64,000 nt of DNA, taken from positions 279,230 through 343,229 of IMG/VR virus record IMGVR_UViG_3300049001_000044. One strand, given 5' to 3'. How positions within the stretch are numbered: the first letter of the stretch is position 1; each line of letters begins with the position of its first letter. The position numbers and the translations under genes were made by a program. The notes beneath the pieces were generated by a model. It saw only the letters and a list, made by a program, of their open reading frames with translations, searched no databases and was not told the DNA's origin. This document shows positions 1 through 64,000 of the stretch, in pieces.

Positions 1-3000
1 GCTGGTGCAGCTGCTTGCGCTGCCATCGCAGGGCCGGCTTCTGTCACCTTACGACGCTCAAACTGCGCGCACCAACGGTCAAATGCTTTTTGCAGTTTTG
101 GTTGACCTGACGCAACGTCTTCTGGATCAAGATCGAGCGCAGGGAGAACATAGATCGTGTTGCCCTTGACGGTGATTGAATCAACGGTTACAACGGTTTG
201 ATTTTGAATAAAGCTGTCGTCACCCTCTTCTTCACCAAAGATCGCGTCTTCTTTCTTAGCCGCACTTAGTGCACGCAGTTTCGATGCTGTTGCGGGGATT
301 TCGATCCTATACTTAACATTCTTCACCGCTTCCTTCAGATCACCGGTAACGGCGTCAATGCCCAGCTGCTCAGCGACCATCTTCAGGTACTGACGAATCT
401 TGGCGTTGGAGTTAGCGAGCTTAGCACGTGAACGCAGAGCAGTGCGGAGGGTAGCACGACCCAGACGCTCGACCGATTCTGGCAGACCAACCTTCTGCAT
501 GATTTCCAGAATCATCTTCTGCATTGCATTGCCCAGCTCATCGTGCAGGGTTGCTTCTTGCGGGCTGGTGTTCGCCTTCATCAGTTCTTCAGTCAGGCGA
601 TTAACCCAATTACGGAACTGGCTGTCCTTCAGGAACTTGTCCGAAGCTTCAGCGACCGACTTGCGAAGGTCTGCCTTCTTCAAAGTCATGGCTTCGATTG
701 GTGCGCCGAGCAGGTACAGCAGAACGACCATTGCCTTCGACCCGCGGTTAGGGAACGACTGCAGCAGTTTGGTTACTTCAGCAGGAAGAGTTGCGGCTTC
801 AGCGGCCGATTGAACTTCCTCTTTGTCTTCTACTTTCTTTGGAGCTTTCTTTTCGGTAAGAAGCTTCGATTTGAACTGTTGTCCGAATGTCATGTTGTGG
901 GACTCCTCTGTCTTTTTGGGTTTGGTGGCATTTTCTTCATCATCGTCTTCTTCCTCTTCATCGTCGGTGCCAGATGGTGGTGGTGGTGGTGTTTCGTCAT
1001 CATCGCCCTCTTCAGGAGGAGTGTCATCATCGCTTGGTGCTGCAACTTCACCGCCTACGACTTCATCATCGTTGTCAGTGTCGTCAGTCGTATCGTCGAG
1101 TTCAGATGTGGTGTCATCCGACGAAACGGCGTCTGGATTATCTACCTCGTCCGGCGTGGTGTCAGCGGCAGGTTGATCTTGGACATCAATGTTGTCGTCG
1201 TCGCCAGGTGAACCGCCTTCATCATCGTCGTCAGAAAAGACCGTGGTGTCGATACCAGAATCAGTGGTCTCGCCTGCCGGCTCAGGAGTTGACTCGTAGT
1301 CTTCTTCCTCTTCTTCCTCTTCCTCGCCATTCTGTTTGATGTCGCCCAAGTTGATGACTGGGTTAACTGAAGGGGTAATATCGGTGTTCGTGTCGGTAAC
1401 CTCTGCGCTGGCATTGGCGTCACTAGCTACTGGATCGCTAGAACCCTCGACGCCGGTTTCAGCATCAACGCCAACTGGGGTTTCACCAGTCGACTGGAAA
1501 TTCTGTGGCCATTCAACGTCAACGATGTCAAAGGTCATTGCCAGATCGTTGATCGCTTCTTCAGCATCGTCGGTCTCACCAAGTTTCTGCGACAGAGCGT
1601 CTTCAAAGCCGTCGGCTTGGGTGGCATTGACGTAGACCTTTGCGATCGAGCCATCATCCATCTCCAGACCGAAAGCAACGGTGTCAACCTCATCGTTTAA
1701 CTCGTGCGCCTTGTCAAGGTAGCGAGTAACGTCCGCGTCAGTCACGTTGTCACCAACGCTTGCGTTGTTTCTCAGCTGTTTGAACTCGACATCGTTCTGG
1801 GCGCTAACCGTATCATCGACGTCAGTAGCATTTTGGTTCATGACGTCGAACTCTACCAACTGCAGAAGAGATTCATTTACGCCAGGCTTTGCGAATTTCT
1901 TCTTCACGACGAAGGTTCGCTTACGCTTGACAATGTTCTTTCCAGACCCGATTGATTGTGGAAGCGGTGCGATAGCATCCGCTCCTGTTGTTGCTGGCTG
2001 CTGCGGAACGACACCAGCGGGAACACCGCTTGGTGCAACGTCTTCCTCGCTCAATGCCTTCAGCAAGCTGAATGATTCTTTCACTTTATCGCTCCCTTTG
2101 AAAAGCGATTGGATAGTTCTACCGTACAGCGACATGATGAGTTCAGCCGGGGTCTCCGACTTATCAACAGCCTGATCAATCAAGTTGATGTCGCGCTTAA
2201 TCTCTGCGAATGCAGTGAGGGTGCGCTTGATCACGGTAGGGGACAGTCCGATCTCTCTCCCAGTCTTTAACTTTAGTTTGTAGGTGTCAGCTTCAGCCTT
2301 GAACTTGTCAACGATCTCATCTACTTCTTCGATCGTATTCTGCAGAATGGCTGAAACCTTTTGGCGCATCGCTGGGAAACTCTGGATGTGAGTCACCTTT
2401 GCGATATTTTCGGCGGTCTCTTGGGGAGTCGCGCCTTTGAACTTAGCGATGGTCTTTCGTGCGGACGAAGACACCGCCAATTCTCGGATGCCCAGCAAAC
2501 GGGCAATACGAATCTTTGCTTGACCAAATGCACCACCTCGCTTATCTAGTGGGGCGTCTTGATCGTCAGTAACAACCGGTCCACTCGCTACATCGCGAAT
2601 GGAATTGTTGAAGCTATTAAGTGCAGTGAACACGTCGCGATCAACCAACTTCACTTGGTCGCCGGTGTCGGGATCACGAAGTATCACACCTTCAACGCCG
2701 GTGTCTTCGCTTGGATCCAGCTCGTCTGCTTGGAGTTGTGGCTTGATCTTCCTGACGTAGTTGTTCAGTAGGATTTCCTTGATGGGCAGCTTATAAGTCT
2801 GAAGGATGACGCTAAGGATTCGCTCCCTTTCCGCCTTCATCTTCTCCCTACCTGCCTTCTCAACACTACCTAGCTTAACCTCTGCGACCTCTTTGTTGGT
2901 CATATCAGAGTACGTGGCGTTTGACTTGCGTAGGAACTTTTCCAGCTCCTTCAACTTCTTCAGTGCGTCGGCGGTGTTCACCTTCGAATTGTCGACTGGG

Positions 3001-3557
3001 CGAACCTGCGTAAACTCCCACTGCAACTGTTCCTCGTTGTATTGGAGTTGGTCACCATCAGGTGAATCAACTACCGTAGAGGTGACGTTGACAATGGTGT
3101 TGTCTAGGCGATTGCCAAGAGCGTCAACCTTCTTTGAATCGGCAGTGATGGGACGAAGGATGACGATGTAATTCTTACCATCCATGTCATATGTGACGGT
3201 GTTCGGTTGACGACCGAAGAGAACTTCAATCTCGACGATATCACCAACAGCGAGAACCTTGAGGATGGTTTTCTTAACCTGTTCCAGGGCTAGGTGAGCA
3301 GCGCGGAATCCATTGAAGGCAGCGATAACTGGATAGTCGTCTACGGAGTAGAATCTACCGTTGCGCTTACCCTTACCTTCTCGCGAAGTGAAGAAGCCCT
3401 TCTCATCGACGCCGATCCATAGATTCGCGCCATCGAGCTTCTCAGTAGCAACCTTGCTCTTGAGATTCTCTACGGTGTCGATAAATTTTTCTAGTGGCAG
3501 ATCCTCGAGATGGGCGATGCCCTCTCTGATCACTTCGCCTTTTTGAATTCTGCTCAT
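1..3557 (-). CDS. Very large (>1185 aa, 3'-truncated by window) putative head-packaged polyprotein: N-terminal ligase-type nucleotidyltransferase domain, long Asp/Glu-rich linker, helical domains
   Basis: Manual translation from ATG 3557 (MSRIQKGEVIREG) stays open to base 1; it is absent from the ORF track because no stop lies in the window. Motifs ATEKLDGANL (I), VEGVILRD (IV), VKLVD (V). Recurrent [LVI]-x-E-[S/A] sites. Confidence 0.8.
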   Translation of the reverse strand, partial: MSRIQKGEVIREGIAHLEDLPLEKFIDTVENLKSKVATEKLDGANLWIGVDEKGFFTSREGKGKRNGRFYSVDDYPVIAAFNGFRAAHLALEQVKKTILKVLAVGDIVEIEVLFGRQPNTVTYDMDGKNYIVILRPITADSKKVDALGNRLDNTIVNVTSTVVDSPDGDQLQYNEEQLQWEFTQVRPVDNSKVNTADALKKLKELEKFLRKSNATYSDMTNKEVAEVKLGSVEKAGREKMKAERERILSVILQTYKLPIKEILLNNYVRKIKPQLQADELDPSEDTGVEGVILRDPDTGDQVKLVDRDVFTALNSFNNSIRDVASGPVVTDDQDAPLDKRGGAFGQAKIRIARLLGIRELAVSSSARKTIAKFKGATPQETAENIAKVTHIQSFPAMRQKVSAILQNTIEEVDEIVDKFKAEADTYKLKLKTGREIGLSPTVIKRTLTAFAEIKRDINLIDQAVDKSETPAELIMSLYGRTIQSLFKGSDKVKESFSLLKALSEEDVAPSGVPAGVVPQQPATTGADAIAPLPQSIGSGKNIVKRKRTFVVKKKFAKPGVNESLLQLVEFDVMNQNATDVDDTVSAQNDVEFKQLRNNASVGDNVTDADVTRYLDKAHELNDEVDTVAFGLEMDDGSIAKVYVNATQADGFEDALSQKLGETDDAEEAINDLAMTFDIVDVEWPQNFQSTGETPVGVDAETGVEGSSDPVASDANASAEVTDTNTDITPSVNPVINLGDIKQNGEEEEEEEEDYESTPEPAGETTDSGIDTTVFSDDDDEGGSPGDDDNIDVQDQPAADTTPDEVDNPDAVSSDDTTSELDDTTDDTDNDDEVVGGEVAAPSDDDTPPEEGDDDETPPPPPSGTDDEEEEDDDEENATKPKKTEESHNMTFGQQFKSKLLTEKKAPKKVEDKEEVQSAAEAATLPAEVTKLLQSFPNRGSKAMVVLLYLLGAPIEAMTLKKADLRKSVAEASDKFLKDSQFRNWVNRLTEELMKANTSPQEATLHDELGNAMQKMILEIMQKVGLPESVERLGRATLRTALRSRAKLANSNAKIRQYLKMVAEQLGIDAVTGDLKEAVKNVKYRIEIPATASKLRALSAAKKEDAIFGEEEGDDSFIQNQTVVTVDSITVKGNTIYVLPALDLDPEDVASGQPKLQKAFDRWCAQFERRKVTEAGPAMAAQAAAP

Positions 3558-3582
3558 AATCTGGTATGTGTATTCAACGGGT

Positions 3583-3590
3583 TATTTATT
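3583..3590 (-). promoter_or_regulatory. T4-type late promoter-like site (AATAAATA)
   Basis: NTAAATA box ~25 nt upstream of ATG 3557. Confidence 0.55.
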
Positions 3591-3636
3591 GACCGAACCA
3601 GTCTAGCGGAAATGAGGAGCCGAAGCTCCCCACCTC

Positions 3637-3846
3637 TTACGATCCCAACTCTTGCTTGACGATCGCAGCCAGCTCCATGTCGATCTGTCGAATAGCTGCT
3701 TCAGTCTTCAAGGCGGCTTCCCTTTCCTTCTCCAACTCAACCTGCCATCGATGCCGAAGAGCGACCAAGTCCTGCACTTGCTCACTGAACTTGGAGAGTG
3801 AGTAGCTGGTGTCGTCGATGATGATCTCAGAAATTTGTTGAACCAT
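3637..3846 (-). CDS. Small coiled-coil hypothetical protein
   Basis: 69-aa ORF abutting the helicase stop. Confidence 0.6.
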   Translation of the reverse strand: MVQQISEIIIDDTSYSLSKFSEQVQDLVALRHRWQVELEKEREAALKTEAAIRQIDMELAAIVKQELGS

Positions 3847-3847
3847 C

Positions 3848-5185
3848 TTAACCTCCCGTTTGGAACAAGTTCATTACGTCGTTACCCTTCTTCTGTCCGC
3901 CAATCGCGATCGGTGTTTCAGGGATAACGACTTGACGCTTACCAGGAACCTTCAGCTCTTGCTTCTTGCCAGCCCTCGAAGAAACAACCAGCGATACTGG
4001 ATCCCAACCAAGTCGTACGCTTGCACCAACACCGCCAGAGTTACGGGACTTCAAGATGTCGTACTGGATTTCGCCTTGCGACCGCATCAGATCATCTTGC
4101 TTGATACCAATCACGTAGTCAGAAGTGTTGATCTTGGAGATACCACCCTGAATGTGCGATTGATTCAGCTTCTCTGCTTCGATAGCTGCACGACCCAGCT
4201 GAGCTGCAGAAACCATGATGCAGTTGTAGTCAAAGCCCAGCGAACGAATCTCCTCTGTGACGTACTTATCCTTGATGAAGAGATTGTCAAGGGAGATGTT
4301 GTGAGTGGTGCCCATGATGTCGATGTAGTCGACGATGATGAAGTCAGGACGGAAACCATTCGCTTGTTCCAACTGTTGGAGATAAGCTTGGATGGTGTGG
4401 ATGTTGGTACGATTCTCTGCAAATCGCTTCACGAAGAATCTTCCGTAGCCCTTTGCACCAGCTTTCTCAACCGCTGCTGCGACCTTGTGCATGTTCTTCA
4501 GCAGATCAGCCTGGCTGATCGCGGACACCATCGAGTCTAGACGTTTCGTCACCACGCCTTCGGCCATCTCCAATGTGATGTAGATGCCGTTAAGACCTTG
4601 CTTCAGGAAGTTGTGGGCCAAGTTCAACATGTTCATCGACTTACCACCGCCTGAGTTAGCGAGGAACGTGATGAGTTCTTGTCGAGCCAGACCGCCACCG
4701 ATCAGCTCGTCAATCTCTGGAAGACCAGTGCTGATGCGTGATTGCGTCTGCAAAGTTGCTTCAAGACGAGCGGTTGGATCGGCGAAGTAATCGATACCAA
4801 TGTCCTTCTGCAGGCCAGTGGTAATGGCGTTCTTCAAGTTCTCAATAATGGCGCCCATGTCACCCTTCTTCAAGAGCTCTGGGCCAGCCAAGATCGCTTC
4901 AGTCACCGCACTATCGCGGCAGAACTTTTCGATCTCTTCACTGATGTATGTTGTCTCTGCACGAGAGATGACGCCAACATCATCCAACAGTTGGCCAGTT
5001 TCGGCACGGATGATTTGGATCTTTGGTACGTCTTTGTATTGGTTGAAGTAGTCGCTGAGGAACTTGACGGTCTTCTTCAGCGATGGGTCAAAATAGCTGG
5101 GCTTCAGGAGACCGGCAGTCAGTGCCATGAGGTCTCGGTTTGCGCACAGCGCGGAGAGGATCAGTCTTTGCTTTTCAATATCCAT
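3848..5185 (-). CDS. Replicative DNA helicase (T4 gp41/DnaB-like)
   Basis: Walker A ANSGGGKS, YITLEM, Walker B IIVDYID, KSRN; next to primase. Confidence 0.92.
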   Translation of the reverse strand: MDIEKQRLILSALCANRDLMALTAGLLKPSYFDPSLKKTVKFLSDYFNQYKDVPKIQIIRAETGQLLDDVGVISRAETTYISEEIEKFCRDSAVTEAILAGPELLKKGDMGAIIENLKNAITTGLQKDIGIDYFADPTARLEATLQTQSRISTGLPEIDELIGGGLARQELITFLANSGGGKSMNMLNLAHNFLKQGLNGIYITLEMAEGVVTKRLDSMVSAISQADLLKNMHKVAAAVEKAGAKGYGRFFVKRFAENRTNIHTIQAYLQQLEQANGFRPDFIIVDYIDIMGTTHNISLDNLFIKDKYVTEEIRSLGFDYNCIMVSAAQLGRAAIEAEKLNQSHIQGGISKINTSDYVIGIKQDDLMRSQGEIQYDILKSRNSGGVGASVRLGWDPVSLVVSSRAGKKQELKVPGKRQVVIPETPIAIGGQKKGNDVMNLFQTGG

Positions 5186-5194
5186 GTTTTACCT

Positions 5195-5455
5195 TTAGTT
5201 GTCTTCGTCTCGCCACATAGCTCTGTTGCAGAGCTCTTTGTATGTAATGTTCTCTCGCTTCATGGCATGTTCAAGGAGCGCATTCAGTTGCTCCAACAAG
5301 TTGTATGAAACGAGTGGCCACTCCCTGCTCATGATGGTGATCTCGTCGTGGATACGAAACACCTCCATCACAGGAGAATCAACCGTGAGCTTGGAGATGT
5401 GAGTGTAGAGAGTGTCGTCGTTTACTTCGTGTCGTTGAAAGATCAGTCGTCTCAT
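5195..5455 (-). CDS. Hypothetical protein
   Basis: 86-aa ORF coupled between primase and helicase. Confidence 0.65.
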   Translation of the reverse strand: MRRLIFQRHEVNDDTLYTHISKLTVDSPVMEVFRIHDEITIMSREWPLVSYNLLEQLNALLEHAMKRENITYKELCNRAMWRDEDN

Positions 5456-6435
5456 TTGCAGTTGAAGGCGATGGCCAGCCTTGCTGAGGCTTCGTCAGCA
5501 GGGATGTTCTTGATGAGTTGTCGGGCTGTCCAGGAACGGCCAAAGCGTTGTACGGATTTGTTTAGATCGGCGGCTCCATCTGGAGCGAAGGTGATATCCC
5601 AGCCAGCTCGAATGACAGAGTCAGCAAAGCTGGCCCCGTTCTTGTCCTTGTCGATGACGAACACCAACCTACGGTTCGTCTTAGCAAGCAACTCCACTTT
5701 TGCTTCACTGAGCTTGCTGCCCAGCACTGCGATGCCGTTGAACATCATCGCATCGAAGATGCCCTCACATACGAGGAGAGGAGTTGGTGAGTAGCTTTGG
5801 AGCTGGTCGAAATTGAAGATGACCGCGTCGCGAGACACAATCGCGTTGTCGTACCGCTTCTTCTCATTTGGGTCGATGCTACGTGCTTGCCAGTAAATGA
5901 GATTGCCATTGCGATAGAAGGGGACAATCACTCGATCCTTCATGCGTGGATCGAGCGAGAAAAAGAATTGGTATTTGTCGAAGTCGATGCAGCGATTGAC
6001 GAGGTAATCGACGATGCGTTCTTGCAAGTCTAACCCTTCGTCTGTCTCACCAAGCTTGAAGGACTTCAGTGGGAGTTTAACCGGAGGAGTGGCGGTGTTC
6101 ACCTTCTGCAGTGCGCCTAAGGTGATCTTGCCGGTCTCCTCCTTCTTGTTGAAGAACGCCGAGTTGACTACAGAACTGATGGAGGAGTCGTCGACGCCGA
6201 ACGCATTCAAAATGCGTCGCATGCTCTTACTCATCTCACCACTGTACTCCTCGTACTTCCCTGTCTTACCACAGTTGAAGCACGAGTATCCTACAGCACC
6301 ACCGTCAAACTTGAATCCACCACGATCCTTGTAGTCATGGCAGAGGACACACTTGCAAGTGTACCAGCCAGTAGACGTCGGACGTAAGTTGATGGACTCG
6401 AGTATGAGGTCTTCGAGTTTCTGTTGTTTAATCAA
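5452..6435 (-). CDS. DNA primase (T4 gp61-like), TTG start
   Basis: Zn finger CVLC...CFNC; TOPRIM motifs VCEGIFDA and IDKDKNG. Confidence 0.92.
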   Translation of the reverse strand: MIKQQKLEDLILESINLRPTSTGWYTCKCVLCHDYKDRGGFKFDGGAVGYSCFNCGKTGKYEEYSGEMSKSMRRILNAFGVDDSSISSVVNSAFFNKKEETGKITLGALQKVNTATPPVKLPLKSFKLGETDEGLDLQERIVDYLVNRCIDFDKYQFFFSLDPRMKDRVIVPFYRNGNLIYWQARSIDPNEKKRYDNAIVSRDAVIFNFDQLQSYSPTPLLVCEGIFDAMMFNGIAVLGSKLSEAKVELLAKTNRRLVFVIDKDKNGASFADSVIRAGWDITFAPDGAADLNKSVQRFGRSWTARQLIKNIPADEASARLAIAFNCK

Positions 6436-6480
6436 GATGAGGACAGAATTAAGAGGTTAACGCTGTCCTCCAAAACCAAC

Positions 6481-7107
6481 TTATAGTCGGTCAGACTCTA
6501 GCGATTTGATGTTCTTCAAGACGCTAATCGTGTAACGATTAGTGCGGGGATTTTTGGATTTGGCACCGTGAGGACCTAAGTTAAATGCTAGTGCCAACTT
6601 AGCTATTGTAACATAGCCTAGCCGGCTTAAAACTAGCGTGTACTTAGACGCGACTGATGCATTGAATCGTTCGTCATTCTTCAACTTGGAGATGACCTCC
6701 TTATCCGACTTTCCGCGGAAGCCAAATTCTTCCCAGAGAGATGGATAAGCCCGCAGAGCTTCACGCGCCGCGACCAATTTGATTTGAAAGATTCCGTAGC
6801 AATCACTTCCTTTACGGAGCTTGGTTTCCCCAGCATTGGTTTCCTGCAAGAGGAGACCTTGAAGAAGCTGCGGGTGTTCATGCCCATCGTCCTTCGCTAC
6901 TTGGTAGACCATCGTGAGCAGCTTGGCCTGGTGTTCGCTAAAACGTTTGGACAGGTTCAAAGAAAATCCATCAGGAACGACGGTCTCAGGTGCAACATCT
7001 GTGACAGGCGTAGTGGTGGACGCGATGACAGGAATCACAGTAAGTGAAGATGTGATTCCAAATGAAAGCGCTGCAACGAGCGCTAGAGCGGAATTGCTCC
7101 ATTTCAT
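6481..7107 (-). CDS. Lytic transglycosylase (SLT fold) with N-terminal signal/anchor
   Basis: LLQET catalytic Glu, YGIFQIK, LAFNLGP; hydrophobic N-terminus MKWSNSALALVAALSFG; RBS AAGGAG favours start at 7107. Confidence 0.8.
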   Translation of the reverse strand: MKWSNSALALVAALSFGITSSLTVIPVIASTTTPVTDVAPETVVPDGFSLNLSKRFSEHQAKLLTMVYQVAKDDGHEHPQLLQGLLLQETNAGETKLRKGSDCYGIFQIKLVAAREALRAYPSLWEEFGFRGKSDKEVISKLKNDERFNASVASKYTLVLSRLGYVTIAKLALAFNLGPHGAKSKNPRTNRYTISVLKNIKSLESDRL

Positions 7108-7142
7108 AGGTAAGGCTCCTTTCCTTGTGTCATAACACATAC

Positions 7143-7237
7143 GCTGGAGCTTACTAGAAGCGCCCAGAGGTGTTAGGACCGTTAAGATGATAGCTTCATC
7201 ATCATTAAGCAGCAGGACCTCTGGGAGGTCCTGCTGC
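7143..7237 (+). repeat. Dispersed ~90-bp intergenic element, copy E1
   Basis: Starts GCTGGAGCTTACTAGA (identical 16-mer to E5); ends in 12-bp perfect hairpin GCAGCAGGACCT-CTGGG-AGGTCCTGCTGC. Confidence 0.75.
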
Positions 7238-7342
7238 GAGGCGGTGGTCTACTTTCGATTTAGAGAGCAGAGCTTCGTTTTTATATTGCCCAGGTTGCAC
7301 GACCGAAGACTCCGACGGTCTCTGAGCTTGCTGCTTGACAGG

Positions 7343-7350
7343 TATTTATA
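7343..7350 (-). promoter_or_regulatory. Late promoter TATAAATA
   Basis: Exact T4 late consensus, ~235 nt upstream of transglycosylase start. Confidence 0.65.
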
Positions 7351-7367
7351 TGCTTTGCAGTGAGTAC

Positions 7368-7399
7368 ATTTTAACAAAATGATAACCTGGCGAAAACTG
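7368..7399 (-). promoter_or_regulatory. Early-type promoter CAGTTTTC-N18-TAAAAT
   Basis: Matches a motif repeated with identical spacing at about 10 intergenic sites. Confidence 0.65.
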
Positions 7400-7400
7400 C

Positions 7401-7428
7401 GCAAAATAAAAGGGCCCGAAGGCCCTTT
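7401..7428 (-). terminator. Rho-independent terminator
   Basis: AAAGGGCC-TTCG-GGCCCTTT followed by T-tract on minus strand. Confidence 0.8.
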
Positions 7429-7464
7429 GTAAACTGAGTGCTTAGGAGTTAGAACGACAGTATC

Positions 7465-8187
7465 TCATTCACCTTCGTAATCGGCGCGGGTACCACTGCG
7501 CCAGCTGCTGGTGTCTACGACGAAGTATTTGTCGTCACTTGGGATGTCTTGGCCTTCATCGTCTTCGGATCCAGTCACGTAGATGAGAACCGAATCTGCA
7601 TCTGGGCATTTAGCAATTTCGATGCCGTGAACGGTCTGTCCCTCAGCATCGAGGTAGTAGGTAACAGATTCAAAGCTACCCTGTTCCCAGTCAGAATTTT
7701 CAAGCATGTCCTTTTCATCTGGCTGTTCCTTGTAGAATGCATCCAGATGCTGCTGGAGATTTTTGCCCTCGTAGCTTGCACCAGCCGATTCGTTTAGGCC
7801 ATCTTCAGTGAGAAGCTTCTCCATTGCGGCCTCGATGTCTTTCGCTTCATCGCCTGTCAGTTCCTTGATGAGCGTGACTTCTGCCTGGTAAACAGCTTCA
7901 CCAGCCATGAGGTTGAAGTTGTCCTCATCGTCCTCGTCATGGTCACTCACCAGCTCGAAAGTAGCCCCGCCAATTGGGCGAAGGAGATGGTTGATTTCCT
8001 GCTCGATGTCTTCCCCGTGCTCGGGGAAGTCATAACGAACTCCCCACGTAATTCGATTACCTTCCACGTAAGGATCAGCCCCTTGAGCACCTCGTACGTC
8101 CAGCGTACGCTTGACCGCTTCCAAGATCAGTGCTTTGACGTCAGGCGCACCTTCTTTCAGTGCCATCAGTTCTTTGATCAGTTGCAT
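7465..8187 (-). CDS. Acidic putative internal head protein
   Basis: Leader MQLIKELMALKE|G; internal LLTE and LNES sites; very acidic. Confidence 0.7.
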   Translation of the reverse strand: MQLIKELMALKEGAPDVKALILEAVKRTLDVRGAQGADPYVEGNRITWGVRYDFPEHGEDIEQEINHLLRPIGGATFELVSDHDEDDEDNFNLMAGEAVYQAEVTLIKELTGDEAKDIEAAMEKLLTEDGLNESAGASYEGKNLQQHLDAFYKEQPDEKDMLENSDWEQGSFESVTYYLDAEGQTVHGIEIAKCPDADSVLIYVTGSEDDEGQDIPSDDKYFVVDTSSWRSGTRADYEGE

Positions 8188-8190
8188 TGG

Positions 8191-8793
8191 TTACTCCTCT
8201 TCTTCGTTGTGGAATGAATCTTCGGATGGTGGAAAGCTGAGATGCACCGCATAGCCGCCATCCTCCATACCCTCGTCATCGGGGATGCCGTCCATGAGGG
8301 ATAATTCCGTGTCACCGTGCATGGCAATCATGTCATTAAACCACGAATGGAAATGTTCCATCTTAGTTTTTCCTTCTGCCTCGGTGACAGCACGGACCCA
8401 CAGGTGCGCTTCACGCTCTTCAGGGTCTTCGAAGTCGATAGAGATTACTGCATCACCGGATTCATGCTCAACGTACATATCCCCTCCAGGATGAGATTCA
8501 TTCACTGACTCAGTAGTCATCGCCTCGACTTTCGTCTTGAACTTCTGCAGGCTGGTCGAATACACTGGACGATTCTTGTCACCATCCATGTCCTCATCAA
8601 TATCAGAGAGGAAGTACACCAGGTCATCTTCGATTTTCTGCACGCGGAGAATATCGCCAGCTTGATGGCCTGCGTTGATACGACCTTGGTCGTACGCGCT
8701 CGCAATGAAATTCTTGGTGACTGTATAAAGGCTACCCTCTTTGATACTCGCGCTGGCCTCAGATAGGGCCAAAAGTTGTTTCAACAGTTCCAT
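8191..8793 (-). CDS. Acidic putative internal head protein
   Basis: Leader MELLKQLLALSE|A; internal TTESVNES. Confidence 0.7.
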   Translation of the reverse strand: MELLKQLLALSEASASIKEGSLYTVTKNFIASAYDQGRINAGHQAGDILRVQKIEDDLVYFLSDIDEDMDGDKNRPVYSTSLQKFKTKVEAMTTESVNESHPGGDMYVEHESGDAVISIDFEDPEEREAHLWVRAVTEAEGKTKMEHFHSWFNDMIAMHGDTELSLMDGIPDDEGMEDGGYAVHLSFPPSEDSFHNEEEE

Positions 8794-8807
8794 ACTTACT
8801 CCTGTTT

Positions 8808-9065
8808 TTAGATTGGAATTTGTAGCATCGTACCAACTTTCATCTCTTCAATGCTCAGGATAACGGTTTTCATTCTTGTAATCTCATCTCTGTCAGACAA
8901 TAATTCTTCTGCATGCGATTCAGAATTGGCAATCACTACGTAGAATTCATCATAGCCCTTATGACCAGGATTTTTGTTATCTCTACGGAATTTAACGTAG
9001 TATGCTTTCGACGTGCCAGCTTTACGACTTGCACTTTCCCTCATAAGTTCTCTCATTAGTTCCAT
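8808..9065 (-). CDS. Small putative internal head protein
   Basis: GGAGG RBS then MELMRELMRE|S (start 9065). Confidence 0.65.
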   Translation of the reverse strand: MELMRELMRESASRKAGTSKAYYVKFRRDNKNPGHKGYDEFYVVIANSESHAEELLSDRDEITRMKTVILSIEEMKVGTMLQIPI

Positions 9066-9128
9066 ATTTCCTCCAAACAACCAGTGTTAATTAAATTATA
9101 CACTGACTTCAGTAGTTTTATACGTGAT

Positions 9129-9311
9129 TTAGCTCGGCATATTAGCTTTAGTCTCTTCTGAATGCTTCTTCCCCATTCTCGCGAGAGCAATATTTCTCCT
9201 GGCTTCCTCACTAATTGGCTTGCGAGGCTTCCTAGGCTTTGCGCTTCTTTCAAAGCTTTGTACGGCGCGACTCCATGAATTAACTCCTATAGAGTCGTGC
9301 TGTTTTGTACC
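9129..9311 (-). pseudogene. Homing-endonuclease remnant carrying NUMOD3-like motifs
   Basis: Frame reads RKPISEEARRNIALARMGKKHSEETKANM; the RBS+ATG at 9276 is out of frame and closes after 8 codons. Confidence 0.6.
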
Positions 9312-10805
9312 TCAGGCGTAAAGCTTCACCAAAGTCTCCCAATTTGCTGCACCAGAAGCCGCCAAGTTCAGTGCACGTACAAGTGTACGCAGGGAGACTT
9401 CTTCCCTACGCTTACCTTCCTTGACCGTCCCCAGAACGTTTTCACGCTGCTTCTTGGTCAGGCTGAGGCCGTCTTCCAGAGGAATCTTGTGGAGGATCTG
9501 TTCCATACGCTCCAGCAGTTCTTCTGGAGTTGGGTTGATCGAGATGACGAAAGCGCGGGTACGCAGCGCTTTGTCAGGGTCCAGCTTGTTCAGTGACAGG
9601 TTTGAAATGAAGATGATTCGGCCTTCGAAGTTGAAGTACTTCGGAATACGGTCGTCATCATCTTCAAGATTCTCCACGTCTTCAAACTCAGGGTCGATCA
9701 TATTCGAAGACTTTTTGTTCCAAACCAGCTTACGAATCTTCTTGGTGTCGGTTGCAGCCTTGATCAGGTTACGTGCGTCTTGGTCAGCGAGTGCGCCGTC
9801 CGAGTCGTCGAACAAGATGATGTCTTTGCGGTGGTGGAAGAGCAGCGAGTAGATACCGATTGCAGAAGCTGAACCAGTGTTCTTGAAGTAGCCATCACCG
9901 TCACGGAGACCTGCTTCATGCAGAGTGTCTTCAACGGTTTGGGTCTTACCAGTACCACCTTTACCTGCAACGAACAGTGCGTTGAAGGAGCCCTTGATCA
10001 GACCTTGAGTCAGACCTTGCAGGTGTTCTAGGGAGTCAGCGAACGGGATACGGTCAGCAGGATCTTCCAGCTCTTCTTGCGAAGTTGATTGGTATGTTTC
10101 GTTGGTACCGCCAGCCGTAACTAGCAGCTCGCCGTCACCGTGCGCAAGCACTGCTGCAGCCAGTGTGTCTGTATCAACACCTGGAGCCAGCTGAATACGC
10201 TTGCCTTGCTTGACGAGCTGTTCGTCGTAGTCGCCATTTACCAGCACGTCGAAAGCTTCAACAGTGGAGATGTGGTACTTGACGATCCAGTCAGTGCGGG
10301 TGCAGCTGGTCTTCTTGATACGGATGAGGAAGTCCTTGAGTGCAGATTCGTACGTGTACTCACCACGCTTTGCCTCAGAAAGGATGGCTTCGCTTTCAGC
10401 GACCATTGCTTTTTCTGGCTTGGCGGCGAAGACAGTGAAGGTGCCTTTCTTCGGATTAGCGACGGCGCCGGCCAGCGCGGGGAGAATCTTGACGAACGAA
10501 ATGCCGTCAGTCTTCATGGTGTAGGATGGGTCCTTCTTGCCGTCGAATACGTCGATCGACATGATGGAGCTGGACTTACCAGTTTTTGGTTCCGATTCCC
10601 AGTTGAAGCGGATGCACTTGGTGCTGCCGTCAAACACGTAGCGGAGACCCCAACCAGCAGTTTTGCTGTTCTTGAAGTGTTCGACGCCGGGAACTTTGAT
10701 GAGTCGTGCACCTACTGCACGCTCCAAGTAGGAGATAACTTTGGTCATCGCGGCATCGACTTTGTGGCTACCGATTCGCGCTTCAAATAGGTCTTGTAGT
10801 TTCAT
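9312..10805 (-). CDS. AAA+ ATPase with uncharacterised N-terminal domains, putative head cargo
   Basis: Walker A GKGGTGKT, Walker B ILFDDSD, sensor-1 IFISN, ALRTR; leader MKLQDLFE|A. Confidence 0.85.
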   Translation of the reverse strand: MKLQDLFEARIGSHKVDAAMTKVISYLERAVGARLIKVPGVEHFKNSKTAGWGLRYVFDGSTKCIRFNWESEPKTGKSSSIMSIDVFDGKKDPSYTMKTDGISFVKILPALAGAVANPKKGTFTVFAAKPEKAMVAESEAILSEAKRGEYTYESALKDFLIRIKKTSCTRTDWIVKYHISTVEAFDVLVNGDYDEQLVKQGKRIQLAPGVDTDTLAAAVLAHGDGELLVTAGGTNETYQSTSQEELEDPADRIPFADSLEHLQGLTQGLIKGSFNALFVAGKGGTGKTQTVEDTLHEAGLRDGDGYFKNTGSASAIGIYSLLFHHRKDIILFDDSDGALADQDARNLIKAATDTKKIRKLVWNKKSSNMIDPEFEDVENLEDDDDRIPKYFNFEGRIIFISNLSLNKLDPDKALRTRAFVISINPTPEELLERMEQILHKIPLEDGLSLTKKQRENVLGTVKEGKRREEVSLRTLVRALNLAASGAANWETLVKLYA

Positions 10806-10840
10806 TTAGGATTTGTCCTAGAATAGGGTTGAACGCGTCT

Positions 10841-10848
10841 TATTTATG
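10841..10848 (-). promoter_or_regulatory. Late promoter-like CATAAATA driving the 10805-7465 operon
   Basis: NTAAATA just downstream of a terminator. Confidence 0.6.
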
Positions 10849-10850
10849 CG

Positions 10851-10875
10851 AAAAGGGAGTCATCATGACTCCCTT
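10851..10875 (-). terminator. Rho-independent terminator
   Basis: AAGGGAGTCAT-G-ATGACTCCCTT plus T-run on minus strand. Confidence 0.7.
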
Positions 10876-10902
10876 GCGTACGGCGTTTTGCGTGCTTAGC
10901 TG

Positions 10903-11154
10903 TTAGCTGCTCGGCGTGAACTCAACATCTTCGATAATGTCTTCGGGAGCATCTGCAAATCTAACCACCGAAATCCTTGACTTATGCATCGGAAGGATCA
11001 TGACTTTGTTGTCTGGGAAGTACTCTGCAATCGATGCTTTGGCTTGCTCGATGTAACGAGTAGCAGCAGATTGCGGCATCATCCCTAAGTCAAGCTCCAC
11101 CACCAACACATCGCCCGGATTTACGGTGAGTGTCTTAATGGTGGAGTCGTCCAT
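10903..11154 (-). CDS. Hypothetical protein
   Basis: 83-aa ORF coupled to upstream gene. Confidence 0.65.
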   Translation of the reverse strand: MDDSTIKTLTVNPGDVLVVELDLGMMPQSAATRYIEQAKASIAEYFPDNKVMILPMHKSRISVVRFADAPEDIIEDVEFTPSS

Positions 11155-11594
11155 TAGTTACCTGCGCGGTCGAAACGGCGAGTGGTAGGATCCAACATTG
11201 CTTCAGCTGGGTTGGTGAAGTCAGCACCGATCATTGCGTCGTTGACGTTACCTGCATCAGCCAGACCGCCTGCTGCAGCGCGTGCACCCTTCGGACGCTT
11301 CACTTTGACGCAGTTTGAGTGGAAGAAGTCCAGCGCGTTCATACCATTTGAGAGCTTGGACATAGCCAGCAGTTCCCACATAGAGTACTTGTCAGCGTGA
11401 GGACCAGTAACGATCTTCTTCAGACGTGCTTTGTCGATTTGGTGAAGTGGATCGATGTCGATGTAGTAGATCGAACCATCTTTAAACTCTTTCACTAGAG
11501 CGATTTCACGAAGCAGACCGGAGTCGTCGATGTCGCACAGAAAGATGTGTGGGAGGGAAGTCGGTTTCAGATCGATTTTGTCTTTTGCGGCCAT
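11154..11594 (-). CDS. Hypothetical late protein
   Basis: Likely start MAAKDKID (RBS AAGGAG); CATAAATA at 11683-11690. Confidence 0.7.
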   Translation of the reverse strand: MAAKDKIDLKPTSLPHIFLCDIDDSGLLREIALVKEFKDGSIYYIDIDPLHQIDKARLKKIVTGPHADKYSMWELLAMSKLSNGMNALDFFHSNCVKVKRPKGARAAAGGLADAGNVNDAMIGADFTNPAEAMLDPTTRRFDRAGN

Positions 11595-11779
11595 GGTAAT
11601 GCTCCTTTGAGTATGAGGGGATAACGTGTAACGTTTTGACAACCCCAGAAATAAAAACAGGCCGTCTTGATTGACGGCCTGGTATTTATGCTTCACTCAA
11701 AGGTGAATGTCAGGTTATCTTCCAAACAAAAATGGACCAGTTCCTTTCGGATACTGGTCCATTTTTGGGTGAAGCTATT

Positions 11780-12235
11780 TTATTCGAAGCGAACTCGGAA
11801 GCACGTCTTGTCCTTCAGCGAAGTGTACGCCGTGGCGATGAAGCTGGGCTTAGGTTCAGGAATTTCTTCACCACGCTCACGAGCTTCCCACAGCTTTTGC
11901 TGCTTTGCTTCACGGCGCTTCTCCTTGAAGTAGTGGAAGCTGATCAGGCAGCCGATTGCCGTGGCAATGAGTAGCAGGCCGATGATGACCTGCGCACCGA
12001 GATGCGGATCGAGATTGAACCATAGTCCCGTGGTAACCATCGCCGCAAGGTATGCGAAGAAGTCACCAAGGAAGAACATCATCATCGTGCCGACGAACAG
12101 GAACATCAGGCCGATGATGCCACCGAAAATTGCCGATCGAACGTAGTGGCAGAAGTCCGGGCGGTACTCGTTGTACTCACCCAGCTTTGCCAACTTGTAG
12201 TGCCAGGAGTTCTTGCTGAAGTTCAGTTCTTTCAT
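11780..12235 (-). CDS. Membrane protein (2 TM)
   Basis: Two long hydrophobic segments. Confidence 0.7.
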   Translation of the reverse strand: MKELNFSKNSWHYKLAKLGEYNEYRPDFCHYVRSAIFGGIIGLMFLFVGTMMMFFLGDFFAYLAAMVTTGLWFNLDPHLGAQVIIGLLLIATAIGCLISFHYFKEKRREAKQQKLWEARERGEEIPEPKPSFIATAYTSLKDKTCFRVRFE

Positions 12236-12239
12236 CGTA

Positions 12240-12410
12240 TTATCCGTAGAATTTCGGGTTGATCGCCAGTACTTCCGGGAATTGCATCATCGATGTATCG
12301 ACGCTCTTGCCACGGTGCATGTAGTGGTACATCGCACGTAGTGCCAGGTCCAGCTTGTTTGCGTCTTTCGCTTTGATCGCGTCGTCAATATTCTGTTGCA
12401 GGTCTTTCAT
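12240..12410 (-). CDS. Small hypothetical protein (56 aa, not in track)
   Basis: MKDLQQNIDDAIKAKD..., overlaps upstream stop. Confidence 0.55.
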   Translation of the reverse strand: MKDLQQNIDDAIKAKDANKLDLALRAMYHYMHRGKSVDTSMMQFPEVLAINPKFYG

Positions 12411-12670
12411 TCTTCGTCTTCCTCGTCAATGAATTGTTCGATGTCTTCCATGGTCAGTACCGAGATGCCCATCGATTCAGCAGTGCATCCTGCCGGCAGG
12501 GTAATCGTGCGGTAGCTGAAGTCACCACCGGCGCAGCCGTAGTCGTCATAGTCCATGCGACCAGCATCGCTAGCTTTCTCCAGCGCGTCGATGACGGCGG
12601 GGTCCAGCACATAATCAACGTCGAAGCTGCCATCCGATTGATCGGTCAACAGTACAAAGAGAGTTACCAT
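12407..12670 (-). CDS. Acidic hypothetical protein
   Basis: 87-aa ORF with RBS AAGGAG. Confidence 0.65.
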   Translation of the reverse strand: MVTLFVLLTDQSDGSFDVDYVLDPAVIDALEKASDAGRMDYDDYGCAGGDFSYRTITLPAGCTAESMGISVLTMEDIEQFIDEEDEE

Positions 12671-12703
12671 TCGTCATGCTCCTTTAATTAGAGTTCATCA
12701 AGT

Positions 12704-12751
12704 AAGTGTTGATGATGACATTTTATACATCATCAACACTTTAAAAAACTG
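12704..12751 (-). promoter_or_regulatory. Early-type promoter whose -10 lies inside a 14-bp perfect inverted repeat
   Basis: CAGTTTTT-N18-TAAAAT (12720-12751); arms 12704-12717 and 12728-12741. Confidence 0.65.
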
Positions 12752-13762
12752 TTAGAACGTCAGGAGCGAAGGCTTCTTCTTTGCAAGCTGATTGCTCACG
12801 ACACCATTGGGGCTCATGACCTTCTTGCCATTCGCAGAGAACATGTCAGCGAAGGTCTGAGCGTTTTCTGCGATTTGAGCCAAACCGAATTTGCCACAGA
12901 ACTTGGTGAAGTGGAAGTGCGAGAACTTGCCATGATGTTCCAGCTCGTAGTCGAGGGTCTCTTTCACCAGCTGGCGGATGTCTTCTGGCTGCGCGTGCAG
13001 ATCCATCAGCAGTTTGTTCTCTTCAAACAGCTCGCAGGTTTTGTAGTGAGTGACTTCACCGGTTTCAGGGTCAGTAAAATCCCACTCATGATTCAGCAGC
13101 TGAGTCAGCATGTAGTCGTCCGTCATTGCCTTCGCCAACTTCGTCTTCAGAACGCGCGGATAAGCTGTCATGACGTTATCGCCTGGATCGCCACGGAAAC
13201 ATTTCTCGAACATGAAGAAGTGAGGGTCGTCGCAAGTGCGTGGCTTGCCATCGTTAGGATCGATCAACGTGAAGTTCTTGTACTTCAGGAGTTGGACGAA
13301 GTCACGGTCACCGGAGATGCCAATGATTTCGTCTGCGCCTTCCAGCAAAGATTCGTCTTCCACACCATAGCGCTCAACGAAGCCAGCGAACAGATCATCA
13401 CCCTCAAGGCGAGGAGCGGAGAGGCAAGCTACTGCAGTGTGAGTGCGAGCCAGATCCTCAAAGCCCTTGATCAGTTCGAAGAACGGTTCCATCGAAGCGT
13501 CCTTCACTCGGTTACCCTTGTACAGCTTCTTCGACTTGCACTGTGCGGACTTGGTGTATTCCTTACGCCAGTTCTGACCACCTTCGAAGGTGACGACGAG
13601 TTGATCAGGGCGATACTTCTTGTAGTACTTGTTGAGGGTATTCAACGCGATGTGCATCGCAAGACCGGCCTTCTCCTCGGGGGTACCGGCAGGGCCGTAC
13701 TTGCCATGGGCTGCTGCAACTCGGAACAGAACGTTCGCGGTGTCTACAATCATTCGTTTCAT
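12752..13762 (-). CDS. rnh: RNase H / 5'-3' flap exonuclease (T4 rnh-like)
   Basis: IVDTAN, EGDD, SGDRDFVQL, RGDPGDNV motifs. Confidence 0.85.
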   Translation of the reverse strand: MKRMIVDTANVLFRVAAAHGKYGPAGTPEEKAGLAMHIALNTLNKYYKKYRPDQLVVTFEGGQNWRKEYTKSAQCKSKKLYKGNRVKDASMEPFFELIKGFEDLARTHTAVACLSAPRLEGDDLFAGFVERYGVEDESLLEGADEIIGISGDRDFVQLLKYKNFTLIDPNDGKPRTCDDPHFFMFEKCFRGDPGDNVMTAYPRVLKTKLAKAMTDDYMLTQLLNHEWDFTDPETGEVTHYKTCELFEENKLLMDLHAQPEDIRQLVKETLDYELEHHGKFSHFHFTKFCGKFGLAQIAENAQTFADMFSANGKKVMSPNGVVSNQLAKKKPSLLTF

Positions 13763-14112
13763 TCTTCGTCTTCCTCTTGATCCAGTTTTGCTGCACGAGC
13801 TGTTGCTTTTTCCACCATGCTCTCAAGCACGTTGTAACCAACCTGACCACCGCACATGTTGATGAACTCGTGATAGAATTCTTCGCTGCATGGCTGGTCA
13901 CTGACGCCCATTTCGAAGTCGTCGAATGAGTAGAATTGCAGAAATTCATTCGTGCCGAAGTAGTACTCGTCATCTTCAGTTAGAACGTTGGCGTCGAAAG
14001 CAAGTTGAACTATCGACATGTTCTTGTTGAACTCACGCTTGTCAGCAACGAAGCAGCAGTCGACATCGAACTCATCCGCATAGTCATGGGACATCTTTAC
14101 AAAAACGTACAT
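13759..14112 (-). CDS. Acidic hypothetical protein
   Basis: Likely start MYVFVKM with RBS GGAGA. Confidence 0.6.
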   Translation of the reverse strand: MYVFVKMSHDYADEFDVDCCFVADKREFNKNMSIVQLAFDANVLTEDDEYYFGTNEFLQFYSFDDFEMGVSDQPCSEEFYHEFINMCGGQVGYNVLESMVEKATARAAKLDQEEDEE

Positions 14113-14113
14113 C

Positions 14114-14416
14114 TTATCTCCGGAGAATGTTTGCTTCGTTGGTGAGGTTTGGAGTTGCCGAAGGATTGATGGTGTCATCTTCTTCAAGCAGGGATTCAGG
14201 CAGCATCTGAGTCGAGAGGTAGAACATCTGCACCATCTCTTCTTCAGTCTGGCCTTCATAACCAGCAACTTTCAGGGTGTGGATGAATGCGTCGTTCCAG
14301 CTCATGGTGAACTCAAGACGTCCATCGATAGGACCAGTGGTTTCAAAACTTGCCCAGGGCTTCTTCGACTTCTTCCGAAGAAGCTCCTGTAGTTTGGACA
14401 GGAGCGACCTTTTCAT
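14114..14416 (-). CDS. Hypothetical protein
   Basis: 100-aa ORF in replication operon. Confidence 0.7.
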   Translation of the reverse strand: MKRSLLSKLQELLRKKSKKPWASFETTGPIDGRLEFTMSWNDAFIHTLKVAGYEGQTEEEMVQMFYLSTQMLPESLLEEDDTINPSATPNLTNEANILRR

Positions 14417-14790
14417 TACAGACCTTTCGAGATAGAGAGACGATCGACGTTGTCGATGGCACGGGAGAGAGGAGGACCCAGCTTGCTGACTACGTGTTCA
14501 GTCAGAAGTTCGATGATGAACTGTTGCGCTAGGGAGTGGGCGATAGTGTGCTTGTCGTCGATGAAGTACTTCGCGTGCGTCTGCGACAAAACCTTCGTCA
14601 CTACTTTACCACCAGCTTCGCCAGTGATGTGGACGTCATACGCACCGTTGTTAGGGGTGACCTGAACATTGAAGTCGATCTTCCAATCGACCAGCTCTTT
14701 GTTCGCTTCGGCCAGTTGCTGTTGAAGCAGCTTGATGCGGTTGGTGGCCTCAGTCATTTCAGTGAGGTTGGCTACTGCTCGTTGATCCAT
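14416..14790 (-). CDS. Hypothetical protein
   Basis: 124-aa ORF, coupled on both sides. Confidence 0.7.
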   Translation of the reverse strand: MDQRAVANLTEMTEATNRIKLLQQQLAEANKELVDWKIDFNVQVTPNNGAYDVHITGEAGGKVVTKVLSQTHAKYFIDDKHTIAHSLAQQFIIELLTEHVVSKLGPPLSRAIDNVDRLSISKGL

Positions 14791-15518
14791 TAATCGTCTC
14801 CGTCAATTTGAGAGAATACGTACATTGGGTGGCCATGTACGAGGAGGTTGATGGTGCCTGCGCCGCCAACGGTGAAGCTTACGCCATCGTCAGTTTGAGC
14901 AGTGCGGAAAAGAGTACTGAGAATGTCCGTGTTGTAGTAGTGGACTAGGGTCTCCAGATCATCTTCGTGGATGTCTTCCAGCCTCTCTACTTGGTCATCC
15001 AGCTCGATGGTCATGCGGTCATTGTTGGAATCGGCAGTGTCGAAGAAGACCTTGCCGTCCTTCTTGATCGACAAAGTGATTTGCTTTGCGCCCATTACCT
15101 TGATGGAGTTGAGGACTAGCTGGAGTTGGTCCTTCTTCACTTTGATCTTCGCGACTGGTTCGTCGTTGAGTTTCTTCGGTGCCTTGATGAGGGCAGTGGA
15201 CGTGCAGCGGAATTGGATCTTACTTTTACCAGCAACGATCTCCAGCTGAACAATTTCACCACGCTCACTTTCCTTGGCATCGATCGTGACGTCAGGGTTG
15301 TTCACGAGGAGATCCAGCCGTTGGCGCAGCAGATTCAAACGGGACAGACCAATTTTCTGGCCGAAGGAAGGGATGTCGTTGTCAGAAATGAAGACGGCGT
15401 TCTTATTGTTCAAGCCGCTGGCCAGACCATTTTCGATAACGATCGCATCGATTCCGCCCAACGCAACCGTCGCCAGAAGGTTGTTCAGATTTACAGCATC
15501 AGCACGGGATAATTTCAT
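14790..15518 (-). CDS. DNA polymerase sliding clamp (gp45-like)
   Basis: 242 aa, two-domain clamp-like size and composition, beside the polymerase. Confidence 0.65.
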   Translation of the reverse strand: MKLSRADAVNLNNLLATVALGGIDAIVIENGLASGLNNKNAVFISDNDIPSFGQKIGLSRLNLLRQRLDLLVNNPDVTIDAKESERGEIVQLEIVAGKSKIQFRCTSTALIKAPKKLNDEPVAKIKVKKDQLQLVLNSIKVMGAKQITLSIKKDGKVFFDTADSNNDRMTIELDDQVERLEDIHEDDLETLVHYYNTDILSTLFRTAQTDDGVSFTVGGAGTINLLVHGHPMYVFSQIDGDD

Positions 15519-15739
15519 GGGTATTGGATGTAGTCGATTGATTGGATTTTCTTCTTGCGCTTCTTCGCCAGCTCTTTCTCAACAGCGTTCTTGATGAAGT
15601 ACTCAGCTTGTGCTTGGCTGTCAAAGGACTGAACTTCAGAGTAGGAAGTGAAGTTGTACCAGAAGAGGAAGGTCTTGTACTGAGGGAAGTAGGTCTTGGA
15701 ATCATCACCTTTCGTGATGACCTTAATACGTGTTTTCAT
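15515..15739 (-). CDS. Small hypothetical protein
   Basis: 74 aa; motif YFPQYKTFLFW. Confidence 0.65.
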   Translation of the reverse strand: MKTRIKVITKGDDSKTYFPQYKTFLFWYNFTSYSEVQSFDSQAQAEYFIKNAVEKELAKKRKKKIQSIDYIQYP

Positions 15740-15744
15740 TTAGT

Positions 15745-15776
15745 ATTTTACCCCGCTTATTAGGCGGGGTAATCTC
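15745..15776 (-). promoter_or_regulatory. Early-type promoter GAGATTAC-N18-TAAAAT with GC hairpin in spacer
   Basis: Same 18-nt spacing; CCCCGC...GCGGGG inverted repeat in spacer. Confidence 0.5.
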
Positions 15777-15779
15777 GCA

Positions 15780-18476
15780 TCAGAATTCAAGCAGACGTTT
15801 TACATGAACGCCTTGAGGAGTTGGGACTTCATGACCAAGAGCAGCGAACACACCACCCAGTTTCGCATCGAACATCTTCTGCTCCGTCTTCTTAATGTCG
15901 ACGCTGAAGTTCTCCACGAACCATTTCGGGAATCGCAGCAGTTCGGCTGGCAGGGCGATCGACTTCATCCCATAGTTGTTGGGCTTGAGGTAGTAAACCA
16001 GACCCTTGTCACCGCTTCGAATCGACTTTGCACCCTTGTCGAACTCATCCAACAGCATGTTGTAGTTCATAGCTGCCATCGCGTGACCTGGGACACGAGG
16101 CTTCTTACCTATGCCACCGTTCTTCTGCCAAACGAAGTACTCAGCTGTGTACTGCTCCAAGTTGTTGATTTGCTTTGCCACACCCAGCAGGAAGACGTTG
16201 TCAGGGTTCTTCAACACAATCCTACGCTGGCTGTTCACGTAGTCAGAGACGGTGTCGAGGTCTTCACCATTCAAGATCATGTCCACAGTCTCTTTCAAGA
16301 ACTTCTGGATAATCTTCGGGGTATCGGCCTTCTTAATCTCCGAGCCTTGCGACTTCATCTTGTCGACGCGCTTGCCTTCGATGTCGAAGCACTTGATCAT
16401 GTACTTCTTCTTCGCTTGGAACAGGCCACGAACACCAACAACTTCCCTTGCCGCTTGGATGTGGGTGTCAAAGCCAGGCTGACACAGGAATCCATTCCTC
16501 ATCAAGTCAGGGAACGAGTCATTCACTAGCTTTGCCACTTCATCAGCGATCGCCACTGCGGTGTCATTGTCCTCTGCACCCACGCACTTGAAGTAACCAG
16601 AGTCGGTGTCAGAGTAGATGATCGCATCGCTGTCGATCGTGTAAAGAATCTGCAGATCGCCTTTGTCGTCGATGATGCGCTGCTTCTTCAGTGGGACTTG
16701 CTCACCAGTCAGGTAGAAGTTCAGCGTCTCCAACATGTGCTTGGTGATTCGACGGCCAGATGCGGTAACTGATGCACCCATTCGTTCGTCACCGAAGCGG
16801 AAGGCCACGTTCAGCAGAGCGCCATACAGCGAGTTCATCGAGATTTTCTTGGTCAGCTGGAGAAGATCAAACTGCTCAGCCAACTTCTCGTACTCTGCCT
16901 TCTTGACTGGATCCTCTTCCTTGTCCGCCAACTTGGAGTATTTCTTCTTTTCTGCCTGAAGACGAATACGCTCAGTGTACCAGAAACCAAGAATGTCTGC
17001 AACGACACCCCTTCCGTTACCTTGATCGAAGACAGTGCCGTAGCCAGAGACTGCCCACTTGTTGTCGATGAGGATCTGTTTCCATTCAGCAGCAGTCTTC
17101 ACATGCTGGGTGCCATCTTCCAGAATCAGTGTGCAACGTACTGCGTGATCGCCACGGTTGATTGCTTCCCAATCTGCTTCATCTTCAGTGTTGGTGAACT
17201 GACCGATGATCTTCTCAGGGGAGATGTTGATGGAACGAATGACGTTTGGATACAGCGACTTGATGTCAACTGATGCTGGCAGATCATGCATGCCAACCTT
17301 TGGCGACAATACAACCGCGCCCTCAACCTTGTTGTTCTGCCCAATGACCTTATCATGGACGATCTTGTTCAGAACTCTGTGTGCGTGGTTGGTAATGCCC
17401 GTCTCCACGTACTTCACAGTACCAAGAATAGCTGCGAAGTCGACGGTGTTTTCGTGCGCCATCTGATTGACTAGCGCAATGAACTTGAACTTCTGATCCA
17501 GCTTTACCAGCACTTCAACGTCTCGTGCGTTGTATGTGATGAAGTGGATGAAGTCGTTTAGGTACAGTTCTTCCAGGGTACCGTCATAGTCCAGCTTTGG
17601 TACGTCCAGCTCTTCGTTCGCGATGTTTGCCAGCGCATAGGAGGTGCGACCTTCGAACGTGAACTTCTCGAACAGTTGGCGGTAGTCAAGGTGCGAACGA
17701 CCTTGGAACTTGTAGACTGGTTCTTCGTTGCCGAAGTGGTTCATCATCTCCTTGCGAGGAGGACGGCAGCCGGGCAGCTCCAGACTTGACAGAGCTTTTT
17801 CACCCATGAGCAACTTGATGCGTTCGCAGACGTAGGGTACGTCATAGAACTCCGAGTTCCAACCACTGATGATGTCAGCGTCTTGGATCAAGTCAAGGGT
17901 TCGTTCGAGCAGTTCCAGCTCGTCTCGGCAAATGATGATGTTGGGCTCGAAGCCCATCTTCTGCTGTTTCCAATTCTCATGGATTTTATCCATGAACGTC
18001 TCATCTATCACATAGCCTGGCGGAGGAACAGCTAAGGTGATGTACTCGTTAGTCCACGAGCTGTAGATAGTGTTGGCGTTGATTGGGGCGTAAGGGTTCG
18101 AAGGGCCTGCAAAGCCAATCGACTGTTTGTAATCAACCTCAATGTCGAAGAAGACGAAGTTGACAGGAGGGGTGGGACGTCCGTAGTACATATCCATCAG
18201 CACTCGGGCGAGTGGACGAATATCGGACTCAAACTTGACTGGACATGCACGAGAAAGGTAGTCGAACTCCTCTTTGGAGTCTGCGTCAACCCTCGCAAGC
18301 TTGTCACCAAAGATCGACTCATACTCACCATCTTCGTCAGGGACGTAGAAGTAGTAAGGAGGTTTCACTAAGGTGGTGAAGCGCTCACGCGTCTCGATGT
18401 CGCGTTCTACAACGACGACTCGATCTTGCTTGTAGTCCATCCAAGCAGCGATGTAATTGCTAGTGGCTTCAGTCAT
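15780..18476 (-). CDS. Family B DNA polymerase (T4 gp43-like)
   Basis: Exo FDIEV; pol DIKSLYP, KISMNSLYG, YSDTDS; no intron or intein evident. Confidence 0.97.
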   Translation of the reverse strand: MTEATSNYIAAWMDYKQDRVVVVERDIETRERFTTLVKPPYYFYVPDEDGEYESIFGDKLARVDADSKEEFDYLSRACPVKFESDIRPLARVLMDMYYGRPTPPVNFVFFDIEVDYKQSIGFAGPSNPYAPINANTIYSSWTNEYITLAVPPPGYVIDETFMDKIHENWKQQKMGFEPNIIICRDELELLERTLDLIQDADIISGWNSEFYDVPYVCERIKLLMGEKALSSLELPGCRPPRKEMMNHFGNEEPVYKFQGRSHLDYRQLFEKFTFEGRTSYALANIANEELDVPKLDYDGTLEELYLNDFIHFITYNARDVEVLVKLDQKFKFIALVNQMAHENTVDFAAILGTVKYVETGITNHAHRVLNKIVHDKVIGQNNKVEGAVVLSPKVGMHDLPASVDIKSLYPNVIRSINISPEKIIGQFTNTEDEADWEAINRGDHAVRCTLILEDGTQHVKTAAEWKQILIDNKWAVSGYGTVFDQGNGRGVVADILGFWYTERIRLQAEKKKYSKLADKEEDPVKKAEYEKLAEQFDLLQLTKKISMNSLYGALLNVAFRFGDERMGASVTASGRRITKHMLETLNFYLTGEQVPLKKQRIIDDKGDLQILYTIDSDAIIYSDTDSGYFKCVGAEDNDTAVAIADEVAKLVNDSFPDLMRNGFLCQPGFDTHIQAAREVVGVRGLFQAKKKYMIKCFDIEGKRVDKMKSQGSEIKKADTPKIIQKFLKETVDMILNGEDLDTVSDYVNSQRRIVLKNPDNVFLLGVAKQINNLEQYTAEYFVWQKNGGIGKKPRVPGHAMAAMNYNMLLDEFDKGAKSIRSGDKGLVYYLKPNNYGMKSIALPAELLRFPKWFVENFSVDIKKTEQKMFDAKLGGVFAALGHEVPTPQGVHVKRLLEF

Positions 18477-18534
18477 AGGAATAGGAAAATGGCTCTAAGA
18501 GTACATACTTAGAGCCGTGGTAAATCAAGTTTGC

Positions 18535-18831
18535 TTACATGTCACGAATGATGGCAAGAACGTCTGCTTCAGCCATGATGGTGAAGACTTCGCCTTCAAC
18601 CTTCACTTCTTGGCCAACGTTCTTGGCGAAGATCACAGTGTCACCTGCTTGAACTTGCAGTGGCTTCACATTGCCGTTCTTGTCTTCACGGCCTGGACCG
18701 ACTGCAATCACAACACCACGGTCAGGGCGTTCGCTCGAAGTGTCGGGGATGTACAGACCACTTTCGGTCTTCTTGACGGTGTCTGCTTTTTGGACTACGA
18801 TGCGGTCCAGGATAGGATTGATTTGTGCCAT
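18535..18831 (-). CDS. groES: Co-chaperonin GroES
   Basis: PILDRIVV, TESGLYIP mobile loop, AVGPG. Confidence 0.95.
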   Translation of the reverse strand: MAQINPILDRIVVQKADTVKKTESGLYIPDTSSERPDRGVVIAVGPGREDKNGNVKPLQVQAGDTVIFAKNVGQEVKVEGEVFTIMAEADVLAIIRDM

Positions 18832-18834
18832 TTC

Positions 18835-19188
18835 TTATTCCTCAATGCTGTTGAATTGTGCGGATGCGGCGATGGAAGTGTTCAGCATCAGCGCTTCCAG
18901 GGCCATTTCCATTTTCTCGATCTCTGCCTTCTTCTGATCAAAGTTGTTGTTGAAGAACAGGGAGACCAGAGTCATGAACATCTTAGGCTCGATGCCAAGC
19001 TTCTCAACTGCGCTCTCCTTCAGCGTCTTGATCGACTCTTGTTCATCGAGGATTTTGGTCTTGCATCGCACTGCTTCGTCGACATAGTTCTGGAGTTTTG
19101 CACGATCGGACGGGTTGTTCAGAATTTCGTGGACATCACGGAACTTCGAAGCTTTCTTACCGGTCGTTGTGAGTTGATTCTTGGCCAT
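18835..19188 (-). CDS. dsDNA-binding protein (T4 DsbA-like)
   Basis: Helical ~115 aa; IKTLKESAVEKLGIEPKMF pattern. Confidence 0.55.
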   Translation of the reverse strand: MAKNQLTTTGKKASKFRDVHEILNNPSDRAKLQNYVDEAVRCKTKILDEQESIKTLKESAVEKLGIEPKMFMTLVSLFFNNNFDQKKAEIEKMEMALEALMLNTSIAASAQFNSIEE

Positions 19189-19272
19189 CTAAATTTCTCC
19201 TAAAATGAGGTGGTGCTTAACTATGAAATTGTAATTTGCTAGCCATCGTAAAGTTACTTCGGCCTGCCTGAC

Positions 19273-19635
19273 TTAGATCGTATTACTGAGGGAGATGTGC
19301 GCGCTAATGGAGTAAAGAATCTCTTCAGTCTCTTTGTACTCTTTCGCCTTCGCCACATAGAGTCGTGCGACTTGCTTGTCGGCAAACTCAACCTTCTCTT
19401 CGTCTCGATCGCGGAATTTGGATACGACGATGAATTGCTCGTCGCTGACTTTGTTCAGCAGCGCGCACAGCCGATGCATGAGGCCTTGAAGCTGGTTTAG
19501 GCACTCATCATAGGTTGGGTAGTAGTGTGAGGTGATGATCATCTCGGCCGCGTTTTTGGCAATGGAAACCAGGGGCTCCACAGCAAGGAGCCGGCAGCTC
19601 TTAGAGAGCCGAGCATTGTAGATGTATTTGGACAT
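19273..19635 (-). CDS. Hypothetical protein
   Basis: 120-aa ORF. Confidence 0.65.
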   Translation of the reverse strand: MSKYIYNARLSKSCRLLAVEPLVSIAKNAAEMIITSHYYPTYDECLNQLQGLMHRLCALLNKVSDEQFIVVSKFRDRDEEKVEFADKQVARLYVAKAKEYKETEEILYSISAHISLSNTI

Positions 19636-19637
19636 GG

Positions 19638-20189
19638 TCAGTGCAGAGAAGCCGGTGTTGGTGGGATTTCTCGATGAGCAGACGTTGCACGGGTTGCTTC
19701 TTCCTCCATCATCTTTCCCTTCTCATCCATGTAGACGTTAGGGTTGATGGCGATTCGCATCTTGATCTTGTAGTTGGCTGCCTCTAACTGCATACGGACA
19801 GCAACGTAGTCGCCGAGAGGATCAAACCGTCGGGTGACGACTACTGGAAATTGGTTGTCTTCCTTCACCAAACTCTCTGCGTACTCTTCAGCGATCGCCT
19901 CTTGCGTCAACTGCTCTTCAGTGGGTTCGATGGTAGGAATCGAAGGGAAGAATTCAGGGTTGTAATCCACCGATTCGGTGTAGTCATCATGGTCAAGCTT
20001 GTTGTTCTCAAGCATGAAGTCGACTGCTTCTTGCCCTGCCGAAGCAGCCTCCATGTCGTTGGTGAAATCGTAAGAGCCGATGGTTACCCGCTTGACGCCG
20101 AAGTTTTGGCCTAACAGGAATTCCAAGCTCGCTGCTTCACCCTCCAAATCCAAGATGTAGAGGGCGGGCAGAATCTTGTTTGCGATCAT
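19638..20189 (-). CDS. Hypothetical acidic protein
   Basis: 183-aa ORF, coupled. Confidence 0.65.
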   Translation of the reverse strand: MIANKILPALYILDLEGEAASLEFLLGQNFGVKRVTIGSYDFTNDMEAASAGQEAVDFMLENNKLDHDDYTESVDYNPEFFPSIPTIEPTEEQLTQEAIAEEYAESLVKEDNQFPVVVTRRFDPLGDYVAVRMQLEAANYKIKMRIAINPNVYMDEKGKMMEEEATRATSAHREIPPTPASLH

Positions 20190-21250
20190 ACTGGTCCAAG
20201 AATTTTCTTGCTCGCAAAGCGTGCTTCTTCTGTGTCAGTCACAACTGCTGATGAGGATCCAACCGTGAAAAGATCGGTTGAGATGTAAGCCTCAGGTACC
20301 AGCATTAGAGGTGGGAACAACTCCGAGAGAAGTGCTTGGCTGGCGGTGAGTCTTCCACTATCGTGGGCCGTGTTGAAGTCATCCGATAGAATCGACTGAT
20401 CAACTACAAAGTTTAGGTACCTGTCGGTTGATTGGTAAGGGGTAGACGCGAGTAAGAAGAAGGCCTCATCGCTCACATCGTTCTTCACAACTCTAATCTT
20501 ACCAGCGGTCAGACCTGCGATTACGTCCGTGCTGTACAGGTACCACTTCGAAGTTCCACCATTCGCCTCAGCCTGCACGACGTAATCTATGTTCGACCAT
20601 GAACCACGAGTGAGGGATGGCAACAGGGTTTTGTTGCGCGTCAGGGTAAGAGTGCGAGTGGTAGTTGACTTTTCGGTATAGATGATAATATCAACGATCG
20701 CGCCAGCAAAAATCTGTGTCCTGAACGTGATGCGAGACGGCTCCAGAAGGAAGTCAGTCGTATCAACGCCATTCACCCGCACGGTGATTCTACCCTCGTC
20801 AATAGCCAGCTGGTCAAAGCGCAGGTTCTTGCCAACACTGTCCTTGCCAGAAATCAGCGTAGTGCTGGCGGAGGGCTTGAATTGATACTGCTGATAGGCG
20901 ACATCGCCCACTCTCTTCTGCTCTAGCGAGATGGTGAGCTGGGTAGGAAGGGCAGTTGGAGAGTCGCTTCGCACCGCCAACACCAAGCTTCCTGTCGCAG
21001 AGGTGGAGAGGGTAAAGTTTGGAGTGACAGATACTGCTCCAGCTTTGGCATGAGTCACGCCACGAGCATACCACTCCTCAACACCGTTCACTGCCTTAGT
21101 AGCAGTGGGTTGGGCGGTTTCTTTCGTTGGGATAAGCCTACCTAGGCAACCCTTTGTGATCGTGCAGCTGTCCGGCGTTACACGAAGGTTGTCCTTGACA
21201 AAGCTCTTGCTTCTTCGGCACGTGGTGCACTCGTAGTTTACGTAACTCAT
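20186..21250 (-). CDS. Putative virion structural protein with N-terminal Cys motif
   Basis: CTTC...C...C; beta-rich; GATAAATA at 21276-21283. Confidence 0.6.
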   Translation of the reverse strand: MSYVNYECTTCRRSKSFVKDNLRVTPDSCTITKGCLGRLIPTKETAQPTATKAVNGVEEWYARGVTHAKAGAVSVTPNFTLSTSATGSLVLAVRSDSPTALPTQLTISLEQKRVGDVAYQQYQFKPSASTTLISGKDSVGKNLRFDQLAIDEGRITVRVNGVDTTDFLLEPSRITFRTQIFAGAIVDIIIYTEKSTTTRTLTLTRNKTLLPSLTRGSWSNIDYVVQAEANGGTSKWYLYSTDVIAGLTAGKIRVVKNDVSDEAFFLLASTPYQSTDRYLNFVVDQSILSDDFNTAHDSGRLTASQALLSELFPPLMLVPEAYISTDLFTVGSSSAVVTDTEEARFASKKILGPV

Positions 21251-21286
21251 GATTTTCCAAATAGGTGGGATGGAATATTTATCCCA

Positions 21287-21478
21287 TCACTTACCCTCTA
21301 CAACCTCATACAGCTGCTCCATCGGCACCCACTTCTTCCAATCGAAGGTGTCGTCAACAGGCGTGATCTCGACAAGCGACATCTCACGTGGCGGCTTGCC
21401 TGGGACGGTGGTGACTCGTTTGACGGCCTTGCGACCCGTCAGCTTAACTTCGGTTCCATCAAACACAAATGTCTTCAT
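21287..21478 (-). CDS. Small hypothetical protein
   Basis: 63 aa with RBS GGAG. Confidence 0.65.
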   Translation of the reverse strand: MKTFVFDGTEVKLTGRKAVKRVTTVPGKPPREMSLVEITPVDDTFDWKKWVPMEQLYEVVEGK

Positions 21479-21523
21479 GCACTACTCCAAGATGTTGGCT
21501 GTCGAATGACAGCCTCCACCTAT

Positions 21524-21733
21524 TTACTTCTTCGCGTAGTGCTTTTCCAGACGAGCAATCGATCGACCAACCCATGCTAGACTCTGCTCGATGTCTTGCA
21601 TCGTATCTTGGAATTCCTTCCAATGTTTTTCCCAAATGTGGTCTGGCATCCGCATGTAGTCAAGGGGCTTTTCCTCCTTGACTTTCTTAACCTTCTTTGC
21701 AGGATCGCTCATGTCATCAACACCCATATCCAT
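21524..21733 (-). CDS. Small hypothetical protein
   Basis: Up to 69 aa; start uncertain. Confidence 0.5.
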   Translation of the reverse strand: MDMGVDDMSDPAKKVKKVKEEKPLDYMRMPDHIWEKHWKEFQDTMQDIEQSLAWVGRSIARLEKHYAKK

Positions 21734-21809
21734 AGGATTATAGCCGGAATCCAGAAAAGAATTCGATCCCTTCTGAATTTCCGATTGTGCTTCTCAATCT
21801 GCTCTTCGG

Positions 21810-22436
21810 TCATAGACCCAAAGCTTCTTTGACGAGCATACGAACCACTGCGCAGGTCTCAAGCGTCTGGCTTGCATCTTGCAGTGCGTCATGTTGACCA
21901 CGTTCGTTGAAGCCCATCGCCTCGAACAGGAGGTCTGACTTGAACAGGCCCATGGTGATAAAGCCCAGCGCTGAAGTGTCCAACACTACGTGGTGCATTT
22001 GGATCCATCCTTCGCTGTTGGTGGTGCGCTCTACACTGAACTCGATACCAACGGTCATCGTCAGCTGGTTGGTAAAGCGGCGGTCGAACTCAGGGTTGTG
22101 GCCCAAGAACATCACCTTGTTATCAGGACCCCAATATTTCAGGATTAGTTCGAGTAGGGCGCCTGCCGCTTCTTCCTGTGTGAAGCCATTCTCTTCCAGG
22201 TACTCACGGGTCAAACCATGGATCTTCTCTGCCTCAGGCGACCACTTGTACTTCGAGGCGTCGAACTTGATATCGATCTTCAGCTTCTCGACAGGGGAGA
22301 AGTCCTTCGTGCGGAACACGATGATACCAATCTGGATGCCTTGGTACTCAATCGATGAGTCCTTGCCCCATGCTGCGCCCGACGTTTCCCAGTCAACACA
22401 GAGGCCGAATTCCGGGGTTACTTGCTTAGTAGCCAA
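21810..22436 (-). CDS. DEDDh 3'-5' exonuclease (DnaQ-like)
   Basis: VDWETSG, GHNPEFD, HDALQDA; TTG start at 22436 with AGGAG RBS. Confidence 0.85.
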   Translation of the reverse strand: MATKQVTPEFGLCVDWETSGAAWGKDSSIEYQGIQIGIIVFRTKDFSPVEKLKIDIKFDASKYKWSPEAEKIHGLTREYLEENGFTQEEAAGALLELILKYWGPDNKVMFLGHNPEFDRRFTNQLTMTVGIEFSVERTTNSEGWIQMHHVVLDTSALGFITMGLFKSDLLFEAMGFNERGQHDALQDASQTLETCAVVRMLVKEALGL

Positions 22437-22621
22437 ATTACTACTCCTAAAGTGTAGATGATTAGCATGTGACTCGCGCATGTTGGGAGGCTGTTCATCC
22501 AGCGATAGGGTAATGGCTTCGTCGTGATGGCTTGACACAGTAGCGCAGGCCAGATCAATAAGACGGTGATGGCCATACCAATAGACCAGATGATGTTCCA
22601 TCCAACGGCGCGAGTCAGCAT
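22418..22621 (-). CDS. Small membrane protein
   Basis: Hydrophobic N-terminal helix; fills gap between genes. Confidence 0.45.
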   Translation of the reverse strand: MLTRAVGWNIIWSIGMAITVLLIWPALLCQAITTKPLPYRWMNSLPTCASHMLIIYTLGVVIWLLSK

Positions 22622-22622
22622 G

Positions 22623-23207
22623 TTAGTCTTGTTTCATACGTTCGATCACCTCAACGAGACGGTAGTCGATGTGAATGGATTCGATGATAGCGTGAGGAAG
22701 ACCGCCACCCACAACGAAGTCTTCGACCTCCTTGGCGTGGAACTCTCTACTCGCTTCATCAGCTCTGTTCGCTTCCGCAACGAATGGGATTTCTTCGCGG
22801 ATAGGAACGATCAGTTGGCGTCGATACATTGTGCCTGCCAGATAGCGGCACGTTGCTTTGTAAGCGGAGAGGCGGTCTTGATCAACCTTTCCACCTAGAC
22901 GATTCGACCACAGCTTCGCATAGCCCCATAAATCTGCAGGGGTACGATCAACTAAGGTGACGATGCCACTTTTGGTAATTTGCAGATCGCGATCATACAT
23001 TGCTTGCATGATCGCATCTTGCAGGGCCCACATATTTTCTTCGGACTCCTGCGCGTACTTCAGGGAGTCCCAACCCAACACCGCTTGCGCAGTGCGAGAG
23101 AGTTGGGTATCTACCACAGGGTACCCGGCAGCTTTCACGGCTTGTAGAATGGTGCTCTTTCCGGTACCATGGGTACCGCAGAGACCGACGACGGATAGTT
23201 CTGTCAT
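22623..23207 (-). CDS. P-loop nucleotide kinase/ATPase (thymidylate kinase-like)
   Basis: GTHGTGKST, LVDRTPAD. Confidence 0.75.
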   Translation of the reverse strand: MTELSVVGLCGTHGTGKSTILQAVKAAGYPVVDTQLSRTAQAVLGWDSLKYAQESEENMWALQDAIMQAMYDRDLQITKSGIVTLVDRTPADLWGYAKLWSNRLGGKVDQDRLSAYKATCRYLAGTMYRRQLIVPIREEIPFVAEANRADEASREFHAKEVEDFVVGGGLPHAIIESIHIDYRLVEVIERMKQD

Positions 23208-23683
23208 TTGCCCTCGTAATCTTTTGCTTCGGCGCAGTTCAAGCCATCCACATTCGGCCAGACATGAGTGAAGTCGCCGTCAGGAATGTTGGTGAGGAAC
23301 CACGTCTTGTTGGATTTGATGTGATAGAAGGTTGGGCCCCTCAGGAAAAACCAACCATCCCAGTTGTCATCATCGGTATCCTTCTTATCGAAGAGAATGA
23401 AGTAACCGTTGCGATCTTCGAGATAACAGATCTTCTGCGTCTTGTACTCACGGAAGAGAGCTGCATAGGCATCATCCAACGTCAGCTCATCTTCCTTCGG
23501 CCCCAGCTCCTTGGCCTGCACTGCAGCTTCGACCTTCACCGTCTTCTCGCTGTAGCGACCATAGATGAGAGTGATGAGGATCAGGATCGAGACAATCACG
23601 ATAGCTGCTGCCGCGAACATGTTTACATTCTTGTACCACGGCCGCTTGATCGGAGGTTCGTAGTTGGGGTTGTTGTAGCTCAT
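23204..23683 (-). CDS. Single-TM membrane protein
   Basis: TM helix AAAAIVIVSILILITLI. Confidence 0.7.
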   Translation of the reverse strand: MSYNNPNYEPPIKRPWYKNVNMFAAAAIVIVSILILITLIYGRYSEKTVKVEAAVQAKELGPKEDELTLDDAYAALFREYKTQKICYLEDRNGYFILFDKKDTDDDNWDGWFFLRGPTFYHIKSNKTWFLTNIPDGDFTHVWPNVDGLNCAEAKDYEGK

Positions 23684-24288
23684 TTTGCCAGGTCTTTCGA
23701 TTTGAGGAAGTCGACGAACTCAAACAGCTCGTCAGTTTCTTGGATGAGATACTTCGCGCCGGACGTCGGCTCAATCCACTCGTAACGTACCACGCCATTT
23801 TCGAACTTGCGACGCAGATTGAAGATGTAGTCAGGCAGAACGACCGCGACTGCAGTCATCAGACCGCCCAGTGAATCTTCATCTTCATGGAAGGGCGCGA
23901 AGGGGAATCCACTCTTCTCAGCCAACACCAGTGCCTTCTTGATGTCCACGTGACGGCCGCCGTTCAGCGTGATGTAGGTTTTGTAGTTGTCGGCCCAGTC
24001 AGCAACCATTTCGGTGTGACGAGGTTCAACGGCTGCCATTGGGTGAACGTACTTGCGGATGATGTCCACAGATGCGTGGCCGGTTTGGATGCCCTGCTGG
24101 ATCGAGCTGAGGTAGAAGTTGACGAAGGCGTACAGACGCAGCTCAGGTTTGTACGTTGGTTCCGGACCGGCTTCGTCCTCTTCCTTGTCAAGGACGACGA
24201 AGCCGGCGTCTTCGAGAGCCTTGCGCAGTTCCGCAGGGGTTATCTCTTCCAGCTTCTTCATCGCGTATTCGAAAAATGCTTGATTCAT
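23680..24288 (-). CDS. Pth2-like (peptidyl-tRNA hydrolase II fold) protein
   Basis: IQTGHA, KTYITLNGG, FHEDEDSLGGLMTAVAV resemble the Pth2 QxxHA/KxVL/TA motifs. Confidence 0.5.
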   Translation of the reverse strand: MNQAFFEYAMKKLEEITPAELRKALEDAGFVVLDKEEDEAGPEPTYKPELRLYAFVNFYLSSIQQGIQTGHASVDIIRKYVHPMAAVEPRHTEMVADWADNYKTYITLNGGRHVDIKKALVLAEKSGFPFAPFHEDEDSLGGLMTAVAVVLPDYIFNLRRKFENGVVRYEWIEPTSGAKYLIQETDELFEFVDFLKSKDLAK

Positions 24289-24296
24289 AGTTCTCC

Positions 24297-24455
24297 TTAG
24301 GGTGAGATTCGATGTTGTTTGTATTTGCGGAGGCCGCACGTCTGGCATTCCCGCTCTTGAATGAACGAGTAGCCTTTCACCGCGCCAGTGCGTGAGCTAA
24401 TGATTTCAGTTTTGTGGATGGTGCTCCAGCGGCCCCAACTATGGAAGTGAAACAT
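24297..24455 (-). CDS. Small CxxC protein (52 aa, not in track)
   Basis: AAGGAGG RBS; ...RECQTCGLRK; early-type promoter 24478-24509 upstream. Confidence 0.6.
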   Translation of the reverse strand: MFHFHSWGRWSTIHKTEIISSRTGAVKGYSFIQERECQTCGLRKYKQHRISP

Positions 24456-24506
24456 GTTGCCTCCTTATCATACAGCTATTGTAGCTTGATGGCAACCTCA
24501 ATGAAA

Positions 24507-25856
24507 CTACGTCCTGCCCACCAACATGTAGCGATCATATTGGATGAACGTCCTCGTACCCTCATACAGAACTTCCGAAAGATTGAGTGCTTTACGGAGT
24601 TCATGTGAGTTGTTGACGCATGAGACGTGCCCCTCGCCTTGAAGGTAGTTGTTGTTCTGCACAATGATTAGCTTTCCAGCGGGAATCTTCTCACGCCATG
24701 CAGGGATATTTGGGATATGTTCTGACGAAGTGTTGATGATGACGTCAAACTGCGAGTAGTCAAGTTGGTACATGTCCATCGTCATCGTACCAAATCCTTC
24801 GTAGTCGTAATTGAGTTTTTCAGCGATACGATTGGCGCGCGGATCCAAGTCTATCGACGTCACCTTCAATGACAGCTCCTTACAGTGGAGCATGAGAGTG
24901 AGGGTACCGATCCATCCACCAAGAATTGCAACTCTACTTCCCTTCTCCAACACGCCTTCATCTAACATCGACTGAAGTCTCTCAGCCAACCACATCTTGC
25001 TGAGGATTTGCCCATCTGAAATTGCATCCCTAATCTCAGTCAATGGAAGATTTCCCAACACGTAGGGATCGTATAGCGCGCTAGCAATTCGGGTGGTGAA
25101 GAAGAATTCTTGTTTCATTGGATGGTCAGGTGCTGGAGTTGGATCTTTGATAGGATCAATGGTTGGGTCGGTCGAGGGAGCTTCGATCAAATCACCTAGC
25201 AGTTTAAGCATGAAGTCATGGTCATTGATGAACATGAGATCAGCATTTTTCTCTGCCTCCTTCACACCTAATTCTGCGGCTTGCCTGATGATGTCGCTAA
25301 AGTCGCAAGGGATTGGATTCAACCATCTCTTCAATCGATCCTCGGCTTCCATTCTAACGAACTTCGGCTTAATAGGATCCTGTGTTGTCCTCCACAACTT
25401 TGCTGCCTCCCTAAATGCGCCGCGGGCACTACGATAGTGATCGCTGTTGAAGTGAGTGGTGCAGACAGTTTGCGGGATAACCTTGATGTCCTTCGTCAGA
25501 GTCGTGGTGAAATCAAGCTGAGATTGGACGTTCTTAAAGAAGGCCTTGTTGAATAGCTTGACGCCACCGTACCCATAACTAATGCCTAACGCAGGGTTCA
25601 TCGCGTACCAGACATGGACATAGTTCTCATCACCCTCTTTAGGCTTGTAGGAGAAGTCGAAGGTGGGATGAATAGTGGCGTCAGCATCGACCACGTAGAA
25701 GAACTTGGTGAGAGCTTTCTTCGAGGCGGCAATGTGAGCGTTGGCGATACCCTTTACTCCGTGGACACGGCGGGCATGAGGAAAGCGAGCCTTCAACGCA
25801 GCGAAGTTCTTGTCTGCGTTGGGCTCGTCGTATGAGATGAAGATGATGTCTAGCAT
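24507..25856 (-). CDS. Fusion of GT-A-like glycosyltransferase and class I SAM methyltransferase
   Basis: N-terminal VVDAD (DxD), paralogous to 43578-44501; C-terminal AILGGWIG, SIDLDP, IINTSSEH; CGTAAATA at 25861-25868. Confidence 0.7.
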   Translation of the reverse strand: MLDIIFISYDEPNADKNFAALKARFPHARRVHGVKGIANAHIAASKKALTKFFYVVDADATIHPTFDFSYKPKEGDENYVHVWYAMNPALGISYGYGGVKLFNKAFFKNVQSQLDFTTTLTKDIKVIPQTVCTTHFNSDHYRSARGAFREAAKLWRTTQDPIKPKFVRMEAEDRLKRWLNPIPCDFSDIIRQAAELGVKEAEKNADLMFINDHDFMLKLLGDLIEAPSTDPTIDPIKDPTPAPDHPMKQEFFFTTRIASALYDPYVLGNLPLTEIRDAISDGQILSKMWLAERLQSMLDEGVLEKGSRVAILGGWIGTLTLMLHCKELSLKVTSIDLDPRANRIAEKLNYDYEGFGTMTMDMYQLDYSQFDVIINTSSEHIPNIPAWREKIPAGKLIIVQNNNYLQGEGHVSCVNNSHELRKALNLSEVLYEGTRTFIQYDRYMLVGRT

Positions 25857-25878
25857 GCCGTATTTACGGCACGTAGAA

Positions 25879-26124
25879 TCACGGTAGGAAGTAGATGTAC
25901 TTGGAGTCGATGCTCGTGACGTTCGTGTCGGTCATCGACGCCTTGTTCTTCAGGACACGGCCATCAGTGGAATCGGTCATGCGAGACAGCGTACGATCGA
26001 CGAAGGCCTTTGGATAGCGACGGCCCAGCTGCGTCTCGACGATGTGATGGAGCTGATTGCTGTCAGAGCGGACAGTGGTTTTCAGTGCGTTGATAATGAT
26101 GGATGGAACAGTTTGCTTTGCCAT
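25879..26124 (-). CDS. Small basic hypothetical protein
   Basis: Start MAKQTV; downstream of promoter 26159-26190. Confidence 0.6.
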   Translation of the reverse strand: MAKQTVPSIIINALKTTVRSDSNQLHHIVETQLGRRYPKAFVDRTLSRMTDSTDGRVLKNKASMTDTNVTSIDSKYIYFLP

Positions 26125-26158
26125 GGTGATACCTTTCATCGAAGTTAGTTAACGTAAA

Positions 26159-26190
26159 ATTTTAGAACGTAGGAGGTGCTCGAAAAACTG
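26159..26190 (-). promoter_or_regulatory. Early-type promoter CAGTTTTT-N18-TAAAAT overlapping element E2
   Basis: Motif match with exact spacing. Confidence 0.65.
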
Positions 26191-26251
26191 CGTGTAGTGG
26201 CTGTCAACAGCTTTGCATGGAGGTCTCTGAGCACCTCTGGTAAGTCCCAGC
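26171..26251 (-). repeat. Dispersed element copy E2
   Basis: Minus strand GCTGGGACTTACCAGAGGTGCTCAGAGACCTCC...CTACA...GAGCACCTCC; begins right after the yqeY-like stop. Confidence 0.75.
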
Positions 26252-26683
26252 TTATTGCTGCTTCAACAGCTCGTCGATGATCTGCGAAGCCAGCTTACCG
26301 TCGAACTTGCCTGCGAAGTTGTCCTTCAGGTACTTCATGCAGGTACCTTTGTTCAGCTGCAGACCAGATGCAGCCAGCGCATCCATGATCTCCTGGCCAT
26401 TCATTTGTTTCGGCAGATAGGCAGACAGAATCTTCTTCTCTTGCTCCATCGTCTCAGCACTGTCGTACGACCTTTGAGCGTAGAGGATAGTGAGGGTGTC
26501 ATCAACACCCTTGATGAATTTCTTGATGACTTGAATGACCTCTTGGTCGTTCGTCTCGCGGTTGCCGTCGTTTTTACCGATGGTTGCCGCCTCACCGATC
26601 AGGGTGGTGAGCAAAGTTGCTTCTGCCTTGTTGCCGTTCTTTCGTGCTTGCAGTTGGTCTGCTTTCAGTTGTTGCATCAACAT
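26252..26683 (-). CDS. GatB/YqeY domain protein
   Basis: LKADQLQARK...EKKILSAYLPKQM. Confidence 0.85.
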   Translation of the reverse strand: MLMQQLKADQLQARKNGNKAEATLLTTLIGEAATIGKNDGNRETNDQEVIQVIKKFIKGVDDTLTILYAQRSYDSAETMEQEKKILSAYLPKQMNGQEIMDALAASGLQLNKGTCMKYLKDNFAGKFDGKLASQIIDELLKQQ

Positions 26684-26685
26684 GA

Positions 26686-27804
26686 TTAGTCCTTTTCTTT
26701 CAGTAGGAATTTGTTCGAGATGGTCTTGAAGGAGAACAGGCCGTCCATACGCTTGTAAACCAGACCTTCACGGATTGGGTGAGTGATGGATGGACCTTCG
26801 GCTTTTGCCAGCAGGTCTTCGATGGTTGTGCCAGCTGGAATCTTAAACTCTTGTTCCAGGATAGGGACGTGCTTGAAGTTCTTACCCATCTGGAAGTTGT
26901 GAGTGATGATCTCAAACAGCTGCCACCTTGCTTCCGGCGCCATGTATTCCTGGCGATCGATGTCGAAGATGTCGAAGACGTGGAACTCGAAGTCCTTCAG
27001 ATTCTCCCTGTTGCCTTGGATACCAGGACCCATCAGCTCGCCTTGAATTGCGATGTTGCGGCCCAGATTCTGCAGCATGTTCAGCACACCAGTGGTAGTG
27101 GCGGTCTTGATGAGGGTGTTGTCCTTGTTGTCCTCGTTTACCTTCAGTTCCAGGTTACGCGAGCAGACACCGACTTCACCGTTGAAGTGGTAGATGGTCA
27201 GCGACGAGCCATCCAGCTTCATCGTGACTTCGTACTCTGCTTCATTGTCGTTCACGACGTTCGGCATATTCTGAACGCGCTCTTGATCAGTCTTGCGAAT
27301 GAACGACGGGAACATACCCTTCACTTGACCAACCAGCTGCGGCGGGATCGGCGGTTCCCACTTGACAACACCCAGCAGTTCAGCGAAGTCTTGCTCGCGG
27401 ATGGCAGTCAGATGTTCGCCAGCCTTGGCGACGACATCGTTCAGATCAGCGCACGTACCGAAGTCAGGGATAGTGCTGATGATGTGCCGTGCGATCTCAG
27501 GGAACTTGCGCAGTGGGATCGAGAAGCCTTGGCTGACTTGACCACGCAGCTTGATGGTGCGCAGACGGTGGCCACGCTTGCCTTCGTACTCCCTCCCTGC
27601 CTTGTCGACCAGGTCTTGCCAACGTTCATCACCATCTGGCAGGAAGCTGTCGATCTCGAAGTAGACCGCGAAGTCACCTTGCTGGTAGTTGCCTTTCTGG
27701 CTTACGACGTTCCAGCCTTCAATGGTGATGCGCTCGATGCTGTCGGCACCTTCGATGGGATTTACCGCCGACACTTGGCGGACTGTTACCAGTTTACGTG
27801 TCAT
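26686..27804 (-). CDS. RNA ligase, Rnl2/DRB0094-type
   Basis: FPSFIRKTDQER, TMKLDGSS, QGELMG, REGLV, FKTIS; likely start MTRKL. Confidence 0.9.
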   Translation of the reverse strand: MTRKLVTVRQVSAVNPIEGADSIERITIEGWNVVSQKGNYQQGDFAVYFEIDSFLPDGDERWQDLVDKAGREYEGKRGHRLRTIKLRGQVSQGFSIPLRKFPEIARHIISTIPDFGTCADLNDVVAKAGEHLTAIREQDFAELLGVVKWEPPIPPQLVGQVKGMFPSFIRKTDQERVQNMPNVVNDNEAEYEVTMKLDGSSLTIYHFNGEVGVCSRNLELKVNEDNKDNTLIKTATTTGVLNMLQNLGRNIAIQGELMGPGIQGNRENLKDFEFHVFDIFDIDRQEYMAPEARWQLFEIITHNFQMGKNFKHVPILEQEFKIPAGTTIEDLLAKAEGPSITHPIREGLVYKRMDGLFSFKTISNKFLLKEKD

Positions 27805-27814
27805 GTTGTTTTCC

Positions 27815-27967
27815 TTATTTGATTTCGATATCGTGGATGTCGCCACCCATGTCTTCAGCCAGAATGTGGAGAGACTCCTTCACCATCTCCATGTTCGCAT
27901 GGTAGTTTTCGTCGGCGAAGAATTCTTCTGGCAAGCAATGGATGGTGACGTACAGTTTCAGTTCCAT
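27815..27967 (-). CDS. Small acidic protein (50 aa, not in track)
   Basis: MELKLYVTIHCLPEEFFAD..., coupled. Confidence 0.55.
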   Translation of the reverse strand: MELKLYVTIHCLPEEFFADENYHANMEMVKESLHILAEDMGGDIHDIEIK

Positions 27968-28269
27968 TATTTGCTCCAGCTCTTCCAATCATGAGGACAG
28001 ATGTCCTGCACTGGGCATTGATCGCAGTACCAGTCGTCGTGGTAGTAGTGCTCACCCTTCGCTTTGGCTTCTGCTTCATAGGTGAGAATGCAGCCCCATG
28101 GCTTGATGTTTTCGGGGTCACCCTTCCTACCACCCCAACCCCAGTCAACCGGCATTGTGTCGCAGATCTTGGTGCAGAGCTCTTGGAGCTTTTTCCCCTG
28201 CATGTCCAAGTGCAACTTCTGCTTTTCCTTCAGCGCATCGTACTCTTCTTGTGTGAGGATGTACTGCAC
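27967..28269 (-). CDS. Cys-rich hypothetical protein
   Basis: WGC...YCDQCPVQDICP. Confidence 0.7.
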   Translation of the reverse strand: MQYILTQEEYDALKEKQKLHLDMQGKKLQELCTKICDTMPVDWGWGGRKGDPENIKPWGCILTYEAEAKAKGEHYYHDDWYCDQCPVQDICPHDWKSWSK

Positions 28270-28572
28270 TTAATCACCTTGGAAGATGTAGTGAATGAGG
28301 TCAGCGATGATCTTGTGCGCTGCCTTGTTGTCATGCGGCCACGCTCGACCATCAGGGCATTTTTCGATGTCGCCAGGGACCACGCCATAGCGGACCAGGG
28401 GATCAAACACTTCATACTGCCACGAGCTGTTGCCGAACGGTCGCTTGCCGCTGAAGCCTTCTTCCTCATACCACAGGGTGGTGAGGAGACGTTGGAGGTA
28501 CTCACGGATGGTGAGCGTCTCGTTCAGATCATCACTGCGAAATTTCAACTCTGCGATGTCTCGTAGTTCCAT
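28270..28572 (-). CDS. Hypothetical protein
   Basis: Start MELRDIAE; WYEEEGFSGKRPFGNSSW. Confidence 0.7.
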   Translation of the reverse strand: MELRDIAELKFRSDDLNETLTIREYLQRLLTTLWYEEEGFSGKRPFGNSSWQYEVFDPLVRYGVVPGDIEKCPDGRAWPHDNKAAHKIIADLIHYIFQGD

Positions 28573-28724
28573 TATTTCCCCGTGAGCTTGGCAATGATCG
28601 CTAGTGGGATCATCAGAAATTGTTGAAAGAGAGTAGGTTTGCGGCGGTCGAAAGCGGTGATGAATGCGCTGCCACAACCCGCCACGAACCACAACAGTGC
28701 GAAGAAGAGAATCCAGCCTACCAT
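28572..28724 (-). CDS. Small membrane protein (50 aa, not in track)
   Basis: MVGWILFFALLWFVAG... Confidence 0.55.
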   Translation of the reverse strand: MVGWILFFALLWFVAGCGSAFITAFDRRKPTLFQQFLMIPLAIIAKLTGK

Positions 28725-28969
28725 TAGAACACCACCGCGCAGAGCTTCAAACCTTCTTCCTTAGGATCGCGTTCGTAGTATTCCAGGTCTTGACCCGTCA
28801 AACACTCACGCGACTTCGGATCGTAGTAGTTGGCATGTTCTCCAGATGGGATGAATTCAACACCACGAACGTAGTGGTAGCCATTGCCTTCATCATCTTC
28901 TTGCATGACGAGCGGAATGCTGTCGTCAAGTTCTGCGAGGTCTCGTTTAAGATCACCGATCGTGTACAT
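28724..28969 (-). CDS. Hypothetical protein
   Basis: 81 aa, coupled. Confidence 0.65.
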   Translation of the reverse strand: MYTIGDLKRDLAELDDSIPLVMQEDDEGNGYHYVRGVEFIPSGEHANYYDPKSRECLTGQDLEYYERDPKEEGLKLCAVVF

Positions 28970-29221
28970 TTAGGTTGCCTTGTTTTCGTAGGAGAAGTGG
29001 ATGAAGCAGCCCGTGCCACCGCAACCACATTGGACGATGTTGTGGTTGTTGCCTTTCAGCTCCACTTCACCGCGGTTGATCTTGCTGTTTCGAATGGCTT
29101 CGTCCAGCTTGACGATCGCCATGTCATACAGTGTGTAGAAGCGCCGACCGTTTCCACGGCTCAGCTTGTTGCCAACGAGGCGTTTGATTGAACGCTTCGA
29201 ATGCGGAATACGCTTACTCAT
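28970..29221 (-). CDS. Basic hypothetical protein
   Basis: 83 aa; CGCGGTGC. Confidence 0.6.
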   Translation of the reverse strand: MSKRIPHSKRSIKRLVGNKLSRGNGRRFYTLYDMAIVKLDEAIRNSKINRGEVELKGNNHNIVQCGCGGTGCFIHFSYENKAT

Positions 29222-29369
29222 CCTCTTCTCCTTTCCATTGACGATACTCGGCGAGAGCTTCCCAGTACCATTCCCAGTTATCTACGCCACCATTGATAAG
29301 TGAATTCAACTTCGCCGAATCATCGAGGAGCTTTTCATACTCCTCTTTTGAAATAGTAACAGTTCCCAT
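29214..29369 (-). CDS. Small protein (51 aa, not in track)
   Basis: MGTVTISKEEYEKLL...GVDNWEWY. Confidence 0.6.
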   Translation of the reverse strand: MGTVTISKEEYEKLLDDSAKLNSLINGGVDNWEWYWEALAEYRQWKGEEDE

Positions 29370-30496
29370 TATTCTGCCTCTGCCGTGCTGTCCATTAACG
29401 CCAGTTGGCGCAATGTGTACTCTTGACGGAGGATGTTCCGCTCGAAGTACTCCTTGTAGGATGGCTGCTTTCCAGTGAAGGCTGCCATGATCAGGCCACG
29501 ATGAGTGTGGTCCTTGTACTTGATCGCAAAGTCCTTCCGCTCCATCTCACCATCCACACGCAGTGCATCTTGAACGGTGTTGTGCAGATTGATGAGCTGA
29601 CTTACTACGCGGTTCTCGATCTTCAAAATGTCTTCGATGTTTACACCATCGCCGACGAGCATGGACTTGACATCATCCAAGCCTTCGTCCAGCACAAGCT
29701 GAGCGATGTCACGCTCACGGAGGAAGGTCATTGCGCGGTGACGCTTCAAATACCAGTCGGTCTTGACCTTCACCATTTCGCCGTTGTCGTACTGCGCAAT
29801 CCAACCTTCGATGTTTTCGCTGGTCTTCGCTGCATCGAGCAGCATTTGGAGGGTGGCGAATTCAACATTGAACTCTTCCACTACCTTTACCTTGAAGATC
29901 ACGGCAGCTGCTCGCACTTCTTCCACTGGCCAGTACACACCAGTCCGGTTGTTGCGGATATGTAGCACCTGCAACTCTGCCTTCTTGTAAGGCAGAACGA
30001 TGCGAGCGTCCGGAGCGGTGTATTCGAAGATCACGGTATGACCAGCCATCGCCATCTTTTCGGCGAAGATGAAGAAGGAGAAGTTCTCTGGCTCATTGAT
30101 CCATGCAGTGGCTTGTCTTGCAACGTCCGAGTCAAACGACTTCTTCGACTTCAGAGCGAAAGTATAGCCACCTTCATTCTCCACCTTCACAGTGTGGATC
30201 ATCGAACCGTCACGCTTGTCCATCAAGCGAGTGATCTTGGACGGCAGATTTTCTGGACGAGTCTCTTCACGTTCGTTCACATTGAAGAACTTGTGCAGGG
30301 GGCGACCGACCACTTCGCCAGTCCGCTTGTCAAACACGATACCACGGCACTCACGTGACCACGCATCGTCAAAGGTTCCTTCAGCCGACACCATGTAGCA
30401 GAACGAGATTAGGTTGGGTGCAATCTCTGCTTCCCGAATCTCTTGCTTGCGCGCAACCTTGGAACGAAATTCATCGAGTGAGTTGATAGTTAGCAT
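29369..30496 (-). CDS. RNA ligase 1 (T4 RnlA-like)
   Basis: KFFNVNE, MDKRDGSMI, FEY, IEGWI, KVKTDWY; early-type promoter 30520-30551. Confidence 0.88.
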   Translation of the reverse strand: MLTINSLDEFRSKVARKQEIREAEIAPNLISFCYMVSAEGTFDDAWSRECRGIVFDKRTGEVVGRPLHKFFNVNEREETRPENLPSKITRLMDKRDGSMIHTVKVENEGGYTFALKSKKSFDSDVARQATAWINEPENFSFFIFAEKMAMAGHTVIFEYTAPDARIVLPYKKAELQVLHIRNNRTGVYWPVEEVRAAAVIFKVKVVEEFNVEFATLQMLLDAAKTSENIEGWIAQYDNGEMVKVKTDWYLKRHRAMTFLRERDIAQLVLDEGLDDVKSMLVGDGVNIEDILKIENRVVSQLINLHNTVQDALRVDGEMERKDFAIKYKDHTHRGLIMAAFTGKQPSYKEYFERNILRQEYTLRQLALMDSTAEAE

Positions 30497-30596
30497 GTGT
30501 AGCTCCTTGTGAGAGTTGTATTGTATGCTTTGCGACGTCAGATGAAATCTTTATTCAGCGGAATAAATATGACTTTCAACCAAAGGAGAAAGTCCC

Positions 30597-30785
30597 ATGA
30601 ACTACGAGGAACTGAAAGAGAGCATGCCTTCTGCATCTCACGTCTACTACGGTGTTGCACAGGATGTGATCGAATCTCTCACCGTCTCGGCATGGTGGGG
30701 ACAAGACAGGGGTACCTACTATATGGGTACTGAAGAGCCAGTCGAGGAACTGGCCGCGCTGGAAGTTCTGCCAGCAAATTCCTAA
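30597..30785 (+). CDS. Small hypothetical protein
   Basis: AAGGAG RBS, 62 aa. Confidence 0.6.
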   Translation: MNYEELKESMPSASHVYYGVAQDVIESLTVSAWWGQDRGTYYMGTEEPVEELAALEVLPANS

Positions 30786-30850
30786 AATCAGGGTCAACCT
30801 GATAAATAATGCCTGACCAAGATGGTCAGGCTCTAAGTGAGGTACGCATT

Positions 30851-31321
30851 ATGCTATTCGACGGTATTGAACTGATCGACTCATCAACAGCTGTAAATTT
30901 AACAATAGATAACGGCCCGAACTTCCCATCGGGAACTAAAGGCGAACTCTTCTTCAAGGACGGAGTTGGTCTGTTCGTCTTTGATGGCGCTACGTGGGTC
31001 CGCGTTCAAGGACAAACAGCCGCTAACTGTGTGACTGGCAATTTTCCAGGTGATGTGAAGCAAGTGGCAGGCACCGCTCGCTTTTATCCACGCGATGTTA
31101 TCGCGGTGACATCTATCTCTGCTTGGCTGTCTAGCAACGCAACTACTGATGTTGTTGCCACTGTTAGAAAGAATGGGAATGTGGTGACTAACATCACCAT
31201 CAAGGCGGGCGATTCGATGACGAAAATTGCTGCCAACTTTAGCGTGCTAACAACCGACTATCTGACGATGGACGTCGTAAGTGGTGTTGGCAAGGATCTA
31301 ACTATTCGACTGGACTACTAA
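30851..31321 (+). CDS. Putative tail-associated structural protein
   Basis: GATAAATA at 30801-30808, RBS GAGGT, start 30851; GELFF...FDGATW motif. Confidence 0.65.
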   Translation: MLFDGIELIDSSTAVNLTIDNGPNFPSGTKGELFFKDGVGLFVFDGATWVRVQGQTAANCVTGNFPGDVKQVAGTARFYPRDVIAVTSISAWLSSNATTDVVATVRKNGNVVTNITIKAGDSMTKIAANFSVLTTDYLTMDVVSGVGKDLTIRLDY

Positions 31322-31322
31322 C

Positions 31323-32150
31323 ATGCAAGCAAAATATGTTGCTCTGGGTTCTTACACTCAGGCGAACCTAATCTCTGACCTTGCTGCCATTCTTTGTGGC
31401 GCGCAAGTTGCAGACCTCTCAGCAACTTGCGACAAGGCAAACACCACGATCGTAAGCACTGTTGCCCCTGGCTGGACTCTGGTAGATGCCAACGCATCTA
31501 ACTTAGGTAAAGTCATCTCTGCCCCAGATATGAATGGCAATCCGAAGTATGTGTACATCTACGCATCAGGCACTTCGCAGATTGCTATCAGAGTGTATGA
31601 GACTTGGAACAGTACCACCCACACTGGTACTAACCCAAGTGGCGCATACGTCTTGAGCAATGGTACGAGCTTCATGGTCTTTGGTACCCCGCAAACAGCA
31701 TACATCTCCGGTGGTGCTGACGGTTTTGGTGTGCTCGAAGTGTCTCGTGATGTCGCATACCTGCAAAACAACACTACCTACCCCGCTACCGTTGCTGGCG
31801 GAGCATACGGTTTTAGTAGCCCGACGGCCATGTCAATGCCTAGGGGCAAGAATATGACAGCTGCCGGTGACACCCTACCGTACCCTGTTCAATCCGCAAC
31901 GATCACGGCAAGATCCAGCAGTTCGATTTTGGCTGGAACCACTGCACGGCAAGACGCCAACGGTGTTCAGTACATTGAAGTACGTCCTATTTGGATCGCT
32001 CTATCCGACAACACGATCATCGGCCGCCTCTACGATATCGCAGAGATCACTCGTGGTGGCTACACTGTGTTCGACACGTTCAGCGACGGTGTTGACACGT
32101 GGATGGTTCTCCCAGGCTATAGTGGTTTGATGGCTCTCAAGGTAAAGTAA
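31323..32150 (+). CDS. Tail/virion paralog 1 of 3
   Basis: Shared motifs DLS..CDK, PGWT, YETWN..THTGTN, DT.SDG, ALKV. Confidence 0.75.
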   Translation: MQAKYVALGSYTQANLISDLAAILCGAQVADLSATCDKANTTIVSTVAPGWTLVDANASNLGKVISAPDMNGNPKYVYIYASGTSQIAIRVYETWNSTTHTGTNPSGAYVLSNGTSFMVFGTPQTAYISGGADGFGVLEVSRDVAYLQNNTTYPATVAGGAYGFSSPTAMSMPRGKNMTAAGDTLPYPVQSATITARSSSSILAGTTARQDANGVQYIEVRPIWIALSDNTIIGRLYDIAEITRGGYTVFDTFSDGVDTWMVLPGYSGLMALKVK

Positions 32151-32164
32151 GGAAAGGAATTCTC

Positions 32165-33061
32165 ATGTTCGCAAAATACGTAACCACTTCTTCGCCTACT
32201 CAGGCAAATGTGATCGCTGATATCGCCGCTCTTTTGGCGGGCGCAGCAATTACTGACTTGTCCTCTTCTTGCGACAAGTCTAACTCAACCCTCTTGAGCA
32301 CTGTTGCCCCAGGTTGGACCATTACTGACAACAATGCTGGCAGCTCAGGATACATCCTTTCAGCGCCAGACCTGGCTGGCAACACCAAGTACGTCAAGCT
32401 ATTTGCTTCTAATGCAACGTACTTGGATATTCAGGCGTATGAAACCTGGAATTCCACCTCGCACACTGGTACTAATCCAACCACCGCACTTGGTGCAGTG
32501 TCGACCTCTCCAGGCGTGACAGTAAATGTTGTCAATTACTTTTTCATTTTTGCAACCGCGAGATCATTCATTGTTATGGGTGGCGGCTCTAATCCAGCAG
32601 GCGGTGGCGGTATTGGTGCATTTGAATTCACGAGAGAAGCAGCTTATCTCCAAGGAACCACCTACCCAGCAGTATGCGTCGGTATGTTGGCAGGTCTTAC
32701 CAATAGTAACAAAAACATGAACATTTCACGTACTAAGAATCTCACTGCCGCAGGAGATACTGTACCAACGACTGCTCTCTCCGCAACAATTGCCGCTCGC
32801 AATGTCGCCGCTGGGGGCATTACCTCGCCAACCTCCTACCTCATAGATGCGAATGGCACATACTACAATGAAATTCGCCCTATTTGGCTAGCTACTTCTG
32901 GCGCGGGGGCGGCAATCTATGGCAAGTGCATTGATGTGTTCGAGACGACTAACTTAAGCGCGGTCGGTAACCCTCTTGACACTCTGTCAGATGGCACCGG
33001 TACTTACATGATCTTGGTGCAGACCACTGGTGTTGGGACTTTGATCGCTAAGGTAGCATAA
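32165..33061 (+). CDS. Tail/virion paralog 2 of 3
   Basis: Same motif series as paralog 1. Confidence 0.75.
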   Translation: MFAKYVTTSSPTQANVIADIAALLAGAAITDLSSSCDKSNSTLLSTVAPGWTITDNNAGSSGYILSAPDLAGNTKYVKLFASNATYLDIQAYETWNSTSHTGTNPTTALGAVSTSPGVTVNVVNYFFIFATARSFIVMGGGSNPAGGGGIGAFEFTREAAYLQGTTYPAVCVGMLAGLTNSNKNMNISRTKNLTAAGDTVPTTALSATIAARNVAAGGITSPTSYLIDANGTYYNEIRPIWLATSGAGAAIYGKCIDVFETTNLSAVGNPLDTLSDGTGTYMILVQTTGVGTLIAKVA

Positions 33062-33071
33062 GGAGAAACAC

Positions 33072-33986
33072 ATGCTGGTAAAATACGTAACTAATGCGTC
33101 TGTGACGACCATAAACATTATTAACGATGTGGCTTTGCTCTGCACCGGCGGAAGCATTTCTGACTTGTCTACAGGCTGCGATAAAGTGTACACGACAATC
33201 TTGGCTAAGATTGTTAACCCTGGTTGGACTCTAGTTGACAACGCCGCTCCAAATACCGGCGTTGTCATTTCATCACCAGACGTGGATGGCAACATCAAGT
33301 ATGTGAGGCTATCTCTGGTGGGCGCAAGTAATAATGTAAGCTTTGACTTGTTCGAATCATGGAACGCTACGACTCACACTGGTACTAATCAATCTTCCTA
33401 CCCTGCAGCTGTAACAGCCACCGGCGGGTCGAAGCAAACTTTTTATCTTTACGTCACCCCAAGAACAATCTACTTTGCTAAACCTGCAACTATCTCTAAT
33501 GGTATCGTGACTCACAATGGTGGTGGAACATTTGAGGTCTCTAGGGATGCCCTCTATCTAAAGGGTACAAACTACCCCGCGTTTTGCACGGGAGCCGACC
33601 AGGGGCTAATACCATATGGAAGCGGCAACAGTTATTCAATGGTGTTCCCAAGAATTAAAAATCAGTCTGGTGTTGGTGATGTTACGGGCACAAGCGCGCT
33701 TGGCATGACTGGTACAATATGCGCCAAATACTACGGTGCCGGGGGCACGGTTGGCTCGCCAGGAAGGCCGAATAGAACCGCTACTGATGCCACATACTAT
33801 GACTTCCGTGACATGTGGGTACTTTGTAGCCTTTCAGGAAGCAATGGAACTATCCTAGGCAAGATGTATGATGTCAAAGAAATTGCGTATGGCGCTGCAA
33901 ATACGGGTGACACTTTCAGTGATGGTACAGATACTTACATGGCATTCTTGACTAACTATGGCTGCTTTGCATTGAAGGTGGCATAA
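33072..33986 (+). CDS. Tail/virion paralog 3 of 3
   Basis: Same motif series, more diverged. Confidence 0.75.
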   Translation: MLVKYVTNASVTTINIINDVALLCTGGSISDLSTGCDKVYTTILAKIVNPGWTLVDNAAPNTGVVISSPDVDGNIKYVRLSLVGASNNVSFDLFESWNATTHTGTNQSSYPAAVTATGGSKQTFYLYVTPRTIYFAKPATISNGIVTHNGGGTFEVSRDALYLKGTNYPAFCTGADQGLIPYGSGNSYSMVFPRIKNQSGVGDVTGTSALGMTGTICAKYYGAGGTVGSPGRPNRTATDATYYDFRDMWVLCSLSGSNGTILGKMYDVKEIAYGAANTGDTFSDGTDTYMAFLTNYGCFALKVA

Positions 33987-34327
33987 TGGCAGCACTTGCA
34001 ATTAAAGGCATTGTGGTGTTCACAAGCTCACCCCTTTCATCATTCAACGTCGCGACAAGAAAATTTGGTATTGGGCGTAACGTAGCAACAGGGACGCCAG
34101 CATTAAGCTACTCCTTGGCGAAAGTAGCTGCTGGTGGTAGAAGCGTGGGTTTTGATCACGGCTTGGCTCTTAAAATGGTCTCGTCCGCTCAAGCCATCTC
34201 GTCTAACATGTACTATCCCGGCGTGCGCAGCTTTGGACAGGCGGTTGGCTCTAGTGGCAAGGTAGTGATGAACTCTACAACAGCAGGTTCAAGTGGTGGT
34301 TCTTCTCTATCGTTCTACTGGAAGTAA
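33986..34327 (+). CDS. Small Gly/Ser-rich protein closing the cassette
   Basis: Coupled TAATG; ends SFYWK. Confidence 0.65.
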   Translation: MAALAIKGIVVFTSSPLSSFNVATRKFGIGRNVATGTPALSYSLAKVAAGGRSVGFDHGLALKMVSSAQAISSNMYYPGVRSFGQAVGSSGKVVMNSTTAGSSGGSSLSFYWK

Positions 34328-34370
34328 AATAGGCGTTCGTAATTAGGGCTTAGCTCATAGCTCACAAAAC

Positions 34371-34400
34371 AAAGGGGACCTTAAGGTCCCCTTTTCTTTT
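34371..34400. terminator. Bidirectional terminator
   Basis: AAAGGGGACC-TTAA-GGTCCCCTTTT between convergent genes. Confidence 0.85.
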
Positions 34401-34417
34401 ACTTCTACTGACTAAGA

Positions 34418-34834
34418 TTAGTCAAGGAAGATCACGCGTGCAGTGCCTGCCTGAGCAGCTGAGAACTGCAGTTCAACCGTATTTTCATCAATGATTCTGA
34501 TGAGGTCGGGGAGGATGACAGCTTTGTTCTCATCGAAGGCCTGGATGATCACATTCTCAGAATCGAGATTGTGTTCAATGGTCCAGACAGTTTCAGGAGA
34601 AGCAACCGCGAGTACGAACTTACGCACACTAGACAGGCCGCCAGCACCACCTAGGTTGGTACCAGTCAGCACACCATTCACCATAGCCAGAACTTGGCCT
34701 TCTGTCATGGTGACGCCATCGAACTGTCGAGCACCAGGACCACGACGAACAATGATCGACTCTTGAGGAACGTCTACATCCAGGTAACCACGCTTAGGAA
34801 GTTCCCGTTGGATGAAGTCTTCAAACGCGCTCAT
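34418..34834 (-). CDS. Virion/tail protein
   Basis: WTIEHNL...VIIQAFD motif. Confidence 0.7.
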   Translation of the reverse strand: MSAFEDFIQRELPKRGYLDVDVPQESIIVRRGPGARQFDGVTMTEGQVLAMVNGVLTGTNLGGAGGLSSVRKFVLAVASPETVWTIEHNLDSENVIIQAFDENKAVILPDLIRIIDENTVELQFSAAQAGTARVIFLD

Positions 34835-36495
34835 TATGCGGCCTCCGTAATATCAACCATCAAAGTACCAGTCGTGTTGGACTGTGCGTATGCAGAGTCA
34901 GTGAGGAAGAGATACCCACCGTTAGGGTCATACTGACCTTGCGCGTTCACAATGGTGAAGCCCTGGAAGTGGTCAACAGTATCCTTGAACAGAGTCAGGT
35001 TGTTCGCAGTACCAGAGTACTTTGCGGTTACCTTGTCGATGTTGCCGATAAGAGTGCCGATTGCGTGGTATTGCTCGAACGCTGCGAAGGTGATAGTGCG
35101 AGTTGCGAAACCACCAACAGTGTAACTTGCTCCAGCCGTGATCGTATTACCAATGACGCTTGCTTGGTTGGTCATCACCAAGTTGCTGAAGGTCTGTGCG
35201 CCTTTTGCATCGCCATCGACAATGCGCAGGGTACGCTGCCAGTTGTTACCAGACTGGGTCCATGCACCCTGCCAAGTACCCGAAGATGCGGTGAGCGAAG
35301 GAGCCGAAGACAGGGTTTCAGTAGGCGTGATGACGACGACGTAGTCAACACCAGTTGGCGAAGACAGCAGACGTGTTGGGTTACCAGTGATCGAGATCGA
35401 AGCGGTAGGAGCTGCGTCTGCGATAACGACCGCGCTAGATGCAGTGGAGACTGCGCCATTGCTGGTCTTGGTAGCCGTGATGGTGTAGTTATTCGAACCC
35501 GTTACGTAGGTACCAGACACGCGGGTAACGGTCTTCGACGCTGCGTAAGTAGATGGGTTCGCAACCGACAGGTTAGCAGAAGTCGTGTATGCCACAGTAT
35601 CTGCGTTGGTGATGGTAGCAGTGACGGTAGCTGATTCAGTACCCTTCAGAGCTGTTTGGCCAGCAGGATAAGTGATCGTACGTGCGCCAATCGTTGGGTA
35701 GGTTTGGTTCAGCGTGACGGTGTTGGTAGAGACGAACGTGTTACCAAAGGTACCAAGTGCATTCCTTCCGTGTGCCGAAACAGTCTGTGCGCCAGCACCC
35801 GAACCAACAGTGAAGGTACCACTGAAGGACTTGTAACCAGTGCCAAAGGAGTCGTCGCCGCCAAGGGTGAGCGAAGACAGACTACCAGCTGCGCCGCCAG
35901 CAATAATTTCTACATAGGTCGCAGCATTTTCAATACGACCGGAAATTTGTACCACGTCGCCCGACTTAACTTCAGTCTGAGAACCTGGTAGAGCGCCAAT
36001 CAGCAGGGTGTCCATCTGTGGGCCTGCTGCTGCGCGATGAACGACGCAAGTCGCAACACCGCCAGTCGAAGAGGTTGCGGTGACAGTGACGTCAGCAGTT
36101 ACGTTAGTGAGGTCAACGTAGCCAGTGAAGAAGCGTTTGTCACTTGCATCCTCAACCAGCGCCACGGTTGCTGGCATGCCTGGCAGGGGTGGGTTGGTAT
36201 CAACAGTGATCGTTGGGGAATAGAATTGCCCACCACCCTCAGCGATTAGAGTAACACGAACGTTGTTCGTGTCAGTCGTACCATCAGTGATGACCTTGTT
36301 TGAAGGAACGGTGTTAGGAACATACTGCTTTGCACCTACGTTACCAGTGGAAGTAGGTGCGATGTTCGTGAAGAAGACGCCACCGCCTGCACCCTGCGTA
36401 AGAGCAGAGACAAGGCGGTCAACGTACTGCTTCGTTACGGCGTCCATGTTCTGCGTTGGATCGTCCGAGAGTGATGCGTGTTGATAAATTTTCAT
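34834..36495 (-). CDS. Thr/Gly-rich beta-structured tail fibre or virion surface protein
   Basis: DAVTKQYVD repeat motif; Ig-like composition; CATAAATA at 36526-36533. Confidence 0.7.
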   Translation of the reverse strand: MKIYQHASLSDDPTQNMDAVTKQYVDRLVSALTQGAGGGVFFTNIAPTSTGNVGAKQYVPNTVPSNKVITDGTTDTNNVRVTLIAEGGGQFYSPTITVDTNPPLPGMPATVALVEDASDKRFFTGYVDLTNVTADVTVTATSSTGGVATCVVHRAAAGPQMDTLLIGALPGSQTEVKSGDVVQISGRIENAATYVEIIAGGAAGSLSSLTLGGDDSFGTGYKSFSGTFTVGSGAGAQTVSAHGRNALGTFGNTFVSTNTVTLNQTYPTIGARTITYPAGQTALKGTESATVTATITNADTVAYTTSANLSVANPSTYAASKTVTRVSGTYVTGSNNYTITATKTSNGAVSTASSAVVIADAAPTASISITGNPTRLLSSPTGVDYVVVITPTETLSSAPSLTASSGTWQGAWTQSGNNWQRTLRIVDGDAKGAQTFSNLVMTNQASVIGNTITAGASYTVGGFATRTITFAAFEQYHAIGTLIGNIDKVTAKYSGTANNLTLFKDTVDHFQGFTIVNAQGQYDPNGGYLFLTDSAYAQSNTTGTLMVDITEAA

Positions 36496-36534
36496 GGGAG
36501 CCCTTGAAAAGAAGAAAGTTCGGAGTATTTATGG

Positions 36535-38025
36535 TCAGAATACCTTAACCTGGTATTTGCTTGCAAATCGCTCACCATCTTCTACGGTGTTTACAAGAGG
36601 TTCGCCTTTGATGTTCAGCGAAGTGTTCAGCAGAACAGGGCAGCCGGTCTTCTCATACCACGCCTCTAGCACAGCATTGAAGAAGGGCGACTCATCGTGC
36701 GTAACGGTCTGTAAACGACCAGTACCATCAGCATGGGAGACTGCTGGTAGAGTTGTAGGAACCTTTACGACGCAGACCGCCTGCATGTATGGCACCTTGT
36801 CCAACTTTCCAGGCATGATGAAGTGATCGTGCTTGTATCTGTCCAATACAGCAGGAGCAAATGGTCGGAACTTCTGTCGCTTCTTGATTTCATTGACGCG
36901 ATCCTTCATCAAGTTACTGCGAGGGTCACCAAGTAGAGAGCGATTGCCAAGAGCTCTTGGCCCAAACTCAGCTCTACCAGTCATCACACCACAAACGCCC
37001 GTCGTAAGCAGCTCTTTCACCACGTCTGATGGGTCGATGTCAGAGTCGATGTTCGTACCAAGCATCGCGTTCTTCCAATTCAGTTGAGTGCGCAGATTAT
37101 TCGCGATCGCGCCTAAGGAGTTACCAGCATCGCCAGGATTAGGCATGATCCAGAAGTTGTCGAACTTATCGCCCAGTTTGGTTACTACTTCAGCGTTCGC
37201 AAGACAGTTCAAAGCAACGCCACCTGAGTAAACGATGTTCCTGCAGTTTGTCATGTCCAATGCCATCTCAATAACGCGCGAAATCTTGTGTGTTATGAGA
37301 GTCTGCGCCGCGAGAGCCAAGTCATATCTGCCTTGTTCGCCTTTCGCTTGACAAGCAAACTGGCTGCCTCTCATACCTCGATGGAGATTGGTTGTTTGGT
37401 GAAGATGACCATCGAAGAATTCCTCCTGCATTTCTGCTGCGATGAGGTCTGCACTTGAAGGATTGCCGTATGCGGCCATACCCATCAAGATGTACTCTTC
37501 TTCATTGGGCTTCAGACCTACCAAGTCGGTTACGGCACTGTAGAACAGACCGAGTGAGTGAGGATACTTCAGTGACCACACCCGCTTTAAGTTCGAACCT
37601 TTCCCATGCCAAATGGATGCAGTGGTTAGCTCGCCGATTGCGTCGATGACAACGCACACTGCCTCATCAAAACCTGAAGTGTAGAATCCACCGGCTGCAT
37701 GGGACTGGTGGTGATCGGAGTATTCGATCGGCGCAACAATTCCAAACTGCTTCATGTACTCTTTCGGAAAAGCCTGCATGACCTTGTCGAACTGCCCAGC
37801 CTTTATGAATCTCGCTTTTCTTCCCCATGGGTTCTCAAACCAAACGACCTTGCCTGGGGAACCAAACTGCAAAGCGTCTTGAATCAATTCGTTGTTGAGG
37901 TGTTCGTCGTTCTTAATCCTACTGTACCTTTCGGCATGGCCAGCAAAGAGGATGTCTTTCGTGACCGAATCTACGACCGAAATCGAAGCATCATGGTTAT
38001 CGGCGTTGACGCCCCAGATAATCAT
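36535..38025 (-). CDS. Carbamoyltransferase (NodU/CmcH/TobZ family)
   Basis: HDAS, ERYSRIK, HHQSHA, GGVALNC, EFGPRALGNRS, RPFAP, LNTSLN. Confidence 0.93.
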   Translation of the reverse strand: MIIWGVNADNHDASISVVDSVTKDILFAGHAERYSRIKNDEHLNNELIQDALQFGSPGKVVWFENPWGRKARFIKAGQFDKVMQAFPKEYMKQFGIVAPIEYSDHHQSHAAGGFYTSGFDEAVCVVIDAIGELTTASIWHGKGSNLKRVWSLKYPHSLGLFYSAVTDLVGLKPNEEEYILMGMAAYGNPSSADLIAAEMQEEFFDGHLHQTTNLHRGMRGSQFACQAKGEQGRYDLALAAQTLITHKISRVIEMALDMTNCRNIVYSGGVALNCLANAEVVTKLGDKFDNFWIMPNPGDAGNSLGAIANNLRTQLNWKNAMLGTNIDSDIDPSDVVKELLTTGVCGVMTGRAEFGPRALGNRSLLGDPRSNLMKDRVNEIKKRQKFRPFAPAVLDRYKHDHFIMPGKLDKVPYMQAVCVVKVPTTLPAVSHADGTGRLQTVTHDESPFFNAVLEAWYEKTGCPVLLNTSLNIKGEPLVNTVEDGERFASKYQVKVF

Positions 38026-38098
38026 TGTCTGATCTCCATTATATAAAGTGCGATGAAGTACTTATTCAAATTGATTTGTAACAAGTTTTACACTTAAC

Positions 38099-38130
38099 CT
38101 GTTTACAATCAGCGCGAACTTTAGTACAAT
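38099..38130 (+). promoter_or_regulatory. Strong early-type promoter CTGTTTAC-N18-TACAAT
   Basis: GTTTACA/-10 arrangement like T4 early promoters. Confidence 0.7.
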
Positions 38131-38162
38131 AAATCCATACTAACTCTCAGCGAGGTTTAAAA

Positions 38163-39029
38163 ATGAAGAAAATCAATGTGGCGGCAACTGTCCTGGTATC
38201 GATGATCCTCTCGGCCTGTGGCGGTGGAGGCGGTGGTAGTTCCACCCAAACCCCACCAGTCGCACAAGTCCCGGTCTCCCTGCCTATCCTCAACATTAAC
38301 GACCAACTCACCAAGTCCGCAAATGCTGACACCCTGGGCTTCGAGCCTGCGAACATGTCCCACACCTCGGGCGAACTGCAAACCAACACTGGGTTCTGGG
38401 GAGTGAAGTCGGCTTCCGCCTACTACGAGAACGTGGTGGGGACGATCGACCCGAATACGAACATCGCCAACGTCACCTTCAACTGGGACATCACGTCCTC
38501 GCAAACCCCTGGCGTTGTGAACTTCTCCAACATCACCTACGGCCTGCACCCTGGCTCCGCCTTCTCCACCACGAAGAAGCTCCCTGTGCGAGTGACGAGC
38601 ATGGGAGACCAGGTGGTAAATGCGGATGTGAAGACGAGCTGCGAGACCACGTGCTCCTACCAAACGATGCTGGACGTCTTCGTGATGAGTTCGAATAGCA
38701 CGAGCAACGCGGACATCGGAACCGAGATCGTCATTCTGACGGATCGCAACATCGGTCCTTCTGATCTGACGGGTGAAACAGCAACGATCGGCGGCGTCAC
38801 CTACAAGGTCGTGCACAACGGCTTCATCACCAACTGGAACGCCATCCAATACTTCGCGCCCATCGGTACCCCGATTAACTCGATGAAGATTAATGTCAAG
38901 GACTTCGTCAACGACGCTTTGCAACGTGGCTGGATTAAGAGCACCGACTACCTGGTCTCCATCGAACTGGGCACGGAAGTAATCCAGGGTAAGGGCAAGA
39001 CCGAGATCAAGAATCTGCACTTCAACTAA
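38163..39029 (+). CDS. Glycoside hydrolase family 12-like (endoglucanase fold) lipoprotein
   Basis: Lipobox LSAC plus poly-Gly; NFSNITYG, YQTMLDVF, GTEIVIL (nucleophile Glu), YLVSIELGTEV (acid/base Glu). Confidence 0.72.
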   Translation: MKKINVAATVLVSMILSACGGGGGGSSTQTPPVAQVPVSLPILNINDQLTKSANADTLGFEPANMSHTSGELQTNTGFWGVKSASAYYENVVGTIDPNTNIANVTFNWDITSSQTPGVVNFSNITYGLHPGSAFSTTKKLPVRVTSMGDQVVNADVKTSCETTCSYQTMLDVFVMSSNSTSNADIGTEIVILTDRNIGPSDLTGETATIGGVTYKVVHNGFITNWNAIQYFAPIGTPINSMKINVKDFVNDALQRGWIKSTDYLVSIELGTEVIQGKGKTEIKNLHFN

Positions 39030-39050
39030 ATCCTTTCCCTGCAAACAACG

Positions 39051-39075
39051 AAGGGTAGCGTAGGCTACCCTTTTT
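39051..39075 (+). terminator. Rho-independent terminator after GH12 gene
   Basis: AAGGGTAGC-GTAG-GCTACCCTTTTT. Confidence 0.8.
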
Positions 39076-39082
39076 GACGTGC

Positions 39083-39171
39083 GGACCTCCCAGAGACCTC
39101 CTACCTACTTGATGTAGAAGTTAGTGTCGAAATAGGCTATGCATCTCTGGACCTCTCTGGTAAGCTCTAGC
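39083..39171 (-). repeat. Dispersed element copy E3
   Basis: 55/75 ungapped identity to E4 by manual alignment; begins at the stop codon of 39167-39946. Confidence 0.8.
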
Positions 39172-39946
39172 GATAGTAAGAGTGATGCATGTCCTTGATT
39201 GCGTAGAAGTCATCTACTGAATCCATGCCCAAGACCTCTGCTCGATACATGATCTCTGGGAAGTTACTAGCAACCTTCATGTCCAAGTTAATGGCCTGTC
39301 CGTACTTCGTAAGCCTGGTCCCTGGTCCAAGAACATGATAGTTATCGATCCTCCGTTTTGGCGCTTCACCCTCGCGAATCTTTCGGAAGATATCGCAGAC
39401 CAGATCCATACCCCACGAGTCACCGAAGAAGATGCAATCTGACGCATTGAATTGGTTGTACTCTAATCCCATTCGATAGTTGTGCGGGAAGTAAATCGTG
39501 CGATCACCAATCCAATTGTCTCTTAATTGATCCATCACGCTGGTGTCAGGGTCAAAGACGTTATCGTACCGACATTTGAACACGACATCGTAGCGGAAGC
39601 CCATCTCAATCTCATGTGCACGCTTAAGATGGTTGGCAATCATCATCGACCAATACAAACTGCCAAAAGGAACGTATCCCATTGGCTCCTGCGCCTTGAA
39701 CAAATCTTCTTGCGTCTCAATGACGTAGGAAATTGGATTGAATTGTAACAGCTGTTCAGTCAACCAGTCCTTGTCAAGTTGTTGGTACTCGCCTATTGAA
39801 TGATCAGGAAGTTTCCAAGTGTTGTAGTCCCAAGCATGACAGAAGAAGTCAACTTGAACTCCTTCTGCATTAAAATATCTGAGGATAGATTTCCGAGCGA
39901 ACTCAATCGACCTAGGTTGCCCGGATAAACAGACTGCGATTCTCAT
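39167..39946 (-). CDS. Putative glycosyltransferase-like protein
   Basis: MRIAVCLSGQPR, FFCHAW, YDVVFKCRYD, SDCIFFG. Confidence 0.6.
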   Translation of the reverse strand: MRIAVCLSGQPRSIEFARKSILRYFNAEGVQVDFFCHAWDYNTWKLPDHSIGEYQQLDKDWLTEQLLQFNPISYVIETQEDLFKAQEPMGYVPFGSLYWSMMIANHLKRAHEIEMGFRYDVVFKCRYDNVFDPDTSVMDQLRDNWIGDRTIYFPHNYRMGLEYNQFNASDCIFFGDSWGMDLVCDIFRKIREGEAPKRRIDNYHVLGPGTRLTKYGQAINLDMKVASNFPEIMYRAEVLGMDSVDDFYAIKDMHHSYYR

Positions 39947-40451
39947 AATTGACACACTCAGTGGATAGGGAAAGGGTTTGCAGATGGTAATAGAACTTGG
40001 CGGCGTCATCTACGCTTGGACCGCGGATTTGATTGACGGGAATGTTCTTGAGATTAGTGTGGTACTCACACGCCCTATCGAATTCCCAACTGCGAGCGAT
40101 GAACACGCATGGGTTAACACTCGTCAGCCAATGCTTCTTGTCGAAGCCACCTGTCATGTAGTAGATGAAGTTCTTTTGAAGGTCGACCTTCTTGTCAGCA
40201 TCGTACACCATCTCGATGTGCCTTACGTCGAACATCACATCAGTGTCGTACGCCATACAGATTTTGAATTCGACGTGAGTCTGAAATTCAGCTGTCTTCT
40301 TCTTGTGCGATACAGTTTCGAGGGCAAGAAACTTGTCTTCGTCAAAGTGATGGAAGAAGGTCATTGGGAATGGGAACCACTTCTGAAGCTTAGCTTGAAG
40401 TTCAGTGGTGTCCACACTCTTGGTTCCGTAAAAGCAAACTGCGTAAGTCAT
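39912..40451 (-). CDS. Hypothetical protein, distantly similar to downstream gene
   Basis: YAVCFYG start; late glycan operon context. Confidence 0.6.
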   Translation of the reverse strand: MTYAVCFYGTKSVDTTELQAKLQKWFPFPMTFFHHFDEDKFLALETVSHKKKTAEFQTHVEFKICMAYDTDVMFDVRHIEMVYDADKKVDLQKNFIYYMTGGFDKKHWLTSVNPCVFIARSWEFDRACEYHTNLKNIPVNQIRGPSVDDAAKFYYHLQTLSLSTECVNYENRSLFIRAT

Positions 40452-40458
40452 GTCAACC

Positions 40459-40551
40459 TCAGTAGATGAACGGATCGGATTTGTTCTTCTTTCGCTTGTA
40501 CTGGCGATATGCCATCTTCCAGGATTCGAGTAAGTTCTTAATGAAGGTCAT
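40459..40551 (-). CDS. Very small basic protein (30 aa, not in track)
   Basis: MTFIKNLLES...KRKKNKSDPFIY, coupled. Confidence 0.5.
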   Translation of the reverse strand: MTFIKNLLESWKMAYRQYKRKKNKSDPFIY

Positions 40552-41390
40552 AGGATGTTTCTCATCTTGATTTGATCGTGCAGATATTTAGCCCACGCCG
40601 CATGTCCTGACTCCAATGGGTGACCACCATTTCCTGTTGGATTTTCAGGATAGGACCATTCGCAGAACCACGTTGTCTCCACATTGCTGAACAGCTGGCG
40701 CAGCGTGAAATTTTCTGGCGCGTAAATGAAGTTAGGAGCATTGAAGTTGACCAACTCAAACATCGTCTGTAGCTCTTCAGACTCGACGGCTTTCTCAACG
40801 TCATCCCTTTCGTAGTATTGCTGGATTGAAGACACGAGCGAATGGGTGAATACGTACTTGATCTTCTTCGACTCCAAGAATGTCTTCAGTGAGATGATAC
40901 TTTGCAGGTAGTTGGTAATGTTGTAGATGGGATCACCACTTACCCACTTAACGTGCTTCTTCAGGTAGTCTAGAAATTCAGGTGACAGATCAGTGGTGTT
41001 CTTTTGGATCTGTGCGACAAGATCAGGGATGAACTGTCGCCATTGCCCACGATGTCTAGTCTCAAACCGCTCGTATGCCGTCCATCCGACGATCACGAAG
41101 ATGTCTTCAGGCTTGTGTGTCTTGAGCAACTTGCCAACCGCTGAGATGGTAGTGCGAGCAATCCTTTCGTTGCTGCTTCCGCCCAGACCTTCGTTAAGTA
41201 CCTCCATGCCGAGCGAGCGAGCCAACACCGCAGGCCACGCATGATACTCCATATGAGCGTAGTGTTGAGGGGTCAACGCGCTGTAAGTGCGGCTAGTTGC
41301 AACACCAAACTTCTTTTCATCCCATCCAAATTGTTTATTGCCAAGTTCGCTACCCTCAGTTAGCGAACACCCGTTCGCGTACAAAATCAT
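40548..41390 (-). CDS. SGNH/GDSL hydrolase-like (acyl-esterase/transferase fold)
   Basis: ANGCSLTEG (block I Ser), GGSSNE, GHPLESGH. Confidence 0.7.
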   Translation of the reverse strand: MILYANGCSLTEGSELGNKQFGWDEKKFGVATSRTYSALTPQHYAHMEYHAWPAVLARSLGMEVLNEGLGGSSNERIARTTISAVGKLLKTHKPEDIFVIVGWTAYERFETRHRGQWRQFIPDLVAQIQKNTTDLSPEFLDYLKKHVKWVSGDPIYNITNYLQSIISLKTFLESKKIKYVFTHSLVSSIQQYYERDDVEKAVESEELQTMFELVNFNAPNFIYAPENFTLRQLFSNVETTWFCEWSYPENPTGNGGHPLESGHAAWAKYLHDQIKMRNIL

Positions 41391-41980
41391 GTTACGTCCT
41401 TCATGGTGATAAGAGTGTGCGGGTCAACTTTAACCACTGTCGCCTTCGAAGCACGTGCCGCAGCTATCCCACTTGGTGAATCTTCGAAGATAACAGTATC
41501 ATCGTAATTCACCGAAAGCTTTTCCATTACTTTTTGAAAGATTTCTGGATCAGGCTTAGGCTTGCTAACCTCATCTCCTGCAATGACTAAATCGAGGTAT
41601 GGCTTTACGCCGATCTTTTCCAAGATCAGATCAACATACAGACGACGAGAGTTACTTGCGACAGCAATGTAGAAGGGATTTGCTGAGAAATGTTCCATCA
41701 CCCTAATCGCTTCTTCGTTGCTAGGCAGGTTGGACATCAGCGACATCGTCGCCTCTTGCTTTAAGAGATCAATCTTGCGGACGTCTGCTGCTTTGAGTTG
41801 GTACTTAGCGCGCAAAACTTCCAACTTGTCAATGGTGCGAACGCCGTCGCTTGCATCAAGAAGAGGAAGTTTGGATGCTTCCTCACCAATGACTTCAAGT
41901 ACGGCTTGACGGAATGCGGAGGTGTGAATGGATGAGGTGTCGACTAACACCCCATCGAGATCAAATATTGCAAGTTTCAT
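41387..41980 (-). CDS. HAD-superfamily phosphatase (beta-PGM-like)
   Basis: FDLDGVLVD, KPKPDP, FEDSPSG. Confidence 0.9.
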   Translation of the reverse strand: MKLAIFDLDGVLVDTSSIHTSAFRQAVLEVIGEEASKLPLLDASDGVRTIDKLEVLRAKYQLKAADVRKIDLLKQEATMSLMSNLPSNEEAIRVMEHFSANPFYIAVASNSRRLYVDLILEKIGVKPYLDLVIAGDEVSKPKPDPEIFQKVMEKLSVNYDDTVIFEDSPSGIAAARASKATVVKVDPHTLITMKDVT

Positions 41981-42413
41981 GTGTGACGATGGACACGTAG
42001 TCCGTGCAAATGCCGTAGATGCTCTTATCTATTGCGTTTACGTCGCCAATCAGTTCAGGCATAACTGCGATCGAGTGCCTGCTCAGTTGTTTCCCAGGGT
42101 AGGTCCAAATATAACCTGACGACGTCAATGTGAAGTCGTCTTCTTGGTGCCAGAAGTAATGCTTGGTCTTACAAATACGAAGAGTGTTTAGGGCAGCGAA
42201 GTTCTTCGCATGGCACCATAACCCTGGCGTTTTTAGGAATGAAGGATTGACATGGTAGGTGGGCGCGTCGTGTCCTAACCAGATACCGCCTTGGTGGAAC
42301 CATACATCAATCTCCACGTCATATCCCGCTGCGAGCGCCTCCTCAATGTAGGAGGGCTCATTCTCGCGGTTAGACGGGCCGTTCCTATTACCTCGGTGCG
42401 CGATCAGTCTCAT
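41961..42413 (-). CDS. Short glycerophosphodiesterase-like protein
   Basis: IAHRGN, ENEP, DVEIDV, LGHD, ICTDY. Confidence 0.75.
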   Translation of the reverse strand: MRLIAHRGNRNGPSNRENEPSYIEEALAAGYDVEIDVWFHQGGIWLGHDAPTYHVNPSFLKTPGLWCHAKNFAALNTLRICKTKHYFWHQEDDFTLTSSGYIWTYPGKQLSRHSIAVMPELIGDVNAIDKSIYGICTDYVSIVTHETCNI

Positions 42414-43110
42414 GCTTGATGTATGCCTCTAAATCTTCAGGAGTTCCCACACCATGCATTTCGTCAACTGGCATGGTAATTACTTTGTGACCCAGCGCTA
42501 CGTTTTGAGTGTAGACTGGAGCAACGTAGAATTCGTTCTTGTAGCGGATGTTCTTCTTAATCATTAACTCCGCTGCATCAACGAACTGACTACCCTTGTA
42601 CCAAAAGTAGAGACCTGCTGTGGCATGAGTGCTGACGGGTACCTTCTCAACGACTTCAGTTACGAACCCATGCTTATCCAGCTTCGCGAAGCTCCACTTT
42701 GGATCGGTATCTTCGAACGTCATGATCACACCATCAGCGTGTGTGTAGAGAGGAGTGACACTTGCTTCGTTGAACTTGATGATGTTGTCAGAGTTCATGA
42801 TCGCCAATGGCTCATCATTGTTAATGAGGTGCTTTGCTTGAAGCACGGTACATGCGGCTCCCTCAGTCACGCCATCAATGACGACCACATCACATCCTTC
42901 GTATCGTTCTTGAAGGAAGTTCTTCACGTCGTATTTCTCAACGTGCTCTTTCTGGACGATAAAGATCAGATGTCTAATTGCAAGAGGGAACGAATCTACG
43001 ACATGCTCAATCATCGTCTTACCAAGGAACTTGATGAGGGGCTTTGGGTCAGTGTATCCCGCCGCACTGAAGCGGGACCCTAAACCCGCCATTGGAATGA
43101 GAAGGTTCAT
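42388..43110 (-). CDS. Sugar-phosphate nucleotidyltransferase
   Basis: IPMAGLGSRF, PKPLI, GAACTVL, VVEK, GVGTPEDL. Confidence 0.85.
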   Translation of the reverse strand: MNLLIPMAGLGSRFSAAGYTDPKPLIKFLGKTMIEHVVDSFPLAIRHLIFIVQKEHVEKYDVKNFLQERYEGCDVVVIDGVTEGAACTVLQAKHLINNDEPLAIMNSDNIIKFNEASVTPLYTHADGVIMTFEDTDPKWSFAKLDKHGFVTEVVEKVPVSTHATAGLYFWYKGSQFVDAAELMIKKNIRYKNEFYVAPVYTQNVALGHKVITMPVDEMHGVGTPEDLEAYIKHETDRAPR

Positions 43111-43111
43111 C

Positions 43112-43303
43112 TTAATCACCCAACTTCAGTTCGATGCTCGCGCCCATCTTCAGAAGTTCCTCTAGAGATACCTCCATAACAGAGGCGTACTCCTCACCAC
43201 GAGTGCGAACGTAGAGGTAGTATTTCCCATCTCGTTCGTTAAGCGAGACATAGGCGGGGAGGGTTTGACCGGTTACTTCAGTGTATGCGTAGATGTTGTT
43301 CAT
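43112..43303 (-). CDS. Small hypothetical protein
   Basis: 63 aa; PAYVSLN. Confidence 0.6.
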   Translation of the reverse strand: MNNIYAYTEVTGQTLPAYVSLNERDGKYYLYVRTRGEEYASVMEVSLEELLKMGASIELKLGD

Positions 43304-43311
43304 TTGATTCC

Positions 43312-43581
43312 TCAGGGGTTCTTTTTAACGTATCGAATATTAGGAGGTTCATCTACCTCAACTGCGCCATCAAACATTGATGTATCAATCCAGTCAACAT
43401 CATAGTTGTTTGGGCCGGTGCTGACTCTATACTGCTCACTTGGAAGACCAGCATTTCGTGGCCCTGTCTCTACGAACACTGTCTCACCCGCGTAATCACC
43501 ATGCTCAGGTTTATCAGCGAGTCGATAGCACTTCCCAATCTGTGGTCTAAACGTGGCCTCAAATAGTTCCGCCATTTTCAT
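43312..43581 (-). CDS. Small putative internal head protein
   Basis: Leader MKMAELFE|A. Confidence 0.6.
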   Translation of the reverse strand: MKMAELFEATFRPQIGKCYRLADKPEHGDYAGETVFVETGPRNAGLPSEQYRVSTGPNNYDVDWIDTSMFDGAVEVDEPPNIRYVKKNP

Positions 43582-44501
43582 TTGTTAGCCTCGACTTCGG
43601 TTAGGACTGCATTTAAATTGCGCTTGGGCGCTTCGTAGACGGACTTGAAGAAGGATGATGCGTCAGCGGTCATGTCAGCAATGTTCATACCCAGATCTTT
43701 CTTCAGTGGAATGAGCAGGTCTGCGCTCGCCTTCAACAGGCTTTCTTCGGTTGCAAACTTCGGTTTGATCTCTTCATGGAAGTACTTCTTGAACCAATCG
43801 TAGTCAGAAATCTGTGCGATGTCGAAGTCGGCTTCGATGTTGGCCATGTAGATGCCGAGCCTAGTGCCGTAGACAGCCCACACTCCGTTCTCTACGTCAG
43901 CACCAACAGAAGCCCAAATCAGCAGGCGCTTGTAGTTGGTTGCGTAGACAGAGTTTTGAATGAGACCTGTTGCTTTCGCACCGCGATCAAGAGTCATCTT
44001 CACACCTTCACGGAAGCCTGCGCGGAAGGCTTGGAAGGGCGAGCCATTAATGCACGTGTCGGAGTAGGTGTTGTTGAGCTGGACGTAGTTGTCGTCCCAG
44101 CAGAAGTCTACTTTTTCTTCGTCACGTGTTGCGTTCTCATGAGTGCGCATGTTCAACACGAAGTCTTTGGTCCACAGCTTCAGACCACCGTTGCCGTAGT
44201 GGAGACCGTTGACGATGTTCCTTGCTCCCCAGCTCAGCGTCTTGTCATCGAGATGGGCGGGGATGTCCAACTCCAAATCGAAGAACTCGTCGTAGACTAG
44301 GTTGTCGCCGTCGACAGTGATGAACTTATCAGTACTAGATGCGTTCGCGCAGGCCTTGTGCGCGCTATCAAATCCCTTTACTCCATCAACGCGTTGAGCC
44401 CATGGACACTGATCTTGCAGCTTTGCCCAGAACTCTTCCTTTTGCGGTTCATCATAGGAGAGGTAGAAGAGATCGAAGTCTGAGATGGAATGTTTAGCCA
44501 T
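43578..44501 (-). CDS. GT-A-like glycosyltransferase
   Basis: ITVDGD (DxD), YGNGGLKLW, AFRAGFREG; paralog of the 24507 N-terminal domain. Confidence 0.7.
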   Translation of the reverse strand: MAKHSISDFDLFYLSYDEPQKEEFWAKLQDQCPWAQRVDGVKGFDSAHKACANASSTDKFITVDGDNLVYDEFFDLELDIPAHLDDKTLSWGARNIVNGLHYGNGGLKLWTKDFVLNMRTHENATRDEEKVDFCWDDNYVQLNNTYSDTCINGSPFQAFRAGFREGVKMTLDRGAKATGLIQNSVYATNYKRLLIWASVGADVENGVWAVYGTRLGIYMANIEADFDIAQISDYDWFKKYFHEEIKPKFATEESLLKASADLLIPLKKDLGMNIADMTADASSFFKSVYEAPKRNLNAVLTEVEANK

Positions 44502-45123
44502 TTTGGAATGATACGGATAGAGGCCCCCTCACCGCGAACACTGAGAGATCATCAACGTCTTTCAGGTTAAGGCGAATTGGATTGGGCCAGGATGGGAGGT
44601 TGTTGTAAGTGGTGATTTCGTTGAGGATATTTACGTCCAACGAGAAGGCGCACTTCAGGTACGTCATGTCACCCTCCCTCGTAAAGTACATCTTGACGGG
44701 ATTTGAGATCGTCTTCAGCTTTTCCCCATCGTAGTAAATCTCCACAACACCTTCATCCTTCAACACCTTCAGTCGAATGTCATCCCAGTCATTAGGCTTC
44801 ACCTCATAAATGCCCAACCCAATATCTACGCGATTCAGTTTGACAGTGTGCGGTTGAATCTTTTGGAAGACAAACAACTTGTCATCAGGTATGATCGACC
44901 ACGAGATTGGATTCTCTTCGCCGGTGATGAACTTCAAACCCAACTCATAATCCACTTCTAAACATTTCTCATCTTCCACCGTCACGTCACACGAGCTAAT
45001 CGACTTAATTTGCAGAGTGGTGCTGTTAAAGTGGACGTAGAATTTTGGTTCGACGGGTGCGGGTGCGGGTGTTGGCGCAAAGTCTTGCGTGCTAGACAGC
45101 ACTTGCATGAGCTGTTCGATCAT
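44494..45123 (-). CDS. Hypothetical protein
   Basis: 209 aa, coupled in operon. Confidence 0.65.
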   Translation of the reverse strand: MIEQLMQVLSSTQDFAPTPAPAPVEPKFYVHFNSTTLQIKSISSCDVTVEDEKCLEVDYELGLKFITGEENPISWSIIPDDKLFVFQKIQPHTVKLNRVDIGLGIYEVKPNDWDDIRLKVLKDEGVVEIYYDGEKLKTISNPVKMYFTREGDMTYLKCAFSLDVNILNEITTYNNLPSWPNPIRLNLKDVDDLSVFAVRGPLSVSFQNG

Positions 45124-45977
45124 ACTCCCAGCTTCCTTTCCATTGTGTTGATCATTTTATCGGTCATGAACTCTTTCACATGATAATGAAGAGGCAGCTG
45201 TTGAGCGTAGTTACCAATCTTCAACGAGCAATCCCTATTGAAGTAGTAGGGGACAATCTTAGTCCAGTCTTCGACCATGAACTGACCTTCAGGCCAACCT
45301 TGCAGTTGCGACTTCATGTGGACGAACGTAGGCAGGTCCGATTCAGAGTAGAGGTTGTAGGATGGGTAGTCTAGAATCTTTGCCGCGATACCGAACACAA
45401 CGTCAGTTGATACGAACTTTGGTCGATGTTCTGGCTCCAAGAATTCGTAGAAGCAGCGCTCCCAGTTGTTGAAGATGAACTCACAAAGACGGAAGAACTC
45501 AAAGTTCAAATCGTTCTTCTTGAAGTAGAACATCGCGCTGTAGACATTAGGAAGGTTCGACTCGGTGAAGGTCTTACGATAATAATCGCTAGTGATAACC
45601 TCCCCACGATACGTCTTCGCCTTCGTACAGAACACGCCTTCGCTGTCAGACAGCATATCCCACCAGTGAGAGATGTCACCAGGGAAAATCATGTCCGCAT
45701 CCAACTTGATTGTCTCATCGTAAGGCGTCATGTAGATCGCCTTCCATTCATTCTCCAACTTCCACGTGCTGTTCTTTGCGTGGTCTTCCCAAGGAATTTC
45801 AACCACTTGATCGAACACTTCCAGGTACTTGGCAGGAATGTTTGTGATCTCATCCTTCGTTACACCAATCGACAGATCATTTGGTCCTGTCTGGGACAGC
45901 TTCAACGACAGTGCGCATGCGTAAGCGAGACGTTGATACGATTCGCCTTGGGCAATAGTGAAGAAACCTCTACTCAT
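45120..45977 (-). CDS. GT8-like glycosyltransferase
   Basis: TPYDETIKLDADM, NVYSAMFYF, STDVVF, FVHMK. Confidence 0.75.
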   Translation of the reverse strand: MSRGFFTIAQGESYQRLAYACALSLKLSQTGPNDLSIGVTKDEITNIPAKYLEVFDQVVEIPWEDHAKNSTWKLENEWKAIYMTPYDETIKLDADMIFPGDISHWWDMLSDSEGVFCTKAKTYRGEVITSDYYRKTFTESNLPNVYSAMFYFKKNDLNFEFFRLCEFIFNNWERCFYEFLEPEHRPKFVSTDVVFGIAAKILDYPSYNLYSESDLPTFVHMKSQLQGWPEGQFMVEDWTKIVPYYFNRDCSLKIGNYAQQLPLHYHVKEFMTDKMINTMERKLGV

Positions 45978-46138
45978 TTGTACCACTCCGGATGTTCTTC
46001 TCTCAATTTAGCGTATGCTTCCTGCTCGTGCTGTCGATATTCAACAGCACGTTCTTCCCATCCAGGACCACCTTCATATCGAATCATGGTCGAATAGAGC
46101 ATCATGATCTGGTATTCTGCTTTTTCTTTCTCCGTCAT
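45974..46138 (-). CDS. Small protein (54 aa, not in track)
   Basis: MTEKEKAEYQ...EHPEWYK, coupled both sides. Confidence 0.55.
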   Translation of the reverse strand: MTEKEKAEYQIMMLYSTMIRYEGGPGWEERAVEYRQHEQEAYAKLREEHPEWYK

Positions 46139-47007
46139 TTGAGTGCCTCCATGATTTCGTTCATGTTGTTGAGTAGGGAAAGCTTGTTCATGCAGTGTAC
46201 GTTCAAACCGTTAGTCGTCACACCTTGGTACTTCCAAGTCTCTTGACGATCCTGGTGGAAGAAGTGTAATTTTGCTGGTGAGCTAATGCCGAAGAATTGG
46301 TCGGTATCAAGTGCAGATAGGATCGTTGGATCTGGTAGAGACACAACGTAGTTCGACTCTTCGAACAGACCGTTCAGAATGTGGATCGCAATGGAGAAGG
46401 CGTAGTCATTCCTAAACAAGGCGCCCGGAAAATCGTACGTTAGCTGATAGAAGTCCCAGTTGTCTTTGACGTGCTCTACCAAATCGAATAATCTCTTTGC
46501 CTTCTCGCCCTTTCGGAAGTAGATGACAGTAGCCCAGTACATTGGGATGCCGTATGGGTTCAACCTATCTTCCGCACCTTGAAGTTTGTTGTGGAAGAGG
46601 TCAGTCGCATACTTGTTGATTTGGAATTCCTCCTCACTGCCCCATACATGGGAGAGGACGTCGTTGCAGACGAGGAAGTCGCAGTCGATTAGGAGGGTCT
46701 CATCGTATGGAGACAAGTCATAGACCGTGCTTCTGCTTTCGTTCTTGAATTGGGCTTCGAACCCATAGTATTGAGTGTCACGATATCGACGGTTGTTGAC
46801 GAACTTTTGTTCTTGTTCTTCAATCAACACCACAGAGTCGAACAGTGTGTAGACGTCATGGCGAGGATCGACGGAGCCTTTATCGCTGATCAGGCAGACG
46901 TTGGTGCCTGGCATGTTCTTGCGGATAAAGGATGCGCACATAATCGCAAGCTGGACGTAATCAATACGGGCGTTATTGACGCCGAAGATTACAACACCAC
47001 GAGACAT
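46135..47007 (-). CDS. GT8-like glycosyltransferase paralog
   Basis: SPYDETLLIDCDF, WATVIYF, RNDYAF, VHCMNK. Confidence 0.75.
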   Translation of the reverse strand: MSRGVVIFGVNNARIDYVQLAIMCASFIRKNMPGTNVCLISDKGSVDPRHDVYTLFDSVVLIEEQEQKFVNNRRYRDTQYYGFEAQFKNESRSTVYDLSPYDETLLIDCDFLVCNDVLSHVWGSEEEFQINKYATDLFHNKLQGAEDRLNPYGIPMYWATVIYFRKGEKAKRLFDLVEHVKDNWDFYQLTYDFPGALFRNDYAFSIAIHILNGLFEESNYVVSLPDPTILSALDTDQFFGISSPAKLHFFHQDRQETWKYQGVTTNGLNVHCMNKLSLLNNMNEIMEALK

Positions 47008-47008
47008 G

Positions 47009-47392
47009 TCACACTCCTAGTACGTCAGCGGTGTTTCGCTTTTGTCTGATCGACTTGTATTCGACCATAAATTCGTTCATGACTTCGTAGTACTTGCCAA
47101 CGATGTCATCTTGGAATTTTGCGAGATCAGTGATTTCGATTGGATTCCTATTCGCATCGTTCAAGATGACGTTCTCTTGGCCCATACCAAGAAGCGTCTG
47201 TACGAAGGAGATAAGTTCAGGGGTGATTTTGAAGATGCCGCCATTCACAGAGTAGGTGAGACCTTTGTCTGCTTTGATGCGAGCGTTTTCGACTTGGTTG
47301 TTGAGGGTGATGCGGTAGTTGGCTTTAGCGATTACGTCCTCGAGACGAGTGTCGATCGCTGCCTTGATTTCAGGCTGAGAATTTCTCTTCAT
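47009..47392 (-). CDS. Hypothetical protein, first gene of late glycan operon
   Basis: GCTAAATA at 47454-47461 upstream. Confidence 0.65.
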   Translation of the reverse strand: MKRNSQPEIKAAIDTRLEDVIAKANYRITLNNQVENARIKADKGLTYSVNGGIFKITPELISFVQTLLGMGQENVILNDANRNPIEITDLAKFQDDIVGKYYEVMNEFMVEYKSIRQKRNTADVLGV

Positions 47393-47465
47393 GATGGGTA
47401 TATCCGATGGGAGTTGGAGAGAGCTTCCACTCTCTCCATTTTGGTAACAAGACTATTTAGCCTTA

Positions 47466-49205
47466 TCAGGTTCCTGCTGCTGCGCTGAGGAAGGTTCCTG
47501 CTGCCGAGACAGAAGGGACAACCACTGCTGGGGTATCGATGTATGGCAGGCCGGCGACGGTTGCTGCGGATACACGAACGTCGGTTGCGACAGTCACCTT
47601 GCTGATGACTTGGCCTGCTGCGTAGTCTTCGTTGAAGATCAAGCTCACAGTCAATTTCGCGGTGGCTGAGTTGTACACTGCATTCACGACCAAACTGCCT
47701 GTACCGTACGCACCACTACGGTTGAACGATGCGATCGTTCTTGCTGTGGTATTCAAGTCGTAGAAGCCGTAGGTAGTCGTGCCGCCCGAGTTGTACGCGC
47801 CATTGAAACCGATCTTCGTGCCAGTGTAGTCAAGCACGATACCTGACGTGTTCAGACCCGCATTGACGATGGTGTTGTACCACTCATGACCAACGCCTGC
47901 GCCATCGGTAAGGGAGATGGTAAAGCGCGCAGAACCAGCTTGATTGAAGAAGGCGTACGCTGCTGCATTCGATGCAAAGGTAAACGTCAAATCCAACTGG
48001 CGTGTGGAAGCCCAAGTACCAGTCGTTGCATCAGAACGAAGCGAGGAGATGTTCATACTTGCTGCGTTAGGCGAGAAGCGGTTTGCCTCAAGCGCGTCGA
48101 CACCTGCAGTGAGAGCATTCCAGTTAGTAACGATACCTTGGATACCATAACCACTCCATCCAGCAACCCAATTGACGTTTGGCGAATACGCATTTGCGGT
48201 AGCGTGAGAGCCGCGGCCATCATAAATGAAACCGATCGAGCCAGTATTGTCAGCTGCCGCTGTGTGACGAAGAGCTTTTTTCAGACGGGACAGAAGGATG
48301 GTCCACTTAACGTTGTCAAACTGCGAAGGAGTGTTCATGTTAGTGAAGACTTCCAACGTATCAGTTTGACCCCAACCCCACTGATTGTCTGCGGGATCAG
48401 GAGCGGAACCAGAAGTTGATGGTGCGCCAATGACTCTGTTGATTCGGGTTGCCAGCGCATTGTACTCGTTATAGGAAGCGTAGCGAGTAACGCTTGGCCA
48501 TACCTGTGCCCATGAGCTGTTGAAGTATAGTGGCTGATCGGCTGTCGATTGCATCGAGTTGTCTACGCGCACGTACAGAATCTTCTCTGACGTCGACCAC
48601 CACAGACTACCAACTGTGGAAGCAGCCCCAGCTGTTGGAGGGGTAGCAGTTGTGGTGACGCCCTGACCTGCGCCAACGTTCGTCCAAGTACTAGTCGAAG
48701 CGTCATACACTTTCAGCACGCCAGAGCTGGTGTCAAACCACAGCTGACCAGTCTGAGGATTTGCTGGTGCGGTTGCGGATGGTTGACCACCTCCGCCAAC
48801 GCTAGTCCACTGGGTACCATTCCACACCTTGAGGGTAGTGGTGGTGTTGTCGAACCACATGTCACCGAGTTGTGGCGCGGATGGTTGCGTGCTAGATGGA
48901 AGAACACCACCGACGAGGTGCCACGTTTGGTCAATGCCGTATACTTTCAGCTTCGTGCTTACTGTATCATACCATGCTTGACCAACGGTAGGGTGTGAGG
49001 GTGCTGTTTTGGAAGCGAAGTTCTCCAACAGACGGATGAAGTTTTCCTGTTGGATTTCACCGTAGTTTGGAACGCCTTTACCCGTAAGGGTGAGGGAAGT
49101 AGAAGTAGCGTCTACTACGCTTTGTGGCAAGTCAATGGTTGTCTTGCCTGGGATCGATGGCGAAGTCTCAATACCACCGCTTTGGTAGTCTACCTTGTAG
49201 CTCAT
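47466..49205 (-). CDS. Tail fibre/baseplate-associated protein
   Basis: YGEIQQENFIRLLENFA; repeated P..G[QD]xW[YF]D...LKV modules; AATAAATA at 49273-49280. Confidence 0.75.
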   Translation of the reverse strand: MSYKVDYQSGGIETSPSIPGKTTIDLPQSVVDATSTSLTLTGKGVPNYGEIQQENFIRLLENFASKTAPSHPTVGQAWYDTVSTKLKVYGIDQTWHLVGGVLPSSTQPSAPQLGDMWFDNTTTTLKVWNGTQWTSVGGGGQPSATAPANPQTGQLWFDTSSGVLKVYDASTSTWTNVGAGQGVTTTATPPTAGAASTVGSLWWSTSEKILYVRVDNSMQSTADQPLYFNSSWAQVWPSVTRYASYNEYNALATRINRVIGAPSTSGSAPDPADNQWGWGQTDTLEVFTNMNTPSQFDNVKWTILLSRLKKALRHTAAADNTGSIGFIYDGRGSHATANAYSPNVNWVAGWSGYGIQGIVTNWNALTAGVDALEANRFSPNAASMNISSLRSDATTGTWASTRQLDLTFTFASNAAAYAFFNQAGSARFTISLTDGAGVGHEWYNTIVNAGLNTSGIVLDYTGTKIGFNGAYNSGGTTTYGFYDLNTTARTIASFNRSGAYGTGSLVVNAVYNSATAKLTVSLIFNEDYAAGQVISKVTVATDVRVSAATVAGLPYIDTPAVVVPSVSAAGTFLSAAAGT

Positions 49206-49385
49206 TTTATCTCCTTGCGCCGGCTCACAATATTTGGGATGACGTAGAAAATCCGGTATACTCTACGTTCACATATTTATTCAGGAGACGAAAACAACGC
49301 TGGGATGAGCCCTCCTTCAAAGTCTCATCCCAGGTCCAATTGTTGTTCTGCTTGTCTTCGCTACGGTCAGTGCTGACTCACTGAG

Positions 49386-50201
49386 TTAGGCTGTGCCGAG
49401 GAGACTTGCAGGGCGTCGATAGTCCGATCTAGTTGCTTGAGTTCTAGGTAGTTCAGGTGCGGTCCTCCCATTGTCAGGTGCGTCAAGAAGTTTAACGAGC
49501 TTTTTGCATAGATCAGATCGAACAACGTCGCTCTGATAGAATTCGCAGTATTGAATGTCGGGGTCTTTGGCTGCCAATTTACGGATGGCGTACTGAAGAC
49601 CGTTCTCCCATGGAGTCTTTTCGTCGTAGTCGCGTGGTTGTCGAATATCGCACTGACCGAGATCACCGTTGATTGCAAAGCTACTTCCTTCACCAACACG
49701 AGTAAGGAACAGCTTCATCTGTTTGACTGTCGCATTTTGCGATTCGTCGAGGATGAGGTAAGCGTAGTTGAAGGTCCGACCGCGCATGTAAGCAAGCGGT
49801 GCAATTTCAATCTTGCCGTCCTCAATCAACTTCTTAGCCATCACTGGGCCGACAAATTCTTCGATAGCGTCGAAGAGCGGCTTCAAGTATGGATCAAGCT
49901 TTTGTTCGAGGGTACCAGGGAGGAAGCCAAGGTTCTCGCCTTCTGCTTCAACGACTGGACGGGTTAGGACGATCTTGGAAACTTTATTGGAGAGCAGTTT
50001 CTCTAGAGCGATGCCTGTGGCCAACCAAGTCTTTGCGGAACCAGCTGGGCCGTTCGCAATGGTAATGGGGTTGTTTTTCAGTGACTCAATGTAAAGCTCT
50101 TGAGCCATATTCTTTGGAACGATTCGTGTTTTCAGCTTGACTTGCTGGCCTGCTACCGATGCGGGAACATCTTGTGGGTAGCGCTGCTTTCTTTTGGTCA
50201 T
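49386..50201 (-). CDS. phoH: PhoH family ATPase
   Basis: TRPVVE, LGFLPG, YMRGRTF, LDESQN, GDLGQCD, VVRS; atypical Walker A GPAGSAKT. Confidence 0.93.
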   Translation of the reverse strand: MTKRKQRYPQDVPASVAGQQVKLKTRIVPKNMAQELYIESLKNNPITIANGPAGSAKTWLATGIALEKLLSNKVSKIVLTRPVVEAEGENLGFLPGTLEQKLDPYLKPLFDAIEEFVGPVMAKKLIEDGKIEIAPLAYMRGRTFNYAYLILDESQNATVKQMKLFLTRVGEGSSFAINGDLGQCDIRQPRDYDEKTPWENGLQYAIRKLAAKDPDIQYCEFYQSDVVRSDLCKKLVKLLDAPDNGRTAPELPRTQATRSDYRRPASLLGTA

Positions 50202-50318
50202 TAGACCCCCGAAAAAGTGGTTTACGAAAAGGACTCCAACACCGAGGTACAATCATCCGGAGAAAGGAAGGATCAGCTTCCTTTCGAAAAAGCGGTTTTG
50301 GGAGAACATCGTGCGGAC

Positions 50319-50399
50319 TTAGGAAAGAACGATAGAGGACGGTCGGTGTTCCGTCATTGTCGTTTCAGGGGCTTTGAGATGGATTTGCTCTAGCTTCAT
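50319..50399 (-). CDS. Possible 26-aa leader ORF upstream of phoH
   Basis: TATAAATA 50442-50449, AGGA RBS, MKLEQIHLKAPE... Confidence 0.3.
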   Translation of the reverse strand: MKLEQIHLKAPETTMTEHRPSSIVLS

Positions 50400-50510
50400 A
50401 TGAAATTCCTGTTGGGTGTTCGTTATTGAACTTGCACTTGGTATTTATATGGGCCGGTTGATGGCGTGGGCAGTAAATAATCCTGTTATCAACTATCAGA
50501 GAGGATCATC

Positions 50511-50720
50511 ATGGAAGACAATCAAATTCCACCGAAGAACGAGTGGCCTAATCTTTCGGTTTCCCAACTGCACGATGTCAAGAACGCCCTTCTCAACAAG
50601 TACTGGGCCATGCGTGGGATCAATGCGTCATTTGCGAACTCATATTTGGGCTTCGTTAACCACGTAGACGCGATCATCGCGTACAAAGAGAACGAAGCCC
50701 AAACAGCTGAACACGATTAA
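50511..50720 (+). CDS. Small late hypothetical protein
   Basis: GAGG RBS; AGTAAATA 50472-50479. Confidence 0.65.
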   Translation: MEDNQIPPKNEWPNLSVSQLHDVKNALLNKYWAMRGINASFANSYLGFVNHVDAIIAYKENEAQTAEHD

Positions 50721-51256
50721 GTCCAGAAGTGGTGGCGCCAAGCCACGATGCGGTGGAGCATGTCATCGCACTTCTTGATATGCTCTTCTTCTTTCTCCCA
50801 ACTGAAGCCATTCGCTACGTGGTCGAACTCCCACTGCCCAGTGACGTACCACTCGTACATCCAGATCAGCTCCATGTAGGTGAGATAACGGGTCGTCATC
50901 TGGTCACGGGTGAATCCGCACTCTTCGACCGGTGCATTTTCGCCGTAGTACTTCTCCACATATTCACGCATTTCTGCAATGTTGGTGTGGCACTTCTGCT
51001 TGTGCTTGCTACCCCAGTCGACGAAGGGCTGTTCACCTTCAATGAAGTCGACGAAGATGGTGAACATTGCATGAAGGAGAACGTAGTCGCGATCATGCCA
51101 TCCACGTCCCATGTTCTTTACCTTGATGACATTCCAAGGGAAGAAGATGTCCTTGACGCCAATGTACGCGCTTCGAATTTTCGAGCGAATGCGGCGGGCG
51201 CGGTCCTTCCAGGACGGCTTGTAATCTTTGAGAAGTTCGTCAAAATCGATTTCCAT
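50717..51256 (-). CDS. Trp-rich hypothetical protein
   Basis: 179 aa; WHDRD...LHAMF; promoter 51281-51312. Confidence 0.7.
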   Translation of the reverse strand: MEIDFDELLKDYKPSWKDRARRIRSKIRSAYIGVKDIFFPWNVIKVKNMGRGWHDRDYVLLHAMFTIFVDFIEGEQPFVDWGSKHKQKCHTNIAEMREYVEKYYGENAPVEECGFTRDQMTTRYLTYMELIWMYEWYVTGQWEFDHVANGFSWEKEEEHIKKCDDMLHRIVAWRHHFWT

Positions 51257-51315
51257 ATTTGCTCCTTTGTCGTATAGCTTATTTTATACGAGAAGCAACC
51301 TTACGAAATCAATAT

Positions 51316-51414
51316 CCTGGGGCTTACCAGAGGTGCTCAGAGATGTGTGAGTAAGTTCAACACTAACAACTACATCGAAGTAGTAGGAGGTCTCTGAGCA
51401 CCTCTGGTCCCAGC
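51316..51414 (+). repeat. Dispersed element copy E4 with 18-bp perfect terminal inverted repeat
   Basis: ACCAGAGGTGCTCAGAGA (51326-51343) / TCTCTGAGCACCTCTGGT (51391-51408). Confidence 0.8.
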
Positions 51415-51415
51415 G

Positions 51416-51446
51416 CAAAAAAAATCCCACTCGAAGTTGAGTGGGA
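51416..51446 (-). terminator. Rho-independent terminator
   Basis: TCCCACTC...GAGTGGGA plus long T-run on minus strand. Confidence 0.75.
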
Positions 51447-51479
51447 CAAAAAGGGATCGATGATCCCTGCTGAAGAAGG

Positions 51480-51884
51480 TTACCGAATGGGTGTATACCT
51501 AGGTGCCATCGACCTGAACACGATGACTCCCCAGATCTGGTACACCATGTACCACCACCATGCAAACAGTCCAATCGAGAAGATGTTCGGGCATTGCCAG
51601 CAGAACGTGAAGCCCTTGCACACCATGTCGAAGAAGAAAATGATCGGAGCAACCGGCGCTTCCCAGAATTGGAAGCCAGGGCGTTCGAGGAAGTCGGACA
51701 TCATGAAGCTGCCGATCTTGTAGGCCCGCACCGTCTCGCTCCAGAAGAGATAGGAAAGACAGGCTCCCAAAACTTCGACAAGGGCAAGGGACACCGCGGT
51801 TGCGATGATCGCGATGTAGACGGTCAGGGTCTTATAGAGGCCCCACCCCCACAAGCAGAGTCCTACAACAATCAAGGTTATCAT
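51480..51884 (-). CDS. Multi-pass membrane protein
   Basis: Several hydrophobic helices; GGAGG RBS; promoter 51917-51948. Confidence 0.7.
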   Translation of the reverse strand: MITLIVVGLCLWGWGLYKTLTVYIAIIATAVSLALVEVLGACLSYLFWSETVRAYKIGSFMMSDFLERPGFQFWEAPVAPIIFFFDMVCKGFTFCWQCPNIFSIGLFAWWWYMVYQIWGVIVFRSMAPRYTPIR

Positions 51885-52163
51885 GTTCCCTCCTTCGGGA
51901 GTTCGTAGTTAGGAACATAATACACAAGTTTCGTTGAGTTGTAAACTAGAGAAGTGTAAAAGTTGTTACAGCTTTTATCTGAAGAAGATCAACACGTCTG
52001 CTGAGACTAGGAACACAATCCCAAAGGACAGGCCAGTCACCCATCTAGATAGCGTGCCAACCTTCTTGACCAGTGGATCAAAGTTGGTTTCTCTGAATTT
52101 GTCGAACTCTTCCTGTGTGAAGAGATCATTTCCATGATATTTCATTTCTGTTCCTTTTGCGAT

Positions 52164-52637
52164 TTAGACGCCCAAATAGTCGTGGTAGATATGCATGAAC
52201 GCCTCGCGGTCAAAGTGATCTCCGTGGAGGTTGCGTTCGATGTCTTTGATCTGTTTCAAACGGTAGTAATCACCGTTATCGTCTTTGACGAGCAGGCCTT
52301 TGCTTGGACCTACTGTTTTAGATTTGAGCTTGAGGCCTTGCACCTCAACCATTTTCTCCTCATCACCAATGATCAGCTTGTCGTCTGGCTGAGGCAGGTG
52401 CTGGGCACGTGTAATCTTGCCAAGAGCATTGAACACCTTCGAGCCTTTAACCAGCTCAACAGGAACATCATTGATCTCAGCAATGTCGAAGAAGTAGATT
52501 AGGGTGAGTGACTTGTCACCCCTCATTTTTCCATAGACCGCAGGTCCGCCATCCTTGTAGTTCGTGTACGACACTACCTTGTAGGATTGCTTGTCCTTAG
52601 TCTTGATTTGGTCTTTGTCAATTGGGACAACTAGCAT
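52164..52637 (-). CDS. Hypothetical protein
   Basis: 157 aa. Confidence 0.7.
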   Translation of the reverse strand: MLVVPIDKDQIKTKDKQSYKVVSYTNYKDGGPAVYGKMRGDKSLTLIYFFDIAEINDVPVELVKGSKVFNALGKITRAQHLPQPDDKLIIGDEEKMVEVQGLKLKSKTVGPSKGLLVKDDNGDYYRLKQIKDIERNLHGDHFDREAFMHIYHDYLGV

Positions 52638-52795
52638 CAGTCTTCCTCATCTTGGATACCGTCGACAATGTCGTCTTCGTCTTCGATCATTTCTTCTTCC
52701 AATTGACGGAGATAGCGTTTGAAGCCGACACGTTGGGCACGCGTCTCCTCAATGCTCTCGTTGAAGCCGCGGTTGTGGAATTTCTTTTGTGACAT
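52637..52795 (-). CDS. Small protein with acidic tail (52 aa, not in track)
   Basis: MSQKKFHNRG...EDEDDIVDGIQDEED; CATAAATA 52836-52843. Confidence 0.6.
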   Translation of the reverse strand: MSQKKFHNRGFNESIEETRAQRVGFKRYLRQLEEEMIEDEDDIVDGIQDEED

Positions 52796-52897
52796 TTGAG
52801 ATTATCCTTGGTAGGAATGTATGGATGATGTTGTTTATTTATGCGTCCTGCATCAGAATTCCGCGCAAAAGAATGCCCGCCGAAGCGGGCAACCTGA

Positions 52898-53359
52898 TTA
52901 GTCGTGAACCCAGAATGTTCGATTCACGTGCTCATCTCCGTAATGGATGAACTGATCATCGATGATCTCACTGATGACAGCCCAATTCCCATTGGCTAGA
53001 CCTGCGCCAATCATCGGGTAGTGAACGTCTTTCTTCAATGTACATGCCGCGACCATCACTGTCTCAAACGCCTGTTGGATGGCCTTGTACGAGACGTATT
53101 TCACTGTGGGGTCTCTGCCATAATTCTGCTGGGTGATCGCGTTGCCGATGATGAGGTCGTCAGTCACTTGAGCCCAAATGACCTCACCCAAAAGCAGACC
53201 GTTTGTCTCGTGCTCTTTGCGGTACACCTCGTACGCCATCGGATACTTGTCACGAATCTGCTTTGCAATGCCACTACCCATGACCCCTTGCGCGTTGCAT
53301 CCGTGGACGATGATTCCCTTCGTCACTGTTAGGATGTCGCCTACCTCAACTCTCTTCAT
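52898..53359 (-). CDS. Macrodomain (ADP-ribose hydrolase/DarG-like; T4 tk.4-like)
   Basis: GDI, IVHGCNAQGVMGSGIA, NAITQ, PMIGAGLANG. Confidence 0.88.
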   Translation of the reverse strand: MKRVEVGDILTVTKGIIVHGCNAQGVMGSGIAKQIRDKYPMAYEVYRKEHETNGLLLGEVIWAQVTDDLIIGNAITQQNYGRDPTVKYVSYKAIQQAFETVMVAACTLKKDVHYPMIGAGLANGNWAVISEIIDDQFIHYGDEHVNRTFWVHD

Positions 53360-53763
53360 TCCAACTCCTCATAGTGGTTCAACACGCGGCTCTTGACAAG
53401 GGCCAGCTCCTTCAGCTCTTCCTGCTTTTGGTTCTGTGCCCAAATCATCTCTGCCATTTTACCAGCTTCAGTAGGTAGCTTGGTCTTGGACGTATTCAGC
53501 ACCAAGTAGTCCATCAACGGCCGCCGCTCCAACTTGAAGCAACCCCATGGAGCAACCCCACTGGCAACTACTTCGCGTAGCTTCCTAACAGCAGCCTTCG
53601 CACTGAACTCGGCATTGAGCGGACAGATGTAGAGCCAGAACTCATACTCACCTGGCCCTACTGGTTTGGCGAGATAGGAAACCCCGCCATTCCTCTGCGG
53701 GGTAACCGTCACTCGATCCTTATTGAAGCGCATAGGCCTCAAGTGACGGAAAATTTCACTCAT
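53356..53763 (-). CDS. Hypothetical protein
   Basis: Likely start MSEIFRH overlapping upstream stop. Confidence 0.6.
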   Translation of the reverse strand: MSEIFRHLRPMRFNKDRVTVTPQRNGGVSYLAKPVGPGEYEFWLYICPLNAEFSAKAAVRKLREVVASGVAPWGCFKLERRPLMDYLVLNTSKTKLPTEAGKMAEMIWAQNQKQEELKELALVKSRVLNHYEELE

Positions 53764-54292
53764 CTTCTGATCCAGCCTCACGTGCTCTTGCAAGGGATTC
53801 GCGAGCTTGTCTACGTGCTTCGTCTTGCATGAGACTGTTGCCACCCTCTACCCATGGATGCTGGTCAGCACCATCAAAATACGAGTAGATGACTTTTGCT
53901 TCTTCCTCGATTTGTTCAGCATAGGCCGCCGCTTGTCGAGCTCGCGCTGCTTCAGCAATTTTCTCGATCACATCATAGATCATCCTTTCGAACTCTACAA
54001 ACAGATCCAAATTTCCCGAGATGTCTTCCATCCAGCTTTCAAGCCCGTAGACGGTAGTTGGGTTCATCAAGTTACCTTGCAGCCAGACTTGAGTTGGATA
54101 ATCGTTGCTGTCGATGAAGATGCTCGACTGTCCGTCGACGTTGAAGTGCCAGCTCAGCTTGTCGTACGTGCCTTGTTCAGCGATTTCAGGGTCAACATGC
54201 GAGAGCCAGTTGAAGACCTTCTGAAGAACAGATGCCAGCAACTGCCTGTCAATGGCTGTCTTCGGTGTGTAAGTGGTGTTTACGTAAGTCAT
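53756..54292 (-). CDS. Hypothetical protein
   Basis: 178 aa; HPWVEGGNSLMQ. Confidence 0.65.
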   Translation of the reverse strand: MTYVNTTYTPKTAIDRQLLASVLQKVFNWLSHVDPEIAEQGTYDKLSWHFNVDGQSSIFIDSNDYPTQVWLQGNLMNPTTVYGLESWMEDISGNLDLFVEFERMIYDVIEKIAEAARARQAAAYAEQIEEEAKVIYSYFDGADQHPWVEGGNSLMQDEARRQARESLARAREAGSEDE

Positions 54293-55188
54293 ACTGCCAT
54301 TTCTCCTGTGATAGCGGCGTGGTGTTGGTAACCAACCAGCTTGAAGTCGTCCATGGTAAAGCCATTGATATCCTTCACGTCAGGGTTGATCCAGAGTTTC
54401 GGTGGGTCGAACGGCTTGCGAGTCAGCTGCTCCTTGACCTGCTCAATGTGGTTCGAGTAGATGTGCGCATCGCCGATGGTCATGATCAGCTCGCCTACTT
54501 CCAAGCCAACGACTTGTGCGATCATGTGAGTGATGATGGCATAGCCAGCGATGTTGAATGGTGCGCCTAGGAACATGTCGTTCGAACGCATGTAGACTTG
54601 GCATGACAGCTTCCCACCACTCACGTAGAACTGGGCGAACATGTGGCAGGGCGGCAGAGCCATTTGATCAAACTCGCCAATGTTCATCGCAGTCAGAATC
54701 ATGCGACGATCAGTTGGGTCGTTCTTCAACTTGTAGATTAGCATGTCAAGCTGATCTACGTAGTCGTACTTACCGAAGAAGGCCTTTACCTTCTGGACAA
54801 AGGTGACAGGGGTCTTGCGCCAGTTGCGCCATTGAACGCCATACACACGACCAAGGTCACCAGCAAACTTGGCCTTTGGAGTCCAATAATCGGCTTCTGC
54901 GTTGCCTGACCAGATGGTGCGTTTCAGTGGATCACGAGTTCCATGCAGAATTTCTGCAAGCCTACGCTCATCACTCGAGCCCTCGATGAAGAACAGATCT
55001 TCAGATACGACTGACTTGAATGCGAGACGTTTGGTGGTGATGGCGGGGAATGCTTTCGACAGATCGAATCGCATTTGACGGCCAAAGACTGAGATGGTAC
55101 CGACGCCAGTACGATCCATTCGCTCCTCACCGTTAGTGAGGATGTCTTGGTATAGGTCTAGGAGTTGTTGTTCAGGGTAGTAGGACAT
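54289..55188 (-). CDS. thyA: Thymidylate synthase
   Basis: DRTGVGT, ALPPCH, RSNDMFLGAPFN, HIYSNH. Confidence 0.96.
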   Translation of the reverse strand: MSYYPEQQLLDLYQDILTNGEERMDRTGVGTISVFGRQMRFDLSKAFPAITTKRLAFKSVVSEDLFFIEGSSDERRLAEILHGTRDPLKRTIWSGNAEADYWTPKAKFAGDLGRVYGVQWRNWRKTPVTFVQKVKAFFGKYDYVDQLDMLIYKLKNDPTDRRMILTAMNIGEFDQMALPPCHMFAQFYVSGGKLSCQVYMRSNDMFLGAPFNIAGYAIITHMIAQVVGLEVGELIMTIGDAHIYSNHIEQVKEQLTRKPFDPPKLWINPDVKDINGFTMDDFKLVGYQHHAAITGEMAV

Positions 55189-55721
55189 GTTTTGATAAGC
55201 AGACCCTCTTCGTCGAGGATCCGAAATGCGGAGGTTAAAATCTTGGAGGCGTGCTGGAAGTGGAAGCCGTGTGCCTTGTCTCGATCAGCATTTCCTGCTA
55301 CGTTGAGGCACTCGACGTTGTTATTTACGATGAAGTAGACCAGCTCGGCTGCCTTCATGTCGTAGTCTACGCCATCAAGAAGGAGGGAGAGGCATGGCTT
55401 CTTTGCTGCATTCACATAGCGGAGAGTTAGCACTTCCCCTGCAGTGTCAAAGTTGGATGCTAGTCGGACGGTGGCGTCGCCTTCATACGCATTGGCCCTA
55501 GTGCGCGGTGGATAGTCTCTCGATGAGGAGACCGTCAAATTGAATTGGGCGAGAGTGGGATCATCACCTAACGCAGTGCGATAGCCTCGTGCAATGTGCC
55601 CACCTGTCTCAATTTGAAAGTCACGAGCAACAAACAGACCGGCCTGATCTGCACCGGTCTGTGCGCCGCTGATGACCTTACGTAACCCTGTGTAGGGCAG
55701 GTCAAGTAGCTTGTGATTCAT
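55158..55721 (-). CDS. SLOG-superfamily protein (putative molybdenum-carrier/YpsA-like)
   Basis: [20 protein letters not shown]. Confidence 0.75.
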
Positions 55722-56568
55722 TCTCTTCCATCTTGTATTTGGTTTGGTCGATGAATGCTTGGATCTGTTCAGGGGTCAGATCATCGAGCTTCGGAATCAC
55801 AGGCATAACCCGCAGTAGTAGGTCACCCCTGTTGCTCTGCTTGGCGTCAGTCCAATACCCCTTGCCCTTGATCTTCAGCAGCTTGCCTGCTTCGAATCCA
55901 GATGGGATGCGGACAGTGCCAGTGCTGCCATCTACTGTGAAGACCGACTTGAAACCGCCCGTCATGATAGTGAACCAATCCACGAACATGGTTTGAGTGA
56001 TGTTGCCACTTCCTTCCTTTGCACCACCATACAGCCATGGCTCAGTAGCCCACACGACATTCGCATCTTCAACGTCAATGTCGAGCACCAAATCGATCGT
56101 ATAGTCTAGCCCACCATTCTTGCCAGCGACGGTCTTCAACTTCATGCCAGGCTTCATACCTGGACCGATGTCTACCGTCTCGATGTAACCGGCAACCTTC
56201 GTCAAGTCGACTTTCTTCGTGACACCAGTGAATGCTTCCTTCAGGGAGATTTTGATGGTGACTTGGTAGTGGCGAGCCCGTTTCATCTGCTCATGTTGGC
56301 TTCGAGCTCTGTTGATCTCTTCCTCGAAGTCATTCATGGTCTTGCTGTAGTTGGACCAGAAGTTCGGATTGACGGGGTCTTCCTGTTTGGATTCCAGGAA
56401 CTCGTACGCCTCTTTCATCTCCTTGAACTTTCCCTCGACCTCTGCTTCCTTGCCGGGATTTCGATCAGGGTGGTACTTCATGGATAGCTTACGATACGCC
56501 TTCTTGATCTCGTCATCAGAAGGTTTACCAGTCAGGCCCAACAGTGCGAGTGCTTTCGCTCGATTCAT
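55702..56568 (-). CDS. dnaJ: DnaJ/CbpA-like chaperone lacking Zn finger
   Basis: J domain KYHPDRN; C-terminal KGKGY...GDLLL. Confidence 0.88.
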
Positions 56569-56591
56569 CTTACACTTTCAAAAATCAGGAA

Positions 56592-56676
56592 GGCCCAGAG
56601 ACCTCCAGGCTTTCCTATGTAGTTGCTTATGACTTTGCAGTGAGAGGTGCTCAGAGCACCTCTAGTAAGCTCCAGC
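56592..56676 (-). repeat. Dispersed element copy E5 with perfect palindrome AGAGGTGCTC-A-GAGCACCTCT
   Basis: Palindrome at 56643-56663; begins 2 nt after stop of 56679-57077. Confidence 0.8.
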
Positions 56677-56678
56677 AG

Positions 56679-57077
56679 TTATGCTTTTGCAGCGCACAGA
56701 ATCTTTTCGACATCGATCTGCGTACGCAGTTCTTTCAGGAGGAACAGGAGCAGGAAGCTCAAGCCCAAGTTGATCAGGTCGATCGTACCGATTAGCCAGT
56801 GACCGGTGAAGACGAGGTAGATGGTGGTGAGGATCGAGACAGCGCGCGAGAACATCAGCATTAACTTTTTCGGTTCCTCGGGCATCGTCGCCTTCGACAG
56901 GTCTGCCTTTGCGATTGCAACGAAGACCACACTAACCAGCAGCACCTGCAGCAGAGTCATCCCTACGATGATGAATGCCGCAATGTTGTAGAAGCCTTCC
57001 ACGCCGGTCAGCTCCTTCGCAGCGAGCAGAGCAGGGACAAGGGCGACCAACAGCAGAGTTTTCAGGTTTTTCATCAT
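56679..57077 (-). CDS. Membrane protein
   Basis: 3-4 hydrophobic helices. Confidence 0.7.
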   Translation of the reverse strand: MMKNLKTLLLVALVPALLAAKELTGVEGFYNIAAFIIVGMTLLQVLLVSVVFVAIAKADLSKATMPEEPKKLMLMFSRAVSILTTIYLVFTGHWLIGTIDLINLGLSFLLLFLLKELRTQIDVEKILCAAKA

Positions 57078-57382
57078 TCATCTTCCTTTGGTAAGAGCGG
57101 TACAATGGTGTTCGAAGTCAGCCATGAGCGGTAACCACGATCGTTGTCGATGTAGGCGGTCACTTGAGCATCTTTTGGTTCGACCTTCGTGTAACGAAGA
57201 CAGCCAGTTGGGCGAGGAAACTTCTCACAACGGCATTGGTGTTGGAAGCAGAGGATATCCAGCTTCACTTCCACCAGCGTGTCGCGATCTGGTAATCGCT
57301 GGTGTTCAACTTTTGGATCGTCAGATCGAACGATCACTGCACGGAACTTCGTGTCCTCGTGCCACATTACTGGAAGAACCAT
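57074..57382 (-). CDS. Hypothetical protein
   Basis: About 100 aa; start uncertain. Confidence 0.55.
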   Translation of the reverse strand: MVLPVMWHEDTKFRAVIVRSDDPKVEHQRLPDRDTLVEVKLDILCFQHQCRCEKFPRPTGCLRYTKVEPKDAQVTAYIDNDRGYRSWLTSNTIVPLLPKEDE

Positions 57383-57648
57383 GCAAGGGACTCCTTAATG
57401 ATGGACAGGCTTACTTCTTGACAGATGATCCACTTTGCCCAGGCGAATGGCCATAAGAAGAAGTCGATGATTGCCCAGAATCCGCTGTGGTGGATATGGT
57501 AGCCGATTGTAGCAGTGATGATGGCGATAATGAAGTACAGAGGTTTCATCAGTTTTCTCCGGATAGTTGGAAAGAGAATTTCAAAAAGGATTTCTCGCCC
57601 ATGTTCACTGGCGCTGAGCTTGTAAATTCCAACGAGCAACTTGAACAT
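57367..57648 (-). CDS. Small membrane protein
   Basis: Hydrophobic; true start probably internal (MKPLYF). Confidence 0.5.
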   Translation of the reverse strand: MFKLLVGIYKLSASEHGREILFEILFPTIRRKLMKPLYFIIAIITATIGYHIHHSGFWAIIDFFLWPFAWAKWIICQEVSLSIIKESLAWFFQ

Positions 57649-57683
57649 CGTGAACCTTTCTTGAGGGCCGACGCCCTCATTAC

Positions 57684-57884
57684 TTACATCGTTGGGATTG
57701 GTGGTGCTTCGTACTTCACCACTGCTTGGGCAAAGCGACTACGTGGTCCACACATTGTGTTCTCAGTGTAGGCACTGATACCTCCTTGTGGTTGCCAACC
57801 AAGTCGAATCCAGCTAGCGACCATAACAATCAGCTCAGCCTTGTCTTCGCCGACAACCACAGAGTAGTCGATGATGTTAGGCAT
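57684..57884 (-). CDS. DUF1737-like small protein
   Basis: YSVV...GWQPQGGIS. Confidence 0.6.
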   Translation of the reverse strand: MPNIIDYSVVVGEDKAELIVMVASWIRLGWQPQGGISAYTENTMCGPRSRFAQAVVKYEAPPIPTM

Positions 57885-59286
57885 CGTACTTGAACTCCTT
57901 GAGTTCGCGCTTGTACATCTCCTTGGCGCTGTCTGCTTCGAGGGCTGCGAGCTTTCCTTTCACTGCCTCGATGTCTTTCTTCAGCTCTTCGATCTTGTCG
58001 CGAGTGAGGTTCCACATCGGCATTGCTAGGAGTCGGTCGTAGTCTTCGAACTTGTTCTTCAGCAATAGGGTGACCAGGTCGTCCTTGCGCTTGTTCTTGA
58101 ACTGCTCGACATTAGCGAGATAGAAGAGAATGAAACGCAACTTCTCGCTCAGCCAGCGAATTTCTTCCTTCGTGACTGCTATCAGCTTTTGGCGGCGATC
58201 TTCATAGCGAGCCAAACGCCATACCACGAATCGTTCGACGATATCTTCGGCAGTATCGAAGCGCTCCAAGATACCTTTCTCGTTCCAAAGGGTGAAGTTC
58301 TCCGTGTCGCGGCTGATCAGCTTGAACTTCTGATACAGAACGTCCATGTCCAGCTGCGTGGTAGTGCGAGGAGCAATGATTTTGAAGTCAAAGGATTCTT
58401 CGGTGGAAGTATCCTCGTACTCCTTGATGAAGCCGCTGTCTTCCAGCTTGTTGAGGAATTCCTTGTATTGGTCGAGGTAGACGCCCACTGGGAGTTCAGT
58501 GATTCGGATCGTCGTGCTGTTCTCCACCTGCAGCTTGCCAGTGATAACCACCTGGCCGGTGTCTTCAACACGATCGACCTCGCCGCTGAAACCTTTGAAC
58601 CACGGAATAAGCGAGTCCATCGGCAGCTTCTTGCCCATCACTACCTTGAGGCATGCATCGCGCACGTGCTCTGGGTGGTAGGACATAATAAGGTTGGCGT
58701 GACCAGTACCGGTACCTTGACTACCATTCACCAGCACCATCGGGAGCAGGGGAATGAAGTACTTGGGCTCGATCTTTTCACCATCAACGAGGATGTGCTC
58801 GAGGATTGAGTCGTCTTCCTTCTTGAAGAGCTTGCGGAAGTTCTCGCTGAACTTGGTGTTGATGTATCGACCAGCGGAAGCTTCCTTCGTCAAGCGCGAA
58901 CCAAACTGGCCGTTAGGCATCAGAATGTTCATGTTGTTGGTGCCAGGATAATTCACTGCCATACCAACGATCGTGCTCTCCAGGGAGCCGACGCCGTGGT
59001 GATAATCGGTCGCCGAAGCGATTTGAGCTGCAACTCGTTCGACTTGAATCTCAGCAGCATTCTCACCACGGAGTTGCATACCATAGATCGTCTTGCGATG
59101 AGCTGGCTTCAGACCATCGAAGAGGGTTGGGATCGAACGAACGTTGTCATAGAGCGAGAACTCCTTGAACGCGGTGTTGAAGAAGTTCGATGCCTTGATC
59201 GAGCGCAGCAACTGCTGACGTTCGCCCTTGCTATTCTTTTGCTGTCCAACCAGCGTTGGATCTTGCTTACTGTTTTTAAATGCCAT
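57877..59286 (-). CDS. Type II topoisomerase, GyrA/ParC-like subunit (gp52)
   Basis: DGLKPAHRK, YHHG, GQFGSR, ASAGRY catalytic Tyr. Confidence 0.95.
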   Translation of the reverse strand: MAFKNSKQDPTLVGQQKNSKGERQQLLRSIKASNFFNTAFKEFSLYDNVRSIPTLFDGLKPAHRKTIYGMQLRGENAAEIQVERVAAQIASATDYHHGVGSLESTIVGMAVNYPGTNNMNILMPNGQFGSRLTKEASAGRYINTKFSENFRKLFKKEDDSILEHILVDGEKIEPKYFIPLLPMVLVNGSQGTGTGHANLIMSYHPEHVRDACLKVVMGKKLPMDSLIPWFKGFSGEVDRVEDTGQVVITGKLQVENSTTIRITELPVGVYLDQYKEFLNKLEDSGFIKEYEDTSTEESFDFKIIAPRTTTQLDMDVLYQKFKLISRDTENFTLWNEKGILERFDTAEDIVERFVVWRLARYEDRRQKLIAVTKEEIRWLSEKLRFILFYLANVEQFKNKRKDDLVTLLLKNKFEDYDRLLAMPMWNLTRDKIEELKKDIEAVKGKLAALEADSAKEMYKRELKEFKYDA

Positions 59287-59315
59287 ATGATGGTCCTCGT
59301 TGACACAGATGAGTT

Positions 59316-59347
59316 ATTGTAATTTGTTCAGCTACTTACAAAAACTG
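59316..59347 (-). promoter_or_regulatory. Early-type promoter CAGTTTTT-N18-TACAAT
   Basis: Motif match with exact spacing. Confidence 0.65.
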
Positions 59348-59350
59348 TAA

Positions 59351-59551
59351 TCAGAGAGTTCTCAGCTTCGTCTCATTGATCAGGTCTTGTAGTGCGTCTA
59401 GATGACGAGGAGAAATTCCACTGGCGCCAACATGGGAAATCAGGTTGGTGTGGAACGTATTCATCAACTCCAACTGTTTTTCTGCTTGAGCCTTCGCCGC
59501 CTTCCTTCGCTGCTCGTACTCGTACTCATAACCGCTATCGTAGTGACCCAT
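59351..59551 (-). CDS. Small hypothetical protein
   Basis: 66 aa. Confidence 0.6.
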   Translation of the reverse strand: MGHYDSGYEYEYEQRRKAAKAQAEKQLELMNTFHTNLISHVGASGISPRHLDALQDLINETKLRTL

Positions 59552-60015
59552 TACTTGAACTCCGCGGTCACGTCTTGGAGTTGGATGTCGTTAGGAGTGT
59601 ACTCCACTTTGAACGACTCGCAAACTCGAGTGTAGAACTCGCCACTGCCAATCCCCAGATCATAGAGGAAGTCGTATGCACCGTCCATGTACTCAGGACG
59701 ACCATCTTCATCTTCAGGAATCTCATCCAGCAGCCATTCAGCATTTGCCTTCACCCACTCTTCGTGCTTTACCGCAACGCTGCGAATAGCGACGGCGAGG
59801 CGGTAGATTTCATCATCGCTGGGTTCGTACATGTTGCCGAAATCGCTCGGACCATTCCACGAGCTCCTATCGAATAGCTTCAGAATATCAGTAAGGAAGT
59901 AAACTTCTGCTTTCTCCAAACCTTCTTTAATTTCGGTGTTGTAGTTGTCTCCGTCATTTTCCCAAGTGGTGACGGTGAGACGATAACCAGCTTTGATGGT
60001 CGTGAATTTGGTCAT
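59551..60015 (-). CDS. Acidic hypothetical protein
   Basis: TWENDGDNY motif. Confidence 0.7.
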   Translation of the reverse strand: MTKFTTIKAGYRLTVTTWENDGDNYNTEIKEGLEKAEVYFLTDILKLFDRSSWNGPSDFGNMYEPSDDEIYRLAVAIRSVAVKHEEWVKANAEWLLDEIPEDEDGRPEYMDGAYDFLYDLGIGSGEFYTRVCESFKVEYTPNDIQLQDVTAEFK

Positions 60016-60695
60016 GCTTTTCCTTTTCGTTGTTTTTGGAATTCAGGGTGGATTTCAAACCCCATCTGTTGTAGAGTGGGAGTCAACTTCAGTTGCTTAT
60101 CGGCCTTGCGTTCATCTAAACCGATCGACACCTCAGTCGTTACACCTCGCTCTTTCTTCTTTTGCTCGGCCTTGTTGTTGTGGACTTCAGCGCCGTGCTT
60201 GTCCAACATCTCACTCATCTGATCCTCAAGCGCGCTTGCCTTGCCCTTGTAGCCGATGATGAGCGGTATCATGAGGATAGCAACGTGCTCATTGTCCAGG
60301 TATTTCTGGATGAGAACATTTCGCATCCACGCGCATCTGCCCGCCTCTAGACTCTTGGTGTCGCCCGCGTACTTCGTTAGCCTCTCGTTGAAAGGCATCA
60401 TGAAGCGATCCCAAATGTCGTCGAAGTTGTTTAGCGGTCTACGAACCTTGAACATCCTCTCAAGCCTAGTCTCCGTGATTTCGGCCGTGCCTACTTTCCA
60501 GAGACAGCTCTTGACGAGCTCACTATATTCTTTGTTTTGGACTTGTGCGCGGAGTTGCAGCTCACTTTCGAAGCACGTGACTGCGTATCCATTGAAGAGG
60601 CCCGGTACCATCGGGCCATATGAAGATTTCCAGAGCTGGTATGCTGCGGTGCGGTACAGGAGTTGGGTTCGGACTGGTGAAATGAGCTTAGCCAT
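60012..60695 (-). CDS. Hypothetical protein
   Basis: 227 aa. Confidence 0.7.
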   Translation of the reverse strand: MAKLISPVRTQLLYRTAAYQLWKSSYGPMVPGLFNGYAVTCFESELQLRAQVQNKEYSELVKSCLWKVGTAEITETRLERMFKVRRPLNNFDDIWDRFMMPFNERLTKYAGDTKSLEAGRCAWMRNVLIQKYLDNEHVAILMIPLIIGYKGKASALEDQMSEMLDKHGAEVHNNKAEQKKKERGVTTEVSIGLDERKADKQLKLTPTLQQMGFEIHPEFQKQRKGKA

Positions 60696-60796
60696 TTACA
60701 GGGAAGAGAAGGAAACTCGAGGTGGTCCTCGGGCTATGTTGGAGTGCATCAAGAGACATCGTATCATCCTAGCTTTCAAAAGAAATCTTTCTTCCG

Positions 60797-60868
60797 TTAT
60801 TTGCGGAGGGGACAGTCACGGCCTTGTCGGCAGTTCTGGTTGCAGCACTTGATGGGGATGGTGATCAT
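60797..60868 (-). CDS. Cys-rich micropeptide (23 aa, not in track)
   Basis: MITIPIKCCNQNCRQGRDCPLRK. Confidence 0.4.
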   Translation of the reverse strand: MITIPIKCCNQNCRQGRDCPLRK

Positions 60869-60897
60869 AAAGAGGAAGGGGCCGAAGCCCCTTGTGA

Positions 60898-62904
60898 TTA
60901 CTTGGCAGTAGCTAGCACGAAGTCTTCGAAGTTTGCAGCAGGAGTTTCCAGCCACACCTTACGATCGTCTGCTCGAGAAGAGCTAAATGCCAGATCGATT
61001 GCGTTGCGGTCTTCGTCGTCTTCCATGTCAATCCTAAACAGGTAGTTGTCCATGTTCGACAGGTAGTGCGTGAACTCCGCTGCGGTCGAAGTACCCAATC
61101 CCTTATAGTACTTGTGAGACCAGCCCTTCGTCGTCTTGCCTTCAGTGTGTTCCCATTCCCTGAACTCGCGCTCAGTGAAGAACTCCAGAGTAGGTTTGCC
61201 CTTGATCGTGACCTTCACCAGTGGGGTACGGAAGATGTTGATGACACCCATTGCGAAGAGCTCAGGCCAGAACTTCTCGAAGAGATTCATGAGCAGACCA
61301 CAGATGTGTGCACCGTCAACGTCAGCATCAGTAGAGAATGCGACGCGACCGAAGCGAAGCTGACTAATGTCAGTGACAGGAACACCAATCTCCAATCCCA
61401 TGATCGTCAAGATCTTTTGGATCGTGTTCGGTTCTTTCTTCTTGTCCTTGTCATCCTTGGCAGCAGTCTTACCTTTCTTCTTCATGCCGAGAATCTCGAG
61501 CACTTCCTTTTCCCTCACGTTCAGAGGTTTGCCTTTCAAAGGCATCGAGCCAATGTACGGAGACTTGCCACGACCGGCTTGAACCGCTTTCGCTGCCGAA
61601 TCACCCTCAGTCAAGAACAAGATGCACTTGCTACGATCTTTCTTTTCGATCGCATCACTGAACTTGTCAACACGACGAGGATCAGCCTTGCTCATGTCCT
61701 TGATTGCGCCGCGAGCCAACTTCGCATCTTCAGCTGCTTGCTTTGCAGCAGCCCAGTCCAAGATGTTTTGGATGATTGGTAGCTTGATGACCTTGTTGAT
61801 GAACTTATCGGAGACTTCATACGACGTCTTGTAGTCTTTTACTTCCGTGATGAGGTCATCCTTGGTCTGCGAGGAATATCTTGGATTGACGATGGTCGCA
61901 TCAATGAACAACGTCATGTGCTGACGCAGCTCGGAAGGCTTGACATCCACCTTGTGCTTCTTCTTGATGTGTTCGCGAATACGTTCCCAGATCTGCATAC
62001 CCACATACAGAATGTGAGTGCCACCAATCTTAGTGCGAGTGGTGTTTACAAAGGAAACGTGTTGGAAGCCATCTTCAGAAGGAGCAACACCCACTTTGAA
62101 ATGCTGACCTTCATCGTAAGCGTAGTTGTCTTCGCCTACGAACATCTCGATGTAGTCTTTAAAGCTACGGGTAGGAATACGATCGCCGTTGAAGTAGACC
62201 TTGAGGTGCGTGTTACATGCTGCGATCTCTACAACACGCGCGAACAACATGTCAAAGTTGTCTTGATCAAGCGCGAAGGTACCATCGTCCAGTTGCATAC
62301 CCAGCTTTTCATAATCTGGTATGTAGCTGATCTTGGTGTAACCCTTACTGCCTTCTGCTGGAGTTACCTTTGGAGGATTCCGAGTTTGAGAATTGTCTTC
62401 AAACACCATCTTGAACTTCTTCTTCGAATCGCAGGTCTCAACCACAAACCGCGTAGAGAAGATATTGGTAAGACCAGCACCTTCACCATTCTGACCCGTC
62501 AAAGTGGATTCGTCTTCGTCATCGAAGTTCGAACCGGCCCGCAGTTCAAAAATCATTTCCGGTACGTACTGATTCTGCTCCTTGTGGATTACGACAGGAA
62601 TTCCGCCGTTATCGTAGATCGAAATCTCTCCGTTCTTCGGATCGACTTCCACCTTGATAATATCCAGATGCTTACCTTCTTCTCGTTTCGAGTGGTCAAC
62701 CGAATTACTTACCACTTCATCGAAGAGTTTGAGGAAGCCGGGATTGTAAGTAACGTTCCGCTTCAACATCGTCTTGCTCGAGGGATTAGGCATCCACTCT
62801 TCGCCTTCATGCGGTTTGACCGAGCCAATGTATCGGCCAGGTCGAAGTAAGACGTGCTCAACCTCATTCAGCTTTCGAAATTTTTGTTCGATAGATTTAG
62901 TCAT
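60898..62904 (-). CDS. Type II topoisomerase, GyrB/ParE-like subunit (uninterrupted gp39+gp60 equivalent)
   Basis: DEVVSNSVD, GQNGEG, LTEGDSA, PLKGK, DADVDG, YYKGLG; likely start MTKSIE. Confidence 0.95.
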   Translation of the reverse strand: MTKSIEQKFRKLNEVEHVLLRPGRYIGSVKPHEGEEWMPNPSSKTMLKRNVTYNPGFLKLFDEVVSNSVDHSKREEGKHLDIIKVEVDPKNGEISIYDNGGIPVVIHKEQNQYVPEMIFELRAGSNFDDEDESTLTGQNGEGAGLTNIFSTRFVVETCDSKKKFKMVFEDNSQTRNPPKVTPAEGSKGYTKISYIPDYEKLGMQLDDGTFALDQDNFDMLFARVVEIAACNTHLKVYFNGDRIPTRSFKDYIEMFVGEDNYAYDEGQHFKVGVAPSEDGFQHVSFVNTTRTKIGGTHILYVGMQIWERIREHIKKKHKVDVKPSELRQHMTLFIDATIVNPRYSSQTKDDLITEVKDYKTSYEVSDKFINKVIKLPIIQNILDWAAAKQAAEDAKLARGAIKDMSKADPRRVDKFSDAIEKKDRSKCILFLTEGDSAAKAVQAGRGKSPYIGSMPLKGKPLNVREKEVLEILGMKKKGKTAAKDDKDKKKEPNTIQKILTIMGLEIGVPVTDISQLRFGRVAFSTDADVDGAHICGLLMNLFEKFWPELFAMGVINIFRTPLVKVTIKGKPTLEFFTEREFREWEHTEGKTTKGWSHKYYKGLGTSTAAEFTHYLSNMDNYLFRIDMEDDEDRNAIDLAFSSSRADDRKVWLETPAANFEDFVLATAK

Positions 62905-62930
62905 ATTGTGCTCCACAAAAGTATGAGTAT

Positions 62931-62962
62931 ATTTTATTAGCAACAACTCATAGAAAAAACTG
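62931..62962 (-). promoter_or_regulatory. Early-type promoter CAGTTTTT-N18-TAAAAT
   Basis: Motif match with exact spacing. Confidence 0.65.
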
Positions 62963-63068
62963 CGAGTTGAGTTCCTACTTATAGTAGCATTGTACTCCAT
63001 AGTCCTGCCAACAAAAACTCAACTCAGACAGCTAAATATGCGTAAGATCATCTTCTCCTCCAACAAAA

Positions 63069-64000
63069 ATGAAAACATTCAAACAATTCCTCTCCGAAGC
63101 CGAGAACGCAGGATACCACTACGGCGATCTTCAGTATGGTAGAGACACCGCCCTCGGGCGAATGAGTGGCAGGTCGACAGGCCATTTCGGTACCGGCGTC
63201 TACTTCCTCTCTCAACCAATGTCAAACACAGGTCGCGACGATCGCCCCGTCAAGAAAGTCGATCTTAGTAAGTACCACCTCGCCAAACCTCGAGGAAAAT
63301 CCGGCGCAAAACAACTTCACGACGCCCTCAAGAAAATCAACTCACTCTTACATAATGAAGACAAAGATGAAGAACCACGCCTGATTAGAAAAGCCGCTTT
63401 CGAACTATGGTTGGCCCTCATGCCTGCGAACGAAGATAAGATCATCGACATTATTAAGAAGAGCTTGGAAGTTGTGCGTGCTAAGTACGACGTCGTAAGC
63501 CATACCTCCGAATACGCAGAGAGTTGCTCCACTCTCGTAATGAAAGAATTAGGATATGATGGAGTTGACGTCAGAGGAATTGACGGCTTTGACAACACCG
63601 ATTATGGCACAGTCATCTATGCGAGAGAACTATCGCAAGACGATCTTACTGAAGCAAAATTCGACAAGAATGTAGATGTTGAAGAACACGGCGACGGCTA
63701 TTACACCTTCACTGTCAACGGTAAGTTCTACCTCTGCAGCTTCTCTCCTGAGGAAAACGTTAGCAAATACGGTCCAAACTTTAGCTTCGGTCTCTACGAC
63801 GAAAAAGCGGAAGGTAGCGATATCTCAGTCACTGGTACGGGTAATGAATATGAAGTCTTCTCTACTGTAGTTAAGATCCTTCGCGATTGGATGGAGTTAA
63901 AGAAAGCTGACTTCCATTTCACTGCAGCGAAAGACGAACCTTCCCGCGTAAAGTTGTACGATAGAATGGTAAAGCGGCTGAAGTTGGTTGATGGTTGGAA
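63069..64000 (+). CDS. Putative head-packaged protein (3'-truncated): ADP-ribosyltransferase-like domain plus second domain
   Basis: Leader MKTFKQFLSE|A; GYHYG...GHFGTGVYF...LGYDGV...YGTVIY; LTEA junction; GCTAAATA 63031-63038; open to window end. Confidence 0.7.
   Translation, partial: MKTFKQFLSEAENAGYHYGDLQYGRDTALGRMSGRSTGHFGTGVYFLSQPMSNTGRDDRPVKKVDLSKYHLAKPRGKSGAKQLHDALKKINSLLHNEDKDEEPRLIRKAAFELWLALMPANEDKIIDIIKKSLEVVRAKYDVVSHTSEYAESCSTLVMKELGYDGVDVRGIDGFDNTDYGTVIYARELSQDDLTEAKFDKNVDVEEHGDGYYTFTVNGKFYLCSFSPEENVSKYGPNFSFGLYDEKAEGSDISVTGTGNEYEVFSTVVKILRDWMELKKADFHFTAAKDEPSRVKLYDRMVKRLKLVDGW

What the first reader, a model, noticed from the sequence alone, without database searches (positions are those of the whole stretch)
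39167..47461. Late glycan-building operon directly downstream of a tail-fibre-like gene
Seen: after GCTAAATA come two GT8-like paralogs, a DxD GT-A protein, a nucleotidyltransferase + GDPD-like + HAD phosphatase trio, an SGNH protein and two further GT-like ORFs, mostly coupled or nearly abutting. Inference: a complete pathway that activates an unusual sugar or polyol phosphate, polymerises it and acylates it. Late timing and position favour glycosylation of virion fibres or capsid, or masking of host receptors, over DNA modification.
Basis: partly seen in the sequence, partly recalled or inferred. Interest (0 to 1): 0.62.

Follow-up and report, generated by a model that had tools for sequence, protein, structure and literature searches.

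The report
Jumbo-phage fibre-linked glycosylation gene cluster
A soil jumbo phage carries, right after a fibre-like gene, three sugar-transferase-like enzymes that hundreds of related uncultured phages keep in the same place, followed here by a swappable set of sugar-activating and sugar-decorating genes. It most likely coats a virion protein with a strain-specific glycan, and this has not been shown.

Summary
The gene cluster is real. It lies on the minus strand (47392 down to 39167), is tightly packed, and ends at a hairpin.

It has two layers:
- **Conserved core:** g127, two GT8-fold paralogs (GTa, GTb), g209 and a DxD protein (g307). This core follows fibre-like genes in all 80 related viral loci examined, out of at least 585 in IMG/VR.
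- **Variable cassette:** nucleotidyltransferase, a minimal GDPD-fold enzyme, a beta-phosphoglucomutase-family HAD, an SGNH-like DUF6071 protein and two DUF7796-type proteins. Relatives carry other tailoring genes at this position, mostly radical SAM enzymes. The nucleotidyltransferase/HAD/GDPD/DUF7796 set is shared with cyanomyoviruses.

Late timing is plausible. A T4-late-like motif (ATAAATA) is enriched upstream of genes across the genome and sits before the fibre gene.

DNA glycosylation is a serious rival, because the genome encodes a T4 gp42-like dCMP hydroxymethylase. It is weakened because a T4 beta-glucosyltransferase homolog lies about 6 kb from that hydroxymethylase, and because complete relatives with no thymidylate-synthase homolog keep the core.

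None of the cluster proteins has a membrane segment, which argues against assembly of a host surface polysaccharide.

Best reading: glycosylation of a virion or fibre protein in the cytoplasm (confidence 0.45). The donor sugar, the acceptor and "polymerisation" are all unproven.

The parts
49274..49280 (-). ATAAATA late-type promoter-like motif, about 68 nt upstream of the fibre-like gene
   Evidence: The motif occurs 62 times in the genome. 38 copies lie within 150 nt upstream of a same-strand ORF, against a random mean of 6. These include the homolog of the tail sheath that was confirmed by mass spectrometry in RsoM2USA.
47466..49205 (-). Fibre-like structural protein (579 aa, 22.8% Ser+Thr) with N-terminal repeat motifs
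   Evidence: PHROG hits to virion structural proteins. tblastn hits to cyanophage tail-fibre genes and to jumbo-phage ORFs. The N-terminus is conserved and the C-terminus varies among relatives. One to three copies, or split versions, lie upstream of the core in relatives.
47454..47461 (-). GCTAAATA, a one-mismatch variant of the late-type motif, 61 nt upstream of g127
   Evidence: A TAAATA-core motif sits at the equivalent position in the 8 closest relatives.
47415..47438 (.). 9-bp-stem hairpin between the fibre gene and g127. It has no U-tract on the transcribed (minus) strand.
47009..47392 (-). g127, a conserved 127-aa protein of unknown function and the first gene of the core
   Evidence: Present directly upstream of GTa in 80/80 loci. 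No Pfam, PHROG or PADLOC hit.
46135..47007 (-). GTa, a GT8-fold (retaining-type GT-A) glycosyltransferase-like protein
   Evidence: AF2 model pLDDT 92. Foldseek best matches are glycogenin, GlyE and GT6, E about 1e-7. D108, D110 and H209 are invariant. 677 homologs, none with a Pfam domain.
45120..45986 (-). GTb, a paralog of GTa
   Evidence: 24% identity, E=7e-9. phrog_1903. D96, D98 and H223 are at least 95% conserved in 64 sequences. Present in 79/80 loci.
44494..45123 (-). g209, a protein of unknown function conserved in the closer relatives
   Evidence: 34-56% identity in L004-L011. No family hit.
43578..44501 (-). g307, a DxD GT2-like glycosyltransferase-like protein and the best-conserved core member
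   Evidence: Atlas model pTM 0.87, structural neighbours are 'Glycosyltransferase 2-like' viral clusters. D64, D66 and N67 are at least 95% conserved in 59 sequences. 52% identical homolog in RsoM2USA. Present in 76/80 loci.
43312..43581 (-). g89, a small ORF and the first gene of the variable cassette
   Evidence: 81% identical copy only in the closest relative, L010.
43112..43303 (-). g63, a small ORF with no relatives found
42388..43110 (-). Sugar-1-phosphate-type nucleotidyltransferase. The ATG start at 43110 is more likely than the GTG at 43119.
   Evidence: PF00483, E=1.8e-10. PDB 4evw, E=9e-20. NCBIfam hits are to sugar-1-P nucleotidyltransferases, all below the equivalog cut-offs. 48-52% identical to the C-terminal half of the cyanophage HAD-nucleotidyltransferase fusions.
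41961..42413 (-). Minimal (150-aa) enzyme of the GDPD superfamily
   Evidence: Model pLDDT 94.6. VIA Z 8.0-10.9 to 22 GDPD/PLD chains, with unrelated barrels at or below 7.1. Foldseek top hits are all GDPD. Profile hit to 7e0v at E=0.009 over the HR..EN..ExD..HD motif. H6, R7, E17, N18, E34, D36 and H48 are invariant. 1734 homologs.
41387..41980 (-). HAD-IA hydrolase or mutase of the beta-phosphoglucomutase family
   Evidence: PF13419, E=6e-26. TIGR02009, E=1.3e-30, below cut-off.
40548..41390 (-). DUF6071 protein, SGNH-like by its motifs
   Evidence: PF19547, E=1.8e-15. G[DC]S, GGSN and C-terminal His are conserved with L010 and L024. No PDB relative.
39912..40451 (-). g179, a possible divergent DUF7796-like protein
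   Evidence: hhalign against the DUF7796 alignment: probability 68%, E=4.9e-5. No other hit.
39167..39946 (-). DUF7796-family protein (259 aa from M22), the candidate transferase of the mobile module
   Evidence: Atlas start and structural neighbours. Homologs carry PF25072. phrog_13607. Homologs in the cyanophage cassettes and in L026. No PDB relative by profile.
39051..39072 (.). Terminator-like hairpin (9-bp stem) between the convergent operon end and the end of the GH12 gene
38163..39029 (+). GH12-domain lipoprotein (LSAC lipobox) on the opposite strand, with a sigma70-like promoter at 38102-38130
   Evidence: PF01670, E=3.5e-11.. It is the only protein in the region with a hydrophobic N-terminus.
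36535..38025 (-). NodU/CmcH-type carbamoyltransferase, probably part of the glycan-tailoring set
   Evidence: PF16861 and PF02543. It occupies the same position downstream of the core in L004, L014, L015, L020 and L021.
34418..36495 (-). Second fibre-like protein (553 aa, 25% Ser+Thr), preceded by ATAAATA at 36526-36532, plus a 138-aa chaperone-like ORF
   Evidence: phrog_15433 and the PaBG homolog. Composition. Motif. g138 PHROG hits. The position-equivalent genes in L004 hit Gp53-like_C and Phage_tail_APC.

Best explanation
This is a late-expressed, cytoplasmic glycosylation system that decorates a virion protein. The most likely target is the fibre-like protein(s) encoded immediately upstream and downstream.

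Three soluble GT-A-type transferases (GTa and GTb with a GT8-like fold, and g307, GT2-like) build a short core glycan on the acceptor. This core, together with g127 and usually g209, is inherited vertically across a large clade of roughly 300-600 kb jumbo phages.

Behind the core sits an exchangeable tailoring cassette. In this phage the cassette would work as follows:
- The nucleotidyltransferase, fed by the beta-phosphoglucomutase-family HAD (acting as mutase or phosphatase), makes an NDP-activated sugar or polyol phosphate.
- The minimal GDPD-fold enzyme supplies or trims a glycerophospho-type diester.
- The DUF7796 proteins transfer the activated group.
- The SGNH-like protein adds or removes an ester.
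- The carbamoyltransferase O-carbamoylates.

**Shown:** gene order, folds, motifs, conservation, absence of membrane segments, and promoter-motif statistics.
**Inferred:** catalytic activity, the donor, the acceptor, the order of steps, and the biological role (a strain-specific virion surface that affects adsorption or recognition).
For: 1. **Linkage to fibre genes.** The order fibre-like gene(s), g127, GTa, GTb, g307 holds in 80/80 IMG/VR loci at 34-65% GTa identity, plus five metagenomic loci at 58-72% and RsoM2USA at 40%. Flanking genes such as PhoH are lost outside the closest relatives. Where no fibre hit was scored, Ser/Thr-rich ORFs of about 300 aa with the same N-terminal motifs lie upstream.
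2. **Catalytic competence.** The DxD motifs of all three GT-like proteins are invariant or at least 95% conserved.
3. **GT8 fold.** GTa's nearest solved folds include glycogenin and GlyE, which I recall as protein-glycosylating GT8 enzymes. BFVD neighbours include giant-virus GT8 proteins.
4. **Soluble enzymes.** No cluster protein has a transmembrane-grade hydrophobic segment.
5. **Late promoter.** A late-type promoter motif lies upstream of both fibre-like genes, and a positionally conserved variant lies upstream of g127.
6. **DNA glycosylation is accounted for elsewhere.** A gp42-like hydroxymethylase (E=6.8e-68) lies about 6 kb from a T4 beta-glucosyltransferase homolog.
7. **Core without thymidylate-synthase homologs.** The core persists in 100%-complete relatives with no thymidylate-synthase-family gene (G002, G003) or only a canonical ThyA (G006; also G007, 92% complete).
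8. **Hypervariable cassette.** The ORFs after g307 vary between relatives: radical SAM in 47 of 125 ORFs, SPASM, UDP-glucose dehydrogenase, methyltransferase, cupin, carbamoyltransferase, nucleotidyltransferase and HAD. This resembles diversifying surface-glycan loci.
9. **Precedent.** Virion glycosylation by phage-encoded transferases is known in mycobacteriophages (Freeman et al. 2023, as cited in PMC12619734).
Against: - There is no direct evidence for any glycan on any virion of this clade. The RsoM2USA virion proteomics covered only the abundant bands.
- Synteny within a single phage family may reflect conserved genome architecture and not a functional link.
- In this genome the main structural module (sheath at about 171-173 kb) is far from the cluster.
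- The fibre assignment rests on motif and PHROG similarity and on composition only.
- Radical SAM/SPASM enzymes in relatives, and nucleotidyltransferase+HAD sets, also occur in DNA-hypermodification clusters (PMC13326640).
- The search for TET-type routes to hydroxylated bases was uninformative, because the control genomes were also silent.
- The donor substrate could not be assigned: all nucleotidyltransferase and HAD hits are below the equivalog cut-offs.
Confidence: 0.45

Rival explanations
1. DNA hypermodification. The GT core and cassette add and tailor sugars on hydroxymethylcytosine (or another modified base) in phage DNA to evade restriction.
For: - The genome encodes a T4 gp42-like dCMP hydroxymethylase.
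- Characterised phage DNA-arabinosylation clusters combine glycosyltransferases with a nucleotidyltransferase and a HAD phosphatase (PMC13326640).
- I recall that radical SAM enzymes also occur in nucleobase-hypermodification clusters; they sit in the relatives' cassettes and a carbamoyltransferase adjoins this one.
- RsoM2USA's only thymidylate-synthase homolog is divergent and closer to the hydroxymethylase than to ThyA.
Against: - A dedicated T4 beta-glucosyltransferase homolog (PF09198, 62 bits) lies about 6 kb from the hydroxymethylase and roughly 290 kb from this cluster.
- The hydroxymethylase is accessory in the clade while the GT core is universal. Complete genomes G002 and G003 have no thymidylate-synthase-family gene; G006 (complete) and G007 (92% complete) have only ThyA.
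- The thymidylate-synthase homolog is not adjacent to the cluster, unlike in known clusters.
- The promoter motif is of the late type.
- The DNA arabinosyl- and glycosyltransferases modelled in PMC13326640 resemble glycosyltransferases I recall as GT-B fold (BshA, sucrose-phosphate synthase), not GT8-like GT-A.
Confidence: 0.18
2. Host-envelope remodelling. The enzymes modify LPS, capsule or a teichoic-like polymer of the infected cell, for example to block superinfection or alter recognition, as is usually proposed for the cyanophage cassettes.
For: - The nucleotidyltransferase/HAD/GDPD/DUF7796 module is shared with cyanomyovirus glycosyltransferase islands; such islands in other cyanomyoviruses are interpreted as cell-surface modification (PMC12801897).
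- A secreted GH12 lipoprotein is encoded next to the cluster.
- A structural neighbour of the DUF7796 protein is a Campylobacterota 'capsular biosynthesis' family.
Against: - The cluster has no initiating phosphoglycosyltransferase, flippase, polymerase, ABC exporter or any membrane protein.
- Timing appears late in an apparently lytic jumbo phage.
- The core is linked to fibre genes across the whole clade.
- The GH12 gene is on the other strand, has its own sigma70-like promoter, and is absent from relatives.
Confidence: 0.15
3. Modification of a small dedicated protein or metabolite. g127 and/or g209 is a carrier or precursor that the GT-like enzymes glycosylate and that, in relatives, the radical SAM/SPASM enzymes further modify. 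The product would be a RiPP-like glycopeptide or a soluble glycoconjugate acting in infection, not a virion coat.
For: - g127 is as strictly linked to GTa as GTb is (80/80 loci).
- SPASM-type radical SAM enzymes are frequent in the relatives' cassettes; I recall these as typical peptide maturases.
- All the enzymes are soluble.
Against: - g127 and g209 have no recognisable leader/core architecture and are large for RiPP precursors.
- This genome lacks the radical SAM enzyme altogether.
- The idea does not explain the linkage to fibre genes.
Confidence: 0.1

Closest known systems
Mycobacteriophage virion glycosylation operons (Freeman et al. 2023, Cell Host Microbe; cited in PMC12619734)
   Same: Phage-encoded soluble glycosyltransferases are encoded beside structural genes and are proposed or shown to glycosylate virion proteins in the cytoplasm, with strain-to-strain variation.
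   Different: Those systems are in small siphoviruses, with glycans shown on the capsid and tail tube. Here the phage is a jumbo myovirus, the transferases are Pfam-less GT8-like and GT2-like families, the linkage is to fibre-like genes, there is a large exchangeable tailoring cassette, and there are no biochemical data.
Giant-virus glycosylation machinery (Mimivirus fibril glycans including the GT8 glycogenin paralog R707; chlorovirus capsid glycans). From my own knowledge, not tested here.
   Same: Virus-encoded GT8/GT-A enzymes plus NDP-sugar synthesis genes decorate virion fibres independently of host machinery. BFVD fold neighbours of GTa include giant-virus GT8 proteins.
   Different: Those viruses are eukaryotic. 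There is no sequence-level relationship (11-14% identity) and the sugar pathways differ.
Cyanomyovirus glycosyltransferase islands (e.g. S-CAM9 gp059-071, DSL-LC03)
   Same: They share the nucleotidyltransferase (48-52% identity), the GDPD-like protein (46%), the HAD (30-37%) and the DUF7796-like genes.
   Different: In cyanophages the HAD and nucleotidyltransferase are fused, and the partners are GT1, GT2 and fucosyltransferase types. They lack GTa, GTb and g307. Their function is also unknown.
Phage DNA glycosylation clusters (T4 alpha/beta-glucosyltransferases; RB69/DLP3 arabinosyl-5hoC, PMC13326640)
   Same: Glycosyltransferases sit beside an NDP-sugar-supplying nucleotidyltransferase and a HAD phosphatase in a phage genome that makes a hydroxylated pyrimidine.
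   Different: Known clusters sit next to the thymidylate-synthase homolog and their transferases resemble enzymes I recall as GT-B fold. Here the hydroxymethylase and a T4 beta-glucosyltransferase homolog form a separate module, and the GT core occurs without any thymidylate-synthase homolog in relatives.
Bacterial O-antigen and capsule loci
   Same: Conserved transferase genes are flanked by a hypervariable set of sugar-activation and tailoring genes (nucleotidyltransferase, dehydrogenase, methyl-, acetyl- and carbamoyl-transferases).
   Different: The cluster has no undecaprenyl-phosphate initiating enzyme, flippase, polymerase or exporter. All its proteins are soluble.

Membership tests
CAZy GT8 / Pfam Glyco_transf_8 (GTa, GTb) | GT-A fold that most resembles solved GT8 members | tested here: met
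   GTa model: the top Foldseek hits are glycogenin, GlyE and an Anaerococcus GT8, E 1e-7 to 5e-6. TM is only about 0.4. GTb was not modelled; it is a paralog.
CAZy GT8 / Pfam Glyco_transf_8 (GTa, GTb) | Significant match to the family HMM | tested here: not met
   No Pfam or NCBIfam hit except a sub-threshold Gb3_synth match, E=0.025. None of the 120 listed homologs (677 found) carries a Pfam domain.
CAZy GT8 / Pfam Glyco_transf_8 (GTa, GTb) | DxD metal/nucleotide-sugar motif and a downstream His | tested here: met
   D108, D110 and H209 are invariant in GTa. D96, D98 and H223 are at least 95% conserved in GTb.
CAZy GT8 / Pfam Glyco_transf_8 (GTa, GTb) | Retaining transfer from a UDP-sugar | not testable with these tools
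   Needs an enzyme assay.
GT2-like GT-A (g307) | GT-A fold with a DxD motif | tested here: inconclusive
   The Atlas structural and feature neighbours are named 'Glycosyltransferase 2-like'. DGDN is conserved.
Glycerophosphodiester phosphodiesterase (GDPD, PF03009) | TIM-barrel GDPD fold | tested here: met
   VIA Z 8.0-10.9 with 137-146 of 150 residues aligned to 22 GDPD/PLD chains. Unrelated barrels score at or below 7.1. Foldseek's top 10 are all GDPD.
Glycerophosphodiester phosphodiesterase (GDPD, PF03009) | Catalytic His-Arg, Glu-Asn, Glu-x-Asp and His residues | tested here: met
   H6, R7, E17, N18, E34, D36 and H48 are invariant in 24 homologs and align to the motif of 7e0v.
Glycerophosphodiester phosphodiesterase (GDPD, PF03009) | Family HMM match and normal domain length (about 220-250 aa) | tested here: not met
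   No Pfam or NCBIfam hit. The protein is only 150 aa, so I file it as a minimal GDPD-superfamily variant and not as a GDPD.
NTP_transferase (PF00483), sugar-1-phosphate nucleotidyltransferases | Family HMM above the gathering score | tested here: met
   41.2 bits against a cut-off of 21.2. PDB 4evw, E=9e-20. No equivalog cut-off is reached, so the substrate is unknown.
HAD-IA, beta-phosphoglucomutase family | HAD_2 HMM and the DxDG nucleophile motif | tested here: met
   92 bits. The N-terminal FDLDGVL is visible. The TIGR02009 and TIGR01990 scores are below their cut-offs, so mutase versus phosphatase is undecided.
SGNH/GDSL hydrolase-acyltransferase superfamily | Blocks I (GDS), II/III (G, GxN) and V (catalytic His) on an SGNH fold | tested here: inconclusive
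   DUF6071 hit. The G[DC]S, GGSN and C-terminal His motifs are conserved in 3 sequences. The fold was not modelled and no PDB relative was found.
DUF7796 (PF25072) | Family HMM match | tested here: inconclusive
   The query's own score is sub-threshold (17.4 bits against 27). However, 22 of its 77 other homologs carry PF25072 and the Atlas neighbours do too. The family's function is unknown.
T4-type late promoter | TATAAATA-like box enriched about 20-70 nt upstream of late (structural) genes | tested here: met
   ATAAATA: 38 of 62 copies lie upstream of same-strand ORFs against a random mean of 6, with a mode 21-36 nt before the start. These include the sheath homolog. A gp55-type sigma factor was not searched for, and timing was not measured.
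Phage DNA-glycosylation cluster | Dependence on, or co-occurrence with, a base-hydroxylating thymidylate-synthase homolog | tested here: not met
   The core is present in complete G002 and G003 with no PF00303 match, and in G006 and G007 with only ThyA.

The most novel reading that the evidence does not exclude
A large, globally distributed clade of jumbo phages carries a dedicated virion-fibre glycosylation system. Pfam-less GT8-like and GT2-like transferases (with g127) write a core glycan on fibre proteins. An O-antigen-like hypervariable cassette then diversifies it between strains, using radical SAM sugar chemistry in most members and, in this phage, a cyanophage-type nucleotidyltransferase/HAD/mini-GDPD/DUF7796 module that adds a phosphodiester-linked or unusual sugar substituent. 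The result would be a phage 'serotype' that shapes adsorption or escape from host recognition.
Probability: 0.35. Interest if true: 0.75.

Novelty: new variant of a known kind. Interest (0 to 1): 0.6.

Why it matters
- **Scope of virion glycosylation.** If the core glycosylates virion fibres, virion glycosylation would extend from a few actinobacteriophages to a widespread clade of jumbo phages of soil and water.
- **A new axis of phage diversity.** It would reveal a serotype-like variable glycan, with consequences for host range and for recognition of phage particles.
- **Functions for unnamed families.** It would give function to several abundant families that have none: GTa/GTb, g307, g127, DUF7796 and the 150-aa mini-GDPD (more than 1700 homologs, common in marine cyanophages).
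- **A caution for annotation.** A phage can carry two separate glycosylation systems. Here a T4-like hmC/beta-glucosyltransferase module for DNA sits apart from this cluster. Glycosyltransferases in hmC phages should therefore not be assigned to DNA modification by default.

Tried and rejected
- Megablast of the cluster against 50,697 phage records found nothing.
- Sequence searches of the PDB were empty or spurious for GTa, GTb, the DUF6071 protein and the DUF7796 profile.
- PADLOC gave no hit for any cluster protein, so nothing points to a defence or counter-defence family.
- I searched for TET/JBP as an alternative source of hydroxylated bases. Nothing matched, but the control genomes were also silent, so the result is uninformative.
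- Metagenomic loci from the look-up of encoding contigs (L004, L006, L009, L011) could not be searched as whole records. IMG/VR records were used instead.
- g553 was annotated 'tail sheath' by PHROG and by the PaBG record. I rejected this because the homolog of the sheath confirmed by mass spectrometry in RsoM2USA lies at about 171-173 kb. g553 is fibre-like by composition and position.
- I considered whether GCTAAATA is a chance match: 3 copies in the window against 0.73 expected, and 2 of 100 shuffles reach 3. It gains weight only from the genome-wide TAAATA-core analysis and its positional conservation.
- Sequencing-run search found only the probable source soil metagenome and no RNA run.
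- Complex prediction was not used. An enzyme-substrate encounter is a poor target, and a pass would not have changed my odds.
- The search of protein representatives was not used.
- The two structure-prediction jobs went to GTa and the GDPD-like protein. g307, g127, g209, the DUF6071 protein and the DUF7796 protein were therefore not modelled.
- No alternative genetic code was needed.

Full report
**Context**

The window is the last 64 kb of a 343,229-bp virus record with direct terminal repeats, rated 100% complete. It comes from a soil metagenome. Its gene content marks it as a T4-related jumbo myovirus: topoisomerase II subunits, a B-family DNA polymerase, PhoH and RNA ligases. Its nearest cultured relative is Ralstonia phage RsoM2USA (343,806 bp), at only 40-52% protein identity. 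Megablast finds no related phage record.

**Observation**

In order of transcription:

| Gene | Coordinates | Assignment |
|---|---|---|
| fibre-like | 47466-49205 | 579 aa, 22.8% Ser+Thr |
| g127 | 47009-47392 | unknown |
| GTa | 46135-47007 | GT8-like fold |
| GTb | 45120-45986 | paralog of GTa |
| g209 | 44494-45123 | unknown |
| g307 | 43578-44501 | DxD, GT2-like |
| g89, g63 | 43312-43581, 43112-43303 | small ORFs |
| nucleotidyltransferase | 42388-43110 | PF00483 |
| GDPD-like | 41961-42413 | 150 aa |
| HAD | 41387-41980 | beta-phosphoglucomutase family |
| DUF6071 | 40548-41390 | SGNH-like |
| g179 | 39912-40451 | weak DUF7796 relative |
| DUF7796 protein | 39167-39946 | unknown |

Most junctions overlap or nearly abut. 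A terminator-like hairpin at 39051-39072 closes the unit, facing a convergent plus-strand gene for a GH12 lipoprotein. Downstream on the minus strand lie a NodU-type carbamoyltransferase (36535-38025), a second Ser/Thr-rich fibre-like protein (34834-36495) and a small chaperone-like ORF.

**What the proteins are**

- **GTa and GTb** are paralogs (24% identity, E=7e-9). A 22-sequence alignment gave a confident GTa model (pLDDT 92). Its best solved matches are glycogenin, the pneumococcal GlyE and GT6 enzymes, that is, retaining-type GT-A folds (Foldseek E about 1e-7, TM about 0.4). Viral neighbours include giant-virus GT8 proteins. Neither paralog matches any Pfam or NCBIfam glycosyltransferase model. 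They are GT8-like in fold and motif, not demonstrable family members.
- **g307** has a high-confidence Atlas model that clusters with viral 'Glycosyltransferase 2-like' proteins.
- **The DxD motifs** of all three are invariant or at least 95% conserved across 22-64 homologs.
- **The nucleotidyltransferase** is a clear PF00483 member. It is closest to sugar-1-phosphate enzymes and to PDB 4evw.
- **The HAD** belongs to the beta-phosphoglucomutase family.
- **The 150-aa protein** has no Pfam hit. Its profile matches GDPDs over the catalytic motif. Its model (pLDDT 94.6) aligns over nearly its whole length to 22 GDPD/PLD structures at Z 8-10.9, clearly above other TIM barrels. It is a minimal member of the GDPD superfamily, with more than 1,700 homologs of similar length.
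- **The 'SGNH' protein** is a DUF6071 member with GDS- and GGSN-type motifs. Its fold was not tested.
- **The last ORF** belongs to DUF7796 and probably starts at M22. g179 is a weak relative of it. Glycosyltransferase activity for these two is unproven.
- **No cluster protein has a membrane-grade hydrophobic segment.** Only the GH12 lipoprotein has a signal peptide.

**Two layers**

GTa has 677 homologs in the word search, many on 230-360 kb contigs, and at least 585 IMG/VR contigs encode a relative.

In 80 of 80 fetched loci, g127 lies directly upstream of GTa. GTb follows in 79 and g307 in 76; the exceptions are truncated loci. Fibre-like genes lie upstream as one to three tandem copies, or as two split ORFs of about 300 aa. 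The same order holds in five further metagenomic loci and, apart from rearranged flanks, in RsoM2USA.

What follows g307 differs from phage to phage. A scan of 125 downstream ORFs from 35 loci found:
- radical SAM enzymes in 47, nine of them with SPASM domains;
- UDP-glucose dehydrogenase, methyltransferase, cupin, carbamoyltransferase, B12-binding radical SAM and others.

A radical SAM protein of about 470 aa occupies this position in 52-54 of the 80 loci, including the closest relative. This genome has none anywhere.

Here the slot is filled by the nucleotidyltransferase, GDPD-like, HAD, DUF6071 and DUF7796 genes. Nucleotidyltransferase, GDPD-like, HAD and DUF7796-like genes also travel together in cyanomyovirus glycosyltransferase islands (S-CAM9, DSL-LC03) and in locus L026.

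**Timing**

The genome has a promoter-like heptamer, ATAAATA, close to the T4 late box. Of its 62 copies, 38 lie within 150 nt upstream of a same-strand ORF, against a random mean of 6. Most sit 21-36 nt before the start codon. They include the homolog of the RsoM2USA sheath that was confirmed by mass spectrometry.

Copies precede the fibre-like gene (49274-49280) and g553 (36526-36532). However, a TAAATA-core motif occupies the same position, 40-70 nt before g127, in the eight closest relatives. The hairpin between the fibre gene and g127 has no U-tract on the transcribed strand, so read-through from the fibre promoter is also possible. Late expression is therefore plausible. It was not measured, because no RNA data exist.

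**Which acceptor?**

*DNA.* This rival deserves weight. The genome encodes a T4 gp42-like dCMP hydroxymethylase (E=6.8e-68 to PDB 1b49). Known phage DNA-glycosylation clusters combine transferases with a nucleotidyltransferase and a HAD (PMC13326640). Three results weaken it:
1. A T4 beta-glucosyltransferase homolog (PF09198, 62 bits) lies about 6 kb from the hydroxymethylase, roughly 290 kb from this cluster. It gives the hmC its own transferase.
2. The hydroxymethylase is accessory in the clade. Complete relatives that carry the full core have no thymidylate-synthase-family gene at all (G002, G003) or only a canonical ThyA (G006; G007 at 92% completeness).
3. The promoter context is of the late type.

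A TET-type route could not be excluded, because the family search was silent even in the controls.

*Host surface.* Assembly of a host surface polysaccharide is unlikely. There is no initiating transferase, flippase, polymerase, exporter or any membrane protein.

*Virion protein.* The persistent linkage to fibre-like genes, the soluble GT-A enzymes whose nearest folds include glycogenin and GlyE (which I recall as protein-glycosylating GT8s), and the serotype-like variability of the cassette together favour cytoplasmic glycosylation of a virion protein, most simply the adjacent fibres. I put this at 0.45. A dedicated small-protein or metabolite product involving g127 or g209 remains possible.

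**Mechanism of the cassette (inferred)**

- The HAD, as mutase or phosphatase, yields a sugar- or polyol-phosphate.
- The nucleotidyltransferase activates it.
- The DUF7796 proteins transfer it onto the core glycan.
- The mini-GDPD either provides glycerol-3-phosphate-type precursors or processes a phosphodiester.
- The DUF6071 protein adds or removes an ester, and the carbamoyltransferase adds a carbamoyl group.

No equivalog threshold was reached for the nucleotidyltransferase or the HAD, so the donor is unknown.

**Novelty**

Phage-encoded glycosylation of virions (mycobacteriophages; cited in PMC12619734) and of DNA is known, so the kind is not new. What I did not find described in the papers searched:
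- this Pfam-less three-transferase core with g127;
- its clade-wide coupling to fibre genes;
- the hypervariable cassette rich in radical SAM enzymes;
- the mini-GDPD/DUF7796 module shared with cyanophages.

The RsoM2USA record annotates all of these genes as hypothetical. I rate it a new variant of a known kind, interest 0.6.

**Limits**

- Only two structure models were allowed.
- The large representative search, read laying and complex prediction were not used, for the reasons given under Tried and rejected.

Noticed in passing
Outside the window: G000:C1 about 18,000-28,500 (locus L110: 368-2245, 2912-4051, 9724-10476, all minus strand): A probable hmC-DNA modification module. It holds a T4 gp42-like dCMP hydroxymethylase (E=6.8e-68), a T4 beta-glucosyltransferase homolog (PF09198) about 6 kb away, and next to that a 625-aa CofD-like/HAD fusion that might decorate the DNA sugar further.
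   Followed up: partly
Related loci, e.g. L004:13362-14771, L010:9065-10519 (minus strand), L009:13267-19000: A radical SAM protein of about 470 aa, often with extra radical SAM, SPASM or B12-binding paralogs (up to four in a row), follows the g307 homolog in 52-54 of 80 relatives. It is absent from the whole genome of this phage. Its substrate is unknown.
   Followed up: partly
window 38163-39029 (+), promoter-like site at 38102-38130: A GH12-family glycoside hydrolase with a lipoprotein signal peptide (LSAC lipobox), on the opposite strand and convergent with the operon. It has a 10/12 sigma70-like promoter and no counterpart in relatives. It may be a secreted polysaccharide-degrading moron.
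   Followed up: partly
Whole genome; in the window e.g. 49274-49280, 36526-36532, 50442-50449 (all minus strand): A genome-wide ATAAATA promoter-like motif (T4 late-like). It has 62 copies, 38 of them just upstream of same-strand ORFs, with a preferred spacing of 21-36 nt from the start codon.
   Followed up: yes
window 24507-25856 (-): A 449-aa ORF whose N-terminal 160 residues or so are a paralog of g307 (30% identity). It lies near Rnl2-like (26686-27846) and Rnl1-like (29369-30496) RNA ligase genes. RsoM2USA also has a second g307-like gene (ORF348).
   Followed up: no
window 47466-49205 (-); relatives L034, L043-L049, L019, L020, L030: The fibre-like gene is present as 2-3 tandem copies, or split into two Ser/Thr-rich ORFs of about 300 aa, in more distant relatives. 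Its first 100 residues or so also head a second fibre-like gene in L004 and L015. This points to a shared N-terminal anchoring domain with exchangeable distal parts.
   Followed up: partly
window 34418-34834 (-), and genome at about 268,016, 270,660 and 271,148: The 138-aa ORF after the second fibre-like gene has three paralogs just upstream of the window. It hits C-terminal parts of virion structural and HNH-annotated PHROGs. It may be a family of fibre-assembly or chaperone modules.
   Followed up: no
RsoM2USA record MG752970.1, 7754-8101 (locus L012): The only thymidylate-synthase-family match found in RsoM2USA is divergent. It is closer to this phage's hydroxymethylase (26% identity, E=3.6e-20) than to its canonical ThyA. 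The published annotation lists ORF10 and ORF473 as thymidylate synthases. Which base it makes is unknown.
   Followed up: no

What the first reader, a model, noticed from the sequence alone, without database searches (positions are those of the whole stretch)
56643..56663. Core quasi-palindrome AGAGGTGCTC-W-GAGCACCTCT used in different arrangements
Seen: E5 holds a perfect 10+1+10 palindrome. E4 has the same arms split into an 18-bp terminal inverted repeat around a 47-nt spacer. E2 has both a near-palindrome (GGAGGTCTCTGAGCACCTCT) and a distal GAGGTGCTC arm. A lone GGTCTCTGAGC core lies at 7317-7327. Inference: a 1-nt loop cannot form an RNA hairpin, so a dimeric DNA-binding protein or recombinase site is favoured. 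The MITE-like form of E4 suggests rearrangement between half-sites.
Basis: partly seen in the sequence, partly recalled or inferred. Interest (0 to 1): 0.6.

Follow-up and report, generated by a model that had tools for sequence, protein, structure and literature searches.

The report
Fixed-length intergenic inverted repeats in phage
The 21-base palindrome is one variant arm of a roughly 100-base repeated element that sits about 26 times between genes of a 343-kb soil jumbo phage. Its two conserved arms are always 54 bases apart, which resembles bacterial REP/BIME repeats and points to a protein-binding punctuation site; its function is not proven.

Summary
AGAGGTGCTC-A-GAGCACCTCT lies at 56643-56663, and its arms recur at E2 and E4.

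It is not a stand-alone site. It is the 5' block of one copy (E5, 56593-56676) of a ~100-nt element. That element occurs about 26 times in the 343,229-bp jumbo-phage genome holding the window. All good copies are intergenic.

Each copy has two GC-rich blocks built from CAGAG/CTCTG pentamers 10 nt apart. The blocks flank an AT-rich interior of variable sequence. Anchor-to-anchor spacing is 54 nt in 26 of 34 copies and 53-56 nt in all.

A sister phage, about 75% identical in coding DNA, has an element at all 8 orthologous sites that I could check. The arms are mostly kept, and the interiors are often replaced.

A copy's two arms pair no better with each other than with arms from other copies (p=0.89). 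Folding shows no strand bias. At least six copies start directly after an intrinsic terminator.

The phage has no RAYT, tyrosine or serine recombinase, RNase III, ParB or HU/IHF gene. I found no target-site duplications and no Rfam match.

Best reading, at moderate to low confidence: a BIME/PeSL-like DNA-level protein-binding punctuation element. The E5 palindrome looks like a quasi-palindrome perfected by template switching. An RNA-level role is not excluded.

The parts
56593..56676 (-). E5, a complete copy of the element. It lies between the stop of a 132-aa gene (56679-57077) and the start of a DnaJ homologue (55702-56568).
   Evidence: nhmmer E=1.6e-10. The anchors CTGAG (56654) and CTCTG (56600) are 54 nt apart. 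Flanking genes.
56643..56663 (.). The reported perfect palindrome. It is the 5' block of E5, in which the family consensus AGAGGTGCTCAGAGACCTCC is replaced by AGAGGTGCTCTGAGCACCTCT.
   Evidence: The same variant occurs at genome position 194597. The 54-nt spacing is kept, so the change was by substitution and not by deletion.
56589..56606 (-). 3' block of E5 (GGAGGTCTCTGGGCC). It forms a small hairpin followed by a T-run just before the DnaJ start codon.
   Evidence: Flagged as terminator-like by the consensus scan. That is a pattern match only.
51314..51408 (-). E4, the most symmetric copy, with an 18-bp inverted repeat and a 47-nt spacer.
   Evidence: nhmmer E=2.6e-23 (it is a seed sequence). 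MFE is about -51 kcal/mol on either strand. Anchors are 54 nt apart.
51411..51448 (-). Intrinsic terminator that ends 2 nt before E4 begins, in the sense of transcription.
   Evidence: 9-bp stem followed by TTTTTTTT.
51283..51312 (-). Sigma-70-like promoter (TTGATT-N18-TATAAA) directly downstream of E4. It is highly conserved in the sister phage.
   Evidence: Read. Conservation. This is inference from consensus and was not found by the strict scan.
39091..39170 (-). E3, a copy that overlaps the stop codon of gene 39167-40009. It lies at a convergent junction with a GH12 gene on the + strand and its terminator (39053-39076).
   Evidence: nhmmer E=1.7e-14. Also. Anchors are 54 nt apart.
26170..26251 (-). 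E2, a copy that starts 1 nt after the stop of a YqeY-like gene. Its 3' block lies in the spacer of a promoter with -10 TAAAAT.
   Evidence: The ortholog in sister contig L143/L163 keeps 19 nt of the 5' block exactly and has -10 TACAAT at the same place.
7143..7242 (-). E1. Its 5' block is a perfect 12+3+12 palindrome (7210-7236). Its 3' block carries the GTAAGCTCCAGC tail (7143-7173).
   Evidence: Anchors are 54 nt apart. The sister phage has only a quasi-palindrome at the 5' block.
7264..7330 (-). Its anchors are about 51 nt apart.
   Evidence: Read. It was not detected by nhmmer, so this is inference.

Best explanation
**What it is**
The palindrome is a variant arm of a lineage-specific, ~100-bp interspersed intergenic element. 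In the sense of transcription the element has three parts:
- a 5' block, CCAGAGGTGCTCAGAGACCTCC
- a 49-nt AT-rich interior of free sequence
- a 3' block, GAACAYCTCTGRGCMCCTCTGGTAAGYCCCAGGATAT

**How I think it works**
I propose that it acts on double-stranded DNA as a fixed-geometry binding module. A sequence-specific protein would read the CAGAG/CTCTG pentamers, which lie 10 bp apart on one face of the helix in both arms. The AT-rich, ATCA-containing centre would let the DNA bend so that the arms come together.

The module sits at the borders of transcription units: after stop codons or terminators, and before sigma-70-type promoters. There it would insulate or punctuate neighbouring units. 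Possible modes are a roadblock, a topological barrier or an operator-like effect on the adjacent promoter.

**Side effects**
The copies recombine with each other and undergo template switching within their quasi-palindromes. That would account for swapped arm modules and for perfect palindromes such as those in E5 and in the 5' block of E1.

**Shown versus inferred**
- Shown: the family, its anatomy, its placement, its spacing, its conservation, and the lack of co-evolving pairing.
- Inferred: protein binding, bending, insulation and template switching.
For: **Family and placement**
- 26 HMM loci; all but one weak hit, which I left out, are intergenic.
- CAGAG-N5-CAGAG occurs 23 times, 22 of them intergenic.
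- Same-strand pentamer spacing peaks sharply at 10 nt.

**Fixed geometry**
- Anchor spacing is 54 nt in 26 of 34 copies across both phages, and 53-56 nt in all.
- Yet the interiors average only 34% identity, against 25.5% for shuffled sequence.
- Flanking intergenic DNA differs in length between orthologs, by 13 nt at E1 and about 5 nt at E2.

**Conservation**
- All 8 orthologous sites checked in a sister phage are occupied.
- At g10416, E2 and E4 the arms are identical or nearly so, while the interiors are unalignable.

**Sequence rather than pairing is conserved**
- A copy's own arms pair no better than arms from different copies: -24.5 against -26.1 kcal/mol, permutation p=0.89.
- The interior has no helix at fixed positions.
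- Folding energy shows no strand bias: -857 against -869 kcal/mol summed.

**Centre and context**
- The centre is 65-73% AT and the arms 25-40% AT. ATCA/CATC motifs cluster at one interior position.
- At least six copies begin 2-15 nt after an intrinsic terminator, so they are poorly placed to be transcribed.
- In E2 and its ortholog the 3' block lies between the -35 and -10 of a promoter.
Against: - No binding protein is identified. The phage has no HU/IHF, no ParB and no recombinase gene.
- About 20 of 25 copies share one orientation relative to transcription. A purely symmetric DNA site would not need that, whereas an RNA role or spread together with a promoter would explain it.
- 13 copies follow a stop codon directly with no terminator in between. 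Three lie between apparently co-transcribed genes. These must be transcribed.
- About half the copies can form a long hairpin of 12-18 bp.
- In 8 copies a U.G wobble at one stem position is tolerated in the sense strand, against 1 C.A mismatch (read). This is a weak hint of sense-strand pairing.
- The distance from the element to the next promoter varies from about 5 to 55 nt, so there is no fixed activator geometry.
- In E1 and g252984 the interior, not the arms, is the better conserved part.
- No expression data exist.
Confidence: 0.35

Rival explanations
1. **RNA-level element.** Transcribed as a 3' UTR or intercistronic segment, the arms would form a hairpin that does one of three things: stabilises the upstream message, serves as a processing site (host RNase III or E, as at the T7 intergenic sites), or binds an RNA-binding protein through its conserved single-stranded motifs (GGAGG, CAGGAUAU).
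For: - 13 copies abut or overlap the upstream stop codon, and 3 lie between co-transcribed genes.
- There is an orientation bias relative to transcription.
- The best copies have long stems. E4 folds at about -51 kcal/mol.
- A 7-bp core helix is paired in 94% of copies.
- Sense-strand U.G is tolerated 8 times, against 1 C.A.
Against: - There is no compensatory evolution: own arms against foreign arms gives p=0.89.
- Folding energy shows no strand asymmetry.
- Only about half the copies can make a stem long enough for RNase III.
- At least six copies start right after an efficient-looking terminator and stand before the next promoter.
- Rfam gives nothing.
- The phage has no RNase III gene, although a host enzyme could act.
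Confidence: 0.25
2. **Selfish or relic repeat.** A REP/MITE-like element that spread in an ancestor and now has no function for the phage. Its uniform length and arms would be kept by gene conversion among copies.
For: - It shows a mosaic of interchangeable arm modules (A-type GTGCT against B-type AGGCC or GACCC).
- The sister phage's ortholog of g276008 is 65% identical to a paralog (g152666) but about 35% identical to its own ortholog.
- Its position relative to terminators and promoters varies.
- The family is restricted to this phage and one sister. Five relatives at 50-57% DNA polymerase identity lack the motif.
Against: - All 8 orthologous sites are retained across about 25% coding divergence, with invariant pentamers and exact spacing.
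- There are no target-site duplications and no transposase, RAYT or recombinase gene.
- No multi-copy source was found in 185,579 prokaryotic species genomes.
- The interiors have not been homogenised, so conversion alone does not explain the shared length.
Confidence: 0.2
3. **PeSL-type recombination cassette border.** The repeats would exist mainly as homology patches that shuffle small genes between related phages.
For: - The context is the same as PeSLs: stem-loop, then sigma-70-like promoter, SD and start codon (PMC4122927, PMC2839356).
- Gene-content differences from the sister phage lie directly beside three elements: g10416, g252984 and g276008.
Against: - Three or four of about 15 gene differences lie next to 8 elements, and about 2 would be expected by chance. 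This is my own rough count.
- The 83-aa gene inserted at g252984 carries no second copy of the element.
- The conserved unit excludes the promoter.
- This would explain a consequence of the repeats, not the 54-nt rule.
Confidence: 0.1

Closest known systems
E. coli REP/BIME elements, especially BIME-1 (two inverted REPs around a long linker that often carries an IHF site; PMC3333891)
   Same: - Strictly extragenic, imperfect palindromic units.
- Paired in inverse orientation around a linker, with mosaic, interchangeable unit types.
- Located at the ends of transcription units.
- Similar density: about 0.08 per kb here against about 0.13 per kb in E. coli.
- An AT-rich centre containing ATCA motifs, which recalls an IHF-type bend site.
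   Different: - It is in a phage genome, not a bacterial chromosome, and has only about 26 copies.
- There is no conserved GTAG or CGTC tag, only a loose RTAS next to one block.
- The genome has no RAYT gene.
- The linker here is free in sequence but fixed in length, whereas the BIME-1 L linker is conserved in sequence.
- The arms are arrays of pentamers in 10-nt phase rather than one 30-40-nt hairpin.
PeSLs (promoter-early stem-loops) of T4-like phages (PMC2839356, PMC4122927)
   Same: - Repeated intergenic motifs in a large lytic myovirus-type genome.
- A stem-loop placed just upstream of a sigma-70-like promoter, SD and start codon.
- Found among small genes of unknown function.
- Implicated in recombination between relatives.
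   Different: - In PeSLs the repeated unit is the terminator-like stem-loop together with the promoter. Here ordinary terminators and promoters flank a separate, conserved ~100-nt unit.
- There is no clear excess of indels at the elements.
- PeSLs have not been reported to show a fixed 54-nt geometry.
Halovirus HF2 intergenic repeats (58-bp and 29-bp classes that carry promoters; PMC8707807)
   Same: Virus-specific classes of intergenic repeats of fixed length, spread through the genome.
   Different: - The HF2 repeats are themselves promoters.
- Here the arms occur in both orientations, the interior has no consistent -35/-10, and the promoters lie outside the unit.
Stoperators of cluster A mycobacteriophages (from my own knowledge, not checked here)
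   Same: - Some two to three dozen intergenic sites across the genome.
- An orientation bias with respect to transcription.
- Proposed to block elongating RNA polymerase when bound by a protein.
   Different: - Stoperators are single 13-14-bp asymmetric sites bound by the immunity repressor of a temperate phage.
- Here the sites are ~100-bp and bipartite, and the phage has no integrase.
T7 intergenic RNase III processing sites (from my own knowledge)
   Same: A family of related hairpins of roughly 60-100 nt between genes of a polycistronic phage transcript.
   Different: - Half the copies here lack a long stem.
- Pairing does not co-evolve.
- Many copies lie beyond terminators.

Membership tests
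REP/BIME | Short imperfect palindromic units confined to extragenic DNA | tested here: met
   The blocks are 20-26-nt quasi-palindromes (GGAGGT-CTCTGAGC-ACCTCT), and the one in E5 is perfect. All good copies are intergenic.
REP/BIME | Units paired in inverse orientation, separated by a linker (BIME) | tested here: met
   5' and 3' blocks are inverted, with anchors 54 nt apart.
REP/BIME | Conserved GTAG (or CGTC) tetranucleotide at the foot of the palindrome | tested here: not met
   Only a loose RTAS (GTAG, ATAG, TTAG, GTAC) lies next to the GGAGGT block in about 9 copies, and the column is not conserved.
REP/BIME | Cognate RAYT (TnpA-REP, Y1 HUH) gene in the genome | tested here: not met
   PF01797 has no match in the complete phage record. 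The host is unknown and could not be tested.
REP/BIME | The same repeat is abundant in the host chromosome | tested here: not met
   The 18-mer gives only single chance hits in 185,579 species genomes. The true host may be absent from that set.
PeSL | Stem-loop immediately upstream of a sigma-70-like early promoter, SD and start codon | tested here: inconclusive
   A -10 such as TACAAT, TAAAAT or TATAAT follows about 12-14 of 26 copies, at 5-55 nt. Three copies lie at convergent junctions and three lie directly before a start codon. The promoters were read by eye.
PeSL | Excess of indels or replacements at the elements between close relatives | tested here: inconclusive
   Three or four of about 15 gene differences are adjacent to elements, with about 2 expected. 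Only about 50 kb of the sister phage is available.
MITE | Terminal inverted repeats plus target-site duplication | tested here: not met
   The inverted repeats are present, but the flanks of the full-length copies share no direct repeat.
MITE | Presence/absence polymorphism between close relatives | tested here: not met
   All 8 orthologous sites are occupied in both phages.
Integron attC | R''/R' core sites (RYYYAAC / GTTRRRY) and an IntI tyrosine recombinase | tested here: not met
   The conserved ends are CTGGGACTTACCAGAGG, not GTTRRRY. PF00589 has no match.
Structured RNA family (Rfam) | Match to a curated covariance model | tested here: not met
   No match at gathering score in the 64-kb window. 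No tRNA or tmRNA was found.
RNase III site / functional RNA hairpin | Base pairing maintained by compensatory change | tested here: not met
   Pairing of own arms against foreign arms gives p=0.89. Only the invariant 7-bp core pairs family-wide.

The most novel reading that the evidence does not exclude
The elements are a previously undescribed kind of phage chromosome-architecture site. An unknown phage or host protein, possibly acting with a bending protein or the phage's own type II topoisomerase, would bind two arms of phased CAGAG pentamers held exactly 54 bp apart. This would partition a 343-kb genome into insulated transcription or supercoiling domains. In effect it would be a viral counterpart of BIMEs, defined by a molecular-ruler constraint rather than by sequence or hairpin structure.
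Probability: 0.25. Interest if true: 0.65.

Novelty: new variant of a known kind. Interest (0 to 1): 0.45.

Why it matters
Interspersed intergenic repeats are well studied in bacteria (REP/BIME). In phages they are known mainly as promoter or terminator motifs, such as the PeSLs of T4-like phages and the intergenic repeats of halovirus HF2.

This family differs in one useful way. Its sequence-free interior has a rigidly kept length between two arms that are conserved in sequence but whose pairing does not co-evolve. That separates a spacing constraint from both a hairpin constraint and simple common descent.

If a protein reads this geometry, the element would give a way to study how very large phage genomes organise and insulate their many small transcription units. 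It would also supply a compact, portable DNA module for testing.

If the repeats have no function, they are still a clean natural example of quasi-palindrome perfection and ectopic conversion in a virus.

Tried and rejected
- **The E5 palindrome arose by deletion of the interior between two arms.** Rejected, because E5 keeps the 54-nt anchor spacing.
- **The arms are promoters.** Rejected, because the arm motif occurs about equally on both strands (10 against 11) among genes that are almost all on one strand.
- **There is a promoter inside the interior.** I found no consistent -35/-10 at fixed positions.
- **Mixed orientation of the elements.** My first reading, taken from the HMM strand calls, was an artefact of the near-symmetric arms. 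In the sense of transcription about 20 of 25 copies agree.
- **The element derives from a host REP.** Only chance single hits in prokaryotic genomes.
- **tRNA-like or known RNA.** ARAGORN and Rfam are both negative.
- **The same element occurs in more distant relatives.**
  - Five complete or nearly complete relatives at 50-57% DNA polymerase identity lack the motif.
  - A crude repeated-word scan of 22-kb loci from nine such relatives, plus 50 kb of Ralstonia phage RsoM2USA, found no analogous family. One apparent repeat, in L127, lay inside coding sequence.
- **Collection scan with a 14-mer.** It returned only chance hits.
- **Sequencing runs.**
  - Only the source soil metagenome holds the DNA, and only as contigs. 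No RNA run holds it.
  - The one read-laying run, of 6,000 letters, showed only self-matches to paralogous copies.
- **Searches not used.** I ran neither the large protein searches nor any structure prediction, because the finding is non-coding.
- **Genetic code.** Only table 11 was used.

Full report
**1. The observation**

Window 56643-56663 is AGAGGTGCTC-A-GAGCACCTCT, a perfect 10+1+10 palindrome. The exact 10-mer occurs five times in the window, at 26229(-), 51329(+), 51396(-), 56643(+) and 56654(-). About 0.12 would be expected by chance.

The other details hold.
- E4 has an 18-bp inverted repeat (51326-51343 and 51391-51408) around a 47-nt spacer.
- E2 has the near-palindrome GGAGGTCTCTGAGCACCTCT plus a distal GGAGGTGCTC arm.
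- A GGTCTCTGAGC core lies at 7317-7327.

**2. Where the window lies**

The window is bases 279230-343229 of a 343,229-bp IMG/VR virus record from a soil metagenome. The record has 127-bp terminal repeats and an estimated completeness of 100%.

The window encodes a family B DNA polymerase, a DnaB-type helicase, the two subunits of a type II topoisomerase, a carbamoyltransferase, a DnaJ homologue and a YqeY-like protein. A thymidylate synthase gene also shows up by DNA similarity.

The nearest isolate by DNA polymerase is Ralstonia jumbo phage RsoM2USA, at 47% amino-acid identity. Its paper does not mention intergenic repeats. Nearly all genes are on the minus strand. My own rough gene caller gives 526 genes and 88% coding.

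**3. The real unit**

Repeat finding showed that the palindrome arms belong to longer repeats of about 80 nt. An HMM built from six copies found 26 loci in the genome, with E-values for non-seed copies down to 1e-14.
- One weak hit inside an ORF (121834) was left out.
- One copy, at 87830, was added after comparison with the sister phage.

Five copies lie in the window:
- E1: 7143-7242
- E2: 26170-26251
- E3: 39091-39170
- E4: 51314-51408
- E5: 56593-56676

A probable degenerate sixth copy at 7264-7330 contains the 'lone core'. All good copies are intergenic.

Read in the sense of transcription, the consensus is:

accaGAGgtGCtCAGAGacCtcc - 49 nt of low information - g.acatCTCTGgGC.cCTCTggTaag.tccag.atat

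The arms are built from pentamers (CAGAG on one side, CTCTG on the other) spaced 10 nt apart. CAGAG-N5-CAGAG occurs 23 times, 22 of them intergenic. Ten is by far the commonest same-strand spacing of these pentamers in the genome.

**4. The 54-nt rule**

The distance from the inner pentamer of the 5' block to the first CTCTG of the 3' block is 54 nt in 26 of 34 copies, counting 26 in this phage and 8 in the sister. It is 53-56 nt in all of them. The two apparent 64-nt cases are register effects of a mutated or duplicated pentamer.

The 49-nt interiors can be stacked without gaps. Yet they are on average only 34% identical, against 25.5% for shuffled sequence. The centre of the interior is 65-73% AT, while the arms are 25-40% AT. 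An ATCA/CATC motif clusters at one interior position.

**5. Placement**

In the sense of transcription the usual order is: stop codon, often an intrinsic terminator, the element, a sigma-70-like promoter, the SD, and then the next gene.
- At least six copies start 2-15 nt after a terminator's T-run. E4 is one of them (terminator 51448-51411).
- Thirteen copies follow or overlap the stop codon with no terminator between.
- Three lie at convergent junctions, before a terminator (g2265, g231812 and E3).
- Three lie directly before the next start codon (g10416, g252984 and E5).

About 20 of 25 copies share one orientation relative to transcription. That count includes the one copy in a block of plus-strand genes. 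E2, E3 and E5, all in this window, are the inverted exceptions.

**6. Relatives**

Pattern scans of viral, metagenomic and prokaryotic collections gave true hits only in contigs of one sister phage: L009/L181, L143/L163, L155, L156, L183 and L221. These are 72-80% identical to this phage in coding DNA. Prokaryotic genomes gave only single chance hits. Five jumbo relatives at 50-57% DNA polymerase identity lack the motif.

All eight orthologous intergenic sites that could be compared carry an element in both phages. How they differ varies by site.
- At g10416, E2 and E4 the arms are identical or nearly so, and the interiors and flanks are unalignable.
- At E1 and g252984 the interior is kept and the changes cluster in the 5-nt spacers between pentamers. 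There, A-type GTGCT alternates with B-type AGGCC, GACCC or GCGCT.
- At E4 the inner flanks of the two arms (ACCTCC and GAACAC) have changed places between the two phages.
- The 5' block of E1 is a perfect 12+3+12 palindrome here but only a quasi-palindrome in the sister.
- The sister's copy at g276008 resembles a paralog (g152666, 65%) more than its own ortholog (about 35%). That points to ectopic conversion.

Gene-content differences lie directly beside three elements. By my rough count this is not clearly above chance.

**7. Structure tests**

About half the copies fold into a 12-18-bp outer stem, and the rest form only local hairpins. Summed MFE is the same on both strands, -857 against -869 kcal/mol.

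The 5' arm of a copy pairs no better with its own 3' arm than with the 3' arms of other copies: -24.5 against -26.1 kcal/mol, permutation p=0.89. The only helix found across the family is 7 bp, CTCAGAG with CTCTGRG, paired in 94% of copies. A 5-bp extension is paired in 74%. Both are made of the invariant pentamers, and no helix occupies fixed positions in the interior.

So it is sequence and spacing that are conserved, not pairing. Rfam and ARAGORN find nothing.

**8. Genes that could act on it**

The complete genome has no match to Y1_Tnp (RAYT), Phage_integrase, Resolvase, RNase III, ParB_N or HU/IHF. The flanks show no target-site duplications.

**9. What the E5 palindrome is**

In E5, and in the copy at genome position 194597, the 5' block reads GGTGCTCTGAGCACCTC instead of GGTGCTCAGAGACCTCC. 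The 54-nt spacing is unchanged.

Several coordinated substitutions have therefore turned the family's quasi-palindrome (AGAGGT / 8-nt loop / ACCTCC) into a perfect one. This is what intramolecular template switching in quasi-palindromes would produce. That link is my inference from established knowledge of quasi-palindrome mutagenesis.

The predicted fold uses a 9-bp stem and a 3-nt loop.

**10. Interpretation**

The family, its anatomy, placement, spacing and conservation are shown. The function is not.

I favour a DNA-level module that binds a protein, at a confidence of about 0.35. The reasons are:
- invariant pentamers in helical phase
- a ruler-like spacing across a sequence-free, AT-rich centre
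- no co-evolution of pairing
- no strand asymmetry in folding
- copies placed between a terminator and the next promoter

Three facts keep an RNA-level role alive, at about 0.25:
- the orientation bias
- the many copies that must be transcribed
- the long stems of the best copies

A selfish or relic repeat kept uniform by conversion (about 0.2) fits the mosaic arms. It fits poorly with 8 of 8 orthologous sites retained and with the length rule. A PeSL-like role in shuffling genes (about 0.1) would be a consequence rather than a cause.

**11. Comparison with known systems**

The closest are E. coli BIME-1 elements: two inverted REPs around a long linker that often carries an IHF site, found at the ends of transcription units and bound by IHF, Pol I and gyrase (PMC3333891). 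Next come the PeSLs of T4-like phages, a stem-loop just upstream of a sigma-70-like early promoter that is implicated in modular shuffling (PMC2839356, PMC4122927). The halovirus HF2 intergenic repeats, which carry promoters, are a looser parallel (PMC8707807).

This family fails the REP membership tests for a GTAG tag and a RAYT gene. It also differs from PeSLs because the promoter lies outside the conserved unit.

I therefore class it as a new variant of a known kind, namely interspersed intergenic palindromic repeats. Its unusual trait is the fixed 54-nt geometry.

Noticed in passing
window 38077-38108 and 51939-51970; genome-wide, for example G000 5088-5130, 42716-42760, 83507-83550: A second family of intergenic repeats: (GTACACAGGCAAAA)TTGTAACA-N~13-TGTTACAAT. 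TTGTAACA occurs 17 times, 15 of them intergenic. It reads as a palindromic sigma-70-type promoter, with -35 TTGTAA and -10 TACAAT being reverse complements of each other, 17 nt apart and preceded by a TG. One site was picked up by the promoter scan (51945-51917, TTTACA-N17-TATTAT).
   Followed up: partly
window 7141-7464 (intergenic region containing E1): Apart from the arm cores of E1, about 200 nt of this non-coding region is roughly 97% identical to the sister phage (L221), while the flanking genes are about 78% identical. It may be an unusually constrained leader or small RNA, or a recent exchange between the two phages.
   Followed up: no
G000 252728-252979 (outside the window) against L009 4470-4480: An 83-aa gene with its own SD is present in this phage and absent from the sister. 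It is inserted exactly between the upstream stop codon and the element, with ATAAAG/TATAAG microhomology at both junctions.
   Followed up: partly
window 31323-33986 (+): Three tandem paralogous genes (275, 298 and 304 aa) share a 44-nt conserved stretch (31595, 32437, 33350). They lie in one of the few plus-strand blocks.
   Followed up: no
window 12405-12424 and 13757-13776: An exact 20-nt repeat, TTTCATTCTTCGTCTTCCTC. On the coding strand this reads GAGGAAGACGAAGAATGAAA, so it is an SD plus start region shared by two genes 1.35 kb apart.
   Followed up: no
window 55702-56568 (-), 26252-26683 (-), 36535-38025 (-), 38163-39029 (+): Genes that resemble host genes: a DnaJ homologue with both the J domain and the C-terminal domain, a YqeY-like protein, a carbamoyltransferase, and a GH12 glycosyl hydrolase on the opposite strand with its own terminator.
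   Followed up: partly
L221 2212-3063 (-), sister phage: A 283-aa ORF on the strand opposite to its neighbours, with no counterpart in this phage. It may be a mobile gene such as a homing endonuclease. I did not examine it.
   Followed up: no

What the first reader, a model, noticed from the sequence alone, without database searches (positions are those of the whole stretch)
63031..64000. Packaged ADP-ribosyltransferase-like protein with T4-style targeting leader
Seen: MKTFKQFLSE|A followed by YHYG...GHFGTGVYF...GYDGV...DNTDYGTVIY, then LTE|A and a second domain (TGTGNEYEVFSTV...SRVKLYDRM). Established: H-Y-class ART folds show YHG / FGxGxY motifs, and T4 injects the ART Alt. The usual catalytic Glu (ExVV) is not evident here, so the domain may be atypical, nucleic-acid-directed or inactive. 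It is transcribed divergently from topoisomerase II and is missing from the ORF track.
Basis: partly seen in the sequence, partly recalled or inferred. Interest (0 to 1): 0.6.

Follow-up and report, generated by a model that had tools for sequence, protein, structure and literature searches.

The report
Capsid-targeted ART-like phage effector gene
A giant T4-like phage encodes a two-part protein with a T4-type "pack me into the head" leader; its first part belongs to a large uncatalogued family that looks like a distant cousin of the ADP-ribosyltransferases other phages inject into bacteria.

Summary
Window 63069-64000 (+) is a genuine gene. It has no stop in the window because the window ends at the end of a 343-kb phage record with a 127-bp terminal repeat. 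Read across that junction, the ORF is 330 aa.

The parts are:
- a 10-residue leader, MKTFKQFLSE|A, close to the T4 capsid-targeting sequence MKTYQEFIAE;
- a 185-aa N-module;
- a linker, LTE|A;
- a DUF6934 C-module.

The genome has a T4-type prohead protease and gp23/gp24 capsid genes. About 19 more ORFs carry the same leader, and about 18 carry a second type. A late-promoter-like CTAAATA lies 36 nt upstream of the start.

The N-module matches no Pfam, PHROG or NCBIfam model, yet it has 781 relatives among cluster representatives. Most sit inside giant polyvalent (injected) proteins, often directly after ART-PolyVal copies.

Packaging, cleavage and NAD+ chemistry are inferred, not shown. I rate it a new variant of a known kind, of moderate interest.

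The parts
63032..63038 (+). CTAAATA, a T4-late-promoter-like motif 36 nt upstream of the ATG
   Evidence: The genome has 106 TAAATA sites. Of these, 35 lie 30-39 nt upstream of the start of an ORF of at least 60 aa, which is a sharp positional peak. This gene is one of them. Its promoter function is inferred.
63069..64000 (+). The gene as far as the window holds it: residues 1-310 of 330. The last 20 codons and the stop lie at record positions C1:128-188, beyond the 127-bp terminal repeat.
   Evidence: Homologues at E 1e-75.
63069..63098 (+). Leader or propeptide, residues 1-10 (MKTFKQFLSE), with predicted cleavage after Glu10
   Evidence: It resembles the T4 capsid-targeting sequence MKTYQEFIAE (PMC8442874). 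The same type of leader is on about 19 ORFs of this genome and on homologues P0004, P0005, P0011 and P0276.
63099..63653 (+). N-module, residues 11-195: an uncatalogued ART-like domain. Key residues are H17 (63117-63119), Y45 (63201-63203) and D164 (63558-63560). A three-helix insert spans residues 76-143.
   Evidence: AlphaFold2 model with pLDDT 92.6. Residue conservation. hhalign against ART-PolyVal, P 0.0012. Structure searches. No Pfam, PHROG or NCBIfam model matches.
63645..63656 (+). Inter-module linker L193-T-E195|A196, the predicted second prohead-protease site
   Evidence: This is one of only two [LI]xE sites in the 330 aa. Both are followed by Ala and both sit at module borders. Orthologue P0011 has ITE|A at the same place before a different C-module. 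The site aligns with the N-terminal LxE of stand-alone DUF6934 proteins.
63654..64000 (+). C-module, residues 196-310 of 196-330: a DUF6934-family domain (TGTGNE...EPSRVKLYDR)
   Evidence: PF22028 scores 23.9 bits against a cut-off of 27, but 51 of 56 aligned homologues match it. Stand-alone homologues of about 140 aa occur in large phages. The PA5oct homologue EST35_0349 is annotated as a structural protein by ESI-MS/MS.
63874..64000 (.). Copy of the record's 127-bp direct terminal repeat. This is the assembly junction that cuts the gene in the linear record.

Best explanation
This is a late-expressed, capsid-targeted cargo protein of a T4-like jumbo phage related to Ralstonia phage RsoM2USA and Xanthomonas phage XacN1.

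Proposed mechanism; every step is inferred:
1. The 10-residue leader takes the precursor into the prohead core, as the T4 capsid-targeting sequence does for internal proteins.
2. The phage's T4-type prohead protease removes the leader after Glu10.
3. It probably also cuts after Glu195 (LTE|A). That would release two proteins that stay in the head and enter the host with the DNA.

The first product (residues 11-195) belongs to a large, unnamed domain family that is otherwise mostly embedded in giant polyvalent injected proteins. It is most likely a divergent sister of the H-Y-D ART-PolyVal ADP-ribosyltransferases, with H17, Y45 and D164 in the catalytic positions. It would use NAD+ to modify a host target early in infection.

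The second product is a DUF6934 protein of unknown activity.
For: Leader and packaging:
- The gene, its motifs and its full length are established.
- The leader resembles the T4 capsid-targeting sequence.
- The genome has Peptidase_S77 and gp23/gp24.
- About 19 type-A and about 18 type-B leader ORFs occur in the same genome. They include a Zeta-toxin-like kinase, an Amidoligase_2 protein, a weak ParB-nuclease match and an ART-PolyVal-like protein. These are domain types typical of polyvalent proteins (PMC5512222).
- Stand-alone N-module homologues mostly carry [LIV]xE just before the domain.
- A late-promoter-like motif sits at -36.
- The PA5oct DUF6934 homologue is a virion protein by mass spectrometry.
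- The Vibrio phage D479 homologue starts MKTLQTYMVE|A.
- The [LI]TE|A linker is conserved in P0011 although its C-module differs.

ART relation:
- Of the best 150 profile hits, 104 are longer than 600 aa. Those scanned carry LPD38, ART-PolyVal, MuF_C and Sbno-type helicase domains. The module often follows ART-PolyVal copies directly.
- H17 is present in 66 of 67 sequences, Y45 in 67 of 67, and position 164 is D or E in 54 of 67.
- hhalign aligns YH, GxGxYF and LGYDG in order, with P 0.0012 and score 26.5. Thirty column shuffles reach at most 16.2.
- The top two viral-structure (BFVD) matches are ART-PolyVal proteins.
- The Atlas shape search lists ART-PolyVal and RES clusters.
- Eight of the top 50 PDB matches are ART folds.
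Against: - No ART family model is matched at any threshold.
- hhalign probability is only 19%, and a reversed-alignment control reached score 22.1 over 33 columns.
- Position 164 is Asn in 10 of 67 members, while D167 and D175 are better conserved. The catalytic assignment is therefore uncertain.
- There are no virion proteomics, N-terminal sequence or RNA data for this phage.
- The ribosome-binding site is weak.
- The family was not found in four cultured relatives.
Confidence: 0.55

Rival explanations
1. The protein is packaged as described, but the N-module is not an ART. It would be an enzyme of a different, so far undescribed fold and chemistry that merely shares short motifs with ARTs.
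Against: Three motifs are collinear with ART-PolyVal and the order of secondary structure is the same. ART-fold matches recur in three independent structure libraries. The module sits in tandem with ART-PolyVal copies.
Confidence: 0.2
2. The N-module has an ART fold but acts as an NAD+ hydrolase or phosphorylase, or degrades an NAD-derived signal, as RES/MbcT-type enzymes do. It would not transfer ADP-ribose to a macromolecule.
For: RES-type proteins (MbcT 6fkg, 8gug, 9r35, NatT 8qnl) are among the ART-fold matches, and a RES cluster appears in the Atlas search. Phage counter-measures against NAD-derived signals are discussed in PMC9503650 and PMC7824862.
Against: The sequence signature is nearer to ART-PolyVal (H-Y-D) than to the R-E-S pattern. 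The best viral matches are ART-PolyVal proteins.
Confidence: 0.12
3. The protein is not packaged. The leader-like N-terminus is only a shared paralogous feature (for example a translation or folding element), and the protein acts in the cytoplasm of the infected cell.
For: There is no proteomic or processing evidence for this phage. The family is absent from the cultured relatives that were searched.
Against: The leader resembles an experimentally defined T4 capsid-targeting sequence. The matching protease is present. A late-type promoter motif is present. A DUF6934 homologue is found in PA5oct virions. The family lives in polyvalent proteins predicted to be injected.
Confidence: 0.08
4. It is a catalytically dead module that serves as a structural or DNA-associated internal head protein.
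For: Position 164 is variable. T4 internal proteins are often non-enzymatic (PMC3012670).
Against: About 25 invariant or near-invariant polar and glycine positions across 67 diverse sequences argue for an active site. Its acidic pI of about 5.9 is unlike the basic T4 internal proteins described in PMC8442874.
Confidence: 0.05

Closest known systems
ART-PolyVal (Pfam PF18760; Tox-ART-HYD2 clade), the H-Y-D ADP-ribosyltransferases of phage and conjugative-element polyvalent proteins (Iyer et al. 2017, PMC5512222)
   Same: The order of motifs is the same: YH in strand 1, GxGxYF in strand 2, and LGYDG before the last strands. A variable insert sits at the same place. Both occur in the same giant proteins, often adjacent. 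The top viral structural matches are ART-PolyVal proteins.
   Different: The Pfam model does not detect it at any threshold. It has a distinct extended signature (YHxGD, R-S-T-G-H-F-G-T-G, DVR, DNTxYGSVIY) and a three-helix insert of about 70 residues. It lacks the helix that follows strand 2 in ART-PolyVal.
[quoted passage not shown]
   Same: The N-terminal leader of about 10 residues has the form M-K-T-aromatic-x-x-F-[IL]-x-E|A. The cargo behind a conserved leader varies. The prohead protease of the same family is present (PMC3012670).
   Different: The cargo here is acidic and enzyme-like, and has two modules with a second predicted cleavage site. The repertoire is far larger, about 37 leader-bearing ORFs against three internal proteins in T4.
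T4 Alt, the head-packaged and injected ADP-ribosyltransferase
   Same: The concept is the same: an NAD+-using modifier delivered with the DNA.
   Different: Alt is an R-S-E class ART (PMC5512222). The module here has an H-Y-D-type configuration and no detectable similarity to Alt.
Polyvalent proteins (2-15 effector domains in one injected polypeptide)
   Same: The domain families are the same: this N-module, ART-PolyVal, Zeta-toxin kinase and ParB. The predicted role in early infection is the same.
   Different: In this phage the domains are encoded as separate small genes, each with its own leader. Here two modules are joined by a cleavable linker rather than fused into a giant protein.
Pseudomonas phage PA5oct EST35_0349 (QCG76230.1) and the KVP40-like Vibrio phage D479 protein VPHD479_0391, both stand-alone DUF6934 proteins
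   Same: Homologous to the C-module, with 31-33% identity over the whole module in the alignment and 49% over the conserved core by tblastn. The PA5oct protein is in virions by ESI-MS/MS. The D479 protein has a leader like the T4 capsid-targeting sequence.
   Different: They are single-domain proteins of about 140 aa, not fused to an ART-like module.

Membership tests
ART-PolyVal (PF18760) | Match to the family model at or above its gathering score | tested here: not met
   No match even at E up to 10 for the query. None for any of the 67 aligned domain sequences at E up to 1.
ART-PolyVal / H-Y-[EDQ] ART class | His in strand 1, Tyr in strand 2 and an acidic residue in strand 5, in that order | tested here: met
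   H17 lies in predicted strand 14-18, Y45 in strand 44-47, and D164 immediately before strand 165-166. Conservation is 66/67 for H17, 67/67 for Y45, and 54/67 for D or E at 164. These positions are collinear with ART-PolyVal in hhalign.
ART superfamily | ART fold shown by structure comparison | tested here: inconclusive
ART superfamily | Binds NAD+ and transfers ADP-ribose | not testable with these tools
   Needs biochemistry.
T4 Alt/ModA/ModB (R-S-E ARTs) | R-S-E catalytic motifs and sequence similarity to Alt | tested here: not met
   The Pfam scan found no ART-family match of any kind. The motifs present are of the H-Y-D type.
T4-type cargo carrying a capsid-targeting sequence (internal proteins) | N-terminal leader of about 10 residues like MKTYQEFIAE, ending in [LI]xE | tested here: met
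   MKTFKQFLSE|A against the published sequence. The leader is shared by about 19 ORFs of the genome.
T4-type cargo carrying a capsid-targeting sequence (internal proteins) | A gp21-family prohead protease encoded by the same phage | tested here: met
   PF03420 Peptidase_S77 scores 84.7 bits at C1:224671-225102. gp23 and gp24 homologues are present.
T4-type cargo carrying a capsid-targeting sequence (internal proteins) | Found in virions in processed form | not testable with these tools
   The only indirect evidence is that the PA5oct DUF6934 homologue is a virion protein.
DUF6934 (PF22028) | Match to the family model | tested here: inconclusive
   The query scores 23.9 bits against a cut-off of 27. 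However, 51 of 56 homologues recovered with its profile match PF22028.
Polyvalent proteins | Several unrelated effector domains in one large polypeptide | tested here: not met
   The query has only two modules in 330 aa. Its N-module family is nevertheless mostly found in such proteins: 104 of the best 150 hits are longer than 600 aa.

The most novel reading that the evidence does not exclude
The N-module would define an unrecognised, widespread clade of NAD+-using ART-fold enzymes: at least 781 clusters at 50% identity and no Pfam, PHROG or NCBIfam model. Its active site would be elaborated beyond H-Y-D by invariant R35, H39, D167 and D175, and it might act on a target class other than proteins, such as nucleic acid or a signalling nucleotide.

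This phage lineage would also have unbundled the polyvalent-protein arsenal into about 37 separately leader-tagged, protease-processed head cargo proteins, some of them joined pairwise by cleavable linkers with swappable modules.
Probability: 0.3. Interest if true: 0.7.

Novelty: new variant of a known kind. Interest (0 to 1): 0.55.

Why it matters
Head-packaged ARTs and cargo carrying a capsid-targeting sequence are known from T4, and polyvalent proteins are predicted injected effectors. This gene links the two.

- A domain that is common in polyvalent proteins but absent from every family library appears here as a small, separately tagged gene. That makes it easy to express and assay.
- Showing NAD+-dependent activity would annotate hundreds of giant phage and plasmid proteins at once.
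- The roughly 37 leader-tagged ORFs would give a ready list of candidate injected effectors for a whole group of jumbo phages that infect plant-associated bacteria.
- The conserved [LI]TE|A linker with swapped C-modules suggests how such cargo is shuffled.

Tried and rejected
- A first AlphaFold2 run with an 8-sequence alignment gave a poor model of the conserved N-terminal part (pLDDT 69). It was replaced by a 67-sequence run.
- A combined alignment of both modules (A3) was misaligned by MAFFT, with C-module homologues laid over the N-module. It was not used.
- Foldseek against PDB gave nothing.
- The pdb_via second look was dominated by helical bundles matching the insert.
- PDB sequence-profile searches for both modules found nothing.
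- NCBIfam found nothing.
- PHROGs matched only the C-module and the leader.
- tblastn against cultured phages found only the C-module.
- The N-module profile found nothing in RsoM2USA, XacN1, RAS14 or Xoo-sp13. The positive control on the phage's own genome worked.
- A GNAT-like reading of the C-module, suggested by the TGTG loop and KLYDR helix, got no support from Pfam scans of 56 members and was dropped.
- No other genetic code was used.

Full report
**1. What is there**

The + strand frame opening at ATG 63069 runs without a stop to the window end. The window ends exactly at the end of virus record G000, which is 343,229 bp, rated 100% complete, and has direct terminal repeats. The last 127 bases equal the first 127.

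Read across that assembly junction, the ORF continues at C1:128-188 and is 330 aa. The gene is intact. It is only cut by the way the record was linearised, which is why an ORF track that needs a stop codon missed it.

The divergent neighbour (60898-62904, -) is a topoisomerase II large subunit. The next gene across the junction is a GIY-YIG endonuclease.

**2. The phage**

The genome encodes a T4-type prohead protease (Peptidase_S77, 84.7 bits) and gp23/gp24-type capsid proteins. The major capsid protein is closest to Ralstonia phage RsoM2USA (67% identity). Next come Stenotrophomonas phages CM1 and RAS14 and Xanthomonas phages XacN1 and Xoo-sp13. GC content is 50%.

**3. Leader**

Residues 1-10 are MKTFKQFLSE, followed by Ala. 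[quoted passage not shown] It is cleaved off once by the prohead protease and is sufficient to encapsidate foreign proteins (PMC8442874; PMC3012670). The two share M1, K2, T3, F7 and E10, with Y/F and I/L conservative pairs.

The leader is not a one-off:
- About 19 ORFs of this genome start with M[RK][FT]FK..[YF][LI].E. Most are clustered at 162-183 kb.
- About 18 more start with MK[LV]x[EQ]LFE.
- Some of these carry a Zeta-toxin/AAA_33 kinase domain, an Amidoligase_2 domain, a weak ParB-nuclease match or an ART-PolyVal-like domain (28.4 bits). These domain types are typical of polyvalent injected proteins (PMC5512222).

Close homologues of the gene carry the same leader (P0004, P0005, P0011, P0276). 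More distant stand-alone homologues mostly have [LIV]xE a few residues before the domain.

A CTAAATA motif lies 36 nt upstream of the ATG. Of the 106 TAAATA sites in the genome, 35 lie 30-39 nt upstream of an ORF start. That is the behaviour of a T4-late-type promoter; the function is inferred.

**4. N-module (residues 11-195)**

It matches no Pfam, PHROG or NCBIfam model and no cultured phage by tblastn. Even so, a profile of it finds 781 cluster representatives at E up to 0.001, and 192 at E up to 1e-30.

Of the best 150 hits, 104 are longer than 600 aa. The six giant hits that I scanned are polyvalent proteins with LPD38, ART-PolyVal, MuF_C, Sbno-type helicase and methylase domains. In none of them does any Pfam model cover the stretch that matches my profile. 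In many hits the module follows ART-PolyVal copies directly.

Across 67 diverse sequences the following are invariant or nearly so: H17, G19, D20, R35, T37, G38, H39, G41, T42, G43, Y45, F46, R59, H84, L87, N91, T155, G162, G165, D167, V168, D175, G180 and V182. Position 164 is D in 33, E in 21 and N in 10.

With this alignment AlphaFold2 gives a confident model: pLDDT 92.6 and pTM 0.89. It has strands at 14-18, 44-47, 61-65, 165-166 and 181-183, and a three-helix insert at 76-143.

**5. Is it an ART?**

No single test is strong, but all point the same way.

(a) Iyer et al. define ART-PolyVal by His in strand 1, Tyr in strand 2 and Asp in strand 5. I built an ART-PolyVal alignment from the polyvalent proteins in hand. 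It shows vYHGT, GxGxYFT and GYDGvi. hhalign against the N-module profile aligns YH, GxGxYF and LGYDG in order over 145 columns, with score 26.5 and P 0.0012. Thirty column-shuffled controls reach at most 16.2. A reversed control reaches 22.1, but over only 33 columns.

(b) Foldseek against viral models (BFVD) ranks two ART-PolyVal proteins first, at E 0.016-0.018 and probability 0.66-0.77.

(c) The Atlas shape search lists an ART-PolyVal cluster (TM 0.43) and a RES cluster (TM 0.39), after two clusters of viral hypothetical proteins (TM 0.68-0.69) that are probably members of the same family.

- MbcT, 6fkg;
- two RES toxins;
- NatT;
- SAIP;
- ParT;
- PARP2.

Weak points are the Asn at position 164 in 15% of members and the better conservation of D167 and D175.

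**6. Linker and C-module**

The whole protein has only two [LI]xE sites, at residues 8-10 and 193-195. Both are followed by Ala and both sit at module borders.

The orthologue P0011 is 73% identical in the N-module and is followed by a GIY-YIG gene, as here. It has ITE|A at the same place, followed by an unrelated C-module with an HEVTH motif. P0004, from a contig with the same topoisomerase neighbour, ends right after the N-module.

The C-module belongs to DUF6934. The query itself is just below the cut-off, but 51 of 56 profile homologues match. Stand-alone DUF6934 proteins of about 140 aa occur in large phages and mostly begin MxLxELFD. Some have a longer leader of the T4 capsid-targeting type in front. 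In the alignment the query's LTEAKFD lies over that N-terminus.

The PA5oct member (EST35_0349) is annotated as a structural protein by ESI-MS/MS. The fold and function of the C-module remain unknown.

**7. Most likely mechanism (inferred)**

1. Late transcription from the CTAAATA promoter.
2. The leader takes the precursor into the prohead core.
3. The Peptidase_S77 protease cuts after Glu10 and probably after Glu195.
4. The two mature modules remain in the head and are ejected with the DNA.
5. The ART-like module modifies a host target with NAD+ early in infection.

Shown here: the gene, the leader family, the protease gene, the family distribution and the predicted structure. Inferred: targeting, both cleavages, ejection, NAD+ chemistry and the target.

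**8. Comparison and novelty**

The overall scheme is known from T4 (internal proteins, Alt), and ARTs are the commonest modifying domain of polyvalent proteins (PMC5512222, PMC9503650).

What is new:
- the module family, which is large, uncatalogued and fails the ART-PolyVal model;
- its occurrence as a small gene tagged with a capsid-targeting-type leader;
- the cleavable two-module design with swappable partners;
- the size of the leader-tagged repertoire in this phage.

I rate it a new variant of a known kind.

**9. Limits**

- No expression or virion data could be obtained.
- The family was not found in four cultured relatives.
- Joining the ORF across the terminal repeat was done in a script, using the record's own overlapping ends. 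No letters were added or changed.
- The protein is a phage protein aimed at bacteria. No step needed referral.

Noticed in passing
G000:C1 about 162,000-183,000 (-), plus 30.5, 31.5 and 64.2 kb (-) and 253,072 (+); loci L009-L014: About 19 ORFs start with M[RK][FT]FK..[YF][LI].E. Pfam finds a Zeta-toxin/AAA_33 kinase (L011:1485-2201), Amidoligase_2 (L011:4045-5298) and a weak ParB-like nuclease match (L010:938-1738). Most have no family. This looks like a large set of capsid-targeted cargo genes.
   Followed up: partly
Window 10805 (-) (C1:290034), and about 17 further sites in G000 listed: A second N-terminal type, MK[LV]x[EQ]LFE[A], is found on about 18 ORFs, many of them behind a TAAATA motif. 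One of these (L013:636-1202, leader MKVKELFEE) is an ART-PolyVal-like protein at 28.4 bits. Stand-alone DUF6934 proteins elsewhere start with a similar MxLxELFD.
   Followed up: partly
Whole genome G000; in the window for example 63032-63038: TAAATA, usually preceded by A, G or C, shows a sharp peak 30-39 nt upstream of ORF starts: 35 of 106 sites. It is probably the late promoter of this phage group.
   Followed up: partly
L002:449-1303 (+) = C1:449-1303, just beyond the window end: A GIY-YIG / I-TevI-like homing endonuclease gene follows the gene. The same neighbour follows orthologue P0011 in L016.
   Followed up: partly
L016:92-1672 (P0011): This orthologue has the same leader, N-module and ITE|A linker, but its C-module is different: about 330 aa with an HEVTH motif (zincin-like?) and no Pfam match. 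This suggests module swapping behind a conserved cleavage site.
   Followed up: partly
L015:2947-3648 (P0276): In a related contig an extra 233-aa gene with the leader MKTFKQFINE lies between topoisomerase II and the N-module gene. It has LMRG and TTS motifs reminiscent of R-S-E ARTs, but no Pfam match. The genome's own ORFs at C1:30535 and C1:31536 (-) have similar F/L-[WF]-RGM motifs.
   Followed up: no
Window 62905-63000 (-): The mechanical ORF for topoisomerase II starts 32 codons upstream of the likely true start (MTKSIEQKF, ATG at 62904). The real intergenic region is therefore about 164 bp.
   Followed up: no
   Followed up: no
L006:516-3591 (-) (C1 about 219.8-222.9 kb): The head-gene block holds a gp22-like scaffold (290 aa, rich in LxE), the major capsid protein (405 aa, N-terminal YLKE|TAEAG, a possible maturation site) and a 270-aa ORF with an MKLLQELQ start.
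   Followed up: no
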